In this document: piece by piece, positions 1 through 64,000 of the stretch
How positions within the stretch are numbered: position 1 is the first letter of the stretch
How the letters are laid out: each line of letters opens with the position of its first letter
Assembly: GCA_963844325.1 (NCBI GenBank)
Contig: CAWJNV010000002.1
Location: 3,897,824-3,961,823, forward strand
Direction: 5' to 3'
Origin: an uncultured Sphingobacteriales bacterium
GTDB taxonomy: Bacteria; Bacteroidota; Bacteroidia; Cytophagales; 172606-1
Length of the DNA: 64,000 nt
The notes under the pieces: model-generated
What the model was told of the DNA's origin: nothing
What the model saw: only the letters and a program-made list of their open reading frames with translations
The model's database searches: none
Translations under genes and position numbers: made by a program

Positions 1-325
1 CCTTCGTGGTCCAGGTCGAAGTCCGGGTGCGCCGGGGGGCCGTTGTGGTTGCTCTGCTGGGAGCCGACGAAATCGACCGCGTAGCCGGCGTTTTTGAGCC
101 GGTGCCACAGCGGGCGGCGGTACGAGTCGTAGCCGGTGTACGACTGCGTGATTGAATTGCCCAGCGGCATGATGCGGATGGGCGCCGTCGAAAAAGCGGC
201 TGCCCGGGCCGGCGGGTGGGCCTCGGCCCGCAGAACGGGGGGGCCGGCAATGCCCAGGGTCAGCAGCACGGCGCCCAGCAGGCGCAACAAAAAGGAGGGG
301 GGAAACGGGGTTGTGAACGGGTACA
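1..325 (-). CDS. SGNH/GDSL-family hydrolase (partial, 5' part in window; signal peptide)
   Basis: Reverse translation from ATG at 325: MYPFTTPFPPSFLLRLLGAVLLTLGIAGPP...IRIMPLGNSITQ. The GNSIT block is typical of SGNH esterases. The N-terminal hydrophobic signal is present. The ORF runs off the window edge. Confidence 0.6.
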
Positions 326-663
326 TGACGGGTTGTTTAGCGGTCCGGGCCGTTGGCTTGCCGGTGATTGCCCGGGCACGGGGCGCAAGGGAGGAGAAAA
401 AGGCGGCGTAAATGTAGAAAGTAACACGTGAAAGTAACAATTTATCAGTAGTTACCAGGGGGATAAGTAGCTGCCGGAAGTATCAATGAGCAGGCTTATG
501 CGTAATTACTGGGCAAGTAAGAAAATTCCTTTCACGGATTAGAAAAAGATTAGCCGGTTGGTATGATTTATTGATAATCGTCACGAAATCCTTTGCTTTG
601 CCGGTAATTTGTTAATGATTGTAAAAAAATTGCAAAACTTGCGCCGGCGTAGTATCTTGGAAC

Positions 664-1698
664 ATGCCTTTTCCCCCGCGTAAGATCAAAGCCCCGGTTG
701 CCGCATTGCTGCTGCTTGGCCTCACCACGGCCTGCGAACTACCCCCGCGCGAGGCGGGTGGCACTGCGCAAACGGCCAACGTGGTCCCCGCCGGCGACGT
801 GGCCGTGAACCCCGACGAAGAGTACGTAATGGTGACTACGGCCATCAACATGCCCATGTACGTGAACCACGACCAGGCGGCATTCAAGCGGTGGGGCGAG
901 AAGATGGGCGTGAAAGTTTCGGTGCTCGGCCCGGCCGAGTGGGACGTGCCCGCCCAGATCGAAATCATCGAGCAGGTGATTGCCACCCGGCCGGCCGGGC
1001 TGCTCATCAACGGTACCGACCCCGGCATTGCCCGGGCCATCAACAAGGCCGTGGAGGCCGGCATCCCCACGGTGGTGTACGACTCCGACGTACCCGGCTC
1101 GCGGCGGCACGCCTTCCTGGGCACCGACTGGTACCAGATCGGCCAGATGCAGGGCGAGGAGATGGTCCGGCTTACCGGGGGCAAGGGCAAGGTGGCCTAC
1201 ATGGGCATCCTGGGCCTTACCAACATGGAGGACGGCTTCCGGGGGCTGCTCGACGTGCTCAAAAAATACCCCGGCATCCAGGTGGTGGGTAAATACGACG
1301 ACAAGGCCAGCGTGGAAACGGCCGCCCGCATTACTTCCGACCTGCTGGCAGCTTACCCCGACATTGCCGGCATCTGCGGCTTCGACTCCAACTCGGGCCC
1401 GGGCATTGCCCTGGCCGTGAAAGAAGCGGGCAAGGCCGGCAAGGTAAAAATTACGACGGTAGACTGGGAACCCGAGCACCTGCAACTGGTACGCGACGGG
1501 GTGATTCACATGCTGGCCGGCCAGAAACGGGAACTCTTCTGCTGGTACGGCGCGCAGTTCCTCTTCGACATGGTGCACCGCACCAACCGCCTGTCGGGCA
1601 ACGACGCCTCGCTGGGCATTTCGAACGTGCCCACCACGGTGAACACCGGGCTGCTGCGCGTTACCCGCGACAACGTGGGACAGTTTTTGAAGAAATAA
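664..1698 (+). CDS. Periplasmic sugar-binding protein (LacI/ribose-binding-type ABC substrate-binding lipoprotein)
   Basis: 344-aa ORF with lipoprotein-like signal (LLLLGLTTAC). The composition resembles type-I periplasmic binding proteins (VVYDSDVPG..., KVAYMGILG...). Confidence 0.55.
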   Translation: MPFPPRKIKAPVAALLLLGLTTACELPPREAGGTAQTANVVPAGDVAVNPDEEYVMVTTAINMPMYVNHDQAAFKRWGEKMGVKVSVLGPAEWDVPAQIEIIEQVIATRPAGLLINGTDPGIARAINKAVEAGIPTVVYDSDVPGSRRHAFLGTDWYQIGQMQGEEMVRLTGGKGKVAYMGILGLTNMEDGFRGLLDVLKKYPGIQVVGKYDDKASVETAARITSDLLAAYPDIAGICGFDSNSGPGIALAVKEAGKAGKVKITTVDWEPEHLQLVRDGVIHMLAGQKRELFCWYGAQFLFDMVHRTNRLSGNDASLGISNVPTTVNTGLLRVTRDNVGQFLKK

Positions 1699-2074
1699 AG
1701 GGGAAGGGGGGAGGTTAGGGTAGAAAGGTTGGGGAAAGGTCCGGAACGAACGCCGATGCCGGAACAATCCCGGTAAGATTCGGAGGCAGTCCTGAAGAAC
1801 TGCGCCTGCTTATATGGAAATGCTTGCTTTTTGTGTTTTCTTTGTGCCTTGCGGACCAGTACGTACGCTTCTCCGCATTTCATAACATCATTTGTTGCCC
1901 GTCCGGCCCCATCACCAGCTTGTAAAGAGGTATTTCTGATGAATGATGCACTTTTTTTTATAGTTAATCATTTTTTTCAGTAAATTCCGGCCGGTATTTG
2001 TTTTAGGTAATTAATGGGAGTTTTTCGCACTCCGACAGCCTCCTGAGGGGCTGTCATCAATCCCCTTTCAATTC

Positions 2075-3979
2075 GTGGCACAATCACTTGCAATGCCGAA
2101 TCCTGGGCAAGCCGCCCCGGAGCTTTTGATATTCATGGACTGGAAACCACTTCTGGCGAAGCTGGCCCGCTTTAAAGCCATTTTTGGCCATACTGATGTG
2201 CCGTATCCCTGGCCCGAAGACCCCCTGCTTTCCGAGTGGGTGGACGCACTCCGGCAGCACGGCGACGCTTTGCCCCCGCCTTTGCGCGCTTCCCTGGAAG
2301 GGTTGGACTTTGGGTGGAGCATCGCGGCCCGCTGGCCCACCTTTTTCGAGAAGCTCAGGGAGTACCACCGGCAGTCGGGCCACACCCGCGTAACGGCGAA
2401 GGCCGGTGCGGGAAACACCCTGCGGACGTGGACCGAGCAGCAGCGGCAGGCGCGGGCTGCACTGACCGAACAACGGGTGGCGCAACTCGACGGCCTGGGG
2501 TTTGCCTGGGAACTGCCCGACGAGAAGCAAGCCCGGTGGGAAGACATGTACGGGCAACTGGTGGCCTTCCGGGAAAAGCACGGCCACGTACGCGTGCCCT
2601 CGTCGTACACGCTCAACAAGCCGCTGGCCAAGTGGGTGGCGCGGCAACGGGAGCAGGGGGCGGCCATGCCGTCCGAACGGAAGGCCCGCCTCGAAGCCCT
2701 GGGCTTCCTCTGGAAGGAGGACCTGGAGGCCCTCGACGAGGAAGCCTGGCAGGAAAAGTACGACCAGCTCCGCGCCTTTTACGGGGAACACGGGCACTTC
2801 CGGGTGCCGGCCGGCCAGAAGCAATACCGCTCCCTGCGCATTTGGGTGGATCACCAGCGCAAGGGCCAGCAGAGCCTTCCCCCCGAGCGCCACCGGCAAC
2901 TCGACCAGATCGGCTTCCCGTGGGGCAACGACCTGGTGAAGCAGCAGGAGGACGCCTGGCAGCAGATGTACGCCAAACTGGCGGCCTTCCAGGCCCGCTT
3001 CGGCCACGTACGCGTGCCCAGCAAGTGGAAGGAAGACCCGGCACTGGGGGCCTGGGTGACCCGGCAGCGCCGCCGCAAGGACGCCCTGCCGCCCGCCCAG
3101 CGGGCCCAGCTCGACGCCCTGGGGTTTGCCTGGCCCGAACACATCAGCCGGAGCAAACAGCAACGCTGGCTCAAGTCGTACCGCGAACTGAAAGCTTTTA
3201 AGGAAAAGTACGGCCACTGCCGGGTGCCCGACCAGTACGAGGCCAACCCGGCCCTGGGCAAGTGGGTAAGCTGGCAGCGCAAGCAGGAACGGGAAGGCAA
3301 ACTGCCGCCGGGCCGTAAAAAACTGCTCGCCGAGATCGGCTTCGCCTGGGCCGATACGCTGCAACGGGAGTCGCGCCTGCGTTGGGAACGGATGTACCTG
3401 CGGCTCAAGCGGTTCTACCAGAAGAACGGCCACTCGCAGGTGCCCGAAGGCTGGAGCCACGACCCCAAGCTGGCCATCTGGGTTTCCATGCTGCGCCAGC
3501 ACGAGAAACGCCTCTCCAACGAGCAGCGGGCCCGGCTCAACGAACTGGCCTTCCCGTGGAAACGGACCCTGCGGCACGAACGCGAAAAGGTCTGGGAACA
3601 GATGTTCCAGAAACTGCTGGCCTTCCACCGCGAGAAGGGGCACTGCCGCGTAACGGTGAGCCACCCCGACCAGAAGTTTTTCCGCTGGGTAGCCAAACAA
3701 CGCCGCGACCGGCACAAACTGCCGCCGCACCGGTTCGCCAAACTCGACGCCCTGGGATTCTCCTGGAAGGAGGACAACCAGCAACTCAAGGAGAATAAAT
3801 GGGAGTCGATGTACAGCCAGTTGCTGGCCTTCCGGGATCGGTTCGGGCACTGCCGCGTACCGGACCGCTGGCCCGAAAACGTAAAACTCGCCAACTGGGT
3901 ATCCCACCAGCGCCGCAAAGCCGACAAACTCCCCCCCGGACGACGGGAAAAGCTGACAGAGATCGGGTTTTTCAGTTAG
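2075..3979 (+). CDS. Helicase-associated (HA) domain repeat protein, nine tandem repeats, no helicase core
   Basis: 634-aa ORF made of nine ~62-aa repeats of the form W..Y..L..F....GH.RVP.......L..WV..QR......L...R...L..LGF.W. This is the HA-domain signature. Confidence 0.7.
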   Translation: MAQSLAMPNPGQAAPELLIFMDWKPLLAKLARFKAIFGHTDVPYPWPEDPLLSEWVDALRQHGDALPPPLRASLEGLDFGWSIAARWPTFFEKLREYHRQSGHTRVTAKAGAGNTLRTWTEQQRQARAALTEQRVAQLDGLGFAWELPDEKQARWEDMYGQLVAFREKHGHVRVPSSYTLNKPLAKWVARQREQGAAMPSERKARLEALGFLWKEDLEALDEEAWQEKYDQLRAFYGEHGHFRVPAGQKQYRSLRIWVDHQRKGQQSLPPERHRQLDQIGFPWGNDLVKQQEDAWQQMYAKLAAFQARFGHVRVPSKWKEDPALGAWVTRQRRRKDALPPAQRAQLDALGFAWPEHISRSKQQRWLKSYRELKAFKEKYGHCRVPDQYEANPALGKWVSWQRKQEREGKLPPGRKKLLAEIGFAWADTLQRESRLRWERMYLRLKRFYQKNGHSQVPEGWSHDPKLAIWVSMLRQHEKRLSNEQRARLNELAFPWKRTLRHEREKVWEQMFQKLLAFHREKGHCRVTVSHPDQKFFRWVAKQRRDRHKLPPHRFAKLDALGFSWKEDNQQLKENKWESMYSQLLAFRDRFGHCRVPDRWPENVKLANWVSHQRRKADKLPPGRREKLTEIGFFS

Positions 3980-3980
3980 T

Positions 3981-4062
3981 CAATGATCAGTAATCAGTAA
4001 TCTACGTACTGCCTACTGCCGATTGTTCACTGATTACTGTTTACTGATTTACTGTTCACTGA
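3981..4062. repeat. Inverted repeat of 8-bp words (cagtaatc / gattactg) between convergent genes
   Basis: The left arm is caatgatcagtaatcagtaatc. The right arm is tgattactgtttactgatttactgttcactga, the reverse complement built from 8-mer words. Confidence 0.7.
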
Positions 4063-4065
4063 CCC

Positions 4066-5412
4066 TTACACCTTCGGAAACTTCCACGGGTCGCGGTACT
4101 GCGGCCGGGTCATGGCGGTGGCTTCTTTGTCGTTGAGGAAGGAACCTGAAGCGGCGTCCCAGGTGACCTTGCGGCCGGTGCGCAGGGCAATGTTGCCCAG
4201 GTGCGACACCACGGCGACTTTCCGGGCGGTTTCCACGTCGCACACGGGCTTGTTGCGGCTTTTGATGCACGACACGAAGTTTTTCACGTGCAGGGCCAGG
4301 TCTTTGCCGCCGCCCCGCTGCTCGGGCACCGCCGGGATGAGGTACTGGCCGTTGTCCGATTCGGGGAAGAGCCGCCATTTGTCGCGGTCTACCACCAGCG
4401 TGCCCTGCGTGCCCACGAAGGCCACGCCGCAGTAGTTGTTTCCGTAAAGGCCCGCCGACACCCCCATGCCGTGTTCCCAGGTGATCACGTAATTGCCGTA
4501 GTCGTAGAGGGCCATCTGCGTGTCGGGCGTCTCCATGCCGCTGTCGGGGAAGGCCAGCTTGCCGCCCGTCGCCTGCACGGTTTTGGGCATCCCGGCCTTC
4601 ATGCCGTAGAGGGCAAAGTCGATCAGGTGCACGCCCCAGTCGGTCATGATGCCGCCGCCGTAGTCCCAGTAGTACCGCCAGGTGCCGTGGAAGCGGTTGG
4701 GGTTGAAGGCCCGTTTGGGGGCCGGGCCGAGCCACAGGTCGTAGTCCACGCCGGCCGGGGGCGCCCCGTCGGCTGCCGGCGGGGTAGCCTTGCGGCTGTT
4801 GTAGTAGAGCCAGTTGCGCACCATGCTGATCTTGCCGAGCTTGCCCGAATGCACGTATTCAATGGCCGACTGCCAGTGGGGGCCGCTGCGCTGCCACTGG
4901 CCCACCTGTACCACCCGGTTGTACTTCTGGGCGGCCTGCACCATGGCGTTGCACTCTTCGATGGAACTGGCCATCGGCTTTTCCACGTACACGTCCTTGC
5001 CGGCCTGGCAGGCGTACACGGTCATCAGGCAGTGCCAGTGGTCGGGCGTGCCGATGATGACGGCGTCAATGTCCTTGCTGTCGAGCAGCTTGCGGAAGTC
5101 GGTGTAGAGGACCGGCTTTTTGCCCGTCATCTTTTCGAGTTCGGCGGCCCGGCTTTCGAGCACCGACGGGTCGATGTCGCACAGGGCCACGCATTCCACT
5201 TCGGGCAGGGCGACGTGTTCGCGCAGGTTGGCCCAGCCCATGTTCTTGCAGCCGATGAGGCCCACGCGGATCTTGTCGGCGGCCGACACGGCGGACCGGG
5301 CCGAAGCCGTGGCTGGTAAGGAAAAGGCGCCCAGCCCTACGCCGGCCACCAGGCGGGAGGTATCCCCCATAAAATCTCTTCTTGAATATCGGCCCATGTG
5401 GTTGGTTGACAA
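4066..5412 (-). CDS. Gfo/Idh/MocA-family oxidoreductase with Tat signal
   Basis: 448-aa ORF: MSTNHMGRYSRRDFMG..(twin-arginine)...KIRVGLIGCKNMGWANL. This is an NAD-binding Rossmann start typical of Gfo/Idh/MocA. Confidence 0.8.
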   Translation of the reverse strand: MSTNHMGRYSRRDFMGDTSRLVAGVGLGAFSLPATASARSAVSAADKIRVGLIGCKNMGWANLREHVALPEVECVALCDIDPSVLESRAAELEKMTGKKPVLYTDFRKLLDSKDIDAVIIGTPDHWHCLMTVYACQAGKDVYVEKPMASSIEECNAMVQAAQKYNRVVQVGQWQRSGPHWQSAIEYVHSGKLGKISMVRNWLYYNSRKATPPAADGAPPAGVDYDLWLGPAPKRAFNPNRFHGTWRYYWDYGGGIMTDWGVHLIDFALYGMKAGMPKTVQATGGKLAFPDSGMETPDTQMALYDYGNYVITWEHGMGVSAGLYGNNYCGVAFVGTQGTLVVDRDKWRLFPESDNGQYLIPAVPEQRGGGKDLALHVKNFVSCIKSRNKPVCDVETARKVAVVSHLGNIALRTGRKVTWDAASGSFLNDKEATAMTRPQYRDPWKFPKV

Positions 5413-5492
5413 TGGCTGAATAAATGGTAATTCACCAAGATAGAGGCCGGCAGGGCCGGGCGTATCCTGCCGTATCCGGTAGGGGCCTCCCC

Positions 5493-6758
5493 CTAATCCT
5501 GCAACCGGATTTGCAGCACCACTACGTCCTTCAGCTTGTCGGGGTCCTTCAATGAGCCGTCGGGCTGGAGGTTGCGCAGGTGGCTGTTGGTGATGTAGTA
5601 GAAAGATTTGCCCGCCAGCACGCCCGTAGTGGGAATGTTGAAGCCCGGGTGGTTGTTTTCGAGCACCCGCATTGCCGTTACCGACCGGCCGCCGTCGCCC
5701 AGCGTAAACCGCACGATGCGATCCGCCTCGATGCCGTTCTGCACCCCGATCAGCGTGTTTTCGTGGAAGTAGAGGCCGTCGATGCCGAACAGCGGAATGG
5801 TTCCGGGCGCCGCCAGCGGTTTGGTTTCCTTCGTCGTCAAATCAATCACCGAGATGCCGCCGTAGTGCGCCACGTAGAGCAGCCGGCCTTCCGGGAGGTG
5901 CGTAATGCCGTTGGGGTAGATCAGCCGCAGTTGGGGGTTGTAGACCACCAGTTGGTCCCGGGCGGGGTCCAGCGTGTACACGGTGCCCCCTTCGCTGTCG
6001 GTCACGTACAGTTCACCGTTTTCGAGCAGGGCCAGGTCGTTGAGCAGGTGCTTGGTTGTGGTGTCGGCCAGCACGTACCTGCGGGCCAGCTTCCCGGTTT
6101 TGAGGTCGTAGGCGAACAGGCCCGACCGGCCCGTCTGGAAGTTGGCGCTGCAAGCCCAAAGGAGGCGCCGGGGCCCGTCCACGCGCATCCCCAGCACCGC
6201 CCAGAGGCCATCCTGCCCGGGCTTGGTGAAGTCTTTGACGAGCCCTTTGGCATCTACCCGCACGATTTTGCGCTGGGCCATGCTGCCCACGAAAAAGCTT
6301 TTGGTGGCCGGGTCGTAGGCGATGCCCTCGGGAATGAAGCCCCGGTCGCGGATCACGAAGCCGGCCTGGCTGCGGAGGGCCGGCTGGGCGTGGCGGGCCA
6401 TCTGGGCGGCTACCTGCCCGAAGGCCGGCGACCCTTGCAGTGCGGCGAAGGCCGTGTCTTTCTGCAGGCGGTAGGGGAGTTGCATGGCGGCCAGTTCGCG
6501 CAGCACCGTCAGGGACGCCGCCGTGTCGCCGGCCAGGGCGTGCCCCCGGGCCATGTAGAGCAGCAGGGACGGTTGACGGCCGATCGACTTCACCACGCCT
6601 TCCATGTGCTGCAGGAACACCGGGTAGTCGCGCCGGTCCCAGGCCGCCTGTGCCGCCGCGAACGGGTCGCCTTCGGATTGGGCAAAACCGGCCCCTTGGA
6701 TCAGGCAAAAGAGAACGGCGAGTAAATGAGCGTAAGGGTTTCTCATAAAAAAAGGCAT
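5493..6758 (-). CDS. Secreted SMP-30/gluconolactonase/LRE-like beta-propeller protein with N-terminal TPR-like region
   Basis: 421-aa ORF with a signal peptide (LLAVLFCLIQGAGFAQS). The C-terminal half has repeated propeller-like blades (GIAYDP..., LYVTDSEGGTVY...). Confidence 0.45.
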   Translation of the reverse strand: MPFFMRNPYAHLLAVLFCLIQGAGFAQSEGDPFAAAQAAWDRRDYPVFLQHMEGVVKSIGRQPSLLLYMARGHALAGDTAASLTVLRELAAMQLPYRLQKDTAFAALQGSPAFGQVAAQMARHAQPALRSQAGFVIRDRGFIPEGIAYDPATKSFFVGSMAQRKIVRVDAKGLVKDFTKPGQDGLWAVLGMRVDGPRRLLWACSANFQTGRSGLFAYDLKTGKLARRYVLADTTTKHLLNDLALLENGELYVTDSEGGTVYTLDPARDQLVVYNPQLRLIYPNGITHLPEGRLLYVAHYGGISVIDLTTKETKPLAAPGTIPLFGIDGLYFHENTLIGVQNGIEADRIVRFTLGDGGRSVTAMRVLENNHPGFNIPTTGVLAGKSFYYITNSHLRNLQPDGSLKDPDKLKDVVVLQIRLQD

Positions 6759-6809
6759 TGGGGCAAAGATGAAAACTGAACCCGGACCGGGCTGTTAAGG
6801 AAAGGTTAA

Positions 6810-8021
6810 TCAACTCCGGAACCGGACCAGTGGAAAAGCCTGGCCCGCCGGGAACGTGTCCGTGCCCGCGTCCAGTTCCAGGAAGGCGTCGGCGTGGAGC
6901 AGGTTGGCAAAATCACCCGAGCCGCTGCCCGGCAGGGCTTTGGCGCACACGACGCCCTGCGCGTTCTGGTAGGTCCGTACGGGCACGAAGCAGGTGAGGG
7001 GCGGCGCAAAGCGGATCGTTTCGTCGAGTACGGCGCAGGCGGCCGGCAGGGGCGGCTGGCCGAGGACGGCCCGCAGCCAGGGCATCAGGTAGCGGTAGCA
7101 GCACAGGAACGTGGACACGGGGTTGCCCGGAAAGGCAAACACGGCCTTCCCCTCCGCCGACCGGCCGAACCAGAACGGCTTGCCCGGCCGCTGGGCTACT
7201 TTGTGAAAGAGCATTTCCACGCCCAGTTCGCCCAGCACTTCGGGCACGAAGTCCGACTTGCCCATCGATACGCCGCCGCTGAGCACCAGGCAGTCGTGGT
7301 CCGGCAGAAGGGCCTCCAGCGTGCGGCGGATGGCCGGCTTGTCGTCGGGCACGTGGAAGAGGGCCGGCGCCGCCGCGGCTTCCCGCAGGGCGGCGCCGAG
7401 CATGTGCGCATTGGAGCGCCGGATCTGGTGGGGCAGCGGGGACTGGTCTACTTCCACCAGTTCGTCGCCGGTAGAGACCACGGCTACCCGCAGCGGGCCC
7501 GAGACGGCCAGCGTGCCCCTGCCCACGGAAGCCGCCACGCCGATCTCGGCCGGGCCGAGCCGGGTACCCGCGGGAATCAGCAGGTCGCCCTGCCGCCCGT
7601 CGGTGCCGCGCCGGTGCACGTTGTGCCACGGTTTTTCGGGGAGCAGCCGGGGGGTGGCCCGCCGCCCGCCGGGTCCTTCGTCCAGTTGCAGGTCCTCGTA
7701 GCGGATCACCGTGTCGGCGCCTTCGGGCAGTACCGCCCCGGTCATGATCTCCAGGCACCCCTGCGGGTCGGTGAGGCGCCCCGGGGGCGTGCCCGCGTAG
7801 GCGGTGCCGGCCACCGGAAAGGTGCGTGGGCCGGCCTGCAGGGCGGCAAAAGCCACGGCAATGCCATCCATCGTGGCCCGGTGGAAGGGCGGAAAGTCAC
7901 GGTCGGCGTACACGGGTTCCCGGAGCACGCGGCCCACGGCTTCGGCCAGGCCAACCCGGGAGACCGGCGCCGCCCCCGCGTGCGACCCGATCAGGGCGGC
8001 CGCTTCCTGTACTGAAATCAT
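6810..8021 (-). CDS. moeA: Molybdopterin molybdotransferase MoeA
   Basis: 403 aa: MISVQEAAALI...FPPFHRATMDGIAV...the MoeA/gephyrin E-domain pattern. It lies within the Moco gene cluster. Confidence 0.85.
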   Translation of the reverse strand: MISVQEAAALIGSHAGAAPVSRVGLAEAVGRVLREPVYADRDFPPFHRATMDGIAVAFAALQAGPRTFPVAGTAYAGTPPGRLTDPQGCLEIMTGAVLPEGADTVIRYEDLQLDEGPGGRRATPRLLPEKPWHNVHRRGTDGRQGDLLIPAGTRLGPAEIGVAASVGRGTLAVSGPLRVAVVSTGDELVEVDQSPLPHQIRRSNAHMLGAALREAAAAPALFHVPDDKPAIRRTLEALLPDHDCLVLSGGVSMGKSDFVPEVLGELGVEMLFHKVAQRPGKPFWFGRSAEGKAVFAFPGNPVSTFLCCYRYLMPWLRAVLGQPPLPAACAVLDETIRFAPPLTCFVPVRTYQNAQGVVCAKALPGSGSGDFANLLHADAFLELDAGTDTFPAGQAFPLVRFRS

Positions 8022-8082
8022 AACGATGAATTTAACTTCTTACCTTTGCGGCTGCAAGGTACACTTTACGAACGGTCATTCT

Positions 8083-8574
8083 ATGGCGGAAGAAGGAGGC
8101 AACTTTACCCACCTCGATGCCGCGGGCAACCCGGCCATGGTGGATGTGGGCGACAAGCAGGTAACCCGGCGCACGGCCACGGCCCGCAGCCTGGTGGTGC
8201 TGCCCGAAGTGGTGCGGCAACAACTGTCGGGCGGGGAAATTCACACCAAAAAAGGCCCCGTGTTCGCGACGGCCATCGTGGCGGGCATCATGGGCGCCAA
8301 AAAGACGTCCGAACTCATTCCGCTCTGCCACCCGCTGGCCCTGGACAACTGCAAGATTACCATCGACCTGAACCCGGACGGCGAAGTGGAAATCCGGTGC
8401 ACGGCCCGCGTGACGGCCAAAACCGGCGTGGAGATGGAGGCCCTGACCGGCGCTACGGTGGCGGCCCTCACCATCTACGACATGTGCAAGGCGTTTTCGC
8501 AGGAAATCATCATCAAAGAAACCATGCTCATCGAAAAAACGGGAGGTAAAAGTGACTACCGCATCCAATCGTAA
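8083..8574 (+). CDS. moaC: Cyclic pyranopterin monophosphate synthase MoaC
   Basis: MAEEGGNFTHLDAAGNPAMVDVGDKQVTRRTA...LIPLCHPL...GVEMEALTGATVAALTIYDMCKA is the canonical MoaC. An alternative ATG at 8027 adds 19 aa. Confidence 0.85.
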   Translation: MAEEGGNFTHLDAAGNPAMVDVGDKQVTRRTATARSLVVLPEVVRQQLSGGEIHTKKGPVFATAIVAGIMGAKKTSELIPLCHPLALDNCKITIDLNPDGEVEIRCTARVTAKTGVEMEALTGATVAALTIYDMCKAFSQEIIIKETMLIEKTGGKSDYRIQS

Positions 8575-9730
8575 CGGGGGCCCCGACGCCCCTTCCCCCA
8601 AGCCCAAGCACGCCGCCCTGGCCCGGCCCGCCGGGGGGGAGTTCGGCCGCTTCGAACTGGCGGTCCTGGGTACGCCCTGCGACCGGATCAAACGGCTGGC
8701 CGCGGCCCTGATGGGGCACCTCCCGGCGCAACTGCGCGTGGCCTACGTGGACGCTGACCACAAGGGGGAGGAGGGGCCCGGCAACCCGTTCCTGCAGGCC
8801 GGCGCCACGCTGCACTACAACGACAAGATTGCCGCCAAACGCTTCGACTACCGCGGCGACCTCAACCCGTACCAGCTCAAGCCGTTTTTCGCCGGCCAGG
8901 ACCTGGTGCTGGTGAACGGCAACCACTTCGCGGCCCGCAGCCAGGTGGCGGTGGTGGACCCGGCCAAACCGCTCGAAAAGAAGCTCGACAAACTGACCGA
9001 CGTGCGGCTGGTGCTTCTGGCCGAAGGCGTTGCGGAGGTGCCGGCCTACCTGGCGGCCCACCTGCAACAGGCCGGTGAACTGCCCGTGCTGCGGTTGGAC
9101 GATACCGAAGGGATTGCCCGGCACATCCTCGCGCTTTGGCAGGCGCAGCTGCCCCCGTTGCACGGCCTCGTGCTGGCCGGCGGGCTGAGCACCCGGATGC
9201 AGCGGGACAAAGGTTTGCTCCACTACCACGGCCAGGCGCAGCGGGAATACGCCGCGGGCCTGCTGGCCCGGTACTGCCGCGAGGTGTACCTATCGTGCCG
9301 CCCCGACCAGGCCGCCGAGCCGGGAACCCGGTTCCCGCTCCTGCCCGACACGTTTACGGGCCTGGGGCCGCTCGGGGGCATCCTGTCGGCGCTGCGCCAC
9401 CAACCCGACGCCGCCTGGCTGGTGGTGGCCTGCGACTTGCCCCTGCTCGACGACGAGACGCTGCGCTTCCTGGTGACGCACCGCGACCCGTCCCGGGTAG
9501 CCACCGCCTTCCTCGATCCGGAAGGGAAATTTCCCGAACCCCTGGTAACGATCTACGAGCCCCGCAGCTACCCCGTGCTGTTGCAAATGCTGGGCCTGGG
9601 CTATTCCTGCCCCCGCAAAACCCTCATCAACCACGACGTAGCCCTCCTCCGCGCCCCCAATCCCCGCTCCCTCACCAACGTGAACGAACCGGGAGAGTAT
9701 GAGAAAATAGTCAGGGAGTTGGAAGGTTAG
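8552..9730 (+). CDS. mobA: Molybdenum cofactor guanylyltransferase MobA fused to an N-terminal MobB-like domain with degenerate P-loop
   Basis: The C-terminal half has GLVLAGGLSTRMQRDKGLL (the MobA nucleotidyltransferase G-loop). The N-terminal ~190 aa resembles MobB, but the Walker A is replaced by LGTPCDRIKRL. Confidence 0.65.
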   Translation: MTTASNRNGGPDAPSPKPKHAALARPAGGEFGRFELAVLGTPCDRIKRLAAALMGHLPAQLRVAYVDADHKGEEGPGNPFLQAGATLHYNDKIAAKRFDYRGDLNPYQLKPFFAGQDLVLVNGNHFAARSQVAVVDPAKPLEKKLDKLTDVRLVLLAEGVAEVPAYLAAHLQQAGELPVLRLDDTEGIARHILALWQAQLPPLHGLVLAGGLSTRMQRDKGLLHYHGQAQREYAAGLLARYCREVYLSCRPDQAAEPGTRFPLLPDTFTGLGPLGGILSALRHQPDAAWLVVACDLPLLDDETLRFLVTHRDPSRVATAFLDPEGKFPEPLVTIYEPRSYPVLLQMLGLGYSCPRKTLINHDVALLRAPNPRSLTNVNEPGEYEKIVRELEG

Positions 9731-9835
9731 AAGGCTGAATGGCTATATGGTTAAATGGCTATATGGCCATATGATTTTTCCTTTGAGAATCATTCCTCCC
9801 GCAGGCAACCATATAACCATATAACCATACAATCC
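9731..9835. repeat. 8-bp-word palindrome (CCATNNNN / NNNNATGG family) between convergent genes
   Basis: ggctgaatggctatatggttaaatggctatatgg ... caaccatataaccatataaccatacaatcc. Confidence 0.7.
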
Positions 9836-9836
9836 T

Positions 9837-10247
9837 TCAAGGATGCGCGGCGATCCAGGTCTCGCCGTTTTCGTAGACTTCCTTTTTCCAGATGGGCACC
9901 ACCTGCTTGATGGTGTCAATGATGTACTGGCAGGCCTCGAACGATTCGCGGCGGTGGGGCGTGGATACGGCAATGACCACGGCCGTTTCCCCGATTTGCA
10001 GGACGCCCTTGCGGTGCACCACCGCTACTTTTTCGACGGGCCACCGGCGACGGGCTTCCGCGGCCACTTCCTCCATCTTTTTAAGGGCCATCTTGTCGTA
10101 GGCTTCGTATTCGAGGCGCACCACCGTCCGGCGGGCGGCGTGGTTGCGCACCGTGCCGATGAACACGTTTACGGCCCCGGCCCGTTCCGACTGGGCGGCG
10201 GCAATGGCGGCGTCTACGTCAATGGGCTGGTCGGTAATGGCAATCAT
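9837..10247 (-). CDS. moaE: Molybdopterin synthase catalytic subunit MoaE
   Basis: 136 aa: ...VFIGTVRNHA...VRLEYEAY..MA...VHRKGVL.IGE..V. This is the MoaE signature. Confidence 0.85.
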   Translation of the reverse strand: MIAITDQPIDVDAAIAAAQSERAGAVNVFIGTVRNHAARRTVVRLEYEAYDKMALKKMEEVAAEARRRWPVEKVAVVHRKGVLQIGETAVVIAVSTPHRRESFEACQYIIDTIKQVVPIWKKEVYENGETWIAAHP

Positions 10248-10319
10248 AAGGCGGCAGTTGGGTAAATGGGCGAACTTACAGGGGGGCGGATGGACAGGCC
10301 TGATGGGGCTTCAAGCGGT

Positions 10320-10892
10320 TCAGGTTTCCAGCGCCACGTTGCGGTAAATGTCGGCAAGCGGTAGGTTGAGTCCGAAAGCGGCCAGGTGCAGGGAGTTGTC
10401 GAGGCCCTGGAGGGTACGGTAGTGCCAGCCGTCTTGCGCCTTTTCCCAGACGTGCAGGGCGTATTCGCGGCGCGAAACGACCACGTAAGCCAGCAGGCCC
10501 GGGATGTTGAGGTAATGGGTCAGCTTGGTGCTCAGGTCGTAGCCCTGCGTGCTTTTGGAAAGGACTTCCACGATCAGGGCCGGCTCCCGGACCGGCTTGT
10601 TGTCTTCCCGGTCGCGGGGAGAGCAGGTAACGGTAAGGTCGGAGTAGGTGTAGTACTGGTCGGCAATGACTTCCGGCAGAATGTTTTCGGTGAAAACGTC
10701 GCAGTGGCGCGGGGTGAAATGGGTGCGCAGGGCGACGTACAGGTTGCCCACACAGGCATTGTGGGACTTGGTGGTGCCGGCCACTGCGAATATTTCGCCC
10801 CGCCAGTACGCGTGCCTTTCCTCCGCCCATTCCTCCGCCCGGAAAAACTCCTCGGGCGTGTAATACCGTTTGTGCGCTACCGGATTTGCCAC
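10320..10892 (-). CDS. Uma2-family (DUF820) putative restriction-type endonuclease
   Basis: 190 aa: YYTPEEFF..EE.....YW.GEIF...G...HN..V.NL.  The pattern is characteristic of the Uma2 family. The gene is inserted between moaE and moaD. Confidence 0.6.
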   Translation of the reverse strand: MANPVAHKRYYTPEEFFRAEEWAEERHAYWRGEIFAVAGTTKSHNACVGNLYVALRTHFTPRHCDVFTENILPEVIADQYYTYSDLTVTCSPRDREDNKPVREPALIVEVLSKSTQGYDLSTKLTHYLNIPGLLAYVVVSRREYALHVWEKAQDGWHYRTLQGLDNSLHLAAFGLNLPLADIYRNVALET

Positions 10893-10898
10893 GTTGAA

Positions 10899-10930
10899 AA
10901 ATGACTAATGACCAATGACTAATGACCAAT
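10899..10930. repeat. Direct tandem array of 8-bp word (aatgacta / atgaccaa), no inverted partner
   Basis: aatgactaatgaccaatgactaatgaccaat sits in the 46-bp gap between the Uma2 gene and moaD. Confidence 0.6.
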
Positions 10931-10938
10931 ATTTTTTC

Positions 10939-11193
10939 CTACCCTCCGCTCACCGGCGGGATCAGGGCTACTTCGTCGCTTTCGGCCAGTTGCAGGTCAT
11001 CGTCGGCGTACTCGCTGTTGACGGCCACGGCCAGGGAGGAGAGGCGGCTCAGGGCGGGGTAGCGGCCCTTCAGGTCGGCCAGCAGCGCCTTTACGCTGAC
11101 GGGCCCGGCCACCTCGTATTGCAGGTGGGCGCCGCCGACAATGTCGCGGGTGACGCCGAACAAATCTACGCGGATGTGCATGGTGGTTTGCAA
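10939..11193 (-). CDS. moaD: Molybdopterin synthase sulfur-carrier subunit MoaD
   Basis: 84 aa with ThiS/MoaD-like fold and a C-terminal Gly-Gly (…IPPVSGG). Confidence 0.8.
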   Translation of the reverse strand: MQTTMHIRVDLFGVTRDIVGGAHLQYEVAGPVSVKALLADLKGRYPALSRLSSLAVAVNSEYADDDLQLAESDEVALIPPVSGG

Positions 11194-11280
11194 AATGGGG
11201 CACGTAACGGCCGCTCATCCCGGAGGGGGCCGCACAGCCGGAATAATTGCGTAATTTAGGGAGAATAATCCTGATCCGCA

Positions 11281-12288
11281 GTGGCCCTTACTCAACCTTC
11301 GCTCCTCGACAACCACGGCCGGCCGGTCAACTACCTGCGCCTGGCCGTCACGGACCGCTGTAACCTCCGGTGCTTCTACTGCATGCCCGAGGAGGGCATC
11401 CAGTACCTGCCCAAAAAGGCGCTGCTCACCTACGAAGAGATGGAACGCACTGTGCGCGTACTGGCCGGACTGGGCGTAAACAAGGTGCGCATCACCGGCG
11501 GCGAACCGTTCGTGCGCAACGGCCTGCTCGGCTTCCTGCGACGCCTGGGCGAGATTCCCGGCGTGGAGGCGCTGCACCTGACCACCAACGGCGTGCTCAC
11601 CGCGCCCCACGTGGCCGAACTGAAAGCCCTGGGCGTCCGCAGCGTCAACCTGAGCCTCGACACGCTGGACCGCGACCGCTTCCGCCACATCACCCGCCGC
11701 GACGAACTGCCCCGGGTGCTCGATACGCTCTACGCCTTGCTCGGCGTGGGCATCGAAGTGAAGATCAACATGGTGGTGATGGAGGGCAAAAACACGCAGG
11801 ACATCGGGCCCATGGCCGAACTCACCCGGCAGCACCCGGTGGCCGTCCGCTTCATCGAAGAGATGCCCTTCAACGGCGAAGGAGCCCGCCTGGCAGGCTT
11901 TACCTGGAACTACCGCCGCATCCTCGACGAACTAAAATCCGCTTACCCGGGCCTCTACAAGCTGAACGACGAACCCAATGCCACCGCCTACGGGTACGGC
12001 GTGCCGGGCCACGCGGGCACGTTCGGGGTCATTGCCGCCTTCAGCCGGAGCTTCTGCGGCACCTGCAACCGCATCCGCCTCACGGCGCAGGGCGTGCTCA
12101 AAACCTGCCTCTACGACGAAGGGGTGCTGGACCTCCGCCAACTGCTCCGCGGCGGGGCCACCGACGAGGCGCTGGCCGACGCCTTCCGCAACGCCTTCCG
12201 CCACCGCGCCAAAGACGGCTTCGAAGCCGAGTCCCGCCGCAATTCGCACCACCCGGCATCGGAATCCATGTCCACGATTGGGGGGTAG
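11281..12288 (+). CDS. moaA: GTP 3',8-cyclase MoaA (radical SAM)
   Basis: 335 aa: NYLRLAVTDRCNLRCFYCMPEEG carries the CxxxCxxC radical-SAM motif. C-terminal Cys residues are also present. Confidence 0.9.
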   Translation: MALTQPSLLDNHGRPVNYLRLAVTDRCNLRCFYCMPEEGIQYLPKKALLTYEEMERTVRVLAGLGVNKVRITGGEPFVRNGLLGFLRRLGEIPGVEALHLTTNGVLTAPHVAELKALGVRSVNLSLDTLDRDRFRHITRRDELPRVLDTLYALLGVGIEVKINMVVMEGKNTQDIGPMAELTRQHPVAVRFIEEMPFNGEGARLAGFTWNYRRILDELKSAYPGLYKLNDEPNATAYGYGVPGHAGTFGVIAAFSRSFCGTCNRIRLTAQGVLKTCLYDEGVLDLRQLLRGGATDEALADAFRNAFRHRAKDGFEAESRRNSHHPASESMSTIGG

Positions 12289-12329
12289 GACGTGGAATAA
12301 ATTTTAATTCGCATCCCCAGCATTCACGA

Positions 12330-12527
12330 ATGAAAATCCGGACTTCCCTGCTGCTGGTCCTGGTTGGTTTGTTCTTCCTTTCCATGCTTTTGGCGGGGGC
12401 TCACGGGCACCTGCGTTTCAGAGCCCATCGCGGTGAGGATTGGATTCTTTTTGGCCTGACTGCGCTGACACTTGGTACTGATTTGTTTACGCTGGCCCGA
12501 AAAGCATTTAAACGGATCAAGAGCTAA
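12330..12527 (+). CDS. Small hypothetical membrane protein (~65 aa, two TM helices)
   Basis: ATG at 12330: MKIRTSLLLVLVGLFFLSMLLAGAHG...ILFGLTALTLGTDLFTL. Local GC is lower than the flanks. Confidence 0.3.
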   Translation: MKIRTSLLLVLVGLFFLSMLLAGAHGHLRFRAHRGEDWILFGLTALTLGTDLFTLARKAFKRIKS

Positions 12528-12600
12528 CAACAATTGCGGGCAAGCCTGATCAGGTGCCATACTGGAAAAGCAAAATGAAGGATTTTGTAAAGTCAGGAAA

Positions 12601-13197
12601 ATGAGCAAGCAAACCGGCACGGGAAGCGAGGGTTTCTGGCTCACGCGGACGTGTAGAGATTGTGGATGGGAAGACCGCATTGCCTTAACCAAACGCGAAG
12701 CAGCGTTTCGATTGTATGATGCCCGGTCCATGGAGAACAAAGCTTGTACGCGGTGCGGGTCGTTTGCATGCCTTTCTGTTTCACGCGGGTTGGTTGAATT
12801 GGATCAGCAACTGCTCGATGAGTGGGGAATGAATGCCGGGTTGACCCTGTTGGATCAAGACGAAGAGTTACTTTTAGCCGAACCAGCGTACCTGCCAATG
12901 GTGTTGCGGGCGGTGGATGAGCAGTTATACCTGCCCTGGAAGATTGACCTCCTGCTGTCCTCGCTTTGCGTGCTGCTGTATGAGCACACGGCAGACCCGG
13001 ATGAGTATACCCCGGAGGAAAACCTGGACAGGAAACAAATCGCCGACCGGGTGAGGCCGGAATTGGCGCAGCGAAAGGAGGCAGTCAAAAGGGCGGCCGG
13101 ATTTATGAGCAGTTATGTTCAAGATGTTGTTTTTCCCCGGATAGGTTTGGGAAAAACGGGAGAGGAAACGGATTACCCCAACAACTTAATTTTCTAA
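12601..13197 (+). CDS. Hypothetical protein with CxxC...CxxC zinc-ribbon-like N-terminus
   Basis: 198-aa ORF: CRDCGW...x29...CTRCGS. It has a lower-GC codon composition than neighbouring genes. Confidence 0.4.
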   Translation: MSKQTGTGSEGFWLTRTCRDCGWEDRIALTKREAAFRLYDARSMENKACTRCGSFACLSVSRGLVELDQQLLDEWGMNAGLTLLDQDEELLLAEPAYLPMVLRAVDEQLYLPWKIDLLLSSLCVLLYEHTADPDEYTPEENLDRKQIADRVRPELAQRKEAVKRAAGFMSSYVQDVVFPRIGLGKTGEETDYPNNLIF

Positions 13198-13206
13198 CCA
13201 ATACGC

Positions 13207-13635
13207 ATGATCACGCACCACGACCTGGCTCCGCTGCGCTTGAAAGACTTCCTGCCCCAAACCGACCGGATCGAAGCAGTGGATGGCTGGGAATTCATGG
13301 ACAAGGTCTGGCTGGGCGAAGTGTACGGCTTTACCGAGTGGCTCCGGTTGCGGGAAGACCCGGAAGTGCTCCGTTCCGTTTCGCTGGACCTGGCGGACCT
13401 GGACCAGGAAACAGCCGACCGCATCCTGTCAACCTTGCAACTGCCGCTGGAATACGGAATGGAGCTGGAGGAGGTTAACGGAGTGCTGGGGGAGCCGTCC
13501 GGGCAGGTGCAGTTGGTGCCCAACCGGATCACCTACGAATATTTGGTTGGAAATCAGGAGAAATACTATATTTCTGCAACCATCGACCGGCTTGACGGCC
13601 TGGTGTACCTGGTGGCAATCGCCAAAGAGGAATAA
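13207..13635 (+). CDS. Hypothetical acidic protein
   Basis: 142-aa ORF starts 10 bp after the previous ORF. It has lower GC and no recognisable motifs. Confidence 0.35.
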   Translation: MITHHDLAPLRLKDFLPQTDRIEAVDGWEFMDKVWLGEVYGFTEWLRLREDPEVLRSVSLDLADLDQETADRILSTLQLPLEYGMELEEVNGVLGEPSGQVQLVPNRITYEYLVGNQEKYYISATIDRLDGLVYLVAIAKEE

Positions 13636-13645
13636 AAACAACCCA

Positions 13646-14140
13646 TTGAAAAACATCTTTACCCTGCTGTTGCTGCTCACGGTGGCCTACGACGGCGCCG
13701 GTCAGGCCGGCACGGAACCGGCCGACAAAGTGGTGGTGTACAAAAGCAAACGGCAGCTGCAACTGCTCCGCGCGGGCAAGGTACTGCGCACGTACCGCAT
13801 CGCCCTGGGGGACAACCCGAAGGGGCACAAACGGCAGGAGGGCGACGAAAAGACGCCCGAGGGCGCTTACGTGCTCGACTGGCGCAACCCCAACAGCCGC
13901 TACTACAAATCCATTCACATTTCCTACCCCAACGCGCAGGACCAGCAGCAGGCCCGGCGACGCGGCGTGTCACCCGGCGGCGACATCATGGTCCACGGTC
14001 GGAACGGGCCGACCGTACTGCCCGACGGTACCTGGAAATGGAAGGACTGGACCGATGGCTGCATTGCCGTTACGAACACCGAGATGGACGAAATCTGGAA
14101 GATGGTCAAAAACGGCACGCCCATCCACATCAATCCGTAG
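13646..14140 (+). CDS. L,D-transpeptidase (YkuD/ErfK family), secreted
   Basis: TTG start in frame: MKNIFTLLLLLTVAYDG (signal), then ...HISYPNAQD...VHG...DGCIAV. These are the catalytic His/Cys of YkuD-type L,D-transpeptidases. Confidence 0.65.
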   Translation: MKNIFTLLLLLTVAYDGAGQAGTEPADKVVVYKSKRQLQLLRAGKVLRTYRIALGDNPKGHKRQEGDEKTPEGAYVLDWRNPNSRYYKSIHISYPNAQDQQQARRRGVSPGGDIMVHGRNGPTVLPDGTWKWKDWTDGCIAVTNTEMDEIWKMVKNGTPIHINP

Positions 14141-14176
14141 CCTACCCACCAACAACGAGCAACGAACAACCCTCCC

Positions 14177-15316
14177 TCAGTACCGCTCCATCTCCTCGTC
14201 AATTTCCCGCGCCCAGGCGTCGATGCCGCCTTCCAGGTTGTAGAGGTTGGTAAAGCCGAACTCGGCTCGTAGCTGCTGCACCGCCCTTTCGCTCCGGCCG
14301 CCGAAGTGGCAGTACACCACCACCGGCCGGTCGCGGGGAATCTCGCCGGCCTGCGCCGCCACGTGCCGGAGCGGCACCAGCGTAGCCCCTTCCAGGCGGC
14401 ACACCTCGTACTCGTGGGGTTCCCGCACGTCGAGCAGGGCCACCGCTTCCCCGGCTTCCAGCTTGTCGTGCAGTTCGTGCACGGTGAGGGATTTAACGAC
14501 ATCGGCTTTTTCGTCGGCCGGGGCGCCGGCCCGGCAGAAAGCTTCGTAGTCGATCAGCCCGGTGACCTGGGCGGCGCGCGGGGTGCGGCGGAAGCGGATC
14601 TTGCGGAACGAGGTTTCGAGCAGGTCCAGCAGGAGCAGTTCGCCGCTCAGCACGTTGCCGTTGCCGGTGAGGGCCTTTACTACCTCGGTGGCTTGCAGCA
14701 GACCCACCACGCCCGGCAGCACGCCCAGCACCCCGGCTTCGGCGCAGTTGGGCACCTGGTCGGGCGGGGGCGGCTCGGCGAACAGGCAGCGGTACGTGGG
14801 CCCCGGCGCCCCGTCCGGCCCCGCGTGGTTGAACACCGACACCTGTCCCTCGAACCGGTGAATGGCCCCGTACACGAACGGTTTGCCGAGCAGCACACAG
14901 GCGTCGTTGATCAGGTAGCGGGCCGGGAAGTTGTCGGTGCAGTCCACCACCCAGTCGTACCCCGCCAGCAACTCCAGCGCATTGCTGCTCGACAAGTGGG
15001 CCGCGTGGACCGACACCGTGATCAGCGGGTTCATTTCCCGCAGGCGGCGGGCGGCCGTTTCGGCTTTGGGCCGGCCCACGTCGCCGGTCCCGTAGAGGAC
15101 CTGCCGGTGCAGGTTGCTGGCCGACACCACGTCGCCGTCGGCAATGCCCAGGGTACCCACGCCGGCAGCGGCCAGGTACAGCAGCACCGGGCAGCCCAGG
15201 CCCCCGGCACCGACCACCAGCACCTTGGCCCGTTTGAGTTTTTCCTGGCCTTCCGGACCCATGCCGGGCAACACCATCTGCCGGGCGTACCGGCCCCATT
15301 CTTCCTGACTAAGCAT
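14177..15316 (-). CDS. moeB: Molybdopterin-synthase adenylyltransferase MoeB/MoeZ with C-terminal rhodanese domain
   Basis: 379 aa: VLVVGAGGLGCPVLLYLAAAGVG is the ThiF/MoeB nucleotide fold. CxxC pairs are present. The C-terminal VYCHFGGRS is the rhodanese active-site Cys loop. Confidence 0.85.
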   Translation of the reverse strand: MLSQEEWGRYARQMVLPGMGPEGQEKLKRAKVLVVGAGGLGCPVLLYLAAAGVGTLGIADGDVVSASNLHRQVLYGTGDVGRPKAETAARRLREMNPLITVSVHAAHLSSSNALELLAGYDWVVDCTDNFPARYLINDACVLLGKPFVYGAIHRFEGQVSVFNHAGPDGAPGPTYRCLFAEPPPPDQVPNCAEAGVLGVLPGVVGLLQATEVVKALTGNGNVLSGELLLLDLLETSFRKIRFRRTPRAAQVTGLIDYEAFCRAGAPADEKADVVKSLTVHELHDKLEAGEAVALLDVREPHEYEVCRLEGATLVPLRHVAAQAGEIPRDRPVVVYCHFGGRSERAVQQLRAEFGFTNLYNLEGGIDAWAREIDEEMERY

Positions 15317-15320
15317 AAAA

Positions 15321-15368
15321 ATAATTACGAATTACGAATGACGAATGACGAATGACGAATGACGAATT
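15321..15368. repeat. Direct tandem array of 8-bp word (gaatgacg x4) between moeB start and modC end
   Basis: ataattacgaattacgaatgacgaatgacgaatgacgaatgacgaatt. Confidence 0.6.
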
Positions 15369-15370
15369 AT

Positions 15371-16249
15371 CTACTCAACCCTGGTAATGCGCAAATCCAG
15401 CAGCCGGGCCGAAAGGTGCACCCGGTCGCCCACCGTCAGTGTCTGGGCTTCCGCTGCCGGCATCATCCCCGTAACCACCTGCTGCCCATCAGACTGCACC
15501 CGTACCAGGCATTCCCCGCCGGCTCCGGTCACCGCGAGGACCCGGCCGTAGCCTTCGATCCCGTCGTTTGGCGCGCCGGCGCCCGGGAGGTCTTGCGGGG
15601 AACCCTGGTGTACCAGCCGGCCGTGGTCCATTTCCAGCACGTAGTCGGGGAGTTGGTAAATCTCCACGGGGTCGTGGCTCACCAGGATCGTGGTGAGGCC
15701 GAACTGGCGGTGGAAGGCCAGCAACTCGCTACGCAACGTGCTTTTGGTGGCAATGTCGAGGGCGGCAAACGGCTCGTCGAGGAGCAGCAGTTTGGGCTGC
15801 CGCACCAGCGTCCGGGCCAGGGCCACCCGTTGCTGTTGCCCGCCCGACAAGGTAGCCGGCCGACGGTTCGCCAGGCCCGTGAGCCCGGTGCGTTCGAGCA
15901 GGTCCGTTACCCGCCCCGCGTGCTTTTTGTCGTCGAGCCCGAAGGCCACATTTTCCCGCACCGTCAGGTTGGGAAACAGGGCGTAATCCTGGAACACCAG
16001 TCCCACGGCGCGGCGCTGCGGGGGCACCGATACCCTGTGGCGGGTGTCGAGCCAGGTTTCTTCGCCGACCGTCACCGTGCCGGCCTCCGGCTGCACCAGC
16101 CCCGCCAGGATTTTGAGCAGCGTGGTTTTGCCCGCCCCCGACGGCCCGTGGAGCGTCGCGAAGCTGCCCGGCGCCAGCGCAAAAGCGGCCTCCAGGTGCG
16201 CCTCGCCGGTAGCCAGGGAAAGTTTTTTGCGCACGTCCACCCGGATCAT
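15371..16249 (-). CDS. modC: Molybdate ABC transporter ATP-binding protein ModC (with C-terminal TOBE-like domain)
   Basis: Internal start MIRVDV... then GPSGAGKTT (Walker A), LSGGQQQRVALARTL (ABC signature) and LLLDEP (Walker B). It overlaps modB by 4 bp. Confidence 0.8.
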   Translation of the reverse strand: MIRVDVRKKLSLATGEAHLEAAFALAPGSFATLHGPSGAGKTTLLKILAGLVQPEAGTVTVGEETWLDTRHRVSVPPQRRAVGLVFQDYALFPNLTVRENVAFGLDDKKHAGRVTDLLERTGLTGLANRRPATLSGGQQQRVALARTLVRQPKLLLLDEPFAALDIATKSTLRSELLAFHRQFGLTTILVSHDPVEIYQLPDYVLEMDHGRLVHQGSPQDLPGAGAPNDGIEGYGRVLAVTGAGGECLVRVQSDGQQVVTGMMPAAEAQTLTVGDRVHLSARLLDLRITRVE

Positions 16250-16920
16250 CGGGCCGGCCGCCTCCCGAACCGGTGGTTGATGACGTACACGAACAACAGG
16301 ATGGCGAAAGAAAGGGCCAGCAGGATCGCCGAGTACCCGTGCGCCGCCGCGTAGTTGAGCGATTCCACCTCGTCGTACACGGCAATGGAGGCCACGCGGG
16401 TTTCGCCGGGCAAGTTGCCCCCGATCATCAGCACCAGGCCAAACTCGCCGATGGTGTGGGCAAACGACAGCACTGCCCCCGTGAAGATGGCCGTTCTGAC
16501 GTTGGGCAACAGCACCCGGAAGGCCGTTTGCAGCGGCGACTTGCCCAGCGTGTAGGCGGCTTCCCGCAGCGAACCGGGCAGGTTGACCAGCCCGGCGTGC
16601 ACGGGTTGCACCATGAACGGCAGGCTGTACACCACCGACGCCAGCACCAGCCCTTCGAACGAAAACACCAATTGCAGCCCCAGCCATTCTTGCAGCAGCG
16701 TACCCAGCCGGCCGGCGGGGCTAAAGGCCAGCAGCCAGTAAAAACCCAGCACCGACGGGGGCAGCACCAGGGGCAGGCTCAGCACGGCCTCCGCCACGGG
16801 CCGGAGCCGCGTGCGGGTGTAGGCCAGCCAGTACCCCATCGGAATGCCCACCAGCAGCAACAGGCCCGTAGTGACCGTCGCCAGTTTCAGGGTCAGCCAC
16901 AGCGGGGAAAGGTCGGGCAT
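16246..16920 (-). CDS. modB: Molybdate ABC transporter permease ModB
   Basis: 224-aa polytopic membrane protein. It has the EAA-like loop (EAAYTLGKSPLQTFRVLLP) typical of ModB/CysT-type permeases. Confidence 0.8.
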   Translation of the reverse strand: MPDLSPLWLTLKLATVTTGLLLLVGIPMGYWLAYTRTRLRPVAEAVLSLPLVLPPSVLGFYWLLAFSPAGRLGTLLQEWLGLQLVFSFEGLVLASVVYSLPFMVQPVHAGLVNLPGSLREAAYTLGKSPLQTAFRVLLPNVRTAIFTGAVLSFAHTIGEFGLVLMIGGNLPGETRVASIAVYDEVESLNYAAAHGYSAILLALSFAILLFVYVINHRFGRRPAR

Positions 16921-16947
16921 AAAAGTAATCAGTGGTTAACGTTCGTA

Positions 16948-16970
16948 GAGACGCGATTTATCGCGTCTTC
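16948..16970. other. Intra-operon hairpin between modA and modB with adjacent direct repeat atcgcgtcttc
   Basis: gagacgcgat tt atcgcgtcttc is a near-perfect inverted repeat. It is followed by a second copy of atcgcgtcttc at 16981-16991. Confidence 0.3.
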
Positions 16971-17048
16971 ATAAGATGTATCGCGTCTTCGTAAGGATAG
17001 TTGGCAAGCAGGGGTGAACCGCAACCGGACCGGTCACGCCCACCATTT

Positions 17049-17837
17049 TTAGTTTTCGATCAATTCCGTAAGATAGCCGTATTTTCTAAAAATGGCTTTG
17101 GCCGTGGCGCCGGACAGGAACTGGTAGAACTGCCGGGCGCCGGCGGAATTGCCTTTTTTGAGCAGCACCACGCTTTGGGCAATGGGTTGGTACGCCTTCC
17201 GGTCCACTTCCACCCAGGCGCCTTTGCCCTTGGCGGCCGGGTCGAGTACCACCGACTTGGCCGTAAAACCCACCGGGGCGGCGCCCGACAACACGTATTG
17301 GTTCACCTGGGCGATGCTTTCGCCGAATACCAGCTTTTGGGCTACCCGCGGGTACAGCTTGTAGTAGGTGAGGGCCTGCACGGCCGCCTCGCCGTAGGGG
17401 GCCAGCCGGGGGTTGGCTACCGCAATTCTGGCAATGTCGGCGCCGGTAAGGAAATTCAAATTCTGGGGCAGGGCCCGTTTCCGGCCGCTCCACAGCACCA
17501 GCGAACCGTAGGCGTACACCTTAGGGGCTTCGGCCGCAAAGCCGGCCTTGTGCAGTTCGTCGGGGTACTTGGTGTCGGCCGACAGGAACACTTCGTACGG
17601 GGCGCCGCTGCGGATCTGCGCCGTCAGCTTGCCCGACGAACTCACAATCGGTTCCAGGTCCGTGCCCGATTCGGCTTTAAAAGCTTTCCGCAACGCCTCC
17701 GCCACAAACTGCGCGTTGGCGGCCACGGCCACCTTCACTGCCTGCGCCGCCAGCCGGGGGCCCGGGAGGAACGTGAGGAGCAGCAGGAGGGGGAAGAAGC
17801 GGCGGATGCCTTGGGGCATTGCGAACAAAAGGAACAT
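17049..17837 (-). CDS. modA: Molybdate-binding periplasmic protein ModA
   Basis: 262 aa with a signal peptide: ...VAVAANAQF....SSSGKL..QI..GAP.DVF.SAD. This is the ModA family pattern. Confidence 0.8.
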   Translation of the reverse strand: MFLLFAMPQGIRRFFPLLLLLTFLPGPRLAAQAVKVAVAANAQFVAEALRKAFKAESGTDLEPIVSSSGKLTAQIRSGAPYEVFLSADTKYPDELHKAGFAAEAPKVYAYGSLVLWSGRKRALPQNLNFLTGADIARIAVANPRLAPYGEAAVQALTYYKLYPRVAQKLVFGESIAQVNQYVLSGAAPVGFTAKSVVLDPAAKGKGAWVEVDRKAYQPIAQSVVLLKKGNSAGARQFYQFLSGATAKAIFRKYGYLTELIEN

Positions 17838-18068
17838 GAATTTGGGTGGAAGTGGGTCCTAAAATACGGATAACCCACAAATTCATTGTTCTAACGAAAT
17901 TCCAATTGCCCACTGTCCCGAAACGGAAATTCCTTCAGGTTGAGAGAACGGCGGGAGTAATACGAAGGTGTGTTCTGGATAGATACATATATGTTAAGTA
18001 GTATTTGCTCTTATTCTGTTCCATATTATTCGAAAAAAGCATCAATCCACTGAGTTGTTGGAGTTCTT

Positions 18069-18207
18069 CCGCCAAACGCCGTGCTTGTCATTCTGAGCTT
18101 GCGAAGAATCCGGTACAAAAACACGGATTGCTGGGATGATCACACCTCTACACGAGTTATTCACCAGATGCTTCCTTCGTCAGCATGACAAGCACGGCGT
18201 TTGGCGG
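18069..18207. repeat. Long imperfect hairpin in the modA 5' leader (23-bp perfect outer arms)
   Basis: ccgccaaacgccgtgcttgtcat (18069-18091) is the exact reverse complement of atgacaagcacggcgtttggcgg (18185-18207). Partial inner complementarity continues inward. Confidence 0.6.
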
Positions 18208-18587
18208 GGAGACCCGAAAAGGTTGATTATGAATGTTTTAATTGGGCGTGTGTCCATCGGCCGATACCTTTTTTTAAGTACGTACGTGACCGCATAAGAC
18301 ACAACCACCTTGTCGCCGGGCCGCCGGGTACGCAGTCCCCCTTGCGGGTTGGCTTCAGGGGAGGGAAGGGGGGAGGGGGATGACTGGTTTACTTATCAAA
18401 TGACGCGACGTGACATAAGGCGCTGTAAGCCAATCGGCTGCTCTTTTGTTGCGTGCTCCGCGCCCCCGGCGGTTTAAAAAACAACCGCGTTCCCTCCTCC
18501 GGCCTCCTTTCCTCCGGTCTCCGGCCTCCTTTAACTTTCGGTCTCCCGTCTCCTTTTTTCCCTACCTTTGGTGCAATCCTTTCGATT

Positions 18588-18992
18588 ATGAAAACTGCCA
18601 GCAGCATCGTGCTCTTCGACGGGGTGTGCAACCTGTGCAACGGGGCCGTGCAATTCATCATCAACCGCGACCCGGAAGGGCGTTTTGCCTTTGCTTCCCT
18701 GCAATCGGCGACGGGGCAGGCCCGGCTCCGGCAGTTCGGGCTGTCTACGAATGCGTTGGACACGTTCGTACTGGTGGAAGGGGGGAAGGCCTACACCCGT
18801 TCCACGGCCGCCCTCCGCATCGCCCGGCGGTTGCCCGGCGCCTGGCGGTTCCTGTACGCCCTGATGATCATTCCCCGTCCCGTCCGCGACTGGGTGTACG
18901 GGCTGGTGGCCCGCAACCGCTACCGCCTCTTCGGCCGCCGCGACGCCTGCCTGATTCCCACCCCGGAGCTGAAGGCCAAATTCCTGGAATGA
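18588..18992 (+). CDS. Thiol-disulfide oxidoreductase DCC family (DUF393)
   Basis: MKTASSIVLFDGVCNLCNGAVQFI...  The FDGxCxLC motif is diagnostic of DCC proteins. Confidence 0.75.
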   Translation: MKTASSIVLFDGVCNLCNGAVQFIINRDPEGRFAFASLQSATGQARLRQFGLSTNALDTFVLVEGGKAYTRSTAALRIARRLPGAWRFLYALMIIPRPVRDWVYGLVARNRYRLFGRRDACLIPTPELKAKFLE

Positions 18993-19066
18993 TGGTCAGA
19001 AAGTTGTAAGCATACGCTGGCATTCGAACAACGAACAACGAATAACCAACAACTCCTTATCTGTTC

Positions 19067-19903
19067 ATGAACCAAAAGACACGTCGTAGTTTTTTGAAGC
19101 GTACCGTCGGCTCGGCGGCGGCGCTGGCGGGAACGGCCGTGGGAACGACCATTGAGGCAACCGCCGGGACTTCGGCAGGGAAGGCGCCGGTGCGGCTGCG
19201 GTTTGCGGTGGCTTCCGACGGACACTACGGACAGCCGGACACCGATTACGCCGGCTTTTACGGCAACATCGTCGTCTGGCTCAACCAGGAGAACGAACTG
19301 AACGGACTCGACTTCTGCGTGTTCAACGGCGACATCATCCACGACGGGCCCGAATTTCTGCCGCAGGCCAAGGCGGCCCTGGACGGGCTGAAAGTGCCGT
19401 ACTACGTCACCCGCGGCAACCACGACCGGGTATCGGCCGAAACCTGGCAGCAGACCTGGGGCTACCCGCCCGACCACAGCTTCGCCCGGGGCGACTACGC
19501 CTTCCTGCTGGGCAACACTTCCAACGAAAAAGGGGAATACCTGTGCGCCGACGTACGCTGGCTGAAGGAGACGCTCGAAAAGTACCGCCGGAAAACCCAC
19601 GTGTTCGTGTTCCTGCACATCACCCAGCGCAAGTGGACCGGCGCCGGCACCGAATGCCCCGAGGTGATGCAAACCCTGGCGGCCTACCCCAACGTGGCGG
19701 CCGTCTTCCACGGCCACGACCACGACGAACACGGCATCAAGACGGCCGACGGCAAGTCATACGTGTTCGACGGACACTTCGGCGGCAACTGGGGCGTGCC
19801 CTACAAAGGCTACCGCATCGTGGAAGTACCCGCCACCGGCAAGGTCAAAACCTACCAGTACAACCCGGAGGTGAATCCCATCGTCAATCTGAGCCAATTG
19901 TAA
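19067..19903 (+). CDS. Tat-secreted metallophosphoesterase (calcineurin-like)
   Basis: MNQKTRRSFLK (Tat signal); ASDGHYG, NGDIIHDG, TRGNHD and FHGHDHDEHG are the metallophosphatase motifs. Confidence 0.8.
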   Translation: MNQKTRRSFLKRTVGSAAALAGTAVGTTIEATAGTSAGKAPVRLRFAVASDGHYGQPDTDYAGFYGNIVVWLNQENELNGLDFCVFNGDIIHDGPEFLPQAKAALDGLKVPYYVTRGNHDRVSAETWQQTWGYPPDHSFARGDYAFLLGNTSNEKGEYLCADVRWLKETLEKYRRKTHVFVFLHITQRKWTGAGTECPEVMQTLAAYPNVAAVFHGHDHDEHGIKTADGKSYVFDGHFGGNWGVPYKGYRIVEVPATGKVKTYQYNPEVNPIVNLSQL

Positions 19904-20124
19904 TGGTTGAATGGCTGCATGGCTGCATGGCTATATGGCTATATGGCTATATGGTTGTTGATCGGGAAGGAGTCGTGCGCCAGCCCAACCATACAGCCAT
20001 TCAACCATACAGCCATATAACCATGCAGCCATATAACCATACAGCCATATAACCATACAGCCATATAACCATACAGCCATATAACCATACAGCCATATAA
20101 CCATACAGCCATATAACCATACAA
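19904..20124. repeat. Large 8-bp-word palindrome (CCATNNNN family) with unique core, between convergent genes
   Basis: Left arm ggttgaatggctgcatggctgcatggctatatgg...; core ttgttgatcgggaaggagtcgtgcgccagcccaacc. The right arm has about 17 units of ccatacag/ccatataa. The arm generates spurious ORFs MIVWLYGCMV.... Confidence 0.8.
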
Positions 20125-20502
20125 TCATCTCCCGTGTTTTTTCTCGAAGTACGCGTAGGCTTCGTTGAGCTTCTGGGTGACGGCTTCGGCGAACTGCTTC
20201 TTTTGCGGCTCGTTGTGGAACCGGTCGGGGTGGTATTTCTTCATCATCGTTTTGTAGGCCCGCTTAATCTCTTCGAATGACGCATTGGCGGGGAGTTCGA
20301 GGGCGGCGTAGTAGCCCGCTTCGGGACCGGCGGGTGGAGGTGGGGTTGCCGGCGGGGGATTGGTCGGGCCCGACCTGGGTTGCCAATCGGCGTAATTTTG
20401 CGAACTTGTATCGAAGGCATCTGGCCCCTGCGGCGTGGGCAGGTCCGATGACAGTAAACTGGCCCGCACCAGGCGGCCGAAGCGGCGGAAGAGGGAAGAC
20501 AT
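20125..20502 (-). CDS. J-domain (DnaJ-like) protein
   Basis: C-terminal YYAALELPANASFEEIKRAYKTMMKKYHPDR is a J-domain with the HPD motif. The N-terminal region is proline-rich. Confidence 0.8.
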   Translation of the reverse strand: MSSLFRRFGRLVRASLLSSDLPTPQGPDAFDTSSQNYADWQPRSGPTNPPPATPPPPAGPEAGYYAALELPANASFEEIKRAYKTMMKKYHPDRFHNEPQKKQFAEAVTQKLNEAYAYFEKKHGR

Positions 20503-20569
20503 GGGTTACTGATTGGCGGTTTTTTACATATATTACGTTTTAATTCCAGTAACCCAAATTAGTAACCTT

Positions 20570-21238
20570 ATGGGATTTCTCAGCCGTTTCCTCGACGTAT
20601 TCCGATCAAATGTGAACAGTGCCCTCGACCGGGCTGAGGACCCGGAAAAGATGATCAAACTGATGGTGCTCGAAATGGAGGAATCCGTGGAGAAGGCCAA
20701 CCATGCGCTGGCTTCGGCCATGGGCACCGAAAAACGCCTCGAACGGCAGTACCAGGACATGGTAAAGGGCTCCGAGGACATGGAGAACAAGGCCCTTACG
20801 GCGCTGCGGGCCAACAATGAACACCTGGCCAAGGTGGCCCTGACCAAAAAGGGCCAGCTCGACACGCAGGCCACGCAGTACAAGCAAATGCACGAAAATG
20901 CCGTTGCCACCACCCGCCAGCTCAAGGAACAGATCGAACAACTGAAATCCAAACTACAGGACGCCCGCATGAAAGAAGCCACCCTCATTGCCCGGAGCAA
21001 AAACGCCAAGGCCCAGGCCGAAATGGCCAAACAACTGAGCGGCATGGGCAACCATTCCTTCGCCAAGTTCGACAAGTACGAGGAAAAAATCCTCAAGCTC
21101 GAAGCTGACGCCCAGGCCCTTACCGAACTCTCGTCGGCCGAATCCACCCGCGACGTGGATTACCAGTTCAAACAACTCGAACAAAACACCAAGGTGGACG
21201 ACGAACTGGCCCGTCTCAAGGCGCTGCTCAACAAGTAA
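20570..21238 (+). CDS. pspA: PspA/IM30-family protein
   Basis: MGFLSRFLDVFRSNVNSALDRAEDPEKMIKLMVLEMEESVEKA... is the canonical PspA/Vipp1 N-terminus. The coiled-coil continues through the ORF. Confidence 0.8.
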   Translation: MGFLSRFLDVFRSNVNSALDRAEDPEKMIKLMVLEMEESVEKANHALASAMGTEKRLERQYQDMVKGSEDMENKALTALRANNEHLAKVALTKKGQLDTQATQYKQMHENAVATTRQLKEQIEQLKSKLQDARMKEATLIARSKNAKAQAEMAKQLSGMGNHSFAKFDKYEEKILKLEADAQALTELSSAESTRDVDYQFKQLEQNTKVDDELARLKALLNK

Positions 21239-21325
21239 GGATCAGGATTCTCAGAATTAGAGGATGAACAGGATCAGATACCCACGTGGTGTTGTCGAGC
21301 AGTGATCCGGTAATGCCAGTCCCGC

Positions 21326-21410
21326 CACAAAGGCACGAAGACACCAGGGAACACGAAGGTTTGCCGGCCGCAGCCGCCTTTGTGTTCCCTGGTGTCTTCG
21401 TGTTTTTGTG
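21326..21410. terminator. Bidirectional Rho-independent terminator between pspA and the convergent dehydrogenase gene
   Basis: cacaaaggcacgaagacaccagggaacacgaagg / loop / cctttgtgttccctggtgtcttcgtg, followed by tttttg. The stem is about 26 bp with one mismatch. Confidence 0.65.
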
Positions 21411-21419
21411 ACGTATTCT

Positions 21420-23585
21420 CTACCTGACGAGTACTACCTTGCCGGTCAGTGGTTTGCCTTTTTGCCCAACGGTAACCGTGTAGGTTCCTCTTTTCAGGTT
21501 CCCCACGAACAAGTCCACCTGATTCATGCCCGCCGCAACGGACCGGGTCGTGCTCAGCGCACTCCGGCCCTGGGCGTCGGTGAGCTGGAGGGATACCTGT
21601 GCTGCTTCGGGAGCCGCGAAGCTTACCCGGACCCAGTCGGTGCCCGGGTTGGGATGCACGCGCAGGCTGCCCTCCGTAGCGGACGCTTCCCCGGCAGTTT
21701 CCGCAACCGCCCGTGCGCCGGTGCCGGCCCGGAACAAGGCAGTGGTTGGAATGGCTCTTTTCGCAATGCCCGGCCCGGCGTAACTTACGTTGAGTACCTC
21801 CCCTCCCGTCTTTTCGAAGAAGGTTACTGTCAGGGCGTGTTTGCCCGCGCGCAACCGGATGGTTCCGGCGCGTTCACGGGGGCCGTGCAGCCCGTCGTTG
21901 TTCACCACCAGGGTATTGCCGATGTAGAGCCTGGAGCCGTCGTCGGAGGAGGTATAAAAGGTGTACAGCCCATTGGCGGGTACTTGCACGTAGCCCGTGA
22001 ACCGGAAGGCGAAATTGTCGCTGCGGTTGCGGGGCGCCAGCGAGAAATTAGTTACGGTACCCGTTTTCAGAGGAGTCAGACCGGAGAAATCAGGTAAGAC
22101 ATTCCAGTTGCCTTCGTAGTAAGTGTAATTGAGCCCGCCTGCCGTACTGGCGGGGTTCTCCGGGGAACGCAGGTAGGATAACTTATAGATCGTATGGCTG
22201 TAGTCATCGGAAATGAGCATATCCCCCTGGTGATCGATTGCCACGTCAACCGGCCGGCCGAGTACGCTCTGGGTTGCCTCATTGAGAAAACCCTTTACCA
22301 GGTCAATCTGGCCGGTGGGCGTCTGCGTTGCGCTGTTCCAGGGGAAAAAAGCTACCTTGTACCCCGTTTTCTTCGTTCGGTTCCAGGAACCGTGCATCCC
22401 TACGGCCGCTCCGGCCCGGTACCCATTGGCAAAGGAAGTGCTCTGCAGGAAGGTCAGGCCCAGCGGGGCCGAATGGGCCTGGATGCCCCGGTTGATGCGC
22501 GTCATGCCGTTGCAATCTACCTGCCCATTGCGGTTGAATTCGTAGTCACGGTCAAAGGGCATGTTTACCAGGGTGTTGTCGGGGTTAGGGTTACAAAAGG
22601 GCCAGCCGTAATTCCCCCCATCCTGCACGTAGGTAAACTCCTCGGGCGGATGATTGTCGACGTAACTCTGCAGCACCTTGCCGTAGTCATTGGTGCCGTC
22701 TCCGTTGAAATCACGGTTGAAGGGGTAGGCGATATTGTCGCGGTTGTTTACCACTGCCCACAGCCGGTTCGTGCCCGGCACGAAGGCAAGCCCCTCCGCA
22801 TTGCGCAGGCCCTGGGCAAACAGGCGCCGGCCGGTGCCATCTGCATTGTATTGGTAGATGGCGGCGCGGATGGGATCACTCTGCGAATCGGCCGAGCAAG
22901 CATTGCAGGAAGAAGCAATGGAGACGTACAGTTTATGGTTGCCGTCGAGGGCGATGTTTTTTAACCGGTGGCGGAAAGTCCCGTTCAGTTCGGGCGTGCT
23001 GGCAACGGGCAGACCCGTCACTACAATCTGCCGGTGGTGGGCCGTCAGGTCGCCCGCATTGTACACGTAGCGGTTGATCTGGTGGCTTTCGGCAATGTAC
23101 ACGTAGGTGGTAGTGCCAATTTGGTGAAAAACGATATCGTGCGGAAAGGAGAGGCCCGTAGCAAAATCGGAGATCAGCGGAGCGCCGCCGCCGTTAGGCC
23201 GTACCAGGAGCACTTTGCCGGTAGTGGGTTGTGAGACGAGCAGGTCCCCGTTGGGCGCAATTGCCATAAAACGCGGCTGGTTCACGCGGGCATAGACCGA
23301 GATGGTAAAATCGGGCGGTACCGTCAGGTAACGGTCCACGTGGAAGGGAGTCCAACGCATACTGGCCGGTACCTGCACTTTCACGGATACGGAAGCCGCC
23401 GGCGGGCTTTGGGCGTAACCCGGCCCGGCCAACAGCACCCATACAAGAGATAGATACGGCAATAGACGCACCCAACGGTGCTCCCGGGGAAGGGGTGATA
23501 CGGAGGCAGGAGTGTCCATAACGGTAAAGATTTGGTGAGGAAAGGAAGCAGAGAGGGTTAAAAGCGTAACCAGCCGGATCACCAC
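21420..23585 (-). CDS. PQQ-dependent sugar (glucose/sorbosone-type) dehydrogenase with PA14 domain and T9SS C-terminal sorting domain
   Basis: 721 aa with a signal peptide. Beta-propeller blocks (NGDLLVSQPTTGKV, GRPVDVAIDHQGDMLISD) indicate the dehydrogenase. The PA14-like segment is GLYTFYTSSDDGSRLYIG. The C-terminus ...LRVHPNPGTDWVRVSF...GTYTVTV...KVVLVR indicates a T9SS CTD. Confidence 0.65.
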   Translation of the reverse strand: MVIRLVTLLTLSASFPHQIFTVMDTPASVSPLPREHRWVRLLPYLSLVWVLLAGPGYAQSPPAASVSVKVQVPASMRWTPFHVDRYLTVPPDFTISVYARVNQPRFMAIAPNGDLLVSQPTTGKVLLVRPNGGGAPLISDFATGLSFPHDIVFHQIGTTTYVYIAESHQINRYVYNAGDLTAHHRQIVVTGLPVASTPELNGTFRHRLKNIALDGNHKLYVSIASSCNACSADSQSDPIRAAIYQYNADGTGRRLFAQGLRNAEGLAFVPGTNRLWAVVNNRDNIAYPFNRDFNGDGTNDYGKVLQSYVDNHPPEEFTYVQDGGNYGWPFCNPNPDNTLVNMPFDRDYEFNRNGQVDCNGMTRINRGIQAHSAPLGLTFLQSTSFANGYRAGAAVGMHGSWNRTKKTGYKVAFFPWNSATQTPTGQIDLVKGFLNEATQSVLGRPVDVAIDHQGDMLISDDYSHTIYKLSYLRSPENPASTAGGLNYTYYEGNWNVLPDFSGLTPLKTGTVTNFSLAPRNRSDNFAFRFTGYVQVPANGLYTFYTSSDDGSRLYIGNTLVVNNDGLHGPRERAGTIRLRAGKHALTVTFFEKTGGEVLNVSYAGPGIAKRAIPTTALFRAGTGARAVAETAGEASATEGSLRVHPNPGTDWVRVSFAAPEAAQVSLQLTDAQGRSALSTTRSVAAGMNQVDLFVGNLKRGTYTVTVGQKGKPLTGKVVLVR

Positions 23586-24139
23586 CCTGGGTAGGTGCCC
23601 GGCACGGGTTCAGCGGCGTTACCGCCCTTTCCGGTCAATAAGGAAAAGCGGCCCTGACGGGAAGTACGAAAACACAGTTTGGCAAAAGGAGCTAACGTTG
23701 CCGTTAAGCACGGCCCTTATCACAAAAAGATGTTGAGCAGCAAGATCGTAGCCAGGAGGTATACCGCAATGACGGTGCGGAAGAGAGGTAAAGCAGACAT
23801 TCTGGAGGCTAGCCCAAAGCACGCTGGTCAGCCGTAAGCCTACCCGTGAATACGCGTATTCGAAATCAGAGAACCCAACTCAGTACTTACACTTGCTGGA
23901 GCACAAAAAAAACCTGGCTGAATGTGCACAGCTTTTAAGTATAAATCAATACCTACTTTTAGGTATTTTTCTACCCGACGTCTTCCTGATCACCCCGCTG
24001 GCCCGGTACGCCAGGCACCACGGGCTGCCCAGATGAACCCGGTACGCAGCCTGTGCAGCGGACAGCCCCGCGGTGAAGGCCGGCCGGGATTGCGGGGCTT
24101 GCCGGTCCTTTCGTATCTTCGGGCAAAATTTTGCCCCTT

Positions 24140-24763
24140 ATGGGAGACGTACTCCTGAAACACAAACGCCTGCTGCTGCTCCTTGCCCTGTTGCCCGTCC
24201 TGCTGCCCGCCCGTGCGCAGGCCGTTTCCTTCGGCATCAAATTTTCGGGCCTCGCCATTCACCCCCGTCCGCAGCCCGTAGCCGGCCAGTACGGCGGCCG
24301 CCTCGACCGCAAGGGTTACGCAGTGATCACCCAGGGCCTGGCCCTCACCCTCGACGTGAACGTGTACCGTAACGTGGGCCTCAAGTTCATCCAGGCGCTG
24401 GTGTGGCGCGACTGCGCCAACAAGTTCGCCATGCTCAGCCACGTGGGCGTCAACTTCTTCGGGGCGGGCACCACGCTGGGCAAGGGTCGGCACGGGTTCA
24501 GCTGGAGCCTGGGACCGGTACTCTACCGGCGGCAATCGTGGAAGGACGTGCCGGGCTACGTGCCCGACGACAGTTGGCTCAAAGCTCCCGCTGGCAGCCG
24601 GTGGGAAACCAAGCTGGTGCTGCTGGGCGGCCAGCTGGAGTACAACTACTATTTCCGCGAGAATTACGGCCTGTCGCTCAACGTGTTGCCGGGCTACCCC
24701 GACGTGATCAGCGTGTCGGGCGGGGTGGGCAGAAGATCAGGATTAACAAGATTAAAGGATTAA
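24140..24763 (+). CDS. Hypothetical secreted/outer-membrane protein (possible PagL-like acyl hydrolase barrel); 3' end runs into repeat
   Basis: MGDVLLKHKRLLLLLALLPVLLPARAQA is the signal. Beta-strand-like alternation follows. The last 9 codons and the stop lie inside the ggattaa-word palindrome. Confidence 0.4.
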   Translation: MGDVLLKHKRLLLLLALLPVLLPARAQAVSFGIKFSGLAIHPRPQPVAGQYGGRLDRKGYAVITQGLALTLDVNVYRNVGLKFIQALVWRDCANKFAMLSHVGVNFFGAGTTLGKGRHGFSWSLGPVLYRRQSWKDVPGYVPDDSWLKAPAGSRWETKLVLLGGQLEYNYYFRENYGLSLNVLPGYPDVISVSGGVGRRSGLTRLKD

Positions 24764-24968
24764 CCGGATGGATCGGGATTAATCGGATTAAAGGATTAGC
24801 AGGATTACGACGACCGAAATCCTCTTAATCTTTTAATCCGGTTAATCCCAATCCTAATCCGGTTAATCTCAATCCGGTTAATCCCGATCCTAATCCGGTT
24901 AATCTCAATCCTAATCCGGTTAATCCCGATCCATCCGGTTAATCCTTTAATCTTGTTAATCCTGATCC
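24735..24968. repeat. 8-bp-word palindrome (ttaatcnn / nngattaa) spanning the 3' ends of two convergent genes
   Basis: gatcaggattaacaagattaaaggattaa (24736-24765) is the reverse complement of ttaatcctttaatcttgttaatcctgatc (24941-24965). Between them lie about 20 tandem 8-bp units (ccggttaatcccaatcctaat...). Confidence 0.8.
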
Positions 24969-27900
24969 TGGCTTCCTGACCCCTTCGGCAATCACCTCGC
25001 GGATGGCGTTGAGTCCTTCGCCGAGGGTGGAGAGTTGGACCATGAGCTGGCCCATCTGGTCGCCGGAGGCGAGGCCCTTGAACTGCTGGTTTTTGCGGAA
25101 AGTCGTTTTGATCTCCGTCCAGCGGGCTTTTTCCTCCTCGGTCAGCAGGCCGTTCAGTTCCTTGAACTTGAGCAGGTTGGCTTCCGCGCCGGTGGTCAGC
25201 GTCTGGGCCTCGTTTTCGTAGTGCGAAAGGATCAGCGTGCGCAGTTCGGCCTCGTTCATGATGGCTACCACCTTGCCGGCAATCTTGTTCATGTTCCGGT
25301 ACGAACCCTGGAGCTTGAACGGCGGTTCGGTACGGAACTCATCGGCTTGAGCCGCCGAATGGATGTACTGGAGGTTGTTGCGCAGGATGAAGTCGCGCAC
25401 CACGAACAGCTTCTTGAGCACGGCCACGTATTCGTTCAGTTCTTCGGCCGCGTAGCCCGCGTCAAATTCCAGCCCGTCCTGGCTATCCGTTTCGGCCAGT
25501 TTGATCAACGTGTAAATGTCCTTCTGGCTCCTCGTGAGCAGCTTGTTGAGGGCCGGGTTGGCCGTGAGGCAGTTTTCGATGTAGCTGAGTTTAAAAATGC
25601 TTTCCGTGTCGCCGATGATGTCACCCAGGTTGTAGGTGTCGGCCCGGTTGGCCAGCATGTCGGGAATTTTGAACTTTTCGCCGCTCTCCGTGTAGGGGTT
25701 GCCGGCCATCACCACGCACACTTTCTTGCCGCGCAGGTCGTAGGTTTTGGGCTTGCCCTGGTAGACGCCCTCAATGCGGCGCTGTCCGTCGCAGAGGGAA
25801 ATGAATTTTTGCAGGAATTCCGGGTTGCAGTGCTGGATGTCGTCCACGTAGATCATCACGTTGTCGCCCATCTCGAAGGCCAGGTTCAGCTTGTTCATCT
25901 CCTCGCGGGCCCCGGCGTTGGGGGCTTCGGCGGGGTCGAGCGACGTAACCCGGTGCCCGATGGCCGGCCCGTTGATCTTCATGAAGATGAGGCCGAGCCG
26001 GTTGGCGACGTACTCCATGAGGGTGGTTTTGCCGTAGCCCGGCGGCGAAATGAGCAGCAGCATGCCCATCAGGTCGGTGCGTTTTTCGGCGCCCACCACC
26101 CCGATCTGCTTGGCGAGGTTGTCGCCGATGAGGGGCAGGTAGAGCTGGTCAATGAGCTTGTTGCGCACGAACGAGGTCAGCACGCGGGGCGTGAATTCCG
26201 CCAGGCGCATCTCCTTCCGCAGCCCTTCGGCCAGCGATTTTTTGCGTTCGTTGAATTGCAGGTAACGCGGTACGGTTTGCCCGGCAAAGCCGGAAAGCCT
26301 TGCCAGGAATGCGTTGAAGTGCAGCGCGTAGGCGTGGTCCCGGATGACCGGGTGCGTGCCGAGCAGGCCCGTCACGGTGCGGCGGGTAGTGGCCGGCACG
26401 ACGCGGCCGCCGTCGAAGCTGCCCAGAAAAAGCAGGGCGGCCGTTTCGTCCACGTAGTCGGCGGCGTCTTCGATCTTGGTGAGGCACTGGCCCACGAAAG
26501 CCTTTACCCAGTGGCGGGCCATGGCGAACCGTTCGGGCGGGGCGGCTTCCAGTTGGGCCAAAGACTGCCGGAAGGTGGTTTCGTGTCCCTGGGCGTGCAG
26601 CGACTCGTGGAAGGCTTCGTACAGCCCGGCGGCTTCGGCGCTGATGATGAACGCATCGCCGCGGGTCAGTTCTTCGAACAGGTAGTCGGCGGCCGGTCCG
26701 GCCAGCGCCGGGTCGAGCAGTTTGGTTTCGGCCACGAACGTTTCCAGTTCATGCCGGAGGTCGGCCAGCACGCTGCCGAAGTCGCGGGTGTGCGGGAATA
26801 CCTTGCGGATGACGCCGATGCCTTTGATCTGGTGGTGCAGCAGCGCCTTGCGGTCGGCGGGAACGAAGCTCTGCCAGTACAACGCGGCCAGGGCCCGGGC
26901 CGGGGCCGCAAAACGCAAGAGGTCGATCTGCCCGTCCAGGTCGAGCAGGGCTTTGAGGAGCAGGGCGGCGTCGTGGTCGTGCACGCCCTTGACGTAGCCT
27001 TCCACGTAACGCGGGGCCATGTAGGCCTGCACGTACGCCAGCAGGGCATCACCCGAAAGCCCGGCCAGTTGGGCCCTGGAGAGATTGTCGCCGGGAGCCG
27101 GTTTGTGGCCGGCCGGCAGGGACCCGGTGCCCGGCGCGGCGGTGGCCTGCCCGTAGATCTGGTAAGCCAGGTACTCGGCCCGGTACACGTCCCCGTTTTC
27201 AGAAACCAGTTCCTGGCCCCACAGGTCGCGGTTGGTGAGCAGGTCGGGGTGGGAGAGGGGTTCGTAGAAGTTGGTGCCGGTCAGGTGGTAATACATTTCC
27301 CCGTCGCGGGTAAGGATGGTCAGGTCCAGCGGCTGGGTGTTCACCGAAAAGGCGTGCTTGCCCAGGCGGATCACGTTCTGGCCGTCCACGAACAAGTCCT
27401 GGCGGTCTTTAAGCTGCCGCACGGCGTCTTCCCGAATGGTTTTGAGGCGGCTCTCGATCTCGTCGGCCTTCACGGGGTCTTCCATCGCCGTGAGCTGCGC
27501 CACGATGTCGCGCACCTTGCCGATCATCAGGTCGCCGGCGAAGTAGCCGTTGATCTCGTTGACGGTCTTGAAGCCGGCCACGCGGTTGGCGATGCCCTTC
27601 AGGATGCGGTCGGCGGCCGACAGCAGCGACTGGGCCCGTTTGTTGCGGGCGTCGGTGAGGACCTGCTTTTTGGCCTCGAAGGCGCTGTACGTCTCTTCGC
27701 GTTTGCCGGCCAGCAGCGTAATGAACTCGTCGAACTCGGCAAACCTGCCTTCCAGTTCTTCCAGTTGCACCATCAGCTTGGTCAGGTACTCGTCGCACCT
27801 GGCGGGGGTGTCGCACACGTCGAGGTAGTTGATGATGCCCTGGGCAATGAGCTTGAGCTGGGCGGCAAATTCGGCCTGGGCCTCCGTGCCGAGCAGGTCC

Positions 27901-29939
27901 CGCTTCCGCGACTTGAGGGTGGCCTTGGCCCCGTTCAACTGGGCGTAAATACCCGAAATGCCGTCGATGATGGCCGTGGTCTGGGTGGAATCGTCGATCT
28001 TGAGGTTGCTCACGATTTCGATGAGCAGGTCGAGTTCCTTGCCGGTGGCGTCGAGTTCGGCTTCGCGTTTCTGGGCGTCGGCCACCTTGGTGATGCCGGG
28101 GATGCCCGCCTGCCGGGTTTCTACTTGCTGCCGGTAGTACTTGAGCGAATCAGGGTTGAGCAGGAAGGTAACCGTGTCGGCAGAGAGTTGCCGGGTCTGG
28201 GCTTCCAGGACTTCTTCCTGGGCGGCCACGACCGCCAGGTCCACGTACCGCAGGTCTTTGAGCGAAATCACCTCGCCGCGCAGCCCGCGCAGCGACGCCA
28301 GGGCCTGCACGAACTTATCGACCTGGTCAAAGGGCGTTTTTTTGATCCCTCCCACCAGGGCTTTTACCTGCCCCACCACCGCGTCGGTCCGGGCCTGCGT
28401 GTTCTTACGCACCCGCACCACCTTTTCGAATTCCTCGATGGCCGACGAGGCGGCGGTACGAATCTCCGCAATGGCCGCATTGAGGTTAAACGCCTCTTCG
28501 GACTTGAGCCAGTAGTAGGTGTCCTGCATGCCGCCGGTCTTTTTCACCAGGTCGGAGTACAAGGTGGCGTACACGTCCTCGCGGCCCACCAGGTTGATCA
28601 CGTCGTGGGCCTCGGCCATGGCCCGCACAATGTCCTTGTTGCCGATCTTGTAGAGGTAGTTGTCGGTGCTCACGGGCGGCACGTAGTCGGCCCCCACGAA
28701 GGGCGTCTGCCACACCTGGATGAGGTGGTTCTTGCCCGGCTCCTCCTGGGAACGGAAGTAGCAGAGTTCGCCGTTGCCGAACAGCGAAAAGCCGTTGCAC
28801 AGCACCGGGTTCTCCACTTTCTGCTCGATGAGGTTGTAGGGCAGCAGCACGTAGGTGCCCGTTTCGAGGTTGTGGAACACGTACAGCACGTCCTCGCCGT
28901 TGGGCGACGGAATGGTTTTTTCGAACTGCATCCCGCCGGGCAGGTTGTCGAACTGCTTCACGCCGCCGCTCTGGAGGTAGTAGCCGTTGGCAAAGAGCAG
29001 GCCCTGGCCGTCGGGCAGCAGCACGCAGGCTTCGCCGATGGCGTCGATGCGGAGGGCCTTTTTGAGCTTGTCGTTGAAAACGATGTAGCGGTAGTCCTTT
29101 TCCTGGTAGGGCCGCACTTTGAGCAGGATCAGGTTGCCCAGGCCCGCGTAGAAAAATTCGGCGTCGTCGAGCGACTGTTCGGCGTGTTCTACTTTTTCGG
29201 AAAAAATACCCTCGCCGGTGTCGGTGTTGTCTTCGACCTTGATGGTGAGGTCGCCGCCGACGGTTTCGACGAAAATGCGGTCTTCGACGGAAATGTGGGG
29301 GTGCTTGCCCTTGCGCTGGTAGTCGCGCCGGGTGCGTTTCCACTCAAATTCCTGCTGGGGCGGGAACTTGAATTCGTGGTCGCTGCGGTTGTCGAGGTAG
29401 TGCAGCCCGTCGCCCTTGATGAGCCACTTAAAGGTTTTGATGTCGCGCACGCCCTTGCCGATGCGGAACACCATGAACAGGTGCGGCCCGATGATGGCAA
29501 ACTTGGTGAAGGTGGTGAGCTTGTAGTACTTGTAGAGTTCTTCTACCTGCCCCTCAAACTCGGCGTTGCGGATCAGGTCGGGGGGTTGCTGGTGGAAGGA
29601 GTGGTCGCCCTTGTCGAACGAGAACACGCTGAACACGTCCGACAGGTCAATTTCTGACTTGAGTCCCAGGTGCACGTTGTAGCCGAAGATGAACAGGCGG
29701 CCCACCGGGATCATGTCCTGGGGAATGCAGTTGTGTTCGGTAACGATCCGGTTGTTGGCAATCAGTTTGGTTTCGATGGAGCCGAATACCTCCTTGCGGG
29801 CCGCGTTGAGCCCTTTGAGCCGGTCGCGCAGGTCACCGGCGTGGCTTTCGAGCCGCTTGCGGATGATCTCGTATGTGCCGCTTTCGAGCTGGACGGCGGG
29901 GGCAGGGGTGGGCAGGGTGGAGGTATCGGTGGCGGCCAT
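24939..29939 (-). CDS. Giant (1666-aa) multidomain P-loop/AAA+ ATPase: N-terminal beta-rich region, long coiled-coil, C-terminal AAA+ module
   Basis: Walker A LLLISPPGYGKTTLMEY; Walker B NVMIYVDDIQH; sensor-1-like VCVVMAGNPY; Arg-containing KIPDMLANRADTYNL. The central ~600 aa is strongly coiled-coil-like. The likely start is ATG at 29939 (MAATDTSTLP). The ORF-track start at 30017 would extend into REP sequence. Confidence 0.7.
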   Translation of the reverse strand: MAATDTSTLPTPAPAVQLESGTYEIIRKRLESHAGDLRDRLKGLNAARKEVFGSIETKLIANNRIVTEHNCIPQDMIPVGRLFIFGYNVHLGLKSEIDLSDVFSVFSFDKGDHSFHQQPPDLIRNAEFEGQVEELYKYYKLTTFTKFAIIGPHLFMVFRIGKGVRDIKTFKWLIKGDGLHYLDNRSDHEFKFPPQQEFEWKRTRRDYQRKGKHPHISVEDRIFVETVGGDLTIKVEDNTDTGEGIFSEKVEHAEQSLDDAEFFYAGLGNLILLKVRPYQEKDYRYIVFNDKLKKALRIDAIGEACVLLPDGQGLLFANGYYLQSGGVKQFDNLPGGMQFEKTIPSPNGEDVLYVFHNLETGTYVLLPYNLIEQKVENPVLCNGFSLFGNGELCYFRSQEEPGKNHLIQVWQTPFVGADYVPPVSTDNYLYKIGNKDIVRAMAEAHDVINLVGREDVYATLYSDLVKKTGGMQDTYYWLKSEEAFNLNAAIAEIRTAASSAIEEFEKVVRVRKNTQARTDAVVGQVKALVGGIKKTPFDQVDKFVQALASLRGLRGEVISLKDLRYVDLAVVAAQEEVLEAQTRQLSADTVTFLLNPDSLKYYRQQVETRQAGIPGITKVADAQKREAELDATGKELDLLIEIVSNLKIDDSTQTTAIIDGISGIYAQLNGAKATLKSRKRDLLGTEAQAEFAAQLKLIAQGIINYLDVCDTPARCDEYLTKLMVQLEELEGRFAEFDEFITLLAGKREETYSAFEAKKQVLTDARNKRAQSLLSAADRILKGIANRVAGFKTVNEINGYFAGDLMIGKVRDIVAQLTAMEDPVKADEIESRLKTIREDAVRQLKDRQDLFVDGQNVIRLGKHAFSVNTQPLDLTILTRDGEMYYHLTGTNFYEPLSHPDLLTNRDLWGQELVSENGDVYRAEYLAYQIYGQATAAPGTGSLPAGHKPAPGDNLSRAQLAGLSGDALLAYVQAYMAPRYVEGYVKGVHDHDAALLLKALLDLDGQIDLLRFAAPARALAALYWQSFVPADRKALLHHQIKGIGVIRKVFPHTRDFGSVLADLRHELETFVAETKLLDPALAGPAADYLFEELTRGDAFIISAEAAGLYEAFHESLHAQGHETTFRQSLAQLEAAPPERFAMARHWVKAFVGQCLTKIEDAADYVDETAALLFLGSFDGGRVVPATTRRTVTGLLGTHPVIRDHAYALHFNAFLARLSGFAGQTVPRYLQFNERKKSLAEGLRKEMRLAEFTPRVLTSFVRNKLIDQLYLPLIGDNLAKQIGVVGAEKRTDLMGMLLLISPPGYGKTTLMEYVANRLGLIFMKINGPAIGHRVTSLDPAEAPNAGAREEMNKLNLAFEMGDNVMIYVDDIQHCNPEFLQKFISLCDGQRRIEGVYQGKPKTYDLRGKKVCVVMAGNPYTESGEKFKIPDMLANRADTYNLGDIIGDTESIFKLSYIENCLTANPALNKLLTRSQKDIYTLIKLAETDSQDGLEFDAGYAAEELNEYVAVLKKLFVVRDFILRNNLQYIHSAAQADEFRTEPPFKLQGSYRNMNKIAGKVVAIMNEAELRTLILSHYENEAQTLTTGAEANLLKFKELNGLLTEEEKARWTEIKTTFRKNQQFKGLASGDQMGQLMVQLSTLGEGLNAIREVIAEGVRKPGSGLTRLKD

Positions 29940-29954
29940 TGGAATTACTGGTTG

Positions 29955-30060
29955 ATATTTGGGATAGGGTTGAAACCCTATCCTATGGATATTGGGCGCA
30001 GAAGCTTGTATCTTCAACCATCTCGTTGGTAGGATAGGGTTTCAACACTATCCTACTGAT
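29955..30060. repeat. REP-like palindromic units (ggatagggtt-aaaccctatcc) downstream of RAYT gene
   Basis: gggatagggttgaaaccctatcctatgg and ggtaggatagggtttcaacactatcctactg are separated by ggatattgggcgcagaagcttg. Confidence 0.75.
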
Positions 30061-30075
30061 CGGAGACGGTGGGGG

Positions 30076-30516
30076 CTACGGTTCAATGCCAAGGGGAATA
30101 ATGGATGTCCTCAGCGATTCGAGTTCGGCTTCGAAGCCTACCGTTTTGTGGTGCGTCTCCTGGTTCTTGATGTAATTCCGCACGCGTTGTACGTTGGATG
30201 GGCTTACTGAAAAAGCGGCGTAACCATCCTGCCACTCGAATGGCCCCTCCATCAAGCCTTGCCGGTTCAGCCAGTGGGACGAAGCACCTTTGATGTTTTT
30301 GGCAATCTGGCTGATTGAAAGACTGGGCGGCACCGAAAACAGGCAGTGTACGTGATCCTCCACGCCGTTGATGAAATCCAGCTGATACCCCTTCTGCGCC
30401 GCGATGATCCTGATCTGTTTATACAAGGGAATGCGAATTGACTTGTGCAAGATGGGCTCCCGGTTCTTGGTTGCCCAGATCAGGTGAACCCAGAGTGCAG
30501 TAAAAGTTTGTGGCAT
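30076..30516 (-). CDS. IS200/IS605-like Y1 (HUH) transposase, REP-associated tyrosine transposase (RAYT)
   Basis: MPQTFTALWVHLIWATKNREPIL...EDHVHCLFSVPP (HuH motif)...conserved Tyr region (QDGYAAFSV). It is about 147 aa and flanked on both sides by inverted REP clusters. Confidence 0.8.
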   Translation of the reverse strand: MPQTFTALWVHLIWATKNREPILHKSIRIPLYKQIRIIAAQKGYQLDFINGVEDHVHCLFSVPPSLSISQIAKNIKGASSHWLNRQGLMEGPFEWQDGYAAFSVSPSNVQRVRNYIKNQETHHKTVGFEAELESLRTSIIPLGIEP

Positions 30517-30609
30517 TTGCAGGAATAGAAAAGAGTTTGGAACAAGGTTTTGACCCTGTTTCATTCATTAAAGCGAACGTTGAAAAGAAGGAGTCGAATG
30601 TGCTGTGAT

Positions 30610-30880
30610 TGAGTAGGATAGGGTTCGGGGAATAGGAATAGGGTTTGGATATGGGATAGGGTTAAAACCCTATCCTATGGATATTGGGGAGGAAGCTTGC
30701 TAGGTTGGTCATAGCTCAGGTAGGATAGCAGGATAGGGTTTAAACCCTATCCTGCCAATGGGCAAATTGAACCCGCGAACCCAATATCCATAGGATAGGG
30801 TTTTAACCCTATCCCATATCCAAACCCTATCCAAAAAAAACATCCCGCCAACGCTACTCGCCCCGAACCCTATTCCCCAA
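30610..30880. repeat. REP/BIME-like cluster (ggatagggtt-aaaccctatcc units) upstream of RAYT gene
   Basis: At least four units: gggatagggttaaaaccctatcctatgg, caggatagggtttaaaccctatcctg, ataggatagggttttaaccctatcc and others. The same spacer motif ggatattggg..gaagcttg occurs as in the downstream cluster. Confidence 0.8.
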
Positions 30881-30892
30881 ATCCCCCCAGCC

Positions 30893-33109
30893 CTACAACA
30901 CCGACGTCGCCTTCCGTTCCGAAATTCCGCTCTTCTCGGCCGTATCCAGCAATTCGGCCAGCACGCCGCGGAGGCCGTCGTCGTGGGTCATCGTGATCAT
31001 TTTCACGATCAGGGCCGAGATCGTCAGGTTCTTGATGTCCTCCGATTTGAGGTTGAACTGGCCGACGAACTTCTTGAGGTTGTCGCCCAGGCTCACGTCC
31101 TTGCCGTTGGCGTCCTTGCCGTTGCCGTTGCCGAGCAGGGCCGTCTTCACGCCCTTGATCACTTCGCTATTGTTGACGAAGCTGTCCACCGACTTGCCCT
31201 TGGTGATGGCACCCATGATGTTTTCGTAGAACATCGTTTCGCCGCCCACGATGCTGATGTTGGAAGCCTTCAGCGCCTCGCTGATCACGCTGGCCTGGGC
31301 GTTGGCAATGTCCTTCTGAATGTTGATCTGGGCCAGGGCAATGTCGGTTTCCTGCTGCACGCGCAGCTTGAACTCCTCGTGCTCCTTGCCCACCCCGTCG
31401 AGCTTTTTCATGGCGTTGGCTTTGGCTTCGATGCCCAGGGCGTCGGCCAGGCCCTTCTTCTCGCGGACGTTGGCTTCGGCCAGGCCTTCTTTTTCGAGGG
31501 CTTCGGCTTTCGATTGCGTTACCTTGGCTTCGGCCAGGCCCTTCTTCTCCAGCACGCCGGCCTCCACCAGTCCTTTCTTTTCCATGACCCCGGCTTCCAC
31601 AAGGCCCTGCTTTTCGTCCGCTTCAATTTCGGCCTGCCGCTTCACTTTGATGCCGGTGGCTTCGGCAATGGCCCGCTTTTCGATGATGACCGCGTCCACC
31701 AGGCCCTGCTTTTCGTTGGCGTCGGCCTTGGCTTCCAGCACCCGTACTTCGGCCAGCCCCTTGGCGGCTTCTTCCTTTACCCGGGCGTCGGCCAGGAGCT
31801 TCTTGGCTTCGGCCGTCTTTTCGGCGGCCTGCCGGTCGGCGTTGGCCTGGATGATGGATTGTTCGGCGCGTAGTTCGGCGGACCGCTTGTCGGCTTCGGC
31901 CGACTTGATCTGCTGCACGAGGGCTTCTTCGGCGACTTGCTCGGCGTGCTTGATGGCCACCGACTTTTCGCGTTCGGCCGTGGCAAAGGCCCGGGCGTCT
32001 TTGATGAGTTCTTCTTCCACCACCACGGCCTTTTCCACCACTACGCGTTCGCGGATCACTTCCTGGATGTTCTTGCGTTCTTCTTCGAGGGCTTTTTCTT
32101 TTTCAATGCGGGCCAGTTCCACGATGCGTTCCCGTTCGTTGGCTTCGAGCATCTGTTCGCGTTTCACCCGTTCGTTTTCCACGGCCTCGGTTTTCTCCTT
32201 GCTCTTCTGGGCCACCACGATCTGGCGCAGCTTGTTCTGCTCGGCCACCTGGAGTTCTTCTTCCGTCTGGATGCGGGCCCGTTGCGATTTAAGCCGTTCT
32301 TCCTGGGTAACTTTCTCGGTTTCGGCTTCTTCGCGGGCTTTGATGGAGGCAATTTCCCGCTTCTGCTTTTCTTCCTTTTCGGCCAGCTGCTTGTTGAGTT
32401 CGAGGATGGCTTCGCGGGCCTCCACGTTCTGCTTGGTGATCACTTTTTCCTCCTCGCGGCGGATCAGGTTGGCCTTGATCTTCTGCTGGGCGGTGAGTTC
32501 GGTGATCTTCTTGATGCCTTCCGAGTCGAGGATGTTGTCGGCGTTGAGGAAGGTGATGGGCGTCTGTTCGAGGTAGTCGATGGCGCAGTCGTCGAGCACG
32601 TAGCCGTTGAGGTCGCGGCCGATGGCTTCGAGGATTTCGTTCTTGAACTTCTCGCGGGAGTCGTAGAGTTCCACGAAGTCGAACCGTTTGCCCACGGTTT
32701 TGAGGGCTTCGGAGAACTTGGCTTCGAAGAGTTGCACCATCTGGCCGGGGTCGGAGGCCCGGGCGCAGCCGATGGACTGGGCTACTTTCTCCACGTCTTC
32801 CTTGGTTTTGTTGACCCGCACGAAGAACGCCACCTTGATGTCGGCCCGCATGTTGTCCTTGCAGATGAGGCCTTCCTTGCCCACGCGGTTGATCTCAATG
32901 CTCTTGAGGGAGGTCTCCATGATTTCGAGCTTGTGCAGCACCGGAAACACGAACATGCCGTTGAAGCTCACGGTCAGGTCGCCGAAGCCGGTACGCACCA
33001 GGGCGGCACCCTGCTGTACTTTCTTGTAACAGTTGAAAATCAGGGCAATGAAGCCGAACAGGAACACGGCCAGGATGACCGTAACCGCAATGGTAAGATT
33101 TGCAAGCAT
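30893..33109 (-). CDS. Flotillin / SPFH (band 7) domain protein, YqiK-like, with long coiled-coil and EA-repeat region
   Basis: 738 aa. It has an N-terminal TM helix, then an SPFH domain (ALVRTGFGDLTVSFNGMFVFPVLHKLEIM...) and extended E/A/K-rich coiled-coil with flotillin-type repeats. Confidence 0.8.
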   Translation of the reverse strand: MLANLTIAVTVILAVFLFGFIALIFNCYKKVQQGAALVRTGFGDLTVSFNGMFVFPVLHKLEIMETSLKSIEINRVGKEGLICKDNMRADIKVAFFVRVNKTKEDVEKVAQSIGCARASDPGQMVQLFEAKFSEALKTVGKRFDFVELYDSREKFKNEILEAIGRDLNGYVLDDCAIDYLEQTPITFLNADNILDSEGIKKITELTAQQKIKANLIRREEEKVITKQNVEAREAILELNKQLAEKEEKQKREIASIKAREEAETEKVTQEERLKSQRARIQTEEELQVAEQNKLRQIVVAQKSKEKTEAVENERVKREQMLEANERERIVELARIEKEKALEEERKNIQEVIRERVVVEKAVVVEEELIKDARAFATAEREKSVAIKHAEQVAEEALVQQIKSAEADKRSAELRAEQSIIQANADRQAAEKTAEAKKLLADARVKEEAAKGLAEVRVLEAKADANEKQGLVDAVIIEKRAIAEATGIKVKRQAEIEADEKQGLVEAGVMEKKGLVEAGVLEKKGLAEAKVTQSKAEALEKEGLAEANVREKKGLADALGIEAKANAMKKLDGVGKEHEEFKLRVQQETDIALAQINIQKDIANAQASVISEALKASNISIVGGETMFYENIMGAITKGKSVDSFVNNSEVIKGVKTALLGNGNGKDANGKDVSLGDNLKKFVGQFNLKSEDIKNLTISALIVKMITMTHDDGLRGVLAELLDTAEKSGISERKATSVL

Positions 33110-33111
33110 AG

Positions 33112-33278
33112 CGTATGGGAAAATGGAATTTGATTGCTCGAAGGGAATGGTACACGGGATAATGGTGCACTGATTGGTTATGATGATTATGGTTTATTAT
33201 GATCTTTTCTCCGAACCCTTTTTTAAATCAGTCCCAATCATACTCATCATAATCAATCCGTGTACCATCAAACGGGTA
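33112..33278. repeat. 8-bp-word palindrome (gattatga family) inside the yqiJ-flotillin operon
   Basis: ggtacacgggataatggtgcactgattggttatgatgattatggtttattatgatc ... cataatcaatccgtgtaccatcaaacgggtac. A second copy of this family is at 51565-51698. Confidence 0.7.
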
Positions 33279-33935
33279 CTATTTAACCAGCGTACTGTCG
33301 CCGGTGTCGTAGGGCTCAATGAGAAAAGTGTGGTCTTTTTTATCGTAGTCGATGATCAGTCCTTTTTCGCCGCGGGCCATGCGGTTGCCGGCGGTGGTAC
33401 GTACGGTGAGCAGGAGGGGGGCTCCGCGCTGAATGGGCACTTCGGCCTGCCCGATCTTTTTGTCATTGACCGGCAGCACCACCGTACACGTCCGGCCGAT
33501 CACCTGTTGGTTGCCTGCCACCTCGTTGGGGTCTTCGCGAAAAATCCACTTGAGGGGGCTGGTGACCAGTTTGGTCAGGAGCAGGCTCACCAGCAGGTTG
33601 GGTACCAAGAGCAGCAGGCTCATCCACGCGGGACCGGGCAGGTAGTAGTTGCCCAGGATGGCGCCCACCCACAGGAACAGGGACGTGAAGCTGATCAGGA
33701 TCATGAAGGGCACCGAGCCTACGTTGAAAAAGGCCAGCACCACGCCCCACCAGCCCGCCTGGAGGTCCACCTCCACGTTGACGCCTTTGTCTACGTGCAG
33801 GTCGTGATGGATCTGGAACTGTCCCAGGTCGAGCACCCCCACGATGACCGAAGCCCAGTACAGCAGCACCAGGATCAGCAGGAGCGTAAAGGGAATGTTC
33901 ACCGGCGCGAAAGCGAAGTGTAGCAGTTCAATCAT
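33279..33935 (-). CDS. NfeD-like/YqiJ-family inner-membrane protein (TM helices + C-terminal OB-fold)
   Basis: 218 aa. It has multiple TM helices, then VIGRTCTVVLPVNDKKIGQAEVPIQRGAPLLLTVRT (an NfeD short-form OB domain). This is the usual partner of flotillin (the yqiJ-yqiK arrangement). Confidence 0.65.
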   Translation of the reverse strand: MIELLHFAFAPVNIPFTLLLILVLLYWASVIVGVLDLGQFQIHHDLHVDKGVNVEVDLQAGWWGVVLAFFNVGSVPFMILISFTSLFLWVGAILGNYYLPGPAWMSLLLLVPNLLVSLLLTKLVTSPLKWIFREDPNEVAGNQQVIGRTCTVVLPVNDKKIGQAEVPIQRGAPLLLTVRTTAGNRMARGEKGLIIDYDKKDHTFLIEPYDTGDSTLVK

Positions 33936-34115
33936 ACGCTTGGGAGTAGAGTAGGCGGGGGGTAAAAACAGGGGTCACGGTAAAATGGACAAATAAAAGC
34001 TTTTCCGCGATCACAGTTCAGGCAATGGCAGGCAATACCTTACAGGCGGCCTTTTTTATCCTTGATGGCAGGCCGGGCGGATCGTAACCCTAAGGTAATC
34101 AAAAAATTATTCGTG

Positions 34116-34478
34116 TCAATCCTCCGGGTAGGGCAGGAACACAAAATTGGTAAAATCGTAATCTATTACGAAAAGGCAGCAGTATTCGTCGGGGTCCTTA
34201 TACGCCGCCTTGAAGGCTTCCTGGTCTTCCACCAGGCCGCGCTGCACGAATTCGTCGAGGAAAGAGGCGTAGAAGTTCCATTCCAGCTTCAGGTCGCGCC
34301 GGTGGATGAGCAGCTGGCCGGTGACTTGTTCCACCCGGCTGATGGGAAAAACGGGATAATCTGAAAAGCCCCGCTTGCGGATGGCGTACGAGGCTTCCTT
34401 CAACGTGTCGGACACCACCACGAAGTCCTTGGTAATGGTGCCCAGGTATTTGCCGTTCAGTTCGGGATCGTTGACCAT
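34116..34478 (-). CDS. Hypothetical protein (120 aa), immediately upstream of yqiJ-like gene
   Basis: ORF with no motifs recognised. Its start codon abuts the palindrome at 34479. Confidence 0.35.
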   Translation of the reverse strand: MVNDPELNGKYLGTITKDFVVVSDTLKEASYAIRKRGFSDYPVFPISRVEQVTGQLLIHRRDLKLEWNFYASFLDEFVQRGLVEDQEAFKAAYKDPDEYCCLFVIDYDFTNFVFLPYPED

Positions 34479-34612
34479 TGGGTTGTATGGTTAAAGGGCT
34501 ATATGGTTAAGTGTTGAATGGCTGTATGGTTGATTGTTGGGGCTGGTGCAGGCGTAAGCAAAACCATTCAGCCATGTGACCATACAGCCATTCAACAATC
34601 AACCATACACCT
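34479..34612. repeat. 8-bp-word palindrome (CCATNNNN family) with related core
   Basis: ggttgtatggttaaagggctatatggttaagtgttgaatggctgtatgg...ggggctggtgcaggcg...ccattcagccatgtgaccatacagccattcaacaatcaaccataca. Confidence 0.7.
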
Positions 34613-34613
34613 C

Positions 34614-36029
34614 CTAACTCCTTAACTCCAGAAGTGCTACGTTTTCGACATGGTACGTGTGCGGGAACATGTCCACGGGTTGTACGTCTTTTACGGCGTA
34701 CCGGGCGTCGAGGATGGCCAGGTCGCGGGCCTGCGTGGCCGGGTTGCAGCTCACGTACACAATGCGTTGCGGGGCGGCCCTGAGCAGCATCCGGGTCACG
34801 GCCTCGTCCATGCCGGCGCGGGGCGGGTCGGTAATCACCACGTCGGGGCGGCCGTGGGTGTCGAGGAAGTCGTCGGTGAGCAGGTCCTTGATGTCGCCGG
34901 CGAAAAACTGCGCGTTGGCAATGCCGTTGATCTGGGCGTTCACCCTGGCGTCGGCAATGGCCATGGGCACGTATTCGAGGCCGACCACCTTTTGCGCCTG
35001 CCGGGCCACGAAGTTGGCAATGGTACCGGTACCCGTGTAGAGGTCGTACACGGTTTCGTGGCCCTGCAAGCCGGCGAAGGAACGGGCAATCTGGTAGAGT
35101 TCGTAGGCCTGCGCGGCGTTGGGCTGGTAAAACGACTTGGGTCCCACCCGGAACTCGAGGTCCTCCATCCGTTCGGTGATGTAGGGCTGGCCGTGGAAGG
35201 GTTTCACCTCCAGGTCCTGGAAGGTGTCGTTGCCCTTGTTGTTGACCACGTACTGGAGCGAAGTGATTTCCGGGAACCGGTCGCGCAGGTGCACCAGCAG
35301 CCCTTCGAGCCATTCCCACCGGTCGTAGGCCACCTGCACGATCACCATCACTTCGCCCGTAAGGGTGGTGCGCACCACCAGGTTGCGCACGAAGCCTTCC
35401 CAGGTGACCGGGTCGTAGAACGGCAGCTTATGGGCCCGGGCGTAGTCGCGGGCGGCCAGCCGGATGGCGTTGGAAGGGTCGGGTTGCAGGTAGCAGTGCT
35501 CCACGTCCACGATCTTGTCGAAGCGGCGCGGCACGTGGAAGCCCAGGGCCGACCGTTCCAGGTCTTCGCGGACGGCCATTTCGGCCGGGGTGAGCCAGCG
35601 GTTTGACGAAAACGTGAATTCGAGCTTGTTGCGGTAGTAGGTGGTGCGGGCCGAGGCCCGGATGGGCCGGATGGGCGGCAGGGCCACCTTGGCAATGCGG
35701 GTGAGGCTGTCCACCACCTGCTGGTGCTTGTAGCCGAGCTGGGCCTCGTAGGTGATGTGCTGCCACTTGCAGCCGCCGCACACGCCGAAGTGCTGGCAGA
35801 ACGGCTCGGTCCGCACGTCGGAGTACTGGTGGTAGGCCACCGGCACGCCCTCGGCGAAGTTCTTCTTCTTGCGGGTCAGCCGCACGTCCACCACGTCGCC
35901 GGGGGCCGCCGTGTCGCCGTCCAGGAACACGACCATGTCTTCGTGACGGGCCAGGCATTTCCCCTCGGCCGCCACGGCGCTGACGGTGAGTTTCTCGAGT
36001 ACGGGTAAGGCTTTCTTGTTTTTTCTCAT
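34614..36029 (-). CDS. rlmD: 23S rRNA (uracil-C5)-methyltransferase RlmD/RumA (TRAM + Fe-S + SAM MTase)
   Basis: Start MRKNKKALP.  The Cys cluster (CQHFGVCGGCKWQH), the SAM motif (VYDLYTGTGTIANFVA) and the catalytic DPPRAG...C nucleophile region are all present. Confidence 0.8.
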   Translation of the reverse strand: MRKNKKALPVLEKLTVSAVAAEGKCLARHEDMVVFLDGDTAAPGDVVDVRLTRKKKNFAEGVPVAYHQYSDVRTEPFCQHFGVCGGCKWQHITYEAQLGYKHQQVVDSLTRIAKVALPPIRPIRASARTTYYRNKLEFTFSSNRWLTPAEMAVREDLERSALGFHVPRRFDKIVDVEHCYLQPDPSNAIRLAARDYARAHKLPFYDPVTWEGFVRNLVVRTTLTGEVMVIVQVAYDRWEWLEGLLVHLRDRFPEITSLQYVVNNKGNDTFQDLEVKPFHGQPYITERMEDLEFRVGPKSFYQPNAAQAYELYQIARSFAGLQGHETVYDLYTGTGTIANFVARQAQKVVGLEYVPMAIADARVNAQINGIANAQFFAGDIKDLLTDDFLDTHGRPDVVITDPPRAGMDEAVTRMLLRAAPQRIVYVSCNPATQARDLAILDARYAVKDVQPVDMFPHTYHVENVALLELRS

Positions 36030-36311
36030 ACGGGGCCGCAAAGGTACGAAATGCGGCCGTTTCTGACCCCGTTTCGCCGGCAGGAGGCCCGGCGCCGCGG
36101 GGTGGGGCGGCGGGGCCCGGGTCCAGAAAATATGCAAGAATGCTTTCACTTAATCGTGCTTTTATTTAATTTTAGCAGGAGCCCGCTTTCCCCGCCCGCC
36201 ATTCCGGCCGGAAAGCCGTGGTTTTCAGCCAAAACATTTCGTACCCAATCTTAAAAATCCTTACGGGTGTACCTTTTGGGGTGCTCCTTTACGACCTGAG
36301 AGGAGAACATT

Positions 36312-38534
36312 ATGAAGAATATCTACATTGCCCTGGTCCTGTTTTTCCTGTGTATCTGCCACGCCCGGGCCACCCACATCGTGGGCGGCGAGTTTGAACT
36401 GCGCTACAAGGGCACCCGCGGTCTGGAGTATACGCTTACGCTGAACCTGTACTTCGACGAGATCAACGGCGACCCCGGCGCGGAAGACCCCAGCGTGCAG
36501 GCGGTCATCTTCAGCAAGCGCACCAACCAGCTGATGGACGTGTTCGTGCTGCCCAAAATAGCGCAGCAGCAGGTGTACTACTCCAACCCCGTTTGTACCG
36601 ACGCCCGGCTCAACACCCGCCAGATCAAGTACGCCAGCGACATCATCCTCAACCCGGCCGTCTACAAAGACCCGGAAGGCTATTACGTGGTGTGGGAACG
36701 CTGCTGCCGCAACCGGGTGGTCACCAACATCCAGGACCCGGGTTCGGCCGGCAACAGCTTTTACATGGAATTCCCGGCCGTGGCCTCGCCCGACGGCAAG
36801 CCCTTCATCAACAATTCGCCCACCTTCCTGGTGCCCAAGGGCGACTACGCCTGCATCAACACGCCCTTCGTGTTTGAGTTCGGGGCCACCGACCCCGACG
36901 GCGACGAACTGCGCTATTCCCTCGTGGCGCCCATCTCCGGCCACAGCAGCCGCAACTACCCCAACCCTTCGGCCCTCAACCCGCCGGTGTACCGCCCCGC
37001 CCCGTACCCCTCGGTGATATGGTCGCCGGGCATTGACCTCAACAACGTGATTCCCGGCCCGGCGCCGCTGCGGGTCAACGCCCGGACCGGCCAGCTTACT
37101 TTCACGGCCAACAAACTCGGCCTGTACGTGTTTTCCGTCCGCTGCGAGGAGTTCCGCGCCGGCCGCAAGATCGGGGAAGTCCGCCGCGACTTTCAGCTCA
37201 TGGTCATCGACTGCCCCGTGAACCTGGGCCCGGCCGTGCGGATGAAGGTTCCCGGCCAGGGGGGCTTCTACGTGGAAAGCCAGCTCATCACGATCACCGA
37301 CCCCAACCAGCGTTGCCTCGACCTGCTCATCACCGACGCCAACCGGCAGGAGAACGTGAAACTGACCGTCCGCCCCGTGAATTTCGGCGCCGACCTGGCC
37401 TCCGTTGCCCCGTCGGGCGGGGTGATCCAGGGGCCGGGCGATACGCTGCGGGCCAAGATTTGCCTGAGCACCTGCCTGGAAAGCCCGGGACCCTACTGGG
37501 TCGATATCATTGCCACCGACGCCGGCTGCCCGGCCCCCAAGAGCGACACAATGCGCGTGCAGTTCAACGTGCCGGTGCTGGCCAACGCAACCCCCGACGT
37601 GGTAACCTCCCTGCCGGGCAACGCCGGCTTCGTACGGGACGGCGAGACGCTTAACTTCGCCGTCACGGGCACTGACCCCGACGGCGACCAGATTTCCATC
37701 GAAGCCGCCGGCCGCGGGTTCAACCTGGAAGACCTCGGCATGTCATTCCCCGGCGGCACGGGCGCAGCCCCCCTCACTGCTCCCTTTTCCTGGAAACCGA
37801 ACTGCGACCAGGTACGGTCGGGCGTGGTCTACGTGGTGGATTTCACCGTGACCGACAAGCGTTGCCCCAACAGCACCAAAAAAGACGTGATCACCGTCCG
37901 CCTGGAGTACCAGGAGCGTGACAACGAACGGCCGGACGTAAGCACCGACCTGGCCGGTAACACGGCCGTCGTCAAACCGGGCCAGACCATTGCCTTCAAC
38001 GTGCTGGGCGCCGATGCCGACAATGACCCCATTACCGTCCGGGCCGTGGGCCGCGGGTTCGATATGGCCGCCACGGGCATGCAGTTCGAAAGCGGCAAGG
38101 CGGGCATCGGGCGCCTTACGGCACCCTTCTCGTGGTCGCCCGACTGCGCCACGCTGGAGGCGTTCGGCAGCTACTTCGTCATTGACTTCGTTCTCCAGGA
38201 CAACCGCTGCGCCGCCAACCGGGCCGATACCGTTTCGGTAACCATTGACCTGACGGACTACGAAGTGGTGCCCGGCGTATTTGAGCCCTACAATGTATTT
38301 ACGCCCGACGGCGACGACAAAAACCCCGCCTTCATGCTGCCCAACCTGCCGCCCGACAACTGCAAGGACCAGTTCCAGCGCATCGAGGTGTACAACCGCT
38401 GGGGCAAACTGGTGTACCAGAGCGGCCGCCGCGACTTCGCCTGGACCGGTGAGGGCTACCCCGTCGGCATCTACTATTACCTGATCAAATACCGCAACAG
38501 CGTCTACAAAGGCACGGTATCGTTGCTTAGATAA
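36312..38534 (+). CDS. T9SS type-B (gliding-motility-associated) C-terminal-domain surface protein with Ig-like/HYR-type repeats
   Basis: 740 aa with a signal peptide. Repeated ~100-aa modules contain paired Cys. The C-terminal YNVFTPDGDDKNPAFMLPNL...IEVYNRWGKLVYQS...YYYLIKY is the gliding_CTERM / CHU_C type-B sorting domain. Confidence 0.7.
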   Translation: MKNIYIALVLFFLCICHARATHIVGGEFELRYKGTRGLEYTLTLNLYFDEINGDPGAEDPSVQAVIFSKRTNQLMDVFVLPKIAQQQVYYSNPVCTDARLNTRQIKYASDIILNPAVYKDPEGYYVVWERCCRNRVVTNIQDPGSAGNSFYMEFPAVASPDGKPFINNSPTFLVPKGDYACINTPFVFEFGATDPDGDELRYSLVAPISGHSSRNYPNPSALNPPVYRPAPYPSVIWSPGIDLNNVIPGPAPLRVNARTGQLTFTANKLGLYVFSVRCEEFRAGRKIGEVRRDFQLMVIDCPVNLGPAVRMKVPGQGGFYVESQLITITDPNQRCLDLLITDANRQENVKLTVRPVNFGADLASVAPSGGVIQGPGDTLRAKICLSTCLESPGPYWVDIIATDAGCPAPKSDTMRVQFNVPVLANATPDVVTSLPGNAGFVRDGETLNFAVTGTDPDGDQISIEAAGRGFNLEDLGMSFPGGTGAAPLTAPFSWKPNCDQVRSGVVYVVDFTVTDKRCPNSTKKDVITVRLEYQERDNERPDVSTDLAGNTAVVKPGQTIAFNVLGADADNDPITVRAVGRGFDMAATGMQFESGKAGIGRLTAPFSWSPDCATLEAFGSYFVIDFVLQDNRCAANRADTVSVTIDLTDYEVVPGVFEPYNVFTPDGDDKNPAFMLPNLPPDNCKDQFQRIEVYNRWGKLVYQSGRRDFAWTGEGYPVGIYYYLIKYRNSVYKGTVSLLR

Positions 38535-38552
38535 AAAGGACAAACGAAAGTT

Positions 38553-38939
38553 ATGAGTTGGGATATTTTGCTGGTCAATTCCAGAACGCCGGTCGATATT
38601 GAGGCCGATGCGTACCCGCCCATTCCCCCGCGGCCCGAATTCATTGCGAAGGTGAACCAGGTGTTTCCGGGCGTTGACTGGTCGGACCCGGCGCTGGGCA
38701 TCCTCGACAGTGAGGACATTGTGGCCGAAATCGACCTGGGCGATGAGGACGACCTGGGCTACACCGTGCTGGTGAACGTGTACGGCGGCGAAGACCCCGT
38801 GGCGGCCCTCGTCCGGCTGTGCAAAAAGCACGGCTGGCAGGCCTTCGACGTTTCCACCGAAAGCTACCTCGACCTCGACAACCCGTCCCGGGAAAGCTGG
38901 GCGGATTTTGAACGCGGCCGGGGAACCGGTGGCGCCTGA
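38553..38939 (+). CDS. Hypothetical acidic protein (128 aa)
   Basis: ORF 19 bp downstream of the adhesin gene. No motifs recognised. Confidence 0.35.
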   Translation: MSWDILLVNSRTPVDIEADAYPPIPPRPEFIAKVNQVFPGVDWSDPALGILDSEDIVAEIDLGDEDDLGYTVLVNVYGGEDPVAALVRLCKKHGWQAFDVSTESYLDLDNPSRESWADFERGRGTGGA

Positions 38940-38959
38940 ACCACCTTGCCCAACTTCAA

Positions 38960-39994
38960 ATGCCAACCTTGACTGACTCTTTTGGTGACCGGCAAGAACC
39001 GCGGAAGCTGGGCGTGGCCCTCGTGGGACTGGGCAACTACAGCACCCTGCAACTGGCCCCCGCCCTCCAGCAAACCCGCCGGTGCCGGCTGGCCGGCGTG
39101 GTCACCGGTTCGCCGGAAAAGGCCGGGACCTGGGCCGCCAAGTACAACCTGCCGCCCGGCAACCTCTACAACTACGCCAACTTCGACGCCATCCGCGACA
39201 ACCCCGACATTGACATTGTGTACGTGGTGTTGCCCAACGCCATGCACGCCGAATACACCATCCGGGCGGCCAGGGCCGGCAAGCACGTCATCTGCGAAAA
39301 ACCGATGGCCCTCTCCGTGCGGGAAGGCCAGCAAATGATCGACGCCTGCCGCGCCGCCGGCCGCCAGTTGTCGGTGGGCTACCGGCTCTACTTCCAGCCG
39401 CACCACCTCGAAGCCCGGCGCCTCGGCACCGGCCAGGCGTACGGGCCGCTGCGGGTGGTGGAGGCCAGCTTGGGGTTTTCCATGGCAAACCCCAACTCGT
39501 GGCGCCTCGACAAAGGGTTGGGCGGGGGCGGCGCCCTGGTGGATCTGGGCCTTTACGCCATTCAGGGAGCCCGGCGGGTGGTCGGGGAGGAGCCCGTCGG
39601 GGTACGGGCCCAGGCTTTCAACACCAATCCCCAGGTGTTCAGGGGCATTCCCGAAACGGTGTTGTGGCAAATGCAGTTTCCGGGCGGGGCCGTCGCCAAT
39701 TCGAGCACCAGCTACAGTGCGTACGTGGACCGGCTGTACGTAGCGGCCGAACGGGGCGCCTTTGGCCTGGGGCCGGCTTTCAACGCCGTGGGCACGCAGG
39801 GCTACTCGAAAGAGGGACCCATGCAGTTTACCACCAAGCCTTACCAGCAGACCGACCAGCTCGACGACTTTGCCGGCTGCATCCTGGACGGCCGGCAAAG
39901 CCAGGTTTCGGGCGAAGAAGCCCTCAAGGACCTGAGAATCATCGAGGCCATCTGGAAGTCCATCGAGACGGATGCCGTGGTAAAAATCGCGTGA
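38960..39994 (+). CDS. Gfo/Idh/MocA-family oxidoreductase
   Basis: KLGVALVGLGNYS...VYVVLPNAMHAEY...GKHVICEKPMA is the classic Gfo/Idh/MocA N-terminal Rossmann region with the EKP motif. Confidence 0.8.
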   Translation: MPTLTDSFGDRQEPRKLGVALVGLGNYSTLQLAPALQQTRRCRLAGVVTGSPEKAGTWAAKYNLPPGNLYNYANFDAIRDNPDIDIVYVVLPNAMHAEYTIRAARAGKHVICEKPMALSVREGQQMIDACRAAGRQLSVGYRLYFQPHHLEARRLGTGQAYGPLRVVEASLGFSMANPNSWRLDKGLGGGGALVDLGLYAIQGARRVVGEEPVGVRAQAFNTNPQVFRGIPETVLWQMQFPGGAVANSSTSYSAYVDRLYVAAERGAFGLGPAFNAVGTQGYSKEGPMQFTTKPYQQTDQLDDFAGCILDGRQSQVSGEEALKDLRIIEAIWKSIETDAVVKIA

Positions 39995-39995
39995 T

Positions 39996-41030
39996 ATGGA
40001 AATTACCCAGTACAATCCGCGCTGCGTCCGCGTAGCCCTGCACGTAGCCTTTGGTGACGACGAAAAGGCGACGGTCCGGTTCTGCCAGCGAATGGGGATT
40101 GCCGGCGAAACCCTCCTTTCGCCGGCGGGCCACTTATCCCCCCACCAGTTTGAACGCATCTGGCAGGGGTTGCAGGAAGTATTCGGAACGCCGTACGTCG
40201 GGTTGTTGCAGGGGCAACGGATCGGGCTCTCCAGCGGGGGCTTCGCCAGCCTCATCGCGCAGGTAAGTCCCACGCTGCTCGACGCCATGAAGCAGTTTGG
40301 CCTGCACCACGCGTTGTTCACCGACCCGGCGTACTACCAGTGTTTCGGGGCCTTCAGCCGGGGCGAAGAAGCGGGGTTCGAAATTACCCTGGCGCCCGTG
40401 ATCCGGGAGCACAGCCCGGTCTTTGCCCGCAGTACCGCCGAATGCATGTTCGTGGTGCTGGTGCGGGCCCTTTGCGAATACGGCAAGCACCCGGTCCGTC
40501 CCGTGCGGGCCGAACTGGCGTTTGACCCGCCGGCCGAACCGGAGGCTTACCGGGAAGCCCTGAAGGCGCCGGTCACTTTCGGCCACGGGCACAACCGCCT
40601 GTATTTCCGCCGCCGCGACCTGGAGCGACCCGTGCTGACCCATAATGCCGCGCTGTACAACCATTTCCAGGAAGTAGTGCGTATGCACCTGGAGGAACAA
40701 CGGGACCATTCGCCGGCCGACCGGGTGCGCACCACCGTCCTCAAACGGCTCAACAACCACCAGGCTACGACCATCGAAGGGGTGGCGCAGGACCTGGCGG
40801 TTTCGGTCCGGTCGCTCCAGCGCCAGTTGGAAGGGAACGGCGTGACGTTCGGGCAACTGGCCGAGGAGGCGCGCCGCGAGGTCGCCCTGCAACTGGTGGG
40901 CCGCGGCAACCACTCGGTGGCCCAGATCGCCGCCCTGGTGGGGTACGACGAGCCCAGTTCCTTCCGGCGGGCCTTTAAACGCTGGACGGGCCAGACGCCC
41001 AAAGCCTTTCAGGCCGTCCGCAAGCCCTGA
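39996..41030 (+). CDS. AraC-family transcriptional regulator
   Basis: The C-terminal ...VAQIAALVGYDEPSSFRRAFKRWTGQTPKAFQ is the AraC HTH signature. The start codon is 2 bp after the oxidoreductase stop. Confidence 0.8.
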   Translation: MEITQYNPRCVRVALHVAFGDDEKATVRFCQRMGIAGETLLSPAGHLSPHQFERIWQGLQEVFGTPYVGLLQGQRIGLSSGGFASLIAQVSPTLLDAMKQFGLHHALFTDPAYYQCFGAFSRGEEAGFEITLAPVIREHSPVFARSTAECMFVVLVRALCEYGKHPVRPVRAELAFDPPAEPEAYREALKAPVTFGHGHNRLYFRRRDLERPVLTHNAALYNHFQEVVRMHLEEQRDHSPADRVRTTVLKRLNNHQATTIEGVAQDLAVSVRSLQRQLEGNGVTFGQLAEEARREVALQLVGRGNHSVAQIAALVGYDEPSSFRRAFKRWTGQTPKAFQAVRKP

Positions 41031-41476
41031 GCAACCCCGCGCTCCGATGCCTCAAGCCTTTTTTTAGCCCGCAGCACGTCTTTTGCCATTTGCTGCCGGA
41101 ACATCACCCGCACGAGCGGCGACAATACCTTCCACCAGCCCGGCAACTCCACGTGGGCTTCGTAGGTAAAGCGGGTACCCTCGGGGTGGGGTTCGAACAA
41201 CCGCTGTCCCCAGGCCCGCATCGGCCCCTGTACGGTGCGGAAGGCCGTCCGGCGGTCGGGCTCGGCAGCCACCACGTCGGCAATGAAAACGACCTCCCGG
41301 CCCATCATTTGCATGACTTCGCGGGTTTGCATGGGCACCGACGGCGGCCCCGGCCGGTCCTGCTGCATGGACACTACGCCGGTGCGCCAGTGCACGTCGT
41401 TGTCGTACCAGCCCAGAAAGGCGTACACTTCGTGCGGGGGCCGGTGAATGAGTTGGGTTATGCGGATGGTGATCAT
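41009..41476 (-). CDS. SRPBCC (Bet v1/polyketide-cyclase-like) family protein
   Basis: 155 aa, with size and pattern resembling SRPBCC ligand-binding proteins. It converges on and overlaps the AraC gene by 22 bp. Confidence 0.4.
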   Translation of the reverse strand: MITIRITQLIHRPPHEVYAFLGWYDNDVHWRTGVVSMQQDRPGPPSVPMQTREVMQMMGREVVFIADVVAAEPDRRTAFRTVQGPMRAWGQRLFEPHPEGTRFTYEAHVELPGWWKVLSPLVRVMFRQQMAKDVLRAKKRLEASERGVAQGLRTA

Positions 41477-42033
41477 GCCGTTACGGAGGAAGAGCGGGTG
41501 GGCAATTGGTAACCGAGCAGTTTGCCGAGGCGGGCCAGGCCGTACAACAGCCGGCCCGTGGCCCCGGTCATCGTCTGCACGTCCCGGAAATGGTCGTACA
41601 TGAGGCCGGCGTAGACCAGCGAACGCAGTTCCCTGATCGAGTTAAGCCGGCCCGTCCCGATCAGGGCGGCGTACATCCGGATCAGTTCCTCGAATCGCTT
41701 GCCGGGTGATACCTGGCAGCGGTACAGGCAGGGAACGTCGCGGGAGTTGCGGATGGTGTGTACGTGGCCGGGCGGAACGGTAAAGGTTTGCCCCGCACCC
41801 ACCGGGTGCCATTGGTCGTGCATAAAAACGTCCAACCGGCCCTCCAGCACGGTAAAGGTTTCCGTCATGGTGCGGTGGAGGTGGCAAGGCACGTCGGCGG
41901 CCCGGGGACTCGCGTAAAAGATCAGGTCGGAAATGCCCGGCGTGGTGCGGAACCACACTTTGCCCCGGAAGGCGGGTTCGAAAGTAGCATCCGGCCGGGT
42001 GTCCGGAACGGCCGGTAAGTCTTGGGTTTGCAT
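41473..42033 (-). CDS. Cupin-domain protein
   Basis: Internal start MQTQDL.  It contains HLHRTMTETFTVLEGRLDV...VPPGHVHTI, the two-His cupin motifs. Confidence 0.55.
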   Translation of the reverse strand: MQTQDLPAVPDTRPDATFEPAFRGKVWFRTTPGISDLIFYASPRAADVPCHLHRTMTETFTVLEGRLDVFMHDQWHPVGAGQTFTVPPGHVHTIRNSRDVPCLYRCQVSPGKRFEELIRMYAALIGTGRLNSIRELRSLVYAGLMYDHFRDVQTMTGATGRLLYGLARLGKLLGYQLPTRSSSVTA

Positions 42034-42261
42034 GGTTTTGAGGAAGCGTTTATGGGACAAAAATAAACCATGCCGGCCCGGCGGCAGGTGACACATGACG
42101 CCAAAAAAGAGACAACCGGTGCCAATCTGCCCGGAGGCAACCAAAAAAAGGGGCCCAACGAACCGCCGGGGCAAAAGGGCGGGTCACTGGGCCGGAAGGG
42201 ATGATGCGGAGAGCAGGCAGGGCGGGGGCCGGAAAAGGGTTGGGGGCGCAACGAAAGCGGC

Positions 42262-42627
42262 TCAGGGCTGCGCCTTGTCGCCCGATACTTCCTGCCCCAT
42301 CAGTTTGAGGGTGAGGCCCGTCACCTTTTTGCTCTGCCCGTCCCGCGTAAATACGTAGAGGGTGCCGTACGAACTGGTGGATTTAAAGGTGTCAGGTTCG
42401 TCCTGCGGAAGCAGTTTGTAGTTGCCGTTGCCGTCTACCTCGCCGAACAGGGCGCCGTCCTGCGCGGTAACGGTGGCCGTCTGAAAGAACTCCTTCATTT
42501 TGTAGGTGCCGGTGTAGTCGTTCAGGTCGGCCCGGGGCGTGGAAGCCGGCGGGATCACCGGACGGGGGTAAGACCAGACTAATCCGAAAAGCAGCGAAAA
42601 ACCGTACAGCAGTAGCATGATTTTCAT
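42262..42627 (-). CDS. Hypothetical secreted protein (121 aa)
   Basis: Signal peptide MKIMLLLYGFSLLFGLVWS. No further motifs recognised. Confidence 0.4.
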   Translation of the reverse strand: MKIMLLLYGFSLLFGLVWSYPRPVIPPASTPRADLNDYTGTYKMKEFFQTATVTAQDGALFGEVDGNGNYKLLPQDEPDTFKSTSSYGTLYVFTRDGQSKKVTGLTLKLMGQEVSGDKAQP

Positions 42628-42759
42628 GGCGTTGGCGGATTTAGGTGAAGGATAGAGTCAATATAAACATCTTTTTCCAAAACCTCCTCGGCCGCCCGCC
42701 TAAATCTTCGCCAACCCGCCTTGTGCCGATGGGACGAGTACGTAGGTGTACCGACAAAC

Positions 42760-42893
42760 GGTTGTATGGCTGAATGGCTGAATGGCTGAATGGTTATATG
42801 GCTAAATGGCTGTATGGTTGACCGGATAGGTCATAGACCATGTAACCATTTAGCCATTCAGCCATATAGCCATTCAGCCATACAACCATTTGC
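42760..42893. repeat. 8-bp-word palindrome (CCATNNNN family)
   Basis: ggttgtatggctgaatggctgaatggctgaatggttatatggctaaatggctgtatgg ... ccatttagccattcagccatatagccattcagccatacaacc. Confidence 0.75.
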
Positions 42894-42907
42894 TAGAAAG
42901 ACGCCAC

Positions 42908-44023
42908 CTACTTGATCTCGGGGGCCAACGGGCCGTCGGGCTTGAGGTACGGCTTTAGTTGGGCAAAGGTAAATACAAAGCTGTCGTCAGGTTGCCGGGC
43001 CAGCACCGCGTTTGGGAACCCGAACGGGTAGTAAAAAGTGATGCCCTCTTTGGTGACGGTAAAGTCGTCCAGGTTCTCCACCGTGAAGCGCTTGCCGCTC
43101 AGCAGTTCGTCGAGCCACGTGGCCTCTTCGCTGCCGGCCGCCGCCTGCCGGGCTTCCTTCACGCGGGCTTGCAGGCGTTTGTCGGCCTGCCGGGCCAGTT
43201 CCGGCAGGGCCGCCGGCAGCAGCAACTGACCGATGGGCAGCCGTTCCCCCGTCCGGGTGCTCAGCACCAGCCGTTCGGTGGAAAAAGACAAGTAGGCGCC
43301 GAGTGATTCAAACTGCACCGACAGGGCCAGCACGCCGTTGCGGTTGTAATCCACCGAGTAGCTCGCATGGACCAGCCCGCAGCCGCACCCGGCAAAGTTT
43401 TCCCTGATTTCCGGCTCCGTCTGGTCGGCCAGCTTCCTGACGGTGAGGTGCGCCTTCAGCTTCGCCAGGGCGGGGTGTCCGGCGGGGCCGGTCACGCGGG
43501 GAAACGAATATTCGCCCTCCGTGCCGTTGGGCCCTTTTACCGAAAAGCGGTACGCCGTGACGGTGACCGCGTCGGTGGTTTCGCCCGCGCCGGCCGGGGC
43601 TTCCTCCAGGGCAAGGGGCAACGTTTTGTCGCTGCCGGGTTTGCGCCAGGTGCCCGTTACGCCCCCGCCGGCCCCGATCTTGCCCGCAAATTCGCCCGTT
43701 ACCTGCCCCTTGTCGTCGAACTCGCGGAGGGAAAACGTGCCGTCGGCTTCCACCGTACCGGCGAGGCGAATCTGCTGGCCCACTTTGGTGTACGCGTAGC
43801 TGCCCGTCAGGGCCGTGCCGTCGCGCCGCAGGCGCATGGTGACGGGGTACTTGCCGGCGATGCTGCCCGCGTAGGTTTTTTCGGCGGCGCCAGCCGTTTT
43901 TGCCGGTGCCGCGGCCGGGGTGCGGGCTTGGGCCTTACATTCGCCCGGCCGCAGGGAAAAAGCCGCCAGGCCCAGCAGCAAGCCGAGCCGAAGGAGGGGG
44001 ATCAGGTGCGTAAACAATGGCAT
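42908..44023 (-). CDS. Secreted hypothetical protein (DUF3298/RsiV-like C-terminal region)
   Basis: 371 aa with a signal peptide. A CGCG pair is present. The C-terminal ...FTVTKEGITFYYPFGFPNAV... resembles DUF3298. Confidence 0.4.
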   Translation of the reverse strand: MPLFTHLIPLLRLGLLLGLAAFSLRPGECKAQARTPAAAPAKTAGAAEKTYAGSIAGKYPVTMRLRRDGTALTGSYAYTKVGQQIRLAGTVEADGTFSLREFDDKGQVTGEFAGKIGAGGGVTGTWRKPGSDKTLPLALEEAPAGAGETTDAVTVTAYRFSVKGPNGTEGEYSFPRVTGPAGHPALAKLKAHLTVRKLADQTEPEIRENFAGCGCGLVHASYSVDYNRNGVLALSVQFESLGAYLSFSTERLVLSTRTGERLPIGQLLLPAALPELARQADKRLQARVKEARQAAAGSEEATWLDELLSGKRFTVENLDDFTVTKEGITFYYPFGFPNAVLARQPDDSFVFTFAQLKPYLKPDGPLAPEIK

Positions 44024-44151
44024 GGCGCGTTGATTCGGTGGGGCAATGATGCATTAAGAATGGGCCACAAAGGCACCAGGGCACAAAGAAACACGATTTC
44101 GATCACGTAGTCAGGCAATCCCGTGACCAAGTGCTCATTTGGGTACGTAAT

Positions 44152-44871
44152 CTACCCTTTGTGTACGTCTTTGAACCGGAGCATGTCCGCAAGGCGCTGT
44201 TCCTTATCGTTGTCGAAGCCGCAGGTGCTCCTGAATTCCTTCGGGTTGCGGTACGTACCGAAAAGCATGTCCCACCACACGATGTCGCCGTAATTGTGGG
44301 AATGCTTTTCGTACTCGTGGTGGATGCGGTGCATTTCCGGCCGCTGGAAGATGTAGCCGATCCACTGGGGCGTCTGCACGTTGGTGTGGTAAAAAAACTC
44401 TCCCAGGGCGGTGCACAGCGTGTACACGGCGCCGGCCTCCGGGCTCAGTCCCAGCAGCGTGTACACCAGCAGGCTGCCAATGACTGAATTTACCGTCATT
44501 TCCAGTGGATGTTTGTAAAAGGAGGTAATTACTTCGAGCCGCTGCGGGCTGTGGTGAATCTGGTGAAAACGCGTCCACAGGAAGTCATATTCGTGCCGCC
44601 ACCGGTGCCACCAGTAAAACACGAACGTAGCCATGAAGTACGCAATCATGCCACCGGCCCCGTCGGGCACGTAGTCCGACAGGTGGAAAAGGCTTTCCCG
44701 CGAAAGCCATCTTTCCCACGACACCCCGGCCAGCACCACCACGCCGAGCTGCACGAAGTTGACGGCCAGGACCCGGACCGTCCAAGTGGGTACCTCGGGC
44801 AGTTTCCAGCCCGGCAGCAGGCGTTCGAGCAGGAAACAAAACCCGAACACCAGGAAAATGATGGTTAACAT
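44152..44871 (-). CDS. Sterol desaturase / fatty-acid hydroxylase superfamily membrane protein
   Basis: His boxes HRWRH, HQIHH and HRIHH lie in a polytopic membrane protein. Confidence 0.75.
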   Translation of the reverse strand: MLTIIFLVFGFCFLLERLLPGWKLPEVPTWTVRVLAVNFVQLGVVVLAGVSWERWLSRESLFHLSDYVPDGAGGMIAYFMATFVFYWWHRWRHEYDFLWTRFHQIHHSPQRLEVITSFYKHPLEMTVNSVIGSLLVYTLLGLSPEAGAVYTLCTALGEFFYHTNVQTPQWIGYIFQRPEMHRIHHEYEKHSHNYGDIVWWDMLFGTYRNPKEFRSTCGFDNDKEQRLADMLRFKDVHKG

Positions 44872-44915
44872 AAGGTTTGCTGTTTGTTACTAGGTTGTAG
44901 TAGAACCCCGTCGGA

Positions 44916-45587
44916 TCAATAAACCGCGGCAACCGGTTCGGGCCGGGCTTTTCGGGAAAAGAGCTTTTTGAGCAGAAAGGTGAGCAGCATGGCCAGCATG
45001 GCGCCGCAGTAGGCCAGGCCCATGTCCTTCTGGGCGTCCCACACGTCGCCCTGCGTGCCCAGGTACGCCACGCCTTCCGCCGGGAAAAACACGTCGGCCA
45101 CGGCCCACTCGATGAGTTCGTACAAGCCGCTGAAGGAGAGGGTGATTTCCACGGGCAGCGTCCAGCACACCCAGGCGGGCCAGTCGAAGCGGTTGCGGAA
45201 AAAGTCGCGCATGGGGTAAGCCAGCAGGAAGCCGAAGCTGAAGTGGACGATGCGGTCGTAATGGTTGCGGGCCAGGTGCAACGCGTCTTTCAGCCAGTAG
45301 CCCAGCGGGTTTTCGGCGTAGGTGTACTGCGCCCCGTAAATGTGCAGCAGCAGGTACACGAACACCAGCGTATAGCTCAGGTCGCTGAGCCGGAACCGGC
45401 GGTGGGTTGCCGCCAGGGTCGCCAGGAACAAGGCGGTGAGGGTATTTTCGGTGTACCAGTTGGTGCGGTCGGTGGTGAAGGCGAACGTCGCCAGCCAGGC
45501 GGCCAGGAAGGCCACCAGGTACACTTGCAGCAGGCGGTTCCGCCCGAACGGCGTGCGGTCCGGGGAACCAGTCGTTGTGAATTGCAT
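44916..45587 (-). CDS. Polytopic membrane protein (DUF2238/YjdF-like)
   Basis: Internal start MQFTT. It has several TM helices. No catalytic motif recognised. Confidence 0.4.
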   Translation of the reverse strand: MQFTTTGSPDRTPFGRNRLLQVYLVAFLAAWLATFAFTTDRTNWYTENTLTALFLATLAATHRRFRLSDLSYTLVFVYLLLHIYGAQYTYAENPLGYWLKDALHLARNHYDRIVHFSFGFLLAYPMRDFFRNRFDWPAWVCWTLPVEITLSFSGLYELIEWAVADVFFPAEGVAYLGTQGDVWDAQKDMGLAYCGAMLAMLLTFLLKKLFSRKARPEPVAAVY

Positions 45588-45794
45588 ACGTAGAAGGAGT
45601 TGAGGTACCGGCAAACGCCTGAACCTTGCATTTGCCGGTACCAAAATAACGGCCCGGCCCGCCCCGAAGAAACCCGTGCCGGGGCGGTAACCGCCCGGTG
45701 CCGGGCAGCCCGCGTCAGGATTCGTCCCGTTGCGCAGGTTTGCGGGAAAAATGTACCGCGAACCGGGGGAAAACCTATGTTTCATTTTATACTA

Positions 45795-46140
45795 CGGTAC
45801 ACGACCTCACCCCCAACCCCTCTCCCGGGGAGCTACGATTAGGACACTTTATCTTTTCATCAGGATGAGTACCTTAAAACGCTTTTGGTACCGTCAGGGA
45901 GACACGGGCGGGCGGCCTGCGGACCCTTAGCCGGGTTGATTCCGGGCCGTGGTCAGTTTCGGCTTCGCCGCCGTCAGGGTCTCACTGACGGCTTTTTTGC
46001 GCATTTCGAAGATGTGTCCCAAGCGTAGCTCCCGGGGAGAGGGGAGAAGAATGTGTTCTACAAATATTTGTACAACAGTCCGTTATATCTCCCCTCTCCA
46101 TTTGGAGAGGGGCCGGGGGTGAGGTCGTGTACCGTAGTAT
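45795..46140. repeat. Composite palindromic element of the cccctctcc/ggagagggg family, interrupted by a ~180-bp insert
   Basis: Left half ggtacacgacctcacccccaacccctctcccggggagct (45795-45833). The right part is a full nested palindrome agctcccggggagaggggag...loop...ctcccctctccatttggagaggggccgggggtgaggtcgtgtacc (46016-46140). The insert 45834-46015 ends with the hairpin gccgtcagggtctcactgacggc followed by tttttt. Confidence 0.7.
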
Positions 46141-46148
46141 AGTTTCGT

Positions 46149-46424
46149 TTACACCGATTCGTATTCTTTCAGGATTTTTTCCGTTTTGGCGCCGGTGATC
46201 CGGTTGATGAGTTTGCCGGCTTCGTAGTCGTCGCGCAGCGTTTTAGCCAGGGTGAAGCAGGAGGCCACCGTAAATACCGTACCCATCATCAGGTAGCCCT
46301 TGATCCACAGGTCGACGGGCAGGTAGCAGATGCCGATGACCAGGAGGGTGAATGATAAGGCGAAAGAAGCCCAAACCTGGAAGCGAAAAGCCGCCGTGTT
46401 CTGATTCGTTAGGGGAGTTTCCAT
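46149..46424 (-). CDS. YiaA/B two-helix membrane protein
   Basis: METPLTNQNTAAFRFQVWASFALSFTLLVIGICYLP...MMGTVFTVASCFTLAKTLRD is the YiaAB family pattern. Confidence 0.55.
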   Translation of the reverse strand: METPLTNQNTAAFRFQVWASFALSFTLLVIGICYLPVDLWIKGYLMMGTVFTVASCFTLAKTLRDDYEAGKLINRITGAKTEKILKEYESV

Positions 46425-46598
46425 TGTCTTGCTGTATGCTTGATTGATGAACCAAAGGTAGGGGAGGCCCGCCGGGGGAGAAAACCAGGTTTGGAAGAAT
46501 ACGGATTTTTGAAATACCTGATTTTGTGAATTAAATATTTGATAATTATGCAGTTGTATAATAAAATACTTATTTCGTAAAATGCGTAAAACTTTGCC

Positions 46599-48107
46599 TT
46601 GGACCACCTGAAAACCATTCTCGCCACCCTCACCACCGACGAGCAGAAGGAACTCAGCCGGTTCATCGGGCGGCAGAAGCAGAAAAAGGGCCGCAAGGAC
46701 CTGGAACTGTACCGGCTGCTGCTGCAAAAACAAGACTTTACGGCCACTGACTTGGTCAAAAAGCTCTACCCGGATGCACCCAACGTACCGGCCTACCACG
46801 CCCTGCGGAAGCGGCTGTTCAACCACCTGGCCGACTTTATCCTCCTCAAACGGCAGGAAAACGACCCCACGGCCGCCGCTTCGGTGCGGGCCATGCTGTC
46901 GCTGGCGGGCTACTTATTTGAGAAACGCGCCGACCAGATGGGTTGGAACGTGCTGCGCAAAGCCGAAAAGCTGGCCGAAACCAACGAGCAGTACGACCTG
47001 CTCAACGCCGTGTACACCCTCCAGATCGAACACGCCCAGAGCCCCCACGGCGACCCCCTGCCCGGCATCATCGACAAACACACCCGCAACAAGGCCCGGG
47101 CCGACGAGGAGGAACGGGCCGGCATTGCCTGCGGCTGGGTGAACTACTACCTGCGGGAAGCCAAGGCGCAGGGCGGCGACCTGCCCTTTGAGGCCATTAC
47201 GGGGCAGGTGCTGGCGCAACTGAACCTCACCCAGGTGGCCGCCGGCCGGCCCAAACTCATGTACCAGTTGCTGTCCATCGCCCGGGGCGCCGTACTCGTC
47301 CGCAAGGATTTCTACGCCTTCGAGCCGTACCTGGTGGGGAAGTACGAGGCCCTGGCCGCCCGGGGCGCCTTCGGGCCGCGGCACGGGTCATACAATACGG
47401 GCCTGCTCTACATGATTGCCCAGACCCAGTACCGCAACCGCAAGTTTGCCGCCTCCCTGGCGCGGCTCGCCGAACTGCGCGACGCCCTGGCCGCCTCGTC
47501 GAAGGCCGACCAGCAGCAGCTAACCCCCCGCTACACGCTGCTGTGGGCCATGAACCACGTGTACCTGGGCAAAAACGACGAGGCCGTGGCGGTGCTGGAA
47601 AAAGTGCTGGAAGGGGAGGCCGCCGACTGGCCGGTGGCGCACCTGCTCAATGCCCGCATCAACCTGGCCTTCTGCTACTTCCAGCGGGGCGACTACGCCC
47701 GGGCCAACCGGCTGCTGCTCCAGATGGGCCACTCGGACCGCTGGAATACCAAAAAAATGGGCCGCGAATGGACCCTCAAAAAGAACCTGAGCGAAATCAT
47801 CATTCAGTACGAACTGGGCAACGTAGACCTGGTGCTCAACAAGGTGCGGTCCATCGAGCGGAACTTCGACGCGTTGCTGCGCAGCCCCGTGTACGCCAAC
47901 GTGCGCACCTACCTGCAATTCATCCGGCAACTGACCGACCGGCCGGGCGCCGCGGCCGACAAAGCCTTTTTGGCTGGGGTGGACCGCGCCTTCCGGTTCC
48001 TGCCCGTGGAGCAGGAGGATTTGCAGGCCATGAGCTTCTACGCCTGGCTCAAGTCAAAAATGCTCAAACGCGACTACTACCCGGTGCTGCTCGAACTCGT
48101 CGCCTGA
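46599..48107 (+). CDS. Hypothetical helical-repeat (TPR-like) protein, possible regulator
   Basis: 502-aa ORF with a TTG start. It is alpha-helical throughout. No DNA-binding motif recognised with confidence. Confidence 0.4.
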   Translation: MDHLKTILATLTTDEQKELSRFIGRQKQKKGRKDLELYRLLLQKQDFTATDLVKKLYPDAPNVPAYHALRKRLFNHLADFILLKRQENDPTAAASVRAMLSLAGYLFEKRADQMGWNVLRKAEKLAETNEQYDLLNAVYTLQIEHAQSPHGDPLPGIIDKHTRNKARADEEERAGIACGWVNYYLREAKAQGGDLPFEAITGQVLAQLNLTQVAAGRPKLMYQLLSIARGAVLVRKDFYAFEPYLVGKYEALAARGAFGPRHGSYNTGLLYMIAQTQYRNRKFAASLARLAELRDALAASSKADQQQLTPRYTLLWAMNHVYLGKNDEAVAVLEKVLEGEAADWPVAHLLNARINLAFCYFQRGDYARANRLLLQMGHSDRWNTKKMGREWTLKKNLSEIIIQYELGNVDLVLNKVRSIERNFDALLRSPVYANVRTYLQFIRQLTDRPGAAADKAFLAGVDRAFRFLPVEQEDLQAMSFYAWLKSKMLKRDYYPVLLELVA

Positions 48108-48215
48108 TTCGAGTAGTGAGTATTGAGTATTGAGTACAGCGCTGCTCATGTAATCCGGGCAAGTTTAAATACGCGGTACTCAATACTCAATACTCACTAC
48201 TTAATACTAACTACC
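48108..48215. repeat. 8-bp-word palindrome (gagtattg / caatactc)
   Basis: gagtagtgagtattgagtattgagtac ... gtactcaatactcaatactcactacttaatactaactacc. Confidence 0.75.
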
Positions 48216-49520
48216 CAACTTCACCCCCAGCACCAGGATATCGTCGGTCTGGCGCCCGGTACCCATCCAGTCGGAGAGGGTTCCTTCGAGGATTTGTTGC
48301 TGGCGTTGCAGGGGTTGGTCGTGGATGGCGTGCAGCAGTTCGCGCAGGCGTTTGCCCATGAACTTGCCCCCGGCCGGTCCGCCGAACTGGTCCTGGAAGC
48401 CGTCGGAGAGCAGGTACAGCACCGACGCGTTCGACAGGTCGAAGGGGTGCAGCCGGAACAGGCGTTCTTCCTCCTTCTGCAAGCCGCCGATGGAATGCTT
48501 GTCGGCCTTTATCTCGTGCAGTTGCCCGTCCTGCACCATCAGGAGTGATGTGCCGGCGCCGGCAAATTCGAGCCGGTTTTCCTTCCGGTCGATCACGCAG
48601 AGGGAGATTTCCATGCCGTCGTGGTTGCCGCCGTCCGACTGGTTGAGGATCTGTCGCACCTTGCCGTGCAGTTCGTAAAGGATCAGGTCGGGCGAAGTAA
48701 TGCCCCACACGTTCACGATCTCGTTGAGCATCGACTGGGCCAGCATGGACAGCAAGGCCCCCGGCACGCCGTGGCCCGTGCAATCAATGGCGGCCAGCAG
48801 CACTTTGTGTCCCCGCTTGCTGCACCAGTACGTATCGCCGCTCACGATGTCGCGCGGCTTGAAGAACACGAACACTTCGGGAAACAGCGTGTGCAGGTAC
48901 GCCAGGCTGGGCATTACGGCCTGCTGAATGCGGCCGCCATACGTGATGCTGGCCAGGATTTTCGCATTTTTTTCCTCCACCAGCTTTTTCTGCGCTTCCA
49001 GTTCGGCCGTGATTAGTTCGGCCCGCCGCAGGTGCAGCCGGAGTTCCAGTTGCGTGATCACCTGCCGGGCCAGGATGCGCAGGGCCTCGAGTTGTTCTTC
49101 GGTCAACCGGCGGGGCTGGCGGTCGATCACGCACAGGGTACCCAGGTTGTAGCCGTCGGGGGTGGTGAGGGGCATGCCCGCGTAAAAACGGATGTTGGGG
49201 TCGCCGGTCACCAGCGGGTTTTCCCGGAAACGGGGGTCGAGGCGGGCGTCGGGCACCTGGAACAATTCGGTGCCCTGAATGGCGTGGGCGCAGAAGGCCC
49301 ATTCGCGGGGCGTTTCAGTCAGGGGCAGCCCCACCCGCGATTTGAACCACTGCCGGCTTTCGTCGAGCAGGGTAATGAGCGAAATGGGCGTGTTGCAGAG
49401 CTGGGAGATGACCTGGGTGATCTCGTCAAATTCTGCTTCAATTTCCGTATCTAGTATTTCGTAGCGCAGCAAAGCCGCGAGTCGTTCGGCCTCGTTGGTC
49501 GGGAGTTGGGCAATGATCAT
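48207..49520 (-). CDS. GAF-domain PP2C-family (SpoIIE/RsbU-like) protein serine/threonine phosphatase
   Basis: The N-terminal GAF region is followed by a C-terminal PP2C: ...SGDTYW...AAIDCTGHGVPGALLSML...LYLLSDGF.DQF.... Confidence 0.75.
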   Translation of the reverse strand: MIIAQLPTNEAERLAALLRYEILDTEIEAEFDEITQVISQLCNTPISLITLLDESRQWFKSRVGLPLTETPREWAFCAHAIQGTELFQVPDARLDPRFRENPLVTGDPNIRFYAGMPLTTPDGYNLGTLCVIDRQPRRLTEEQLEALRILARQVITQLELRLHLRRAELITAELEAQKKLVEEKNAKILASITYGGRIQQAVMPSLAYLHTLFPEVFVFFKPRDIVSGDTYWCSKRGHKVLLAAIDCTGHGVPGALLSMLAQSMLNEIVNVWGITSPDLILYELHGKVRQILNQSDGGNHDGMEISLCVIDRKENRLEFAGAGTSLLMVQDGQLHEIKADKHSIGGLQKEEERLFRLHPFDLSNASVLYLLSDGFQDQFGGPAGGKFMGKRLRELLHAIHDQPLQRQQQILEGTLSDWMGTGRQTDDILVLGVKLGS

Positions 49521-49869
49521 TGGTGCGTTAAACGGATTGGGGCCTGGGTGGCTGAAAGCACAAAAATAGGCTCCGGCAACCCTCCCCGGCGTTTTTTCAC
49601 CGCCCGCACCTTACCCGGCTGCTTTTTCGCCGGGATGACGGAGGGCATTCTTTGACGGGCTTTCAGCTCTTTGGGTACCAGTGAGTTGGTACGCCCATCC
49701 TTTTAGGGGACGCCGCCGGCGGGCCGGGCAGGCTGCCGGCAGGGGCGGGGCCACCCCGAAAAGCACTCTTCCCGGCATTTTCCTTACGCGGGAATGCGTG
49801 CCTTTGCCGGTTACCTTTGCCGGATTTGTTTACGAAAAAATGAAATGGGCAACAGACAGCGGCGGATGA

Positions 49870-50940
49870 TCATCCATTCCGTTTCGCGTCGGTGTACTCC
49901 ACCAGGTAGCAGGTAACGGTAGTGCCCCGCCCGACGGTGCTGTCGAACCGGATTTTGCCGCCGTTTTTCTCCACCATGTTCTTGACCAGGTACAGGCCCA
50001 GTCCCTTGCCGTCGCCCCGGGTCGTGAGACGGGAAAACGGCCGGAAAAGCTTGTGGCCCTGCCGCGTGAGGTCAATGCCCGCGCCGTTGTCGGCAAAGGC
50101 CAGCGTTACAAACTCCCCTTCCCGGCCCGACGCTACGGCAATGGCCGGGGGGCGGTCCTCCGACCGGTACTTGGCGGCGTTGCCCAGCAGGTTGCGGAAA
50201 ATGCTTTCGAGGTACGCCCGGATGTAGCTCACCCGGGGGCAGGCGGTAAAGTCGGCCGCCACCGTAAGGGTCGCTCCCGCCGGGTCGGCCGCCAGTTCTT
50301 TCCGCACCCCGGCCAGGATCGCTTCCAGGGAGACGGGCTGCACGGTCACGTGGAAAGTGCTCTGTACTTCCAGCACCTCCACGAGTCCCTTGATCGTGCG
50401 GTCGAGCTGGGCCACCGACTGCTGCGTGGTTTCCAGCAGGACCTGCCGCTGGGCCTCCTCGGGGTCGCCCATGAGCAGTTTGGTGAGCACGATCAGGTTG
50501 GCTACCGGCGCCCTCAGGTCGTGGGCCGCCGTGTAGACGAACGTTTCCAGGTGCCCGCTTACCTTGGCCAGTTCGGCCTGCGACCGGCGCAGGTCCGACA
50601 GGTTGCGCAGCACCGACAACGCGCCGGTTGCCGGGAGGCCGCCGGGCGTGGTTTCGGGGACTACCTCCACGGCGTAGTGCCGGGGGGCGGACGGGTCGCC
50701 GCAGCGCACCTCGGCCGCGCCGGGAGACCGGGAGCCCAGCACCGCCCGCAGGGCAACGTCCCAGGCGCCGGCCCCGTCCAGGGAAGTCAGCCCCGGCACC
50801 GGCCGGCCCAGCACCGTTGCCGCCGGCAGGCCCGTTTCCCGCTCAAACGCCGCGTTGACGAACGTGATTACGCCGTCGCCGTCGTGCCGGGCAATGGCTA
50901 CCGGCAAGGTGTTGAGCAGTGTTTTCCAGCTTTCTTCCAT
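49870..50940 (-). CDS. PAS-domain sensor histidine kinase (cytoplasmic)
   Basis: The N-terminal PAS (ITFVNAAFERETGLPAATVLGRP) is followed by the H-box FVYTAAHDLRAPVANL and the N/G boxes NLLGNAAKY, DNGAGIDL and GKGLGLYLV. The start is ATG at 50940; an in-frame TTG lies at 50955. Confidence 0.8.
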   Translation of the reverse strand: MEESWKTLLNTLPVAIARHDGDGVITFVNAAFERETGLPAATVLGRPVPGLTSLDGAGAWDVALRAVLGSRSPGAAEVRCGDPSAPRHYAVEVVPETTPGGLPATGALSVLRNLSDLRRSQAELAKVSGHLETFVYTAAHDLRAPVANLIVLTKLLMGDPEEAQRQVLLETTQQSVAQLDRTIKGLVEVLEVQSTFHVTVQPVSLEAILAGVRKELAADPAGATLTVAADFTACPRVSYIRAYLESIFRNLLGNAAKYRSEDRPPAIAVASGREGEFVTLAFADNGAGIDLTRQGHKLFRPFSRLTTRGDGKGLGLYLVKNMVEKNGGKIRFDSTVGRGTTVTCYLVEYTDAKRNG

Positions 50941-50955
50941 CGTTGTTTTCTGCAA

Positions 50956-51088
50956 GGTTGAATGGCTATATGGCTGAATGGCTGAAAGTTGATTGTTGAA
51001 TGGCTATATGGTTGGGCTGGCGCACGACTCCTTCCCGATCAACAACCATTCAGCCATACAGCCATTCAACCATATAACCCTTTAGGTC
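50956..51088. repeat. 8-bp-word palindrome (CCATNNNN family) sharing the unique core of the 19904 element
   Basis: The core atggttgggctggcgcacgactccttcccgatcaacaaccat is the exact reverse complement of 19949-19990. Confidence 0.8.
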
Positions 51089-51553
51089 CTATACATTTTT
51101 CGGTTTCCGGTAGCTGGGCAGGTCGTTGACCAGCAGCCAGTAGTGTACCACTTCGGCAATGGTAAGGGAATATTTGACGAAGTTCATTGCCTTGATGATG
51201 AAGCTGTTGGCGCCCAGCTGGTACGCTTCCCGCATCTGTTCTTCGGAGGCCGATACGGTAATGACTACCACCGGGATGCTGCTGGTGGCGGGATCGGTTT
51301 TAAGGGCTTCGAGCACCTCGTTGCCCCGCACCTTCGGAAGGTCGAGGTCGAGCAGGATGAGCAGCGGCAGGCTGTACTCCCGGCCCTGGTAGGCCCCCCG
51401 GCGGAACAGGTAATCGAGGGCCTCTGCCCCGTCGCGGATGTGGTGGTACTGGAGGGCCGGCATTTTGGCCTTCAATGCCTTGAACGTCAACTCGGCGTCG
51501 TAGTCGCTGTCTTCGATCAGCAGCAGTTCGGGATGGGCGGCAAGCATAGGCAT
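51089..51553 (-). CDS. Stand-alone response-regulator receiver (CheY-like) protein
   Basis: LLIEDSDYDAEL...LLILLDLDLPKVRG...ANSFIIK has the receiver Asp pocket and the phospho-acceptor D in LDLDLP. Confidence 0.8.
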   Translation of the reverse strand: MPMLAAHPELLLIEDSDYDAELTFKALKAKMPALQYHHIRDGAEALDYLFRRGAYQGREYSLPLLILLDLDLPKVRGNEVLEALKTDPATSSIPVVVITVSASEEQMREAYQLGANSFIIKAMNFVKYSLTIAEVVHYWLLVNDLPSYRKPKNV

Positions 51554-51564
51554 CTAAAATGAAG

Positions 51565-51698
51565 GGTACACTGACATTGGTACACTGATCGGTTAGGATG
51601 ATTATGATTTTTTATGATCTTTTTTTAGCATTCTTTTCTGATTCGTTTTAATCATAATTATCATAACCCATCAGTGTACCATCCATCCGTGTACAAAT
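51565..51698. repeat. 8-bp-word palindrome, second copy of the gattatga family seen at 33112
   Basis: ggtacactgacattggtacactgatcggttaggatgattatgatt ... aatcataattatcataacccatcagtgtaccatccatccgtgtac. Confidence 0.7.
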
Positions 51699-51834
51699 TG
51701 TCCCCGTAAAGCTAGGCAGAAAAACGTTCCGGGGGCCGAACTCCCCCTTTCGCGTTTGCGTTAAGCCGTTTTAAGGTGTTACGGGCCTGGTGGTGCCTGT
51801 AAAGGGTAAAAACGGTTCTGTCCATTGCTTCCGT

Positions 51835-54153
51835 ATGCGGCACATTTCCCTGCGCAGTAAAATTTACCTCGGTTTCCTGGTGGCGGTACTGCTGATCGGG
51901 GCCACCCGGTATTTTTATTTTCTGAGCACCAACCAGTACATTGACACCGCCCTGCAAATCCAGCGCACGCAGCAGGTGATGGGGCAACTGGAAACGGTCA
52001 TTTCCCTGGCCAAGGACGCCGAGACGGGCGAACGGGGCTACATCATCACCCGGCAGGAAAGCTTCCTGGAACCCTTTGCGCTGGCCCTCCGCAACCTGGA
52101 CCGCGAGATGAAGGACCTGCAAACGATGACGGCCCGCAACCCCTACTACCCGCCCCGCATCCGGCAACTCGAAACCCTGGTGCAACGGCAGATCGGCATC
52201 CTCAACGCCAACGTGGTGCGGGTGCGGTCGGGCCGCTACGGGGAGGCCGCCCGCGACGTGGCCGCCGGGACGGGCAAACGGGTCCTGGACGACATGCGCC
52301 GCCTGGTGGGCAGCATGCAGGCGCACGAACGGTCCCAACTGAACTTCCTGCTGGAACGGCTGGAAAGCAAGGCCCGCCTCAACAACCAGGTGAATTTGCT
52401 CAGCATTACGGTGCTGGCCCTGCTGTCGGCGCTGGGCATGTACACCATTCTGCGCGACCTGCGCCGCCGCGAACGCCTGGAAAGCGAACTGACCCTCAAG
52501 AACGAGCAACTCGAAGAACTCAACGCCGGCCAGCAACACCTGCTCAGCCTGCTCGAAGAGGCCCAGGAAATCGGCCGGCTCGGCAGCTTTACGCTCGACG
52601 CCGGGACGCGGATGTTTACGGCCAGCCTCCAGCACTGCCTCAACTACGGCCTCGACCCGCAACTGGCGGGGGGGCCTTCCCCCATCGCCCTGCTCTTCGA
52701 GCGGCTGCACCCCGAAGACCGGGAACGGGTGCAGCAGGCCGTGGACACTTCGCTCACGCAGGGGGTGCCTTACCGCCAGGAGTACCGCGTGGTGCTGCCC
52801 GACGGACAGCAGAAGTACATCCTCGTGCGGGGCCGGCCGGCCCGCAACGGCAACGGGGTGCTGCTGCGGGGCACTACCCTCGACACGACTGAGCACAAGG
52901 AGGCCGAAGCCGAACTGCGGGCCTCCGAAACCCGGTTCCGGGCCCTGCTCGAATCGGCCCCCGACGCCATGATCATCACCGACGAAGGAAGCCACATTCA
53001 ACTGGTGAACGCCCAGACCGAACGCCTGTTTGGCTACACCCGGGCCGAACTGGTGGGCCAGCCCGTCGAGGTCCTCATCCCGGCCAGCCTGGCGGCCCGG
53101 CACCGGCAGCACCGGGCCGCCTACGCCCAGGCTCCCAAGCTCCGCGGCATGGGCGTGGGGCTCGACCTGAAGGGGGTGCGCAAAGACGGCACGGAGTTCC
53201 CGGTGGAAATCAGCCTGAGCCCCATCCAGACGCGCGAAGGACTGCTGGTAGCCGCCGCCATCCGCGACGTGAGCGAACGCAAACGCTACGAAGCCCAGCT
53301 CGAACAGCTCAACCAGGCGTTGCAGGCCACCAACGAAGAACTGGCCGCCAACGTGGAAGAACTGGCCGCCGCCGGCGAAAAGATCCAGGAGTACAGCGAT
53401 GAGGTGGAACAGAAAAACTTGCAGTTGCAACGCACCAACGCCGACCTGGAAGCCTTTTCCTACTCCATCTCCCACGACCTCAAGTCGCCGCTCCGGTCGG
53501 TGCTCTCGTTTGCGGCCATCCTCCAGGACGAGTACGGCGTCAGCCTCGACCCGGAGGCCAACCGGCTCATCGGCATCGTGGTGAGGAACGCCCGCTTCAT
53601 GAACGAACTGATCGAGGCGCTGCTCCAGTTTGCCCGGCTGGGCCGCACGGCCGTCCGGAAAGAGGCCGTGGACCTGGACAAGATGGTGCACGGGCTGGTG
53701 ACCGAACTGCTGGCCGACCGCCCAACCCAGCCCGCCGTCATCATCAACCCGCTGGGGGTAGCCAGCACGGACCGCCAGCTCATCCGGCAGGTGTGGCAAA
53801 ACCTGTTGAGCAACGCCCTCAAATTTTCGGCCACCAAGCCCGAGCCCCGCATTGAAATAGGACACCAGTTGATTGCGGGCGAAGCCGTATATTACGTACG
53901 CGACAACGGGGTCGGCTTCAACCCTGCCTACGCGGGCGAACTGTTCGGCGTGTTCAAACGCCTGCACCCGGCGGGCGTTTTCCCCGGCACGGGCGTCGGC
54001 CTGGCCATCTGCCAGCGCATCGTTGCCAGCCACGGCGGCCGCATCTGGGCCGAAGCCGCGGAGGGCAAAGGCGCAACGTTTTATTTTACTTTGAAAGGAG
54101 ACGTTCTCCAGGGAGACCGGAGCCCGGAACGAAAGGAGACATGCACTACGTAG
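51835..54153 (+). CDS. CHASE3/PAS/PAS sensor histidine kinase
   Basis: Start MRHISLRSKIYLGFLVAVLL (TM). A CHASE3-like periplasmic region and a second TM follow, then two PAS domains, the H-box FSYSISHDLKSPLRSV and an HATPase (NLLSNALKF, DNGVGF, GTGVGLAIC). Confidence 0.8.
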   Translation: MRHISLRSKIYLGFLVAVLLIGATRYFYFLSTNQYIDTALQIQRTQQVMGQLETVISLAKDAETGERGYIITRQESFLEPFALALRNLDREMKDLQTMTARNPYYPPRIRQLETLVQRQIGILNANVVRVRSGRYGEAARDVAAGTGKRVLDDMRRLVGSMQAHERSQLNFLLERLESKARLNNQVNLLSITVLALLSALGMYTILRDLRRRERLESELTLKNEQLEELNAGQQHLLSLLEEAQEIGRLGSFTLDAGTRMFTASLQHCLNYGLDPQLAGGPSPIALLFERLHPEDRERVQQAVDTSLTQGVPYRQEYRVVLPDGQQKYILVRGRPARNGNGVLLRGTTLDTTEHKEAEAELRASETRFRALLESAPDAMIITDEGSHIQLVNAQTERLFGYTRAELVGQPVEVLIPASLAARHRQHRAAYAQAPKLRGMGVGLDLKGVRKDGTEFPVEISLSPIQTREGLLVAAAIRDVSERKRYEAQLEQLNQALQATNEELAANVEELAAAGEKIQEYSDEVEQKNLQLQRTNADLEAFSYSISHDLKSPLRSVLSFAAILQDEYGVSLDPEANRLIGIVVRNARFMNELIEALLQFARLGRTAVRKEAVDLDKMVHGLVTELLADRPTQPAVIINPLGVASTDRQLIRQVWQNLLSNALKFSATKPEPRIEIGHQLIAGEAVYYVRDNGVGFNPAYAGELFGVFKRLHPAGVFPGTGVGLAICQRIVASHGGRIWAEAAEGKGATFYFTLKGDVLQGDRSPERKETCTT

Positions 54154-54554
54154 ACATCCTGCACATTGAAGACGACCCGCATTGCGTGGAACTCATGCAG
54201 CGGGCCATTGGGAAGCTGGGCCGGCCGCTGGATGTCCACGCGGTAACCGACGGGGAACTGGCGCTGAAGTTCCTGTCGGCGCGGGAGTGGCCGCCCCGGC
54301 TGATCGTGCTCGACCTGAAGATACCCAAGGTGAACGGCTTGCAGCTACTGGCGCAGTTGCGGGCGGAGGAGAAGACGCGCACCGTGCCCGTGATCGTGTT
54401 TTCCTCTTCGAAGGAGCCCCGCGACGTGGCCCTCTCGTACCAGGCCGGCGCCAACAGCTACGTGATCAAACCCCTCGAATACAAAGACTTCTTCGAAGCC
54501 GTCCAGCGCATCATCAACTACTGGCTCGGCGTCAACTACGCGGACGGGGGGTGA
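54141..54554 (+). CDS. Stand-alone response-regulator receiver protein
   Basis: ILHIEDDPHCVEL...LIVLDLKIPKVNG...ANSYVIKP. It overlaps the kinase gene by 13 bp. Confidence 0.8.
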   Translation: MHYVDILHIEDDPHCVELMQRAIGKLGRPLDVHAVTDGELALKFLSAREWPPRLIVLDLKIPKVNGLQLLAQLRAEEKTRTVPVIVFSSSKEPRDVALSYQAGANSYVIKPLEYKDFFEAVQRIINYWLGVNYADGG

Positions 54555-54722
54555 GGTTGAAAAGCTGTATGGTTGTATGGTTGTATGGTTAGATGGCTGA
54601 AGGGCCGGGGGGATAACTGGACCGGAGGGTTTTGTAGCCCTTCGGTTTTTATTTGCGGGGAAAAAATCAATTTTTGTACACCATACAACCATACAACCAT
54701 ACAACCATACAACCATACAACT
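54555..54722. repeat. 8-bp-word palindrome (ccatacaa x5 / ttgtatgg) with internal terminator-like stem
   Basis: ggttgaaaagctgtatggttgtatggttgtatggttagatgg ... ccatacaaccatacaaccatacaaccatacaaccatacaac. The core carries ccggagggttttgtagcccttcgg followed by ttttt. Confidence 0.75.
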
Positions 54723-54752
54723 TCCTAACCTCCCAACCCCTAACCTCCTCCT

Positions 54753-56087
54753 ATGCGCAAAATTACGCTGAGTGTTTTTTCCCTGTTGTTGTGCGGAGCC
54801 GCCTTCGGGCAGGCCGACCGGCTGCGGGCCGCCATCGACCGGGAAGCCGATAAACTGGAGCCGAAGATGATTGAGTGGCGCCGGCATTTCCACCAGAACC
54901 CCGAACTCTCGAACCGGGAAGTGAAAACGGCCGAGAAGATTGCCGCCCACCTCAAAAGCCTGGGCCTGGAAGTGCAGACGGGCGTAGCCAAAACCGGCGT
55001 GGTCGCCCTCCTGCGCGGCGACAAGCCCGGCCCGGTGGTGGCCCTGCGCGCCGACATGGACGCCCTGCCCGTAACCGAACGCAACAGCCTGCCCTTCGCC
55101 TCCAAGGCCCAGGGCGAATACAACGGCCAGACCGTGGGCGTAATGCACGCCTGCGGCCACGACACCCACGTAGCCATGCTCATGGGCGCCGCCCAAATCC
55201 TGGCCGGCATGAAGAAAGACCTGAAGGGCACGGTGAAGTTCATTTTCCAGCCGGCCGAAGAAGGCGCCCCCGCCGGCGAGGAAGGCGGCGCCAAAGTAAT
55301 GGTGCAGGAAGGCGTGCTCGACAAGCCGAAGGTAGACGCCATTTTCGGCATCCACATCAACTCGCAGCTCGAAGCGGGCAAGGTGGGCTACCGGCCCGGG
55401 GGCACCATGGCCAGCGTCAACTCATTCACCATCAAGGTCAACGGCCGCCAGACCCACGGCGCCTACCCCTGGTCGGGCGTAGACCCCATCGTCGTGTCGG
55501 CCCAGATGATCAACGCGCTGCAAACCATCGTGAGCCGCCAGATTGACATCACCGAAAATGCCGCCGTGGTAACGGTGGGCAGCATCCACGGAGGCGTGCG
55601 CAGCAACATCATTCCCGAGGAGGTCAACATGGAAGGCACCATCCGGGCGCTGAGCCCCGAAGACCGCCAGCAAATCCTCGACAAAGTGCGCCGCGTGGTG
55701 ACCAACGTGGCCGAAAGCGCCGGCGCCACTGCCGAGGTGAAGTTCAATGAGGGCTACCCCGTGACCTACAACGACCCGGACCTGACCAAGCGGATGGTGC
55801 CCACGCTGGAGGCGACGGCCGGCCGCGAAAACGCGGTGCTGCGGAAAGCCGTTACCGGCGCCGAAGACTTCTCGTTTTTCCAGGAGAAGGTACCCGGGGT
55901 GTTCGTGTTCGTGGGCGGCATGCCCAAGGGAAAAAAAGCCGAAGAGGTGCCGGCGCACCACACGCCGGATTTCTTCATTGACGAGAGCGGCCTGAAACTG
56001 GGCATGCGGCTGTACTGCACGATGGCCGTCGATTACCTGGAAGGGGGGAAGGACGCCGGGAAGTCGGCCAACAGCACGGGCAAGTAG
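54753..56087 (+). CDS. M20D-family amidohydrolase (aminoacylase/hippuricase-like), secreted
   Basis: Signal peptide. Then ...VALRADMDALP...MHACGHDTHVAMLMGAA...GTVKFIFQPAEEG are the metal-binding motifs of peptidase M20D. Confidence 0.8.
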   Translation: MRKITLSVFSLLLCGAAFGQADRLRAAIDREADKLEPKMIEWRRHFHQNPELSNREVKTAEKIAAHLKSLGLEVQTGVAKTGVVALLRGDKPGPVVALRADMDALPVTERNSLPFASKAQGEYNGQTVGVMHACGHDTHVAMLMGAAQILAGMKKDLKGTVKFIFQPAEEGAPAGEEGGAKVMVQEGVLDKPKVDAIFGIHINSQLEAGKVGYRPGGTMASVNSFTIKVNGRQTHGAYPWSGVDPIVVSAQMINALQTIVSRQIDITENAAVVTVGSIHGGVRSNIIPEEVNMEGTIRALSPEDRQQILDKVRRVVTNVAESAGATAEVKFNEGYPVTYNDPDLTKRMVPTLEATAGRENAVLRKAVTGAEDFSFFQEKVPGVFVFVGGMPKGKKAEEVPAHHTPDFFIDESGLKLGMRLYCTMAVDYLEGGKDAGKSANSTGK

Positions 56088-56289
56088 GACGGGGTTCGCA
56101 GGATGAAGGGATGACCGGGTTTGGAACCGGGTCATTCACACCAGACCAGGCCCGCCGGGAACGTTTCTCGGCGGGTTTTTTATGACCACTGACCAACAGT
56201 TATCCTAAAACGACTTCATGATCACGTATTTGTTCGCTTGTAATTCCTTCTAAAACAGGAAAGTACGAACAACCCACAACGAATGCGGA

Positions 56290-56688
56290 TTACTCCTTTC
56301 CCGCTCCCGGCTGGTGGTTGGCGTTGGAGGGGGAATTGCTGCTTTTGAGGCGCTTTACTTCTTCGCGGCATTCCTCCAGTTGTTCGATCTTCAGGTTCAT
56401 GTCCCGCATCAGGATCGAAATCTGTTCGTCCTTTGAGAGGTAGCGGGGCTCATTTTCATTGGCCCGGTTGTTGGAGTCGTGCCGCGACGCTTCGAGCCGC
56501 TCATCGAAAAAGTAGGTGATCGGCAGCCCCAGTACGTTGCAGATTTTCTGAAGCTGGCTCAGCTTGATGTCGTTGTTGGACAGTACGCTGCTCAGGTTTT
56601 GCTTACTCATCTCGATCTTCTTCGCCAGGTGCGTCAGGTTGATGCCCTTCGACTCAATGTATGCCTTGATCTTTTCGTTGACAGTCAT
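56290..56688 (-). CDS. XRE-family helix-turn-helix transcriptional regulator
   Basis: MTVNEKIKAYIESKGINLTHLAKKIEMSKQNLSSVLSNNDIKLSQLQKICNVLGL is a Cro/C1-type HTH. The region is low-GC. Confidence 0.7.
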   Translation of the reverse strand: MTVNEKIKAYIESKGINLTHLAKKIEMSKQNLSSVLSNNDIKLSQLQKICNVLGLPITYFFDERLEASRHDSNNRANENEPRYLSKDEQISILMRDMNLKIEQLEECREEVKRLKSSNSPSNANHQPGAGKE

Positions 56689-56818
56689 TTGTGTTTCAAT
56701 CGCTTATAATTCCGGTAAGAATAATGTTGAACAATAATTTGACTTTGGTAAAAACGATATTTAATATTATGGTTTCAAAAGAACAAATATACAACCTAGT
56801 ACAAACGACTGCAAAAGA

Positions 56819-57127
56819 ATGTTCATTAACTCCGGCAGGCAATCCATGATCAAGGCATCTCAGGCAGAAAAAATTCAGACAAAACACATCATTGAGCGCA
56901 TCACTGACCACATTCCGACGTCGGGATACGTACAAGCCGTACAGGCGGTACTCTCCAAGCGGGGCATCGTAAAGCCCGGCAGCGGCGAACCGTACGGACC
57001 CGAACAGATCCGCAACACGCGCAATTTGAGGGCGTACCATTTGCCGGTCGCCAGGATTTTTGAGGAACTCTATGACCCGGCCAACGGCCAGAAGCCGGCC
57101 GGGGAGCCGCCGCGGCAACCGTCGTGA
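56819..57127 (+). CDS. Hypothetical small protein divergent from the XRE regulator
   Basis: 102-aa ORF in the low-GC islet. No motif recognised. Confidence 0.3.
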   Translation: MFINSGRQSMIKASQAEKIQTKHIIERITDHIPTSGYVQAVQAVLSKRGIVKPGSGEPYGPEQIRNTRNLRAYHLPVARIFEELYDPANGQKPAGEPPRQPS

Positions 57128-57721
57128 CCCGCCGGGGCGGCCCCTGAAACTGGGGGCAACCGTCGTTAAAACGGCAAGGGCAGGGACCGGGCTTACCATC
57201 CCGTCGCCAAAAAAAGGGACTGTTTGGATTTAAAAATACGCCGGGCGTTCGTTTTTCCGAATCCGCTTAATGTGGGTTCTCCGTATGTAGGGCGTATTTA
57301 ACGAATCGGTCCGTGAGCCCCGGTCTTATGGGCTGGCGGTCAGCGGCTTGCTCCCTTGAATGCGTAACGCTGAGTGCGTAGCGGTGTTAACCGGCCGGTT
57401 TGCAACAAATTTTTGACCAGCCGGAGTCCCCGAAAGGATTTTTTCCCATGCGTAATTACAATTCCGTCAGTGGCCGCCCCCGGGCAGGCCCCTGCTTGTG
57501 CAACCTTAACTTAACTTCTCCCGATGATGCTGGCTGTTACCATCAACATGAGCATTCCTGAATACAATAGTATGAAGGAAGCCATTGGCCGTTTTTCGGA
57601 GCCCGTGCGTTACAAAGACGTGCTGGTCACGGACATGGCCGCCACGGTTACCCTCTACGTGTCGCGCCCCGCCGTCCTCTTCCAACTCGCCCTGACCATG
57701 GATAAGGTGAGGAGGAAGTAG

Positions 57722-57925
57722 GGAATGAAGGAGTTGGGGAGTTTAGGAGTTAGGGAGTTTGAGCGTTGGAGGGTTGGAGAAATTGAGCGTTGGGTAAATA
57801 CACATTCATAAAAACACCAGTGCGTAAAAGTGTGTCCAGAATTTCTCTTTTGCGCAGAAATTCCAACTCCCTTTCAACGCTCAAATTCCCTAACTCCATA
57901 ACTCCCAAACTCTCTAACTCCCTAC
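57722..57925. repeat. 8-bp-word palindrome (nnnttgga / tccaannn)
   Basis: gaatgaaggagttggggagtttaggagttagggagtttgagcgttggagggttggagaaattgagcgttggg ... ttccaactccctttcaacgctcaaattccctaactccataactcccaaactctctaactccc. Confidence 0.75.
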
Positions 57926-60608
57926 AGCCTCGGGTCGAGGGGTTCGCTTTCGAGGGCCAGGACGGCAAAGACGCATTCGTGCACGTGGCGGAGGGGCGCC
58001 CCGCCCACGAAGCGTTCGAGGGCTTCCAGGCCCAGGGCGAACTCGCGCAGGGCCAGCGACCGCTTGGCCCCCAGGCCCCGTTGCCGGAGCCGCTCCAGGT
58101 TGGCCGGGGCGTCGTATTCGGGGCCGTAGATGATGCGCAGGTATTCGGGGCCGCGGCACTTGACGGCCGGCTGCACGAGGCCCTTGCTCCCCCGGGTCAC
58201 GTAATCCAGGGGTTTTACCACCATGCCCTCGCCGCCCTTGCCGGTCAGGCCGAGCCACCACTCGATGGCAGCGGCCCGCTGGTCGTCGCGGGAGAGGTCT
58301 ACCACGCGGTAGGGCGTAGCCACCAGCCACTGCGGGTCGGCGGCGCAGACCTCGCGGATGCTGTCCAGGTGCCACCCGTGGTCCTTGTCGGCGTGCACGG
58401 CCCCTTCGGTCGCCAGGAGGTGGAAGGGCGCCAGGCGGTAGTCGTCCAGCGAATGCACCGGCCAGCAGTACCGCCGGTAGGCTTCCGTGAAACGCTCCGC
58501 CATCCCTTGCCGGGCCGCGTACGCATCGAGCAGCCCGTCTACGGCCAACCCCCGCGACCGGGCGGCGCTTGAGGGCGTCGAGCACGGCCGGCAGGGCGGC
58601 CCGGGAAGCGGCACCCACGGCGGCGTACTGGTTTTGCAGCAGTGCCTGCGCCTTGGCCGACCACGGCATCAGCTCGGTGTCGAGGCACACCCAGTCGGTG
58701 TTGAACTTTCTCCCAGAAGCCCGAACCGGTGAGGGCGGCGCGGACCCGTTCGAGGAAGGCGTTTTCCAGTGCCCCGTCGTTGAAGAAGGGGCGGCCGGTG
58801 CGGGTGTAGCACACGCCGGTTTCCCGCGCCGACCCGAACCGGCGCAGGGCCGCCGCTTCGTCGCGGCACACCACCACGACCGCCCGGGAACCCATGTGTT
58901 TTTCCTGGCATACCACCGTGCGCACGCCCACCGAGGCGTAGTGCGCCAGGGCTTCGGCCGGGTGTTCGAGGTAGCCCGGCAGCTTGCTGGTCTCCGACGG
59001 CGACATGGTGGGCGGCAGGTAGATCAGCCACTTGGGGTCCACGGCGAAGCGGCTCATCACCTCCAGGGCCGCCGACGCGTTTTCCGCCCGCACCGAGACG
59101 TTGTTGGCCAGCCGGGTGACCACGATGCGCTTGCCCAGCACCTCGTCGATGTCGAGCAACGCGTCGCTCTGCTGCTGCGCCGACGGGGCGTCGGCCCGTT
59201 CGTCGGGCTGGCGCAGGGGCCGCGCCGGTTCGTAGTACACCCGGCCGGCGGGCACGCTCACCAGTTCCCGCTCGGGATACCGCAGGGCCGTCAGTTCGCC
59301 CCCGAACACGCAGCCCGTGTCGATGTCGATGGTGTTGTTGAGCCATTCGGGCTCGGGTACCGGCGTGTGGCCGTACACCACCATTGCCTTGCCCCGGTAG
59401 TCGGCGGCCCAGTTGTAGCGGACGGGCAGGCCAAACTCGTCGGTCTCGCCGGTGGTTTCGCCGAAGAGGCAAACGACCGCACCGCCCCCGAGCCGCGGCC
59501 CTGCATTTCTTCTTTCAGCCCGGCGTGGGCCACCACCAGCCGGCCCCCGTCGAGCACGTAGTGGCTCACCAGCCCGTCGATGAATTGCCGTACTTGTGCC
59601 AGAAAAGCATCCGGCTCCCCGGCCAGTTGTTCCATCGTCTGGGCCAGGCCGTGCTTGATCTGCACGTTTTTGCCCCACAGTTTGCGCAGGAGCTTTATCG
59701 TCGTGGTTGCCGGGCACGCACAGGGCCGTGCCGGCGCGGACCATGCCCATCACCAGCCTGAGCACGGCCGGCGAGTCGGGTCCGCGGTCCACGAGGTCGC
59801 CCACGAACACGGCCGTGCGGCCCGGCGGGGGCACTACTTCGGTTTCGCCCGGAGCCCCGCCGGCCGGCCGTACTTCGTAGCCCAGCTTTTCGAGCAGCTG
59901 GGCCAGTTCGGCGTAGCAGCCGTGCACGTCGCCGATGATGTCGAAGGGGCCCGTGCGGTGGCGGAGGTTGTTGTAGAGGGGCTGCCGTTCGATGCCCGCC
60001 ACGGCGTCCACTTCTTCCGCGGAACGCAGCACGTGCACGTGGCGGAAGCCTTCCCGCTTGAGGTCGGGCAGGGAGCGGCGCAACTGGCTGCGGTGCTGGG
60101 CAATCACGTGGCGGCCGAAGTTGCGGTCGGGGCGGGCCTGGTTGCGGTCCTGGCACAGCCGTTCGGGCACGTCGAGCACAATGGCCACGGGCAGGCAGTG
60201 GAATTCGCGGGCCAGCTGCACGAGCGGCTTGCGGCTTTCGGGCTGCACGTTGGTGGCGTCCACGACGGTGAGCAGGCCGCGTTTGAGCCGCTTGCGGACG
60301 ATGAAGTGCAGCAGTTCGAAGGCGTCGCCGCTGGCGGACTGGTTGTTTTCGTCGTCCGACACCACGCCGCGGCAGGCGTCCGACGACACGATTTCGGTGG
60401 GCTTGAAGTGCCGGCGGGCAAACGTCGATTTACCCGAACCGGACGCCCCGATCAGCACCACCAGCGACAATTCGGGAATTTGTAGGGTCATATTGGTTTT
60501 GTTTAAGGAGTGAGAAGCGAGGAGCGAGAAGTGAGGAGTGAAAAGGCGGAGCACGAACTTGTACTGGGCTAACGGGTAAAGTACGTCTCCATTCTTCTCG
60601 CTTCTCAC
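57922..60608 (-). pseudogene. pnkp: Polynucleotide kinase-phosphatase/ligase Pnkp (RNA repair), disrupted by at least four frameshifts
   Basis: N-terminal kinase MTLQIPELSLVVLIGASGSGKSTFARRHF; phosphatase FDIIGDVHGCYAEL...ALCVPGNHDDK; C-terminal ligase-like region. The reading frame switches near 59697, 59480, 58700 and 58590; tracks 58539..60608, 59291..59665, 57914..58690 and 57922..58614 each carry part of the protein. Confidence 0.75.
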
Positions 60609-62026
60609 TCCTCGCTTCTCGCTCCTTTTTCAAACACTGCCATTTGCGACGGGGCGCCGGCATCGGGCGATTCGGGGCCGACGGGGTGGAAGCGGACCGA
60701 GTAGCCGTAGGTGCCGGCGATCTGGCCGCCCCAGGCTTCGAACTCGGCGCGGGTCCACTCGAACCGGTGGTCGGCGTGGCGGAAGGCGCCGGCCGACAGG
60801 GATTCGTAGAGCCGGTTGTACTCGGCGTTGGGCGTAGTGACCACCACTGTGCCCGGCCGGGCGTGGCCGAACACCACCCCTCCGAAGGCTTCCAGCCGTC
60901 CCGGGTCAAGGTGTTCGATCACTTCCACCACCGCCGCCGCGTCGTAGCCCATCAGGCGCTTGTCGCGGTACACCACCGACCCCTGCATGAGCGTAATGCG
61001 TTGCCGTTCGCGTTCGGGCAGGCGGTCGAAGTTGAGCTTGTCGCGGGCCATCTCCAGGGAGCGGGGCGACACGTCCATGCCCAGGATCGTTTGGAACTGT
61101 TTTTCGCGGAGCAACAGCCGCAGCAGTTTCCCTTCGCCGCAGCCCAGGTCGAGCACCCGGGTGGCGCCCGAGGCTTTGAGTTGTTCGAAGGCCGACTCCA
61201 GGCGCAACAGGTGCAGCGACTGCCGTTGGGCAACCACTTCGGCGGGTACCTCGTCGGGGTCGTCGGCTTCCGGGTCGCCGGCCTCCAGCAGCGAGAAGGC
61301 CTGCCGGGTGAGGGCGCCCAGGTTTTTGAGGTAGCGCCGCGTGATCTGTTCCCGTTCCGGGTGCGTTTGCAGCCAGCCTTCCCCCTTTGCCAGCAGCTTT
61401 TCCACCTCGTGTTCGCCGATCCAGTAGTGCTTGTCGTTGTCGAGCACCGGGATGAGCACGTAGAGGTGGGCCAGCAGGTCGCGGAGGCGCCGCCGCCCGG
61501 AGAGGGTCACCGTGAAGTAGCGGCTCGGGCCCCAGTCGGGAAACGTTTCGTCGAGCGGGTAGCCCTGCGCGTCTACGGCGTAGCCCAGCGGCTCGAACAG
61601 GCGCCGCAGCAGCCCTTCGCCGCCCCGTACGGGCAGCACCGACAGCGTCACCGTGAAGGGCAAGGGCGTGTCCACCAGTTCGGGCCGGTCCTTGCAGGTG
61701 CCGTTCATGGCCGTGGCAAAAGCTTTGGCGAGGGCCACTGCCAGGAACGACGAGGCCACGTACGGCCGGTCGTTGACGTAGTGTTCGAGGGCGAAGTTGT
61801 CGCCGGCGGGGCCTTTGGCGTTGCGCACCAGCCCGACCGGGTCAATGTCGAGCAGCAGGGCCACCGTGCAGCGTTCCGCGGAGGCTTCCGGGTAGAAAAT
61901 GTGCGCCTGGCCCGCCGAAAGCTCCACCGACTGCACCCTTGCCGGGTTCTTGTGCAGCAGGTAGCCCAGGTCGGTGGCGGGGGTATGGGTAGTAGTGATG
62001 GTGAGGAGCATGGGGTAAAGGGTCAA
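60605..62026 (-). CDS. hen1: Hen1 3'-terminal RNA ribose 2'-O-methyltransferase (bacterial Pnkp partner)
   Basis: 473 aa. The C-terminal MTase has RVLDLGCGEGKLL (SAM motif I) and VVEVIEHLDP. An N-terminal Hen1-specific domain is present. The 4-bp start/stop overlap with pnkp is typical of the pnkp-hen1 operon. Confidence 0.8.
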   Translation of the reverse strand: MTLYPMLLTITTTHTPATDLGYLLHKNPARVQSVELSAGQAHIFYPEASAERCTVALLLDIDPVGLVRNAKGPAGDNFALEHYVNDRPYVASSFLAVALAKAFATAMNGTCKDRPELVDTPLPFTVTLSVLPVRGGEGLLRRLFEPLGYAVDAQGYPLDETFPDWGPSRYFTVTLSGRRRLRDLLAHLYVLIPVLDNDKHYWIGEHEVEKLLAKGEGWLQTHPEREQITRRYLKNLGALTRQAFSLLEAGDPEADDPDEVPAEVVAQRQSLHLLRLESAFEQLKASGATRVLDLGCGEGKLLRLLLREKQFQTILGMDVSPRSLEMARDKLNFDRLPERERQRITLMQGSVVYRDKRLMGYDAAAVVEVIEHLDPGRLEAFGGVVFGHARPGTVVVTTPNAEYNRLYESLSAGAFRHADHRFEWTRAEFEAWGGQIAGTYGYSVRFHPVGPESPDAGAPSQMAVFEKGARSEE

Positions 62027-62135
62027 TAGTCATTGGTACATTGGTCATTGGTTGATTGGTCACGGGTCAATAGTCATCCGGATGCGTTGACTTACGCGTA
62101 CCCAATGACTAATGCACCAATGACCAATGACCGTC
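62027..62135. repeat. 8-bp-word palindrome (gtcattgg / ccaatgac)
   Basis: gggtcaatagtcattggtacattggtcattggttgattggtcac ... gtacccaatgactaatgcaccaatgaccaatgacc. Confidence 0.75.
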
Positions 62136-62930
62136 CTAATTGAGCAGCAACTGCCGGCCTTCGGTTTCGCCGGGGGAATGGGTGATCAGGTTGAGGATCA
62201 TTTCGCGGTAGCCGGCGATGGGCAGTTCCACCTCGCGGTGCAAGGTACGGCGCAGCACCTGGGTTTCGGTGTTGCGCACCGGGTCGAAGCCTTTGCGCTG
62301 GGCCATCTTCCAGTAGAAGCCCATGCCCCGTTTCTGCCAGGCGGGCAGGTCGTTGTAGTTGATGCCCAGGCTGAAGAGCAGTTCGTTCTTTTCGCTCACC
62401 GACAGCTTGTAGATGCGTTCCGAGGCTTCGCGCAGCGAGAGGCCCCGTTCGCGGAGCTTCCAGTAGCAGTAGGCGCTCAGGGCATTGCGGTTGGCGTCTT
62501 CGGCCCGCCAGCTGAAGTAGTCGGCCACCACCTTTTCGGTGGGCAGCACCGACAGCCGGGCGTCGAAGGCGCCGATGTGGCCCAGGGCGTGCGTAAAGGC
62601 GGCGCTGGCTTCACCGGCCAGGACTGAGAGCAGCTTGCGGTGCAGGCGGTTGAACGAGGCGTCGTCGCGGTGGAAGAGCAGGGAGATTTCGTCGCTCTGC
62701 GTGTAGCCGTAGGTGAAGTTGAAGCCGCTCTGCATGAGGTGTTCGGTGGCGGCACTCATGGCTTCGCGGAACCGGAAGTCGAAAGGTTTTTCCAGGTACA
62801 GGGTTTCTTTGGTCAGCTTGGTAAAGCCCCGGCCGTCGAGGCGGGCCACGATGTAAAACCCGGGCGGTACCGACTGGTCGGCGGCCGTTTCGTAGAGCCG
62901 CATCTTCTCGTCCAGTTGCGAAAATTTCAT
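62136..62930 (-). CDS. Thg1-like protein (tRNA-His guanylyltransferase family, 3'-5' nucleotidyltransferase)
   Basis: MKFSQLDEKMRLYETAADQSVPPGFYIVARLDGRGFTKLTKE...YGYTQSDEISLLF has the Thg1 N-terminal catalytic Asp/Glu pattern. The upstream in-frame extension to 63200 is non-protein-like. Confidence 0.75.
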   Translation of the reverse strand: MKFSQLDEKMRLYETAADQSVPPGFYIVARLDGRGFTKLTKETLYLEKPFDFRFREAMSAATEHLMQSGFNFTYGYTQSDEISLLFHRDDASFNRLHRKLLSVLAGEASAAFTHALGHIGAFDARLSVLPTEKVVADYFSWRAEDANRNALSAYCYWKLRERGLSLREASERIYKLSVSEKNELLFSLGINYNDLPAWQKRGMGFYWKMAQRKGFDPVRNTETQVLRRTLHREVELPIAGYREMILNLITHSPGETEGRQLLLN

Positions 62931-63438
62931 ATAGCTAGTATTTTGAGTCAGTTGAGACATGGGTTGAGGACATGGGTTGGTACAAGTACCGGAAACAGGC
63001 ATTACGGGCAGCCACAGCAAGGGCAACCCGGCAAGCAGGGTCGGGCGGACGGGCCATTGGGGTCCTTTTCGCCCTTTTTGCCACCAAGACACTACGGCAC
63101 GAAGGAGCACCAGGAGAAACCCCTGCGCGTACCGGCACCACAAGCCGGGTGCGGCCGGAACAGCGGTCAGACAAACTCCCGGGGCGGCGGATGATTGCAT
63201 AAATAATCTTTAGGAATCTTCAGGAAAAACGGGCAACAGCGTGCCGGGCAAAAACACATAACGGACGAAATGCCGGATACGGGATAGCCGGTCCGGAGAA
63301 AGTATTTTACTGCTTTGGTTTAGAAGTCGGTTTCACGAAAAAGAGGGTTTCACGAAAAAGTGGGTTTCACGCAAAGACGCAAAGGAAGACCGCAAAGGGC
63401 GCAAAGAAGGAGCCCTAACTGCCGCATTCTCTTTCTTG

Positions 63439-63742
63439 CGTCGCAAAGGGCCGCGTCGCGGGAAAGGGTCGCGTCGCGGCTCCCCTCCTCGGAGGGGTTA
63501 GGGGGTGGGTTTACCTCCATGCGACGAGCTATATAGGGATCACCGCATTGCGTTGATCTCCCTCACACCACTGCTAAACTTTCTGCGAATTCTCCCTTCT
63601 GCGGAATTCCCATTGTGGTGATCCCCAGATCACGCGGGGCATGGAAGTAAACCCACCCCCTAACCCCTCCGAGGAGGGGAGCCGCGACGCGACCCTTTCC
63701 CGCGACGCGACCCTTTCCCGCCATGCGGCCCTTTTGCGACGC
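63439..63742. repeat. Large inverted repeat (~75-bp arms, ~130-bp centre), MITE-like
   Basis: gcgtcgcaaagggccgcgtcgcgggaaagggtcgcgtcgcggctcccctcctcggaggggttagggggtgggtttac is the reverse complement of gtaaacccaccccctaacccctccgaggaggggagccgcgacgcgaccctttcccgcgacgcgaccctttcccgcc...gcgacgc. Confidence 0.75.
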
Positions 63743-63755
63743 AAGGAAAAGTAGC

Positions 63756-63906
63756 GTGCTATACTAAGGTGCAAGACCTCACCCCCGGCCCCTCTCCCAA
63801 GGAGAGGGGAGAATAACCTGTTTTATAATAACCTGTTTGACAAATATTTATGTCTCCCCTCTCCTTGGGAGAGGGGCCGGGGGTGAGGTCTTGCACCTTA
63901 GTATGG
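63756..63906. repeat. Nested palindrome of the cccctctcc/ggagagggg family (intact copy of the 45795-46140 element)
   Basis: tatactaaggtgcaagacctcacccccggcccctctccc aaggagaggggaga ...loop... tctcccctctcc ttgggagaggggccgggggtgaggtcttgcaccttagtat. Confidence 0.75.
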
Positions 63907-64000
63907 TGCCGTGCCCATATGACGCTTTGTTACTTTGGTCTTCTTCACTTTGTGCCCTTTTCCGCGTCAGCCTCCTTCCCGATCCTCCTCCGGTCTGCCG

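Follow-up and report, generated by a model that had tools for sequence, protein, structure and literature searches.

The STRR heptamers of filamentous cyanobacteria are short words set head-to-tail in intergenic DNA, which can pair into hairpins, as between hupS and hupL, and for which roles in transcript stability or termination have been proposed (PMC2670836). In Xanthomonas, GGGAATC heptamers form 70-75 inverted pairs per genome, mostly intergenic (Rehm et al. 2015, PMC4692102). These pairs are always "convergent", with the G-rich array first, slippage has been proposed for them, and the single or inverted-pair type is kept between related species, with length and sequence varying (PMC4692102). 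Long simple sequence repeats (SSRs), with units of 5-11 nt, are scattered sporadically over the phylogeny, Bacteroidetes included (Mrazek et al. 2007, summarised in PMC4679880). For these and for TAACTGA repeats (MacGregor 2015, PMC4679880), heptamers are given as the commonest unit, indels between strains come in unit steps, and close relatives often show shorter, repeat-free spacers. The STRR/long-SSR class is already known but poorly understood, and inverted heptamer pairs have already been reported in Xanthomonas.

Here we describe arrays resembling these in a stretch of 64,000 nucleotides (the window) from an uncultured Sphingobacteriales bacterium. As in STRRs, short words follow one another head-to-tail outside genes, a single genome holds several word families, and hairpins can form between genes by the pairing of arrays. 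The present arrays differ in that their commonest unit is an octamer, ATGGYTNN, in that seven of the listed loci use octamers, and in that mirrored pairs are the rule, whereas in STRRs they are occasional; the host is a member of the Cytophagales (protein neighbours in Fibrella, Larkinella and Dyadobacter) and not a heterocystous cyanobacterium. With the Xanthomonas pairs, 14 loci of the window share opposite-strand arrays of the same word, close together and generally with the G-rich array first, but Xanthomonas has one dominant, G-quadruplex-prone word, while the words here offer no G-tracts for G-quadruplexes, fall into at least seven families with periods of 7, 8 and 9, and build much longer stems. 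With long SSRs they share a head-to-tail unit of 5-11 nt repeated beyond chance, a non-coding location, as fits units whose length is not a multiple of three, and whole-unit copy changes between relatives; the long-SSR and TAACTGA reports deal with direct repeats, many of them lying shortly before a start codon, and mirrored pairs and polarity are not their subject. A limited keyword search of the literature returned no report of the octamer family ATGGYTNN or its spread across Bacteroidota and beyond, of whole spacers built from words to this degree, of word replacement at conserved sites, or of the generality of the polarity described below; searched with the literal array sequences, the literature yielded only an unrelated plant paper.

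Results

Anatomy of the locus at 19904

The locus fills the spacer between two convergent genes, and consists of the following parts, here given with a neighbouring array.

19903-19958: left (5') arm, seven ATGGYTNN words, G-rich and C-poor, lag-8 z of 9.4
19959-19985: central loop, 27 nt
19986-20128: right (3') arm, about 17 NNARCCAT words; in TRF, a 16-nt double word repeated 8.6 times with 96% identity
19025-19053, plus strand: four direct CGAACAA copies, period 7, lying 13 nt upstream of the start codon of the metallophosphoesterase gene; absent from the earlier list

The left arm begins within the TAA stop codon of a metallophosphoesterase gene (19067-19903; Pfam Metallophos), and the right arm runs into the TGA stop codon (20125-20127, minus strand) of a convergent DnaJ-domain gene. 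The right arm is 2.5 times as long as the left, which together with its 96% uniformity points to a recent one-sided expansion. The loop with its adjacent bases (19958-19991, 34 nt) is identical to the reverse complement of 51010-51043, within the locus at 50956; BLAST of the spacers aligns the two loci over 71 nt at 94% identity on opposite strands, a match that includes this 34-nt non-repeat loop.

Word families and periods across the window

A lag-identity scan of the window finds 13 strongly periodic segments, where block shuffles lead to an expectation of 0.05; hence, the arrays are real and beyond chance. Concerning their regularity, the sequence-only reading had proposed a strict 8-bp period at 18 or more loci. 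Tandem arrays are indeed present at most of these sites, with lag z values of 4-16 at 13 of the 18 and arrays listed by TRF as well, but per-arm lag statistics give a period of 8 at seven only (9731, 19904, 34479, 42760, 50956, 54555 and 57722). The period is 7 at five others (3981, 10899, 15321, 48108 and 62027) and about 9 at one (24735), and no short period appears at the remaining five (1699, 29955, 30610, 33112 and 51565), two of which, 29955 and 30610, are ordinary REPs beside a RAYT gene. An array followed by its reverse complement, as had been stated, is found at 19904-20124 and most of the listed sites, far above chance, and the loci at 10899 and 15321 are direct arrays only, also as stated. 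The arrays and hairpins are:

3978-4066: period-7 palindrome, AATCAGT / ACTGATT, between convergent genes; fold z -4.2/-4.6
9722-9838: period-8 ATGGYTNN palindrome between convergent MobA-like and MoaE genes, spanning stop codon to stop codon
10897-10930, plus strand: AATGACY x 4.4, period 7, direct only, within a co-directional spacer of 46 bp; no fold
15319-15368, plus strand: direct-only period-7 array, AATKACG x 6.4
24733-24970: GGATTAAN palindrome, period 8-9; outer 56-nt arms 98% complementary; both flanking ORFs end within the arms; fold z -16/-23
33140-33275: hairpin without short period, not built of tandem words; forms a two-copy family with 51560-51705 (46 nt at 89%)
34479-34632: period-8 ATGGYTNN palindrome in a co-directional spacer
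42753-42894: period-8 ATGGYTNN palindrome; 55-nt arms 87% complementary; fold z -14
48106-48220: period-7 GAGTATT palindrome between convergent genes
50952-51082: period-8 ATGGYTNN palindrome; loop shared with 19904
51560-51705: the other member of the family of 33140-33275, likewise a hairpin without short period; lies in a divergent spacer and is conserved in the relative L122
54544-54750: composite palindrome, outer GGTTAGG-type and inner ATGGTTGT words, flanking a conserved centre
57710-57933: period-8 GGAGTTNG palindrome, 73-nt arms
60500-60630: period-7 AGGAGCG/AGAAGCG palindrome at a co-directional junction; fold z -10.5; absent from the earlier list
62012-62138: period-7 GGTCATT / AATGACC palindrome

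The idea that each locus uses a different 8-mer does not hold, since ATGGYTNN is common to six loci and AATGACN/GGTCATT to three. The locus at 57722 and the outer layers of 54555 and 34479 contain words of the GGAGTT or GGTTAGG type. GGTCATT is a rotation of the Calothrix STRR word TTGGTCA. None of the array words ATGGYTNN, GGTCATT, GAGTATT and GGATTAA contains a run of three G. Stems reach about 90 pairs and arm lengths range from 24 to 152 nt, and loops and word order differ from locus to locus; apart from 19904 and 50956 with their common loop, the other four ATGGYTNN loci have unrelated loops.

The RAYT gene and other repeat families

Like REP, BIME and REPIN elements, the arrays are abundant intergenic palindromes, often at gene 3' ends, and a RAYT gene with REPs of its own lies in the same window.

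29945-30060: REP palindromes of the conventional type, GGATAGGGTTnAAACCCTATCC, flanking the RAYT gene on one side; neither a 7-bp nor an 8-bp period
30076-30564, minus strand: RAYT-type Y1 transposase gene (PF01797, E 1e-29), a system separate from the arrays
30612-30840: REP cluster flanking the RAYT gene on its opposite side; 8-bp period absent; contains a 51-nt perfect inverted doublet

These REPs had been thought to share the 8-bp period, with RAYT-mediated generation of the arrays as one option. Neither proposal is supported: the lag-8 z values of the two REP regions are -1.0 and 1.0, all 13 copies of the REP 8-mer core ATAGGGTT/AACCCTAT in the window lie within 29964-30873, and an all-against-all BLAST of the window spacers gives no match between REP and array spacers. 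REPs come in nearly identical copies of a 20-40-nt unit that carries a conserved tag. The arrays lack such a tag and any fixed unit larger than the word, and they show neither similarity to the local REPs nor association with the RAYT gene. A RAYT link was rejected on these grounds, and the arrays are independent of the RAYT/REP system.

Other repeats and genes of the window deserve mention on their own account. The perfect 51-nt inverted doublet (30638-30688 / 30780-30830) has a REPIN-like look, and GTAG precedes some of the REP units. The RAYT/REP island is flanked, within 24939-33109, by a 1692-aa DUF3686/AAA+ gene and a 738-aa gene without Pfam match, a pair conserved in the relatives L120 and L121. 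A dispersed inverted-repeat family, ATACTAAGGTGCAAGACCTCACCCCCGGCCCCTCTCCCAAGGAGAGGGGAGA, which is not built of tandem words, lies at 45788-45826, 46083-46142 and 63759-63904, its last member having 52-nt arms that are 100% complementary (63761-63904). Next to it, 63324-63734 holds a large inverted repeat with 106-nt arms, 90% complementary (63445-63716), and 17-18-nt tandem repeats at 63324-63375 and 63682-63734.

Folding and gene context

All 14 mirrored loci fold on both strands, with minimum free energies of -22 to -131 kcal/mol and z-scores of -4 to -23 against 25 mononucleotide shuffles, far better than the shuffles; no fold is obtained for the direct arrays at 10899 and 15321. The two arms of a locus mirror each other down to the order of word variants, as illustrated by the complementarity at 24735 (98%) and 42760 (87%).

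Gene context was taken from a rough map derived from GC3 bias, part of which was checked against Pfam and the annotation of relatives. On this map 16 loci lie at six convergent, nine co-directional and one divergent junction, so that the placement at convergent gene ends or within operons put forward earlier is borne out for 15 of 16, with 51565 as the divergent exception. All arrays lie within spacers, which they often fill entirely, and only their outermost words overlap ORF ends. Examples are ORF 24131-24763, whose last nine codons and stop codon are array words (24735-24763), and ORF 60605-62026, the end of which is likewise formed by array words (60605-60630). The ortholog of ORF 24131-24763 in L120, a relative, instead has its stop codon at the first word.

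Like intrinsic terminators, the arrays form stem-loops directly after stop codons; unlike them, they have no U-tract, their stems are many times longer and A/T-rich, and they also occur upstream of genes. The suggestion that they are bidirectional terminators agrees with the placement at gene ends, but no U-tract follows the array hairpins, and terminator-like matches number 20, 31 and 29 against 24.5, 24.2 and 24.9 in shuffles, with a single array-internal match (9739-9770). The array hairpins do not qualify as canonical intrinsic terminators. A canonical terminator-like hairpin, of 13 pairs with a T-run, does occur at 54619-54648, inside the loop of the 54555 palindrome, and is kept in L122 though the surrounding arms differ, which indicates that the arms are not needed for a terminator role there. 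A terminator role of the array hairpins is plausible. Rfam covariance models at the gathering score gave no match in the whole window.

A further 40-pair hairpin, with CACGAAGA-type words, stands at 21322-21415 downstream of a PA14/TrAA12 gene. It is 86-87% identical in L120 and L121, with two compensatory and three one-sided pair changes, and its polarity is opposite to that of nearly all other loci, the C/A-rich arm coming first.

Orthologous spacers in relatives

Syntenic metagenome contigs of relatives were reached through members of protein clusters. Their genes are 86-95% identical to those of the window at the DNA level in L120, L121 and L122, and about 76-89% in L123. The orthologous spacers are in turn only 25-73% identical, and still fold at -45 to -105 kcal/mol; array density in the relatives is similar, with 1.9-4.3 loci per 10 kb as compared with 3.9 in the window.

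Copy number changes in whole units. At the 15321 site AATKACG is present in two copies in L120, three in L121 and 6.4 in the window; at 24735, L120 has two to three GGATTA words per arm around a non-repeat centre, where the window has arms of 73 and 152 nt; and at 50956, L122 has about 2.5 words and no palindrome, against the long arms of the window. The words themselves are also replaced. In L120 and L121 the 19904 site is a palindrome of 106 bp in which most words, in both arms, read ATGACTNN where the window has ATGGCTNN, and its loop differs from that of the window. At 34479, L122 shows ATGAGTTN words in the same architecture; at 54555 its centre is conserved and its arms differ. In the alignment of 24735 with a relative, 17 pairs are changed on both sides, i.e. 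compensatorily.

Neither orthologous site in the relatives has the 34-nt loop that 19904 and 50956 share. As these sites carry related words without that loop, conversion between arrays is a simpler explanation of the sharing than transposition. Persistence is not universal: in L001 (90% amino-acid identity) the 19904 site is a 192-bp non-repeat spacer, and in L122 the 42760 array is absent, leaving a 24-bp spacer.

Two segments of the window, 39992-42257 and 48122-49869, the latter including a GAF/SpoIIE gene (48207-49520), are absent from the syntenic L122, and their breakpoints coincide with array-bearing spacers. At 57914-60608 the window has two overlapping minus-strand ORFs (258 and 689 aa) where L122 has one of at least 869 aa that matches KTI12/AAA_33/Metallophos/PNKP_ligase; this may be a frameshift or a split gene.

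Distribution and polarity

Four consecutive ATGGYTNN words were found in at least 116 genome stretches of several phyla in a scan with one genome per species, compared with about 0.07 expected by chance, a rough estimate of our own that assumes equal base frequencies. By record title, 76 of 116 matches listed, about two thirds, are Bacteroidota, among them Saprospiraceae, Chitinophagaceae, Prolixibacteraceae, Flavobacteriales, Hymenobacter and Pedobacter; the other carriers listed include Gammaproteobacteria, Patescibacteria, Anaerolineae, Calditrichota, Ignavibacteria and Verrucomicrobiota. The loop of 19904/50956 had no match in a metagenome scan. In a crude ORF-based classification, the approximately 35 palindromes among the matches listed fall into 19 co-directional, seven convergent and eight divergent spacers, which speaks against any role strictly bound to the 3' ends of genes, and the direct arrays have no orientation preference relative to genes (18 "++" versus 21 "--").

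Many matches lie at contig ends, suggesting that the arrays break short-read assemblies. Very long, near-perfect ATGGCTGA / ATGGTTTT arrays, of 16 to more than 30 copies, are seen in Hymenobacter gummosus (L004, 2570-2695) and in a Saprospiraceae MAG (L087). In a Chitinophagaceae MAG (L086, ~860-958), a second palindrome made of a different octamer, GAATATTG / CAATATTC, stands by a ATGGTTAA array, so that several word families coexist in other genomes too.

Paired arrays have a fixed order. Among the matches listed, the ATGG arm lies 5' of the CCAT arm in 36 cases (24 strict and 12 relaxed) and never the reverse. Other word families that TRF reports at the same listed loci have a G-rich 5' arm in 25 cases and a C-rich one in eight, or 18 to three where the G-C difference is at least five, and in the window the 5' arm is G-rich and C-poor in 13 of the 14 palindromic loci. 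The G/T-rich strand thus runs 5' to 3' from each flank toward the centre. Since a palindrome reads identically on both strands, this polarity is not an effect of the replication or transcription strand.

Three candidate explanations of the polarity were tried, none of them convincing. Self-folding of the G/T-rich arm through G.T wobbles, priming a fold-back copy, is speculative, as none of seven arms differs from shuffles; ensemble energies favour the G-rich strand in all seven, by just 0.8-3.3 kcal/mol. Stop codons, which the polarity might place after genes, are only modestly enriched on the inward-read strand (117 versus 89). Start codons differ strongly between that strand and its opposite (172 versus 32). 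Lastly, direct arrays abut a gene at the 5' end of the G-rich strand in 27 cases versus 23, which is not significant.

Discussion

Origin of the arrays

The most probable reading, which we hold with some confidence, is that these loci are intergenic short-tandem-repeat hairpins of the STRR or long simple-sequence-repeat kind that change by slippage in place, their arms remaining complementary. Words of 7 to 9 bases would multiply and shrink in place through replication slippage, while the arms on both sides of the spacer would be held complementary, with hairpin-templated (intrastrand) template switching as the most likely means and selection for a stem as a possible aid. The word would thus become homogenised within an array and between the two arms, and arrays with a common word at different loci would occasionally copy sequence into each other. 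The non-coding DNA from a stop codon to the next gene boundary would in this way turn into one long stem-loop, whose sequence turns over much faster than the flanking genes and whose hairpin character persists. At the RNA level its likeliest role would be that of a 3'-end or intercistronic stem-loop blocking exonucleases or read-through. The anatomy, the excess over chance, the unit-step copy differences, the replacement of words with complementarity kept and the copying between loci are direct observations; the mechanism, drawn from comparison of sequences, is reasonably supported. The sequence-only reading had offered slippage plus template switching as one option, and this fits the ortholog comparisons, in which copy number differs in unit steps and both arms change word together. 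Some results sit less easily with it: slippage alone accounts neither for the polarity nor for the recurrence of the ATGGYT core in several phyla, selection for a hairpin would yield the same pattern as template switching between arms, and the array-free sites in L001 and L122 run against the model.

According to a second reading, the hairpins are selected functional RNA elements, either bidirectional terminators or 3'-end and intercistronic stabilisers like REP/BIME, and the tandem-word texture is incidental. We regard this as possible, yet clearly less probable than slippage in place. In the window, the genes beside almost all loci converge or run in the same direction, and a locus often spans the exact interval between two stop codons; hairpin potential is kept at orthologous spacers in spite of their low identity, and L001, devoid of the array at the 19904 site, has another hairpin beside the DnaJ stop codon; stabilisation or termination of transcripts has moreover been proposed for the STRR hairpins of cyanobacteria (PMC2670836). 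It is weakened by the missing U-tracts, by terminator-like matches no more frequent than in shuffles, by the canonical hairpin in the 54555 loop, which makes the arms unneeded, by the gain and loss of arrays between close relatives, and by the occurrence elsewhere of all orientation classes, eight of 35 palindromes among the matches listed being divergent in the crude ORF-based classification. Movement of the loci as mobile-element copies, whether as REP/REPIN units moved by RAYT or as MITEs with the arrays as terminal inverted repeats, is unlikely. It would explain the loop that 19904 and 50956 share in opposite orientations, the GGTTGTATGG...CCATACAACC-like words in which five of the six ATGGYTNN loci end, and the presence of 42760 in the window and its absence in L122; a RAYT gene also lies in the window. 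The REPs of that gene are nevertheless unrelated, non-periodic and local, and lengths, loops and word orders differ between the loci. Orthologous sites in relatives already hold related proto-arrays, so that copying between arrays explains the shared loop, which itself went unmatched in the metagenome scan. A MITE is improbable, as no target-site duplication was seen, no direct repeats flanking the arms on inspection and the inverted symmetry of 42760 continuing into its flanks; of the six ATGGYTNN interiors in the window, one pair shares the 71-nt match and the other four are unrelated. The earlier views that the loci are intergenic hairpins of tandem words, and that they are not copies of one mobile element, are supported.

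A similarly low probability is given to the words being recognition or product sites of a dedicated conserved factor that fixes core and polarity, which could be a sequence-specific DNA- or RNA-binding protein or an activity adding repeats at G/T-rich 3' ends. The breadth of the ATGGYT core, far above the rough chance estimate, the absolute polarity of its pairs among the matches listed, and the same convergent arrangement reported for GGGAATC in Xanthomonas (PMC4692102) speak for such a factor; against it speak the coexistence of several unrelated word families in one genome, the change of words at the same site between close relatives, the direct-only arrays without orientation preference relative to genes, and the fact that no candidate protein emerged. 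Slightly more doubtful still is the stronger form of this idea, that the fixed polarity and the recurrence of ATGGYT across phyla are the signature of a conserved activity writing or reading the words and not a side effect of slippage. Such an activity could, for example, add repeats to G/T-rich 3' ends at breaks or stalled forks, the ends being joined afterwards, or it could lie in a protein that binds the words specifically.

Significance

Any mechanism has to account for the near-absolute polarity, a simple rule that is directly testable. Were the improbable conserved-activity reading true, the spacers would stem from a process of bacterial DNA maintenance that has yet to be described. Spacers of this kind matter for annotation, since they break assemblies and can look like regulatory RNAs or mobile elements, and for the evolution of gene ends, since array words supply the stop codons and last codons of some ORFs. 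The arrays also bear on the question of what STRR-type repeats do. If the pattern of the window is genome-wide, much of the intergenic DNA of this lineage and of many other Bacteroidota would owe its making and remaking to a microsatellite-like process, under which hairpins are kept and sequence is lost.

Follow-up and report, generated by a model that had tools for sequence, protein, structure and literature searches.

What does a giant AAA+ ATPase do beside a flotillin and its NfeD-like membrane neighbour, and is its gene a lasting companion of theirs? The question is raised by a locus in a 64,000-nt stretch of DNA from an uncultured Sphingobacteriales bacterium, referred to here as the window. 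The locus and its surroundings comprise the following predicted features:

34116-34478, minus strand: hypothetical protein, 120 aa, lineage-specific and outside the conserved module
33279-33935, minus strand: YqiJ/YuaF-type (NfeD2) membrane protein, 218 aa
30893-33109, minus strand: YqiK-type flotillin, 738 aa
29962-30814: five REP palindromes, GGATAGGGTTnnAACCCTATCC, on both sides of the transposase gene
30076-30564, minus strand: IS200-like / REP-associated Y1 tyrosine transposase, 162 aa, between flotillin and ATPase
24939-29939, minus strand: DUF3686-family AAA+ ATPase, 1666 aa, intact and full length
20570-21238, plus strand: PspA/IM30 paralogue, convergent with the ATPase gene and near its 3′ end

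A first-pass annotation had named four co-directional minus-strand ORFs, all of which are found where it placed them; the IS200-like transposase brings the count to five. For the ATPase, the mechanical ORF opens at TTG 30017, and the 1666 aa are counted from ATG 29939, which is favoured as the start because of the N-termini of homologues and the REP elements at 29962-30053. Opposite the GC-rich ATPase gene, an ORF of 1540 aa on the plus strand (25035-29657) was regarded as its shadow; relatives of this ORF at other loci are fragmented antisense ORFs. A scan of the operon for sigma-70 promoters and terminators, whose coverage does not extend to Bacteroidota promoters, returned nothing above chance.

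Neither the flotillin nor the NfeD-like protein of the window has a significant Pfam, NCBIfam or PDB sequence match of its own, and for this reason both were identified by comparison with E. coli YqiK and YqiJ and with the help of family profiles. The 218-aa gene lies directly upstream of the flotillin gene on the same strand, and its product shows three hydrophobic segments in the alignment, an acidic loop behind TM1 and a putative C-terminal beta domain. Its family profile matches E. coli YqiJ with a probability of 97.4% (hhalign, E 1.5e-11), in an alignment that extends over the C-terminal region where an NfeD (OB-fold) domain would lie. Pfam YqiJ_N is found in 7 of 26 family members and Pfam NfeD in 1 of 26, and the profile gives a weak match (E 0.32), in the right region, to the YuaF C-terminal domain (2K14). 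At the level of sequence, these matches identify the protein as a YqiJ homologue. The 738-aa protein is a YqiK-type flotillin, matching E. coli YqiK over residues 10-442 in BLASTP (7e-40) and with a probability of 100% by hhalign (E 3.4e-40); Pfam Band_7 is found in 3 of 26 homologues, and the profile also matches QmcA (8Z5G). An N-terminal hydrophobic or transmembrane segment (residues 5-27) is followed by an SPFH domain and an E/A/K-rich coiled coil. The protein is about 185 aa longer than YqiK, and its C-terminal part of about 165 aa, which is conserved and contains invariant columns, does not align to YqiK and has no counterpart there. E. coli yqiJK and B. subtilis yuaFG/floT (the SPFH2 type of Hinderhofer et al. 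2009, where the ATPase is not mentioned) are homologous NfeD2-flotillin pairs with the same gene order; unlike the module described here, yqiJK has no ATPase gene downstream.

The ATPase gene had been described as lying directly downstream of flotillin, which does not hold for the window, where a Y1 transposase and five REP palindromes fill a gap of 959 nt. In the closest relative, L082, whose ATPase gene is 89.6% identical at the nucleotide level over its full length, the gap is 227 nt and holds no transposase. The transposase matches Pfam Y1_Tnp (1.1e-29); its name at family level is ambiguous, because NCBIfam IS200 passes (80.5 bits, cutoff 55) and REP_Tyr_transpos falls below its cutoff (28.7 against 80). 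The palindromes lie at 29962-29983, 30032-30053, 30654-30675, 30731-30752 and 30793-30814 with at most one mismatch, against an expectation of 0 from 100 shuffles, and no further copy occurs elsewhere in the 64-kb window. A Y1 transposase fold with REP palindromes on both sides is the arrangement of a RAYT. The locus has recently been interrupted by a selfish REP/RAYT element that left every gene undamaged, and because of this insertion flotillin and ATPase may here no longer be transcribed together. A search for a further conserved gene between flotillin and ATPase found none; the ORFs in this gap differ from locus to locus and are not related to one another (DMP19-like, DUF3997, an esterase, Y1 transposases and unknowns).

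To what extent the ATPase belongs with the pair is answered by the linkage counts. Informative ATPase loci number 75 and come from nine phyla, including Bacteroidota, Planctomycetota, Verrucomicrobiota, Desulfobacterota, Clostridia, Kiritimatiellota, Omnitrophota and Fibrobacterota; at 70 of them flotillin lies directly upstream of the ATPase gene on the same strand, and an adjacent flotillin is absent from the other 5. In the reverse search, starting from flotillin, the ATPase gene is downstream at 62 of 64 informative loci. A detectable YqiJ-like gene precedes flotillin at 55 of 80 ATPase loci, and at 68 of 71 informative loci in the flotillin-based search. The arrangement is also kept at all six loci of distant homologues (Pseudomonas pQBR103, Streptomyces, Deinococcus, Proteus, Vibrio and Nonomuraea; Pseudomonadota, Actinomycetota and Deinococcota), whose ATPases are only about 40% identical. 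Pairwise identities of ATPase and flotillin are correlated (r = 0.80, Mantel p = 0.001), and the median ATPase identity across phyla is 49%. The genes cluster far beyond chance, and their linkage across phyla is near-obligate. The proposal of a conserved operon that provides the NfeD-flotillin pair with a giant ATPase of its own is therefore upheld by these loci; homologues scattered without flotillin neighbours are not what is seen, and no established unrelated role of the ATPase family was found in the literature searched. The 120-aa gene at 34116-34478, which had been counted into the unit, is not part of it: a homologue occurs at 0 of the 80 ATPase loci, and the gene has the same position in L082 only. 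Its product has no Pfam, NCBIfam or PADLOC match and nothing significant in a PDB sequence search; the gene is specific to the lineage.

The system had also been taken as undescribed, with the ATPase outside the described pair. This is incorrect, and the association is already known. In a comparative genomic study of the PspA membrane-stress system, Ravi et al. 2024 (mSystems, PMC11237479) described an operon that in its full form comprises a regulator, CesT/Tir, PspA, YqiJ, flotillin and a beta-propeller AAA+ protein, exemplified by ANH61663.1 of Dokdonia donghaensis. The same authors noted that abbreviated flotillin-YqiJ/YuaF-AAA+ operons are widespread and may work with PspA encoded elsewhere, and they read the operon in terms of ATP-dependent membrane dynamics and proposed a functional analogy to ESCRT-III/Vps4 (PMC11237479). 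Their paper gives no counts, AAA+ clade, structure or experiment for the operon. All three core proteins of that operon are encoded in the window, with order and orientation unchanged: a flotillin, a three-TM YqiJ/YuaF-type neighbour and, downstream of flotillin, an AAA+ protein with propeller and coiled coil. Unlike the full form, it has neither the CesT-PspA dyad nor the divergent regulator, and no CesT-like or S24-HTH homologue was found anywhere in the 64 kb; with the CesT/Tir-PspA dyad missing, the locus is therefore of the abbreviated form. It further differs from the published operon in its REP/RAYT insertion and in that the PspA gene convergent with that of the ATPase is another paralogue.

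The gene order at 20 Bacteroidota loci is CesT-like protein, PspA, YqiJ, flotillin and ATPase, with an HTH regulator encoded divergently; this matches the published six-gene layout, and on pQBR103 a YjfI-PspA pair is joined to the YqiJ-flotillin-ATPase trio. The regulator at the Bacteroidota loci combines an HTH with a Peptidase_S24 (S24-like) domain; LexA-like, SOS-inducible control was considered and rejected, as all 20 regulators are without the conserved GDSM-type serine. The single PspA of the window (Pfam PspA_IM30, 7e-46) is encoded 3.7 kb from the ATPase gene, and in L082 at the same relative position but about 0.9 kb away. [quoted passage not shown] In B. subtilis, according to papers citing the original work, membrane recruitment of PspA needs an SPFH protein, and a 2025 review states that a Vps4-like PspA regulator appears to be absent from bacteria. 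A preprint on a flotillin-associated rhodopsin proved unrelated to the ATPase.

The wide distribution also bears on another reading of the trio, as a mobile conflict or anti-phage system in which flotillin and YqiJ would form the membrane effector and the ATPase the sensor or regulator. Its patchy occurrence over many phyla, at about 50% identity between them, suggests lateral transfer; the module is carried on megaplasmids (pQBR103 and plasmids of Hymenobacter, Streptomyces and Deinococcus), and phage-type regulators adjoin it, HTH+S24-like in Bacteroidota and CII-like in PVC bacteria. However, the median identity across phyla is very high for a protein of 1,650 aa and unlike that of fast-evolving defence genes, the window and L082 are stably syntenic among housekeeping genes such as RlmD, and the S24-like domain of the regulators has no catalytic GDSM serine. 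A nuclease, toxin or other effector domain is absent. PADLOC-DB 2.0 yields no significant full-length match for any component, only a very weak one to IetA (E 2e-4) that does not extend beyond about 30 residues around the P-loop. We therefore consider a role in defence very unlikely.

The ATPase itself belongs by Pfam to DUF3686 (2e-185; 616.9 bits, cutoff 25), with further matches to DUF7902 (9e-26; 90.3 bits, cutoff 26) and AAA (1.9e-6; 28.8 bits, cutoff 21.2). The family counts more than 6000 homologues, for which NCBI uses the name 'DNA repair ATPase'. We found no mention of the family in the literature searched, nor experiments on any of its members. Its parts are arranged as follows (all on the minus strand):

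28707-29768: beta-propeller of six to seven blades (residues 58-411), with a conserved helix (residues 18-52) ahead of it
27372-28658: helical stalk (residues 428-856), including DUF7902 (597-680)
26190-27371: small beta domain (about 857-894), then a globular all-helical domain (about 920-1250)
25260-26189: AAA+ module (residues about 1251-1560)
26022-26039: Walker A, GYGKTT, from the translation
25830-25844: Walker B, DDIQH, from the translation

The propeller is modelled by AF2 with a mean pLDDT of 86.3, and Foldseek against the PDB returns generic WD40-like propellers (probability about 1) and no specific relative. Helices of the stalk are present in the AF2 model at residues 428-559, and residues 560-839 are predicted from their sequence to be helical as well. 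In the model of residues 840-1666, the small beta and helical region has a pLDDT of mostly 85-95; conservation within the protein is lowest here. The stretch first assigned as roughly 600 aa of coiled coil resolves into a helical stalk (about 430 aa), the small beta domain and a globular helical domain (about 330 aa). The GYGKTT and DDIQH motifs were read correctly, and together with N1431-R1432-A1433-D1434 they are invariant in 11 homologues. In addition, the module contains sensor-1 N1414, a candidate Arg-finger R1432 and a candidate sensor-2 R1548. The DD in place of DE in Walker B may make for slow, switch-like hydrolysis.

The earlier assignment to the classic AAA+ clade does not stand. 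In the model, a pre-sensor-1 beta-hairpin is formed by residues 1389-1400, a hairpin shared with RuvB, Clp/Hsp100 D2 and MoxR (NorQ/CbbQ) proteins, and structure searches match the module best to RuvB, ClpA/C-D2, NorQ/CbbQ and dynein. The modelled AAA+ module thus resembles RuvB, Clp-D2 and MoxR more closely than the classic clade. An aromatic pore-loop-1 motif is absent and the equivalent stretch reads NGPAIGHxVTSLDP, which may be likened to the RuvB SGPxLE; with that motif missing, classical threading of polypeptide is not evident.

Two other functions come into consideration. As a RuvB-like DNA-repair or translocating motor, the ATPase would use flotillin to anchor a DNA transaction at the membrane, or would have no functional link with it. 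RuvB chains are the best PDB matches in Foldseek, weak RuvB_N and NCBIfam ruvB matches fall near Walker A, the GPA of the post-beta2 motif appears RuvB-like, and an aromatic pore loop is absent. The Pfam search shows no DNA-binding domain in the protein, and no recurrent DNA-repair gene was found among the neighbours of ATPase loci. The database name 'DNA repair ATPase' derives from the Pfam DUF3686 label and is without support, and we hold a DNA motor to be highly doubtful. Alternatively, the ATPase could act as an assembly chaperone of the MoxR/NorQ kind or as a nucleotide-gated tether, using the flotillin platform to mature or insert some other membrane complex; it would then handle clients and would not remodel flotillin or PspA themselves. 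A VWA partner, the usual companion of MoxR, is not among the conserved neighbours, the helix-2 insert is not visible in the model, and the operon has no conserved gene that could encode a client. The genes found between flotillin and ATPase vary. This function seems unlikely to us, if less so than that of a DNA motor.

The reading we prefer, to which we would give an even chance, is that the locus is an abbreviated PspA-associated flotillin module in which the ATPase uses ATP to remodel the flotillin or PspA scaffold. Its members are a YqiJ-family NfeD membrane protein, a mostly cytoplasm-facing YqiK-type flotillin and the soluble DUF3686 ATPase. The sequence and model data show what the genes encode, how the domains are arranged, that the catalytic motifs are intact and that linkage across phyla is near-obligate. 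For physical interaction, oligomeric state, substrate and role in the stress response, we infer the following scheme. At the inner membrane face, flotillin and YqiJ would assemble into an oligomeric scaffold of the SPFH type. The ATPase would oligomerise through its AAA+ module, reach the scaffold by its helical stalk and bind with its beta-propeller, either to the family-specific C-terminal part of flotillin or, where present, to the co-encoded PspA polymer. Hydrolysis of ATP would then assemble, disassemble or reshape the scaffold during envelope stress.

Such an action would be analogous to that of Vps4 on ESCRT-III or of FtsH in HflK/C, but the ATPase is not a homologue of Vps4 or FtsH. 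HflK/C-FtsH, an SPFH cage around an AAA+ machine, resembles the proposed module in that an SPFH scaffold and an AAA+ ATPase work together at the membrane. FtsH, however, is a protease of the classic AAA+ clade that is anchored in the membrane, and its HflK/C cage faces the periplasm; the DUF3686 ATPase falls in another clade, is soluble and lacks a protease domain. Homology between the two does not go beyond the AAA+ fold. The likeness to ESCRT-III/Vps4 is that the six-gene form and pQBR103 each carry an AAA+ ATPase gene together with one for PspA, a member of the ESCRT-III superfamily. The ATPase is not Vps4, because it has no MIT domain by Pfam (its N-terminus is the beta-propeller) and no classic-clade features, and not PspF, because it has no sigma-54 activator or HTH domain. 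A more specific version of the remodelling scheme would make the DUF3686 ATPase the bacterial counterpart of Vps4, docking on flotillin domes through propeller and stalk to reshape or disassemble flotillin and/or PspA polymers. We put this forward tentatively, as a possibility on the unlikely side; if true, it would be the first protein known to remodel an SPFH scaffold.

Beyond the published gene-neighbourhood note, the present analysis adds linkage counts in both directions, domain boundaries and a placement among the AAA+ clades, and this placement argues against a simple Vps4-like threading model. The module is present in genetically tractable hosts, such as Pseudomonas fluorescens SBW25 with pQBR103, Proteus mirabilis, Vibrio campbellii and Flavobacteriia. 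Because of its near-constant linkage to flotillin and YqiJ and often to PspA, and its conservation with about 50% identity in nine or more phyla, the ATPase is an obvious candidate for a factor that assembles bacterial flotillin scaffolds and PspA/ESCRT-III-like polymers or takes them apart.

The first-pass annotation had placed four co-directional genes on the minus strand at 24939-34478. All four are present, and a fifth, a Y1 transposase gene lying among them, had been overlooked. The features of the region are:

34116-34478, minus, 120-aa ORF
33279-33935, minus, YqiJ-like membrane protein, 218 aa
30893-33109, minus, flotillin, 738 aa
30076-30564, co-directional between flotillin and ATPase, IS200-like/REP-associated Y1 transposase, 162 aa (Pfam Y1_Tnp, 1e-29)
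29940-30898, REPtron, comprising the Y1 transposase gene and five REP palindromes
24939-29939, minus, ATPase, a very long ORF with its ATG at 29939
21420-23585, minus, PA14 and GSDH-like protein with a T9SS C-terminal sorting domain, 721 aa
20570-21238, plus, PspA/IM30 paralogue, 3.7 kb past the ATPase stop
20125-20502, minus, J-domain gene, divergent from PspA

The mechanical start of the ATPase ORF is TTG 30017. The annotated length of 1666 aa is nonetheless correct, since the N-termini of homologues align at ATG 29939 and REP palindromes fill 29962-30053. Translation likewise bears out the GYGKTT (26022-26039) and DDIQH (25830-25844) motifs. A 1540-aa plus-strand ORF antisense to the ATPase (25035-29657) was rejected as a shadow ORF arising from the GC-rich coding sequence; its relatives at other loci are fragmented antisense ORFs.

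Taken alone, neither the flotillin nor the YqiJ-like protein has a significant match in Pfam, NCBIfam or PDB sequence searches, and family profiles were built from homologues gathered at related loci. Among 26 flotillin homologues, three match Pfam Band_7, and the family profile touches the SPFH protein QmcA. The window flotillin matches YqiK of E. coli MG1655 directly (BLASTP 7e-40, residues 10-442), and the profile does so with an hhalign probability of 100%. For the YqiJ-like family, 7/26 homologues match YqiJ_N and 1/26 matches NfeD; its profile aligns with E. coli YqiJ (hhalign 97.4%, E 1.5e-11) and weakly with the YuaF C-terminal domain (E 0.32). Homology to YqiK and YqiJ thus identifies the two membrane proteins, at the level of sequence, as a putative yqiJK-type NfeD2-flotillin pair. 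The window flotillin is ~185 residues longer than YqiK, and its final ~165 residues are conserved in the family but do not align to YqiK. To judge by the lysines after its single N-terminal hydrophobic segment, most of the protein would lie in the cytoplasm. YqiJ-like proteins have a strongly acidic loop, often poly-(Asp-x), between hydrophobic segments 1 and 2 (for example DIDVDVDVDVDVDV at locus L011), and this loop may bind cations or polyamines.

The ATPase contains the Pfam domains DUF3686 (2e-185, residues 36-476), DUF7902 (597-680) and AAA (1294-1414), and its relatives are named 'DNA repair ATPase' (NCBI) or 'MoxR-like ATPase' (JGI). For residues 1-560, AF2 (pLDDT 86) predicts a conserved helix (18-52), a six- to seven-bladed beta-propeller (58-411), matched in Foldseek by generic WD40-type propellers only, and helices from 428 on. 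In the model of residues 840-1666 (pLDDT 82) a small beta domain is followed by ~330 residues that fold into a globular helical domain, and then by the AAA+ module with its lid and C-terminal helices. Conservation is highest in the AAA+ core and lowest in the helical domain. Walker A, Walker B (DD), sensor-1 N1414, R1432 and a GSYR1548 motif are invariant among homologues, and the nucleotide-binding and hydrolysis motifs are intact. Searched against 1.84 billion 50%-identity representatives, the N-terminal 560 residues retrieve 265 clusters at E <= 1e-30. Full-length members are uniformly ~1,600-1,900 aa; this is a compact family with a fixed architecture. One full-length homologue in a eukaryotic protein set (P0072, eukprot g33011.t1, 57% identical) most likely reflects contamination from bacteria or recent transfer.

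The module had been called classic-clade AAA+, an assignment that the models do not favour. A beta-hairpin (1389-1400) sits between helix 3 and the sensor-1 strand in the model, and Foldseek ranks RuvB, ClpA/ClpC-D2 and NorQ first, with somewhat lower scores for the classic-clade members NVL (11.5), M. sedula Vps4 (11.2), Cdc48 (10.8), and yeast Vps4 and p97 (10.4). Hairpin and ranking together place the predicted module in the pre-sensor-1-hairpin superclade, at superclade level only. Simple Vps4-like threading is disfavoured because the AAA+ module has no aromatic pore-loop-1 motif, carries a DD Walker B and adopts a RuvB/MoxR-like predicted fold. These same features are compatible with a MoxR-like role as assembly chaperone or switch, which we consider unlikely, and with the DNA-related role implied by the database name, which is more doubtful still.

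Scanning one genome per GTDB species, we obtained 80 ATPase loci, drawn from Bacteroidota, Planctomycetota, Verrucomicrobiota, Desulfobacterota, Clostridia, Kiritimatiellota, Omnitrophota and Fibrobacterota. A flotillin homologue lies immediately upstream on the same strand at 70/75 loci with usable upstream sequence, and at 55 of these a YqiJ-like gene is detectable upstream of the flotillin; five ATPases (L001, L003, L023, L028 and L036) lack both partners. Searching metagenome contigs from the flotillin instead, we found the ATPase downstream at 62/64 informative loci and YqiJ upstream at 68/71. Even where the ATPase is only ~40% identical overall (Pseudomonas fluorescens SBW25 plasmid pQBR103, Streptomyces, Deinococcus, Proteus mirabilis, Vibrio campbellii and Nonomuraea), the order flotillin then ATPase is kept in 6/6 loci, with YqiJ-like similarity detectable at four. 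The linkage is therefore near-obligate, bidirectional and maintained across very distant bacteria, as the proposed conserved operon would have it. Between pairs of loci, ATPase identity tracks flotillin identity (r = 0.80, Mantel p = 0.001), which fits joint inheritance and transfer. A role in conflict or defence is improbable: sequence conservation is very high, no full-length PADLOC match was found, and the surrounding synteny is that of housekeeping genes. The 120-aa gene and the housekeeping gene RlmD are absent at 80/80 ATPase loci, the former being common only to the window and its closest relative.

Linkage to PspA is recurrent. In 20 loci from Bacteroidota, a CesT/Tir-like gene (PF22550, 4e-54) and a PspA/IM30 gene (4e-41) come before the trio (YqiJ-like protein, flotillin and ATPase), with a divergent HTH+S24-like regulator upstream, as in the six-gene operon of L007 (regulator at 3941-4735, HTH+Peptidase_S24-like). 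The 20-sequence alignment of these regulators contains no conserved GDSM-type catalytic serine; they are probably non-cleaving, S24-fold sensors rather than LexA-like repressors. In the PVC group, a CII-like regulator (PF06892, Phage_CP76; L032:6176-6688 and six more loci in Verrucomicrobiota and Kiritimatiellota) is often found upstream of the trio, mostly on the opposite strand. On pQBR103 (L163, 84437-97641) the trio, here YqiJ-like/SPFH/'DNA repair ATPase', lies downstream of a YjfI-PspA polyamine-type operon, appended to a twelve-gene co-directional cluster (YjfI, PspA, rhomboid, DUF2491, DUF350, DUF1190, glutathionylspermidine-synthase). No CesT-like or S24 homologue was found in the window. 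Its PspA, a tentative functional neighbour, belongs to a different subfamily: it shares only ~26% identity with the operonic PspAs, against ~60% among the latter. The J-domain/PspA divergent pair also adjoins the ATPase in the closest relative, L082, and a convergent PspA follows the ATPase at L012.

The ATPase of L082 is 91% identical to that of the window. The flotillin-ATPase spacer measures 959 nt in the window versus 227 nt, without transposase, in L082. Five copies of the palindrome GGATAGGGTTnnAACCCTATCC flank the transposase (0 expected by chance), none was found elsewhere in the 64-kb window, and the transposase scores above the cutoff of the NCBIfam IS200 model. The REPtron is a recent insertion absent from L082. 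Y1 transposase genes occupy the same slot in L018 (Saprospiraceae) and L041 (Roseibacillus), which suggests a recurrent landing site. In many Bacteroidota (e.g. L002, L014, L025, L030, L042 and L049) the spacer spans 0.5-2.4 kb and holds unrelated small same-strand genes (DMP19-like, DUF3997, DUF3592-like, an esterase and unknowns), a variable position within an otherwise rigid operon. A further 2.8-kb insertion (21275-24097), absent from the otherwise syntenic L082, carries the PA14/T9SS gene and stands between the ATPase region and PspA, which are 3.7 kb apart in the window versus ~0.9 kb in L082.

Among the papers searched we found none mentioning DUF3686 or PF12458, and none pairing 'DNA repair ATPase' with flotillin. 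Hinderhofer et al. 2009 described the NfeD2-SPFH2 pair without an ATPase. Exactly this operon was described by Ravi et al. 2024 (mSystems, PMC11237479; preprint 2020), with CesT/Tir-PspA and three partners, one a 3TM YqiJ/YuaF protein; the Dokdonia layout in their supplementary table equals our six-gene loci. They also report a wider distribution for abbreviated operons (flotillin, YqiJ/YuaF and sometimes the ATPase), which may use a PspA encoded elsewhere. The operon is real and strongly conserved, but the novelty first claimed for it does not hold, since the 2024 paper had already reported the association. The window locus is a typical, slightly interrupted example of the abbreviated form.

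We favour a scaffold-remodelling mechanism, to which, taken as a whole, we give slightly less than an even chance. Flotillin and YqiJ would form an SPFH-type scaffold at the cytoplasmic membrane face, and the soluble ATPase would oligomerise through its AAA+ module, with propeller and stalk contacting the scaffold or PspA. ATP would then be used to assemble, disassemble or reshape the scaffold during envelope stress. In B. subtilis, PspA is reported to need an SPFH protein to reach the membrane. Bacteria seem, according to a 2025 review, to lack a Vps4-like ATPase for PspA. The well-studied megaplasmid pQBR103 offers a ready experimental system, and the operon speaks to an unsolved problem in bacterial membrane biology.

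Follow-up and report, generated by a model that had tools for sequence, protein, structure and literature searches.

An intact transposase gene and its flanking palindromes fill the spacer between a flotillin-family gene and a large AAA+ ATPase gene in the window, the whole 64-kb stretch of DNA analysed here. This element is probably a long-resident, vertically inherited single-strand DNA transposase of the IS200-like subclass 1.2 Y1 (HUH) type, accompanied by cognate hairpins. It is RAYT-like and lies outside the canonical RAYT (TnpA_REP) family. The behaviour resembles that of a domesticated REP-associated transposase, since the gene has been kept through speciation and the hairpins are scattered in a related genome. 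In bacteria, replicators that persist within genomes for long periods by vertical inheritance are exemplified chiefly by REPIN–RAYT systems. To our knowledge, nearly all of those characterised are from Proteobacteria and have class-2 enzymes.

The transposase and its protein family

The transposase gene lies at 30076..30519 on the minus strand. Its open reading frame spans 30076..30564(-). Database homologues start at the ATG at 30519, yielding a protein of 146 aa, and one database protein (P0001) is 100% identical to it. A first-pass annotation had proposed an IS200-like HUH transposase, and the closer analysis agrees: the gene is intact, and its product matches Pfam Y1_Tnp (PF01797, E=1e-29) and carries the motif EDHVHCLFS. 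The HUH motif is H55-V-H57, and the catalytic tyrosine lies within Y115-IKNQETHH. Across an alignment of 44 homologues H55, H57, Y115, Q119 and H123 are invariant, and H122 is nearly so. The closest solved structures are the TnpA proteins of ISDra2 and IS608 (ISDra2 TnpA 2XM3 at E=8e-11); H55-V-H57 and Y115 align with the ISDra2 TnpA motifs. Named homologues come from metagenome-assembled genomes (MAGs) of Bacteroidia, Chitinophagales and Saprospiraceae.

Two NCBIfam models separate the possible affiliations. The protein scores 80.5 bits with the IS200 equivalog (NF033573), above the cutoff of 55, and 28.7–29.2 bits with REP_Tyr_transpos (NF047646), below the cutoff of 80. All 44 aligned homologues match the IS200 model, where P0001 scores far higher than with REP_Tyr_transpos. 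Subclass 1.2 of Quentin et al. (2018, BMC Genomics 19:475, PMC6006769) comprises proteins of about 148 aa with the motifs DH[IV]H, WQ and Y---Q--HH and a short conserved C-terminal domain, found at low copy number in Bacteroidetes and Cyanobacteria. The window protein has DHVH, WQ and YIKNQETHH, a length of 146 aa and conserved F/E positions after HH, so that its assignment to subclass 1.2 is one of motifs and not of a profile from that study. The Y motif of subclass 1.1, Y[IV]ENQ (Table 1, PMC6006769), is not matched by YIKNQETHH. Judged by its sequence, the transposase is IS200-like (class 1) and not a member of the canonical RAYT family. The model scores, the subclass 1.2 motifs and the nearest structures therefore argue against the 'textbook' RAYT of the first description.

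Palindromes and repeat clusters

Five full copies of GGATAGGGTTnnAACCCTATCC, together with half-sites, flank the gene; the other ~63 kb of the window contains none. Two full palindromes lie downstream of the transposase (29962-29983 and 30032-30053) and three upstream (30654-30675, 30731-30752 and 30793-30814), with half-sites at 30616, 30636, 30823 and 30866. Allowing at most one mismatch, GGATAGGGTT matches 17 times in the 64 kb, where 2.8 matches would be expected; none of 100 shuffles yields as many. Fourteen of the 17 fall within 29962-30875, which upholds the earlier report of palindrome clusters on both sides of the gene. As a search string the palindrome is GGATAGGGTTNNAACCCTATCC, and the hairpin region can be given as the oligonucleotide stretch CCCAATATCCATAGGATAGGGTTTTAACCCTATCCCATATCC.

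The upstream cluster (30612..30884) is a REPIN-like compound palindrome, in which both the arms and the outer stems are complementary. It is built of outer half-site layers (30612-30645 and 30822-30884), arm A (30638-30688), a central palindrome (30728-30755) and arm A' (30780-30830). The two arms form a perfectly complementary inverted repeat of 51 nt, and the compound palindrome folds into a single long hairpin (-170 kcal/mol as RNA, z=-13.7). Downstream there are two further elements. The proximal palindrome (30029..30056) is located 19 nt past the transposase stop codon, has one stem mismatch (GGATAGTGTT) and aligns with the downstream palindromes of two related loci, L066 and L068; its single-stranded DNA fold has an energy of -6.4 kcal/mol (z=-2.9). 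The distal REP arm (29950..29996) ends 10 nt ahead of the ATPase start codon and folds as single-stranded DNA at -8.3 kcal/mol (z=-4.4).

The two clusters had been described as sharing a spacer and as lying in opposite orientation. The spacer TATGGATATTGGG..GAAGCTTG is indeed common to both. The orientation holds only for the outermost copies, which are inverted (29950-29996 vs 30780-30826, 89% complementarity). The left cluster as a unit (29950-30056) is instead a partial copy, on the same strand, of the right cluster's first two-thirds, with the order arm-spacer-palindrome, and the right cluster alone is an inverted doublet. The distal downstream arm is thus a direct copy of arm A across the gene (30642-30688 and 29950-29996, 89%), and is inverted relative to arm A'.

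The foot of the palindrome reads CCATAGGATAGGG in the window, CCGTAGGGCAGGG in L068 and ATAGCGATGGG / ATAGCCCATGG in many homologues. A GTAG-like foot is not found in other homologue lineages (CCACTAGCT, CCCCGGCC). No Rfam family matches anywhere in the window; the repeats are therefore not a known structured RNA.

The flotillin–ATPase neighbourhood

The element was correctly placed by the first-pass annotation between flotillin and ATPase genes on the same strand. The upstream neighbour (30893-33109, minus strand) is a flotillin-family (YqiK-like) gene according to the names of its homologues, and its product has no Pfam match at E<=0.01. The downstream neighbour (24939-29939, minus strand) encodes a DUF3686/DUF7902/AAA+ ATPase of 1666 aa with Pfam matches to PF12458 (E=2e-185), PF25472 and AAA. 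Relatives of both genes are found in Hymenobacter, Pontibacter and Rufibacter, and their adjacency is conserved in Hymenobacter and Pontibacter. A PADLOC search assigns the flotillin, the transposase and a YqiJ-like protein to no defence system, and gives for the ATPase a weak P-loop match to IetA and nothing else.

The ATPase open reading frame extends upstream by 26 codons (29940..30017, minus strand), from a TTG at 30017 to the ATG at 29939, through the REP cluster. Gene calls and start-region identity place the beginning of the ATPase orthologues at the equivalent ATGGCCGCCACCGATACC. The extension, already suspected to be spurious, is therefore an ORF-finder artefact, and the sequence comparison identifies the ATG at 29939 as the true start.

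Transposase and repeats take up the whole 953-nt spacer on the coding strand, so that any read-through transcript carries stable hairpins. These may affect the processing or stability of such a transcript, which is speculation, as is a modulating influence of the element on the flotillin/ATPase pair. The leader between the upstream cluster and the transposase start (30520..30611, minus strand) is partly conserved with L066, the common block being TTC.CTTTAA..GATG.AA. A scan for sigma-70-like promoters, which is uninformative for promoters of Bacteroidota, finds none in this leader and a single weak promoter-like site inside the central palindrome. The element contains no terminator-like site and no U/T tract in an intrinsic terminator scan.

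Comparison with relatives at the same locus

This transposase gene also occupies the flotillin–ATPase spacer in L066 (84% amino acid identity) and L068 (72%). It is missing from L063/L064 and from L067. Synonymous divergence (dS) of the flotillin gene orders five loci as ((L066,L063),window),L067,L068, which makes the transposase ancestral, with losses in L063/L064 and L067. Its synteny reaches relatives at a flotillin dS of ~1.3. The dN/dS of the transposase is 0.165 between the window and L066 and 0.076 between L066 and L068; the gene is under purifying selection. The phrase 'inserted inside the operon', with its suggestion of a recent event, does not survive these observations. The comparison of orthologous loci that had been proposed shows the gene missing from some relatives, and those that retain it mark a long residence.

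The dS of the transposase between the window and L066 is 0.66, twice that of flotillin (0.29), which could reflect weak codon bias or something besides strict co-descent. From lineage to lineage its GC3 varies with that of the host (0.66 vs 0.40), staying lower by a constant margin, and it lies well under that of the neighbouring genes. The repeats have diverged less than the gene: between the window and L066 the REP arms are identical at 79 of 80 positions, the transposase coding sequence is 82% identical, and the spacers, compared by eye, are roughly half identical with indels. The same alignment contains a compensatory double change in the central palindrome, from GGATAGGG/CCCTATCC to GGATGGGG/CCCCATCC. 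Concerted change has turned the two palindromes that flank the L068 gene into GGGCAGGGTTTAAACCCTGCCC, and the unit there is a minimal hairpin-gene-hairpin of ~600 bp.

Some inverted-repeat element is present in the flotillin–ATPase spacer of every relative examined. The spacer measures 221 nt in L063, 320 nt in L067 and 372 nt in Pontibacter. The repeats of the transposase-free relatives have GGAGACCGGAGG arms and are unrelated in sequence to those of the window.

Survey of homologous loci

Metagenomic homologue loci with both flanks available (n=72) were scanned for palindromes, defined by a stem of at least 9 bp within 200 nt of the gene. They occur on both sides in 50 of the 72 loci and on at least one side in 67. 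The palindromes are lineage-specific. Those of closely related proteins are more alike (3.5 against 5.9 mismatches of 11, a difference attained in 0 of 5000 permutations), a similarity that is also expected from linkage alone. A Mantel test over all pairs, which compares protein distances with palindrome distances, is not significant (r=0.03), because most pairs are saturated.

Among 80 loci no near-identical gene copies occur in different contexts; all are in the same context. Homologue pairs at 80-90% nucleotide identity have in common only a 550-750-bp module of gene and palindromes and differ in context, so the module does move, by relocation or transfer, on long time scales, in the manner of an IS. 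At most homologue loci the palindromes keep to the immediate surroundings of the gene; the next ~5 kb in either direction contains an extra copy at only 3 of 39 loci. Contig ends, used as a proxy for repeat copy number, give no signal (4 of 28 ends near homologues coincide with a palindrome). Many of the repeat copies form the tip of a longer hairpin that differs from copy to copy, a position that suggests either that they inserted into palindromes already present or that the palindromes grew symmetrically.

Dispersed copies in other genomes

The exact core is found at 61 or more sites, mostly extragenic, in at least 43 sequence stretches of the related Cytophagales MAG AVDCRST_MAG56 (MAG56). 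Fifteen inverted doublets, 82-209 nt apart, are present among the listed matches. Their inner flank, TA[CT]GGATATTG, and the half-sites that border them on the outside are those of the window, and their architecture is that of the window's upstream cluster. No transposase homologue is encoded on the MAG56 stretches that carry the listed matches, and 49 of the 61 listed sites are not spanned by any open reading frame of at least 200 codons. At the intergenic site orthologous to ~63.3-63.7 kb of the window, MAG56 has a doublet and the window has none. At least four copies are dispersed in a Flavobacteriales MAG, and one lies 140 nt upstream of a homologue with 38% identity. Given the scarcity of extra copies near most homologues, the abundance of dispersed copies in MAG56 may be exceptional.

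The 22-nt core also has isolated matches in Clostridium, Desulfobacterales and Muribaculaceae MAGs. Very wide conservation was considered on this basis and rejected, chance being a plausible source: by a rough, uncomputed estimate, some dozens of hairpin tips in 596 Gbp could match fortuitously. The evidence for dispersal was accordingly limited to multi-copy genomes.

Proposed mechanism and alternatives

A mechanism can be proposed on the model of IS608/ISDra2 TnpA and the TnpA_REP of E. coli. (i) The enzyme would recognize the GGATAGGGTTnnAACCCTATCC hairpin on single-stranded DNA together with a conserved foot (CCATAGG... / ...TATGGATATTG). (ii) It would cleave and rejoin the strand beside the hairpin by means of the HUH motif and Tyr115. 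(iii) The transposase gene itself would no longer proliferate. (iv) The hairpins, as singlets or as REPIN-like inverted doublets, would be copied in trans to other extragenic sites. (v) A dispersed repeat population would be expected in the source genome.

A broader proposition is put forward tentatively, at slightly less than even confidence. Subclass-1.2 Y1 transposases may constitute a second REP-associated lineage that arose from within IS200, was possibly domesticated independently, is widespread in Bacteroidota with co-diverging near-perfect palindromes, and is able to seed REPIN-like doublets.

The main alternative is an ordinary IS200-type insertion sequence of very low copy number, old and rarely moving, whose palindromes are partly duplicated subterminal end hairpins and which sustains no independent REP population. 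Much of the protein evidence suits it, namely the IS200 equivalog score, the failure with the RAYT model and the ISDra2 and IS608 structures. The arrangement does so as well: hairpins stand on both sides, and the distal downstream arm repeats arm A in direct orientation, as in the left and right ends of IS200. The minimal L068 unit, the modules common to different contexts, the lack of distal copies in the 64 kb and their rarity at other loci can be added. An insertion sequence of this kind is nevertheless unlikely. A lone immobile copy is expected to decay, and this gene has held the same position in three lineages to saturated synonymous divergence, with dN/dS of 0.08-0.17. Near-identical copies in different contexts are absent from the 80 loci, and subclass 1.2 as published averages 1.7 copies per genome with 36% mutual identity (PMC6006769). 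In MAG56 the same repeat has at least 61 sites, with scattered doublets that lack a transposase, and the extra upstream inverted arm completes a REPIN-like hairpin that an IS end does not need.

It is very improbable that the palindromes are instead regulatory or RNA-structure elements of the host gene pair (a terminator, attenuator or mRNA stabiliser) with the transposase as an incidental passenger. The hairpins are stable, and a long spacer with some inverted repeat recurs in all relatives examined, as a host function would lead one to expect. Against this, the repeats in transposase-free relatives are unrelated in sequence, and the type of palindrome follows the transposase and not the locus, accompanying homologues at 67 of 72 loci in unrelated contexts. 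The same repeat is scattered over many unrelated MAG56 loci, and neither a U/T tract nor a terminator-like site is present.

An inactive relic, with a dead gene and fossil repeats, is more improbable still: the window has no copies elsewhere, transposase GC3 is well below that of the neighbours and one downstream palindrome is already degenerate, but the open reading frame is intact with all catalytic residues, purifying selection extends across a long divergence, and the 51-nt inverted arms are perfect and 99% conserved in L066 while the spacers diverge.

Relation to known systems

The reading preferred here, a resident subclass 1.2 transposase with cognate hairpins, has several partial counterparts. 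The window protein resembles subclass 1.2 in motifs, length, short conserved C-terminal tail, occurrence in Bacteroidetes and the lack of IS-like duplicates among homologue loci. As published (PMC6006769), this subclass has neither REPs nor IS200-type terminal structures, whereas palindromes flank the window gene and 67 of 72 homologue loci and are dispersed in one related genome. No description of repeats tied to subclass 1.2, or of REP/REPIN elements in Cytophagales or Hymenobacteraceae, was found in the literature searched.

Canonical RAYTs are exemplified by TnpA_REP of E. coli K-12 with its REP/BIME and by the RAYT–REPIN system of Pseudomonas fluorescens SBW25. Bertels groups 2 and 3, equal to the Quentin subclasses 2.2 and 2.5, belong to this canonical family. 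The element shares with it an HUH/Y1 enzyme, cognate flanking palindromes, inverted doublets that give long hairpins, probable vertical inheritance and purifying selection. Extragenic dispersal of transposase-free repeats is shared also, here in the related genome only. The window protein differs in belonging to class 1 and not class 2, and lacks the class-2 Y motif YIxxNP. The repeats of the window, near-perfect palindromes centred on a TTTAAA-type sequence, are unlike the bulged GTAG-REPs of RAYTs.

IS200, IS608 and ISDra2 (IS200/IS605 family, subclass 1.1) are the best relatives in sequence and structure, with a similar hairpin-gene-hairpin organization of 0.6-0.9 kb. The window element departs from them in its Y motif (YIKNQ..HH vs Y[IV]ENQ) and in having no tnpB. 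Its gene is syntenic across species, with dN/dS well below 1, an extra inverted arm forms a REPIN-like doublet, and transposase-free copies are present in MAG56.

Bertels, Gallie & Rainey (2017, PMC5581495) describe behaviour like that seen here for their 'IS200 Group 3', which is RAYT-like within IS200, has no duplicates, does not occur on plasmids and has abundant flanking 16-mers (21 occurrences). The comparison is with a description only, as the text of PMC5581495 gives no sequences or taxa for the group and does not describe the repeats themselves.

Implications

If the proposed reading is true, domestication of Y1 transposases with hairpin repeats may have occurred more than once, and the published view of subclass 1.2 as free of REPs would be incomplete and in need of revision. 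It would also offer biochemistry a small, tractable enzyme of 146 aa with a simple, near-perfect 22-bp hairpin as substrate. For annotation, the finding draws attention to those 'IS200/IS605 family transposase' labels in Bacteroidota under which there is probably no mobile insertion sequence. The false 26-codon extension of the 1666-aa ATPase is explained by the repeats that precede it.

Organization of the locus

The flotillin-family gene (30893-33109) and the gene for a 1666-aa DUF3686/DUF7902/AAA ATPase (24939-29939) lie on the minus strand, as do the region's other genes, in a window of 61% G+C. The 953 nt from flotillin stop to ATPase start are wholly occupied by two repeat clusters and one small minus-strand gene (30076-30519), which encodes a 146-aa Y1 transposase beginning at the ATG used by database homologues. 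The ATPase reading frame can be extended by 26 codons, through the repeats, to a TTG at 30017. Orthologous ATPases begin at the equivalent of the ATG at 29939; the extension is therefore an artefact, as the first-pass annotation had proposed. A terminator scan found no terminator-like site in the window's flotillin-ATPase spacer.

Hymenobacter and Pontibacter keep the flotillin-ATPase pair, downstream of PspA and YqiJ-like genes, with a spacer that is long or occupied by another small gene. Some inverted-repeat element is present in this spacer in every close relative. The pair belongs to a conserved Hymenobacteraceae cluster (window 24939-33935 and the further loci L148 and L149), comprising a YbjN/CesT-like protein, PspA/IM30, a small membrane protein, a YqiJ-like membrane protein, flotillin and the ~1660-aa DUF3686-DUF7902-AAA ATPase. 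The cluster at 24939-33935 has no PADLOC assignment, and the flotillin has no Pfam match at E<=0.01, despite 8000 homologues.

Architecture of the palindromes

Allowing at most one mismatch, the 64 kb contain the motif GGATAGGGTT 17 times, where 2.8 occurrences are expected, and 14 of the 17 fall inside 29962-30875. The full palindromic form GGATAGGGTTnnAACCCTATCC is present five times, twice downstream of the transposase gene (29962 and 30032) and three times upstream (30654, 30731 and 30793); the 64-kb window holds no palindrome copies elsewhere. Upstream, the repeats make up a compound palindrome: its 51-nt arms (30638-30688 and 30780-30830) are perfectly complementary, the third palindrome is central, and the arms lie within additional layers that are likewise complementary, with stacked half-sites on the outer sides. 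Single-stranded, this cluster is predicted to form a single long hairpin (-170 kcal/mol as RNA, z=-13.7); single palindromes as ssDNA reach -6 to -13 kcal/mol. The downstream cluster (arm, GAAGCTTG spacer, palindrome) is a partial copy, direct and on the same strand, of the upstream cluster's first two-thirds, so the opposite orientation earlier ascribed to the clusters holds for their outermost copies only.

Comparison with L066, a related locus that retains the transposase, shows REP arms identical at 79 of 80 positions, spacers between them about half identical by eye, with indels, and transposase coding sequences 82% identical. No other DNA in the region is as well conserved as the arms. 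The central palindrome differs by a compensatory change pair that preserves the stem, and the outer layers (window 30612-30884, L066 3513-3730) carry, at either outer edge of the doublet, indels that complement each other.

Classification of the transposase

The protein matches Pfam Y1_Tnp (E=1e-29) and contains EDHVHCLFS. It scores above the cutoff of the NCBIfam IS200/IS605 equivalog (80.5 bits versus 55) and below that of REP_Tyr_transpos (28.7 bits versus 80). The IS200 model is matched by 44 of 44 aligned homologues, and among solved structures the ISDra2 and IS608 transposases come closest (E ~1e-10), rather than a REP-associated enzyme. The initial reading as a REP-associated tyrosine transposase (RAYT) with REPs keeps its Y1 gene flanked by palindromes and loses its protein family. 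Invariant across the 44 homologues are the HUH histidines H55 and H57, W95-Q96, Y115, Q119 and H123.

Subclass 1.2 was defined by DH[IV]H, WQ, Y---Q--HH and a length of ~148 aa, and occurs in Cyanobacteria and Bacteroidetes (Quentin et al. 2018, PMC6006769). Judged on motifs and length, the transposase fits this subclass (DHVH, WQ, YIKNQETHH, 146 aa, short conserved tail). It agrees with it in motifs and length; the subclass is published as REP-less (PMC6006769), whereas here palindromes flank the gene. Bertels et al. 2017 (PMC5581495) described a 'RAYT-like IS200 Group 3' without duplicates or plasmid copies and with abundant flanking 16-mers, which may be the same group. RAYT/REP/REPIN systems are already well known; the present case departs from them in the branch of the enzyme (class 1, subclass 1.2), the phylum and the near-perfect palindromes. 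The literature searched contained no description of such repeats for subclass 1.2 or Cytophagales, which is not proof of absence.

History at the locus

Five related loci were reached via flotillin homologues. The orthologous-locus comparison proposed at the outset gave a divided answer, with the gene present in L066 and L068 and absent from L063/L064 and L067. L066 has, in order, flotillin, a repeat doublet with central palindrome, transposase (84% protein identity) and a palindrome that forms the contig end. The compact L068 has a 68-nt perfect palindrome, transposase (72% identity) and a 38-nt palindrome, with the ATPase start 20 nt on; both palindromes are altered together to GGGCAGGGTTTAAACCCTGCCC. 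The spacers of L063/L064 and L067 (221 nt and 320 nt) contain an unrelated inverted-repeat element whose arms are GGAGACCGGAGG arrays. Flotillin dS orders the lineages as ((L066,L063) 0.19, window 0.29-0.31), L067 0.72 and L068 ~1.3. Presence of the transposase in the deepest and two shallow branches indicates, at the level of sequence, that the gene is ancestral at the locus and was lost twice.

Transposase dN/dS is 0.165 (window versus L066) and 0.076 (L066 versus L068). GC3 lies under that of the neighbours by 0.15-0.22 in all three lineages, shifting with host GC: 0.66 versus 0.81-0.85 in the window (30076-30519), 0.64 in L066 (3818-4258) and 0.40 versus 0.62 in L068 (6001-6432). The shared locus, low dN/dS and GC3 tracking the neighbours agree with long residence under selection rather than with recent insertion. 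Of the insertion into the flotillin-ATPase pair described by the first-pass annotation, the position between the two genes stands; the recent event that the wording suggests does not, since the gene is shared at L066 and L068. Transposase dS between window and L066 is 0.66, twice that of flotillin, which may reflect weaker codon bias. Candidate causes of the low GC3 and high dS together are low expression, mutational bias and a different history.

Palindromes beside homologous genes

Homologues (43-71% identity) were collected from 80 metagenomic loci, 72 of which have at least 150 nt on both sides. A palindrome (stem >=9 bp, <=200 nt away) flanks the gene on both sides in 50 of the 72 and on at least one side in 67. 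These palindromes are lineage-specific (for example ATAGCGATGGGTTTCAAACCCATCGCTAT, ATAGCCCATGGTTTAAACCATGGGCTAT, CCACTAGCTTTAGCTAGTGG and CCCCGGCCTTCAGGCCGGGG), and their centre usually resembles TTTAAA or TTCA. For protein pairs less than 35% diverged, they are closer than in permuted pairs (3.5 versus 5.9 mismatches of 11; 0/5000 permutations), to which linkage alone would contribute; the global protein-palindrome correlation is not significant. Copies past the immediate flanks, in a further ~5 kb either side, were found at 3 of 39 loci. Homologues at 80-90% nucleotide identity often have only a 550-750-bp gene-plus-palindrome module in common, in otherwise different contexts, and the module therefore relocates or transfers over long times. 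Near-identical gene copies were found in the same context only. The rare distal copies and the relocating module temper a REP reading.

Dispersed copies in related genomes

An exact 22-nt pattern scanned in one genome per species matched at least 62 stretches. Among the matches listed, 43 of these belong to the uncultured Cytophagales bacterium AVDCRST_MAG56 (MAG56), which shares with the window a gene at 87% identity and intergenic DNA that can be recognised as orthologous. The 43 stretches carry at least 61 exact sites and at least 77 with up to three mismatches; at least 15 sites are inverted doublets, 82-209 nt apart, sharing the inner flank of the window's upstream cluster (TA[CT]GGATATTG... 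/ ...CAATATCCATA) and half-site outer layers. None of these 43 listed stretches encodes a transposase homologue. Outside any ORF of at least 200 codons lie 49 of the 61 listed sites; such ORFs cover ~84% of those stretches' bases. At the orthologous intergenic site downstream of the 87%-identical gene, MAG56 has a GGATAGGG doublet (L019 6700-6880) and the window a different inverted-repeat element (~63300-63720), the two related genomes being polymorphic in what occupies the site. Four dispersed copies are also present in a Flavobacteriales MAG, and one of these lies 140 nt upstream of a homologue with 38% identity. Lone matches in unrelated phyla, plausibly chance hairpin tips, were set aside as evidence.

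Many 22-nt cores stand at the tips of longer hairpins with copy-specific outer stems (L001-L062, e.g. L034 7541-7598, L061 3898-3971, L048, L055, L056 and L062), and 13 of 47 listed singlets have at least seven further perfectly complementary bases. Together with the complementary indels between window and L066, this hints that the repeats either inserted into palindromes already present or grew symmetrically as palindromes.

Proposed mechanism and alternatives

The locus is probably a RAYT-like system whose scaffold is IS200-like: a resident subclass-1.2 transposase with cognate hairpins copied in trans. (i) The transposase would have occupied the flotillin-ATPase spacer since before the lineages split, kept by selection. 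(ii) The hairpins would be conserved as its putative binding and cleavage sites. (iii) By analogy with IS608/ISDra2 and E. coli TnpA_REP, the hairpin would be recognised on single-stranded DNA, and the HUH motif plus Tyr115 would cleave and rejoin the DNA next to it. (iv) Hairpins, as singlets or inverted doublets, would spread in trans, by copying, to extragenic positions elsewhere.

The main rival is a very low-copy IS200-type element with the hairpins as its ends and no separate repeat population in the genome. In its favour are the outcome of the curated protein models, inner arms that are in direct orientation and the modules of 0.6-0.75 kb common to homologues. It is the less likely of the two; against it stand conserved gene order together with purifying selection, an additional inverted arm that completes a doublet, and the MAG56 copies without transposase. 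Palindromes acting as host regulatory elements fit the data poorly and are very improbable, and a dead relic, likewise a poor fit, is more improbable still.

Other repeat families

Several other repeats occur in the window. A ~110-nt inverted-repeat element (GGTACACTGATTGGTTATGATGATTATGATT...AATCATAATCATCATAACCAATCAGTGTACC) occurs at window 33157-33266 and 51563-51682 and in MAG56 (L003 3775-3898, L004 7582-7696). One copy occupies the spacer between the YqiJ-like and flotillin genes, so the cluster has a different repeat in each spacer. A large inverted repeat with ~95-nt arms (GGGAAAGGGTCGCGTCGCGGCTCCCCTCCTCGGAGGGGTTAGGGGGTGGGTTTAC...; 63452-63547 and 63618-63710) has homologous copies of either orientation at L025 and L039 of MAG56, and is another MITE-like family common to the two genomes. 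Immediately next to it, at 63770-63900, is another long inverted repeat, formed by GGTGCAAGACCTCACCCCCGGCCCCTCTCCCAAGGAGAGGGGAG ... with its reverse complement. Arrays of GGAGACCGGAGG / CCTCCGGTCTCC units lie at window 18493-18555, shortly upstream of where an ORF begins (18589), and at L063 8188-8225 and 8358-8395 and L067 8150-8180 and 8415-8455. In the relatives without transposase the flotillin-ATPase spacer is bounded by 38-nt inverted arms made of these arrays, and in MAG56 the arrays often bound GGATAGGG doublets; candidate interpretations are a target, a second repeat family and an element close to promoters.

Follow-up and report, generated by a model that had tools for sequence, protein, structure and literature searches.

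The STRR heptamers of cyanobacteria and Mrazek's LSSRs (5-11-nt units) belong to the short tandem intergenic repeats. Foldback (FB) elements are eukaryotic, kilobase-sized and transposase-linked, and they have target-site duplications. Quasipalindrome template-switch mutation and ectopic gene conversion between dispersed repeats are established bacterial mutational mechanisms, template switching being known from single engineered or natural quasipalindromes; to our knowledge, no genome-wide hairpin family that exchanges its centres has been described. Here we compare with these systems a 64-kb stretch of DNA (the window, meaning the whole stretch that was analysed), in which two intergenic hairpins, elements A and B, carry the same core in opposite orientations between arms of tandem octamers.

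The arms resemble the short tandem intergenic repeats of cyanobacteria, Beggiatoaceae and Bacteroidetes (TAACTGA; PMC4679880), with tandem units of 7-9 nt in intergenic positions that adjoin starts or stops. As with TAACTGA-type repeats, copy number varies between relatives, the distribution over phyla is patchy, and there is no assigned function (PMC4679880). The arrays here are tandem and intergenic, and their unit number differs between the window and R1, a contig from a relative. Unlike the direct arrays of STRRs and LSSRs, however, the octamer arrays are mirrored to form a long hairpin around a unique core, and the cores appear to be exchanged between loci; in the Beggiatoa genome, only one inverted set was reported among otherwise direct arrays (PMC4679880).

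Elements A and B also share with the REP, BIME and REPIN sequences of proteobacteria (PMC3116915, PMC3733652) an extragenic, palindromic character, a position at 3' ends or between cistrons in either orientation, the lack of target-site duplication, and dispersal within the genome. The spacer filled by element A is convergent and that filled by B intercistronic and, reminiscent of REPs with their RAYT (Y1) transposases, a palindrome-flanked Y1 transposase gene is present in the window. A REP, however, measures only 20-40 nt and is a conserved, imperfect palindrome that carries a GTAG or CGTC tag (PMC3733652), whereas the arms of A and B are variable-octamer arrays of 50-140 nt, and it is their loop that is conserved. 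Neither tag is present in the core or inner arms of A and B. Unlike the REPIN case, hairpins of GGATAGGGTT, and not octamers, border the Y1 gene, so that the window contains no cognate RAYT for the octamer hairpins.

Foldback elements of Drosophila and other eukaryotes (cf. PMC3169594) likewise combine tandem-subrepeat arms of variable length with a non-repeated loop. They are the nearest architectural parallel, but A and B are bacterial and lack target-site duplication, and the likeness is one of analogy only, with no homology. MITEs, such as the minisatellite-bearing MITE of Porphyromonas gingivalis (PMC4596501), are similarly small, non-coding and intergenic, with inverted ends and internal tandem repeats, and that example comes from the Bacteroidota; in contrast to MITEs, neither defined termini nor a target-site duplication was found for A and B, nor, within the window, a parent IS. 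There are 2 core copies in 64 kb, 0 in 1.03 Mb of other loci and 0 in genome, metagenome and viral collections, and the one transposase gene seen in the window, IS200-like and at 30076-30564, is bordered by other palindromes. The palindromic microsatellite elements of Fusarium mitochondria (PMC7218506) are also palindromic simple repeats that change length by slippage and vary in presence between close species, but they are mononucleotide (A)n/(T)n elements of a fungal organelle with no shared unique core reported (PMC7218506). A literature search that included literal repeat strings did not find the octamer-armed hairpin architecture, with incomplete coverage that makes this no proof of novelty. 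Overall, the octamer-armed hairpins appear to be a new variant among known kinds of bacterial intergenic repeat.

Anatomy of elements A and B

The window has a G+C content of 61% and contains approximately 17 long intergenic hairpins. In many of them the arms consist of tandem units of 7, 8 or 9 nt, and six belong to the octamer type. The octamer arms have the consensus ATGGYTRN on one side and its complement on the other; in A and B they form terminal inverted arrays that are 80-87% complementary over ~55 nt and are mirrored around a unique core of 26-36 nt. TRF identified arrays of period 8 and 16 in both arms. The parts of A and B and their neighbouring genes are as follows.

19067-19903, + strand: metallophosphoesterase gene, upstream of A
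19903-19957: left arm of A, 7 tandem octamers (ATGGTTGA, ATGGCTGC x2, ATGGCTAT x3, ATGGTTGT)
19935-20005, + strand: 71-nt tract of A common to A and B, 94.4% identity, comprising the core and ~2 inner arm units on each side
19955-19990, + strand: core of A, 36 nt, at the apex of the hairpin
19987-20124: right arm of A, 17 octamers, including the 16-mer AACCATACAGCCATAT x8.6 at 96% (TRF)
20125-20502, - strand: DnaJ-domain gene, convergent on A
49870-50940, - strand: PAS/HisKA sensor kinase gene, downstream of B, with its ATG at 50938-50940
50956-51009: low-coordinate arm of B (3' arm in the RR-to-HK transcript), including the irregular unit GTTGATTGTTGAATGG
50995-51065, - strand: 71-nt tract of B common to A and B, 94.4% identity
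51010-51045, - strand: core of B, 36 nt, at the apex of the hairpin, on the + strand the exact reverse complement of the A core
51046-51088: high-coordinate arm of B and a 9-nt spacer to the response-regulator stop (CTA, 51089-51091)
51089-51553, - strand: response-regulator gene, upstream of B

Element A occupies the entire 221-nt spacer between the stop codons of its convergent neighbours. Its first base doubles as the final A of the TAA that ends the gene at 19067-19903, and AATCAT, the degenerate unit that closes the array, runs over the DnaJ stop (TCA). The host is a soil Cytophagales bacterium, and in the adjoining metallophosphoesterase its nearest named relatives, Fibrella and Larkinella, are only ~58-60% identical. 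The 16-mer x8.6 of the right arm is an unpaired, lineage-specific and recent slippage expansion. Element B is intercistronic, lying between the response-regulator stop and the kinase ATG on the - strand. The calculated folds of A and B have energies of -83.9 kcal/mol (z -6.5) and -63.3 kcal/mol (z -6.9), respectively. No target-site duplication was found at either element: the flanks CAATTGTA and CTCCCGTG of A form no direct repeat, nor do the flanks CTGCAAGG and CTTTAGGTC of B.

The 36-nt core TTGTTGATCGGGAAGGAGTCGTGCGCCAGCCCAACC occurs exactly twice in the window, with 0 mismatches, at sites 31 kb apart, and ~26 nt of it (TGATCGGGAAGGAGTCGTGCGCCAGC) cannot be read as arm units. In 100 shuffles there were 0 matches to the core even with 3 mismatches permitted; the agreement of the two cores is far beyond chance. 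When the window was compared with itself by BLAST, the match grew to 71 nt with 94.4% identity (19935-20005 versus 51065-50995, E 4e-24). All 4 differences fall at variable positions of the arm units adjoining the core, giving 0 mismatches in the 36-nt core versus 4 in the flanking 35 nt. Relative to the transcript of the upstream gene, the core has the same orientation in A and B, which means little with n = 2.

An earlier note on this DNA had described a 34-bp core present in both orientations. Two exact copies do lie on opposite strands, at a length of 36 nt rather than 34. Its view that these are copies of one sequence and not independent hairpins is supported, and the arms differ in word order and number as it had said, with 7 left and 17 right units in A and ~6 units per side in B. 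The note had named local duplication as a competing cause; BLAST finds the flanks of A and B to be unrelated beyond the 71-nt tract, and a segmental duplication was rejected on this ground, and an A-B inversion on colinearity with R1.

We found no third copy of the core in the 64-kb window or in 1.03 Mb of other loci, and exact scans returned 0 matches in genome and metagenome contig collections (23-nt query) and in viral contigs (27-nt query). An exact 13-nt piece of the core, GATCGGGAAGGAG, lies at the very end of the window (63972-63984, - strand; E 0.02 with respect to the window). Chance probably accounts for this match, though it could also be a vestige of the core's source.

Further hairpins in the window and in other genomes

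The window contains the following additional features.

34479-34613: element C, an octamer hairpin; its core, TTTTGCTTACGCCTGCACCAGCCCCAACAATCAACC, reads on the - strand and spans 34533-34568
9725-9829: octamer hairpin with a different loop, between convergent genes
42755-42892: octamer hairpin with a 12-nt loop, missing at the orthologous R1 site
54546-54748: octamer hairpin with a 76-nt loop containing a terminator-like stem followed by a T-run
3986-4062, 10900-10930, 15323-15367, 24735-24969, 48111-48218, 57712-57931, 60498-60634 and 62021-62132: other tandem-armed hairpins or arrays, with 7-, 8- or 9-nt units
30076-30564, - strand: IS200/IS605-family Y1 transposase gene (Pfam Y1_Tnp E 1e-29; NCBIfam transpos_IS200 80.5 bits versus a cut-off of 55; PDB ISDra2 and IS608 TnpA)

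Element C folds as well as A and B. The relatedness of its core to that of A and B, also claimed earlier, appears marginal at best (TGCGCCAG-CCCAAC versus TGCACCAGCCCCAAC, shuffle p ~0.012, the match being partly arm sequence), and we do not rely on it. The C core is clearly related to a hairpin core at L123, a metagenome contig of 61% G+C, where the flanks and the locus are unrelated.

Unit type shifts gradually along some arms (GGAGTTGG, AAGGTTAG, AAGGCTGA, ATGGCTAT; 9715-9770 and 54718-54748 in the window, 2262-2328 in L127), a series that bridges the GGAGTTAG-type octamers and the ATGG-type ones. The 9725 site is occupied in R1 by a hairpin purely of the GGAGTTAG type, and the window carries a MoaE gene in addition (9837-10247). 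The units of the other tandem-armed arrays are of unrelated sequence (ATCAGTA, AATGACC, AATGACG, GGATTAACC, GAGTATT, GGAGTTAG, AGGAGCG and GGTCATT), and the majority of the arrays with 7-, 8- or 9-nt units fill spacers that follow stop codons. The heptamer GGTCATT is a cyclic permutation of the cyanobacterial STRR2 unit TTGGTCA.

A second dispersed hairpin family, at 45788-46141 and 63761-63904, has arms of the form TATACTA-GGT-CA-GACCTCACCCCC...CCCCTCTCC with a similarity of ~90% from one locus to the other; in R1, the site orthologous to 45788 lacks a copy. The divergent spacer at 51578-51681 contains a hairpin with TGGTACACTGATCGG...-type arms, of which there is an 89% partial copy at 33163-33208, and R1 is without this hairpin. 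The flanks of the Y1 gene (29960-30060 and 30617-30830) carry at least 5 copies of a GGATAGGGTTnAAACCCTATCC hairpin, on both sides, in a RAYT-like layout; the gene itself scores 28.7 for REP_Tyr_transpos, below the cut-off of 80. Tandem-armed hairpins also lie between the genes of an RNA-repair cluster (57914-63200, - strand) composed of Hen1 (60605-62026), Pnkp (58539-60497) and a Thg1-like gene (62136-63200). The Pnkp frame at 58539-60497 comprises the kinase, the phosphatase and the start of the ligase domain, and the ligase continues in an overlapping ORF at 57914-58690, suggesting either a frameshift or an erroneous start call. A 634-aa protein encoded at 2075-3979 (+ strand) consists of nine helicase-associated (HA, PF03457) domains.

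We scanned for ATGGYTRN arrays, with one genome per species and nearly four consecutive units required, and recovered at least 111 loci. Approximately two-thirds of the matches listed are from Bacteroidota (Hymenobacter, Saprospiraceae, Chitinophagaceae, Prolixibacteraceae and Flavobacteriales), and Calditrichota, Ignavibacteria, Anaerolineae and CPR Peregrinibacteria are also represented among them. Octamer hairpins outside the Bacteroidota include L093, L096 and L083 (Peregrinibacteria), L012, L073 and L108 (Calditrichaceae), and L011 (Anaerolineae), and octamer arrays occur in 12 viral contigs (IMG/VR; L129-L140). With 5 from the window counted in, 33 arrays among the matches listed are paired into hairpins. 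In 16/33 of these hairpins the left boundary, and in 18/33 the right boundary, is no more than 15 nt away from the stop codon of a long ORF, versus 6.6% at control positions. Loops that look like bidirectional terminators (a stem and a T-run) are found in L034, L099 and the 54546 hairpin of the window.

Core sharing within a genome recurs in three unrelated genomes, once in opposite orientation. In Hymenobacter gummosus, the cores of L016 and L049 match at 32/35 positions in opposite orientation on different contigs, and HyVt-532 (a Bacteroidetes MAG) and a Peregrinibacteria MAG each have hairpin pairs with clearly related cores.

Orthologous sites and the origin of the shared centre

R1 is JGI contig Ga0456421_04323 (L114, L127), which is colinear with the window over 7.5-55 kb at 83-93% nucleotide identity (~88%). 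Shorter metagenomic contigs from relatives (L112, L113 and L115-L117) were also compared. None of the relatives examined has the core at its A or B site. The R1 A site has a 100-nt octamer hairpin with the loop ACCCATAAATTGGAGACTTA in place of the core, and a 97-99% identical strain co-occurring with R1 has an identical element there. In L112 and L113 the A-site spacers are unrelated (192 nt in L112, which is as close as R1 there), so residence of the A hairpin is taken from R1 alone.

Five states make up a series at the B site. In R1, five units are followed by the loop AGGTCAATTGGATC and two more units; in L116 there is a hairpin of 128 nt whose loop is TCTAC; L115 has three right-arm units only; and L117 has a 38-nt spacer with zero units, the core being absent from all four. 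Near this site, R1, L116 and L117 carry an additional response-regulator gene between the kinase and GAF-SpoIIE genes (L114 5348-5737), where the window has ~24 nt (49845-49869). At the 54546 site, the loop is ~97% conserved with R1 while the surrounding units number 5 versus 3 and 3 versus 2. These whole-unit changes between relatives, at the 54546 site and over the five states of the B site, agree with the earlier proposal of VNTR-like variation in arm length. At the 24735 9-mer hairpin, comparison with R1 indicates that the outer arms persist and the centre is replaced.

Several outer features are common to orthologous sites. The unit suffix GC is rare, with 3/56 window units, all in A, and accounts for 5/8 units at the R1 A site, and the outermost unit AATCAT over the DnaJ stop is present both in A and at the R1 A site. 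The window and R1 B sites both start with GGTTATATGG, and the 3' boundary AACC|TT is common to four relatives. As judged by these comparisons, the outer arm units are site-specific, inherited in place and VNTR-like. The right end of the shared tract coincides with the start of B's irregular unit CAACAATCAAC, which is also present at the L116 B site, and in the opposite arm there; this hints that centres may also flip via exchange between arms.

Both sites carry octamer hairpins in R1, indicating that the A and B hairpins were probably resident before the window and R1 split and that the 71-nt centre arrived later. With occupied sites and site-specific outer units, the moving part would be the centre, of ~71 nt. 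There is no inversion between the A and B sites relative to R1, so the transfer would be non-reciprocal, and because palindromic arms are homologous both ways, the inverted cores can be explained without insertion in two orientations. We therefore favor, with slightly less than even confidence, a reading in which A and B are long-resident hairpins of one class and the identical centre is a recent non-reciprocal copy into one of them. The source of the copy could be the other hairpin or a third, unseen one. The earlier note had pictured a mobile or amplifiable unit with changing arms; expansion and contraction of the arms by whole units holds, and the whole element does not look like something inserted at two empty sites.

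The mechanism that we infer is gene conversion or template switching between octamer hairpins. The tip of an extruded hairpin would be its fragile part, and a break or stalled fork would presumably start there, after which the repair or nascent strand would take another octamer hairpin as template. All arms are mutually homologous, and in both orientations since each element is palindromic; the donor loop and its innermost units could consequently be copied in either orientation while the outer units of the recipient stay. Independently, replication slippage would gain or lose whole units and produce the VNTR-like arm length. As in quasipalindrome template switching and ectopic conversion, this would explain mirrored arm changes, copying of the centre, non-reciprocal transfer without inversion, and the lack of target-site duplication. 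In terminator-proximal inverted repeats, spacers are more polymorphic than arms (PMC13155455), and an event initiated at the tip fits both this excess of spacer polymorphism (PMC13155455) and the turnover of centres seen here.

Some observations count against copying of the centre. With two copies, the ends of the tract are indistinguishable from generic arm similarity, and a perfect core next to 4/35 flanking mismatches would also fit a small, discrete inserted unit. In addition, all but one of the R1 A-site units are ATGA-type and all window A units are ATGG-type, which would call for homogenisation of the arrays or for replacement of much more than 71 nt.

The main rival, which we consider possible but rather improbable, holds that the ~71-nt segment is a tiny non-autonomous REP- or REPIN-like mobile hairpin that inserts into single-stranded hairpin tips, possibly via an IS200/IS605 Y1 (HUH) transposase. 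Transposition by IS200/IS605 Y1 enzymes leaves no target-site duplication, as is the case at A and B, and a Y1 gene is present in the window at 30076-30564; that gene, however, is flanked by its own palindromes, GGATAGGGTT..AACCCTATCC, which are neither octamers nor the core. The perfection of the core beside differing arm units, the presence of hairpins at both recipient sites beforehand, and the recurrence of a C-type core at an unrelated locus of another genome (L123) would all suit such an element. Against it stand the lack of a third copy in the window, the 1.03 Mb of loci and the genome, metagenome and viral collections, the absence of a GTAG or CGTC tag, and the inability of two copies to define termini. 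Distinctly less probable in our judgment is that the whole element, arms and core, is a foldback- or MITE-like transposon that inserted at both loci in either orientation, replacing the prior sequence, with arms that later diverged by slippage. Its inverted-repeat architecture with subrepeat arms, the ATGG-type units of A where R1 has ATGA-type units, the spread of the ATGGYTRN octamer over phyla, and presence or absence between close relatives (42755 versus R1; the A site versus L112 and L113) point in that direction. The 42755 hairpin, though, offers no clean empty site, as the entire spacer differs in R1, and no target-site duplication was found in this filled/empty pair or at A and B. The R1 sites are already octamer hairpins that share rare outer units and boundaries with the window, the A and B arms outside the 71-nt tract are no more alike than any two octamer arrays, and the window yielded no transposase whose ends match.

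Selection rather than recent copying could have kept the core as a functional motif, such as a protein- or RNA-binding loop or a small RNA. The common orientation of the core to the upstream transcript and the conserved, terminator-like loop of another octamer hairpin (54546) would agree with this, yet the core was found at neither orthologous site in any relative examined, matches nothing in the genome, metagenome and viral collections and no Rfam family, has no U-tract or promoter consensus at A or B, and shows folding energies without strand asymmetry, which together make the idea very unlikely. That one centre was written twice in a mis-assembled, repeat-rich hairpin is scarcely credible. 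Short-read assemblies of the same organism do break at these hairpins (Logan contigs end beside A and B), but the window belongs to a 7.72-Mb contig, the A and B arms differ, are site-specific and match their orthologues, and the analogous inverted pair of Hymenobacter gummosus comes from an independent assembly.

Possible roles and significance of octamer hairpins

We searched the window and its hairpins for indications of function. Rfam gave 0 matches over the whole window at the gathering threshold, and at permissive E-values A and B gave sub-threshold matches to miRNA precursors only, which are generic hairpin noise. Neither a terminator-like site (G+C-rich stem with a U-tract) nor a sigma-70 promoter was detected at A or B. 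Asymmetry of folding energy and of G-U pairs across 15 hairpins, examined to distinguish RNA from DNA structures, revealed no consistent bias to the transcribed strand. The idea that the arms provide stop codons in all three frames was rejected, as it is true of GA/AA units but not of the GT/AT units dominant in this genome. The likeliest role of the octamer hairpins is that of RNA or DNA structures at 3' ends or between cistrons, whether useful or simply tolerated, and the core has no evident function of its own.

A broader proposal, which we regard as unlikely, is that hairpins of the form (ATGGYTRN)n-core-(NYARCCAT)n constitute an undescribed multi-phylum class at stop codons that grows and shrinks by whole units and whose centres are exchanged or received by a dedicated, hairpin-directed process. 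Candidates for that process would be a Y1/HUH enzyme, or a nuclease that cleaves the tip followed by templated repair. If this were true, the A/B pair would be a case caught in the act.

In the decades since short tandem intergenic repeats became known in Bacteroidota and cyanobacteria, they have been given neither a mechanism nor a function. The hairpins described here give them a defined architecture of mirrored arrays that abut stop codons and surround a unique core. Two resident hairpins with the same acquired centre and with their local arms retained would amount to a natural experiment, and the A/B pair allows one to ask how such repeats evolve, by slippage and by transfer of centres. 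It would become testable whether hairpin tips are hotspots of break-induced, homology-driven exchange, and whether a Y1 transposase or host repair is the driver. Because these hairpins break short-read assemblies and are hypervariable, they may also be of use as strain markers.
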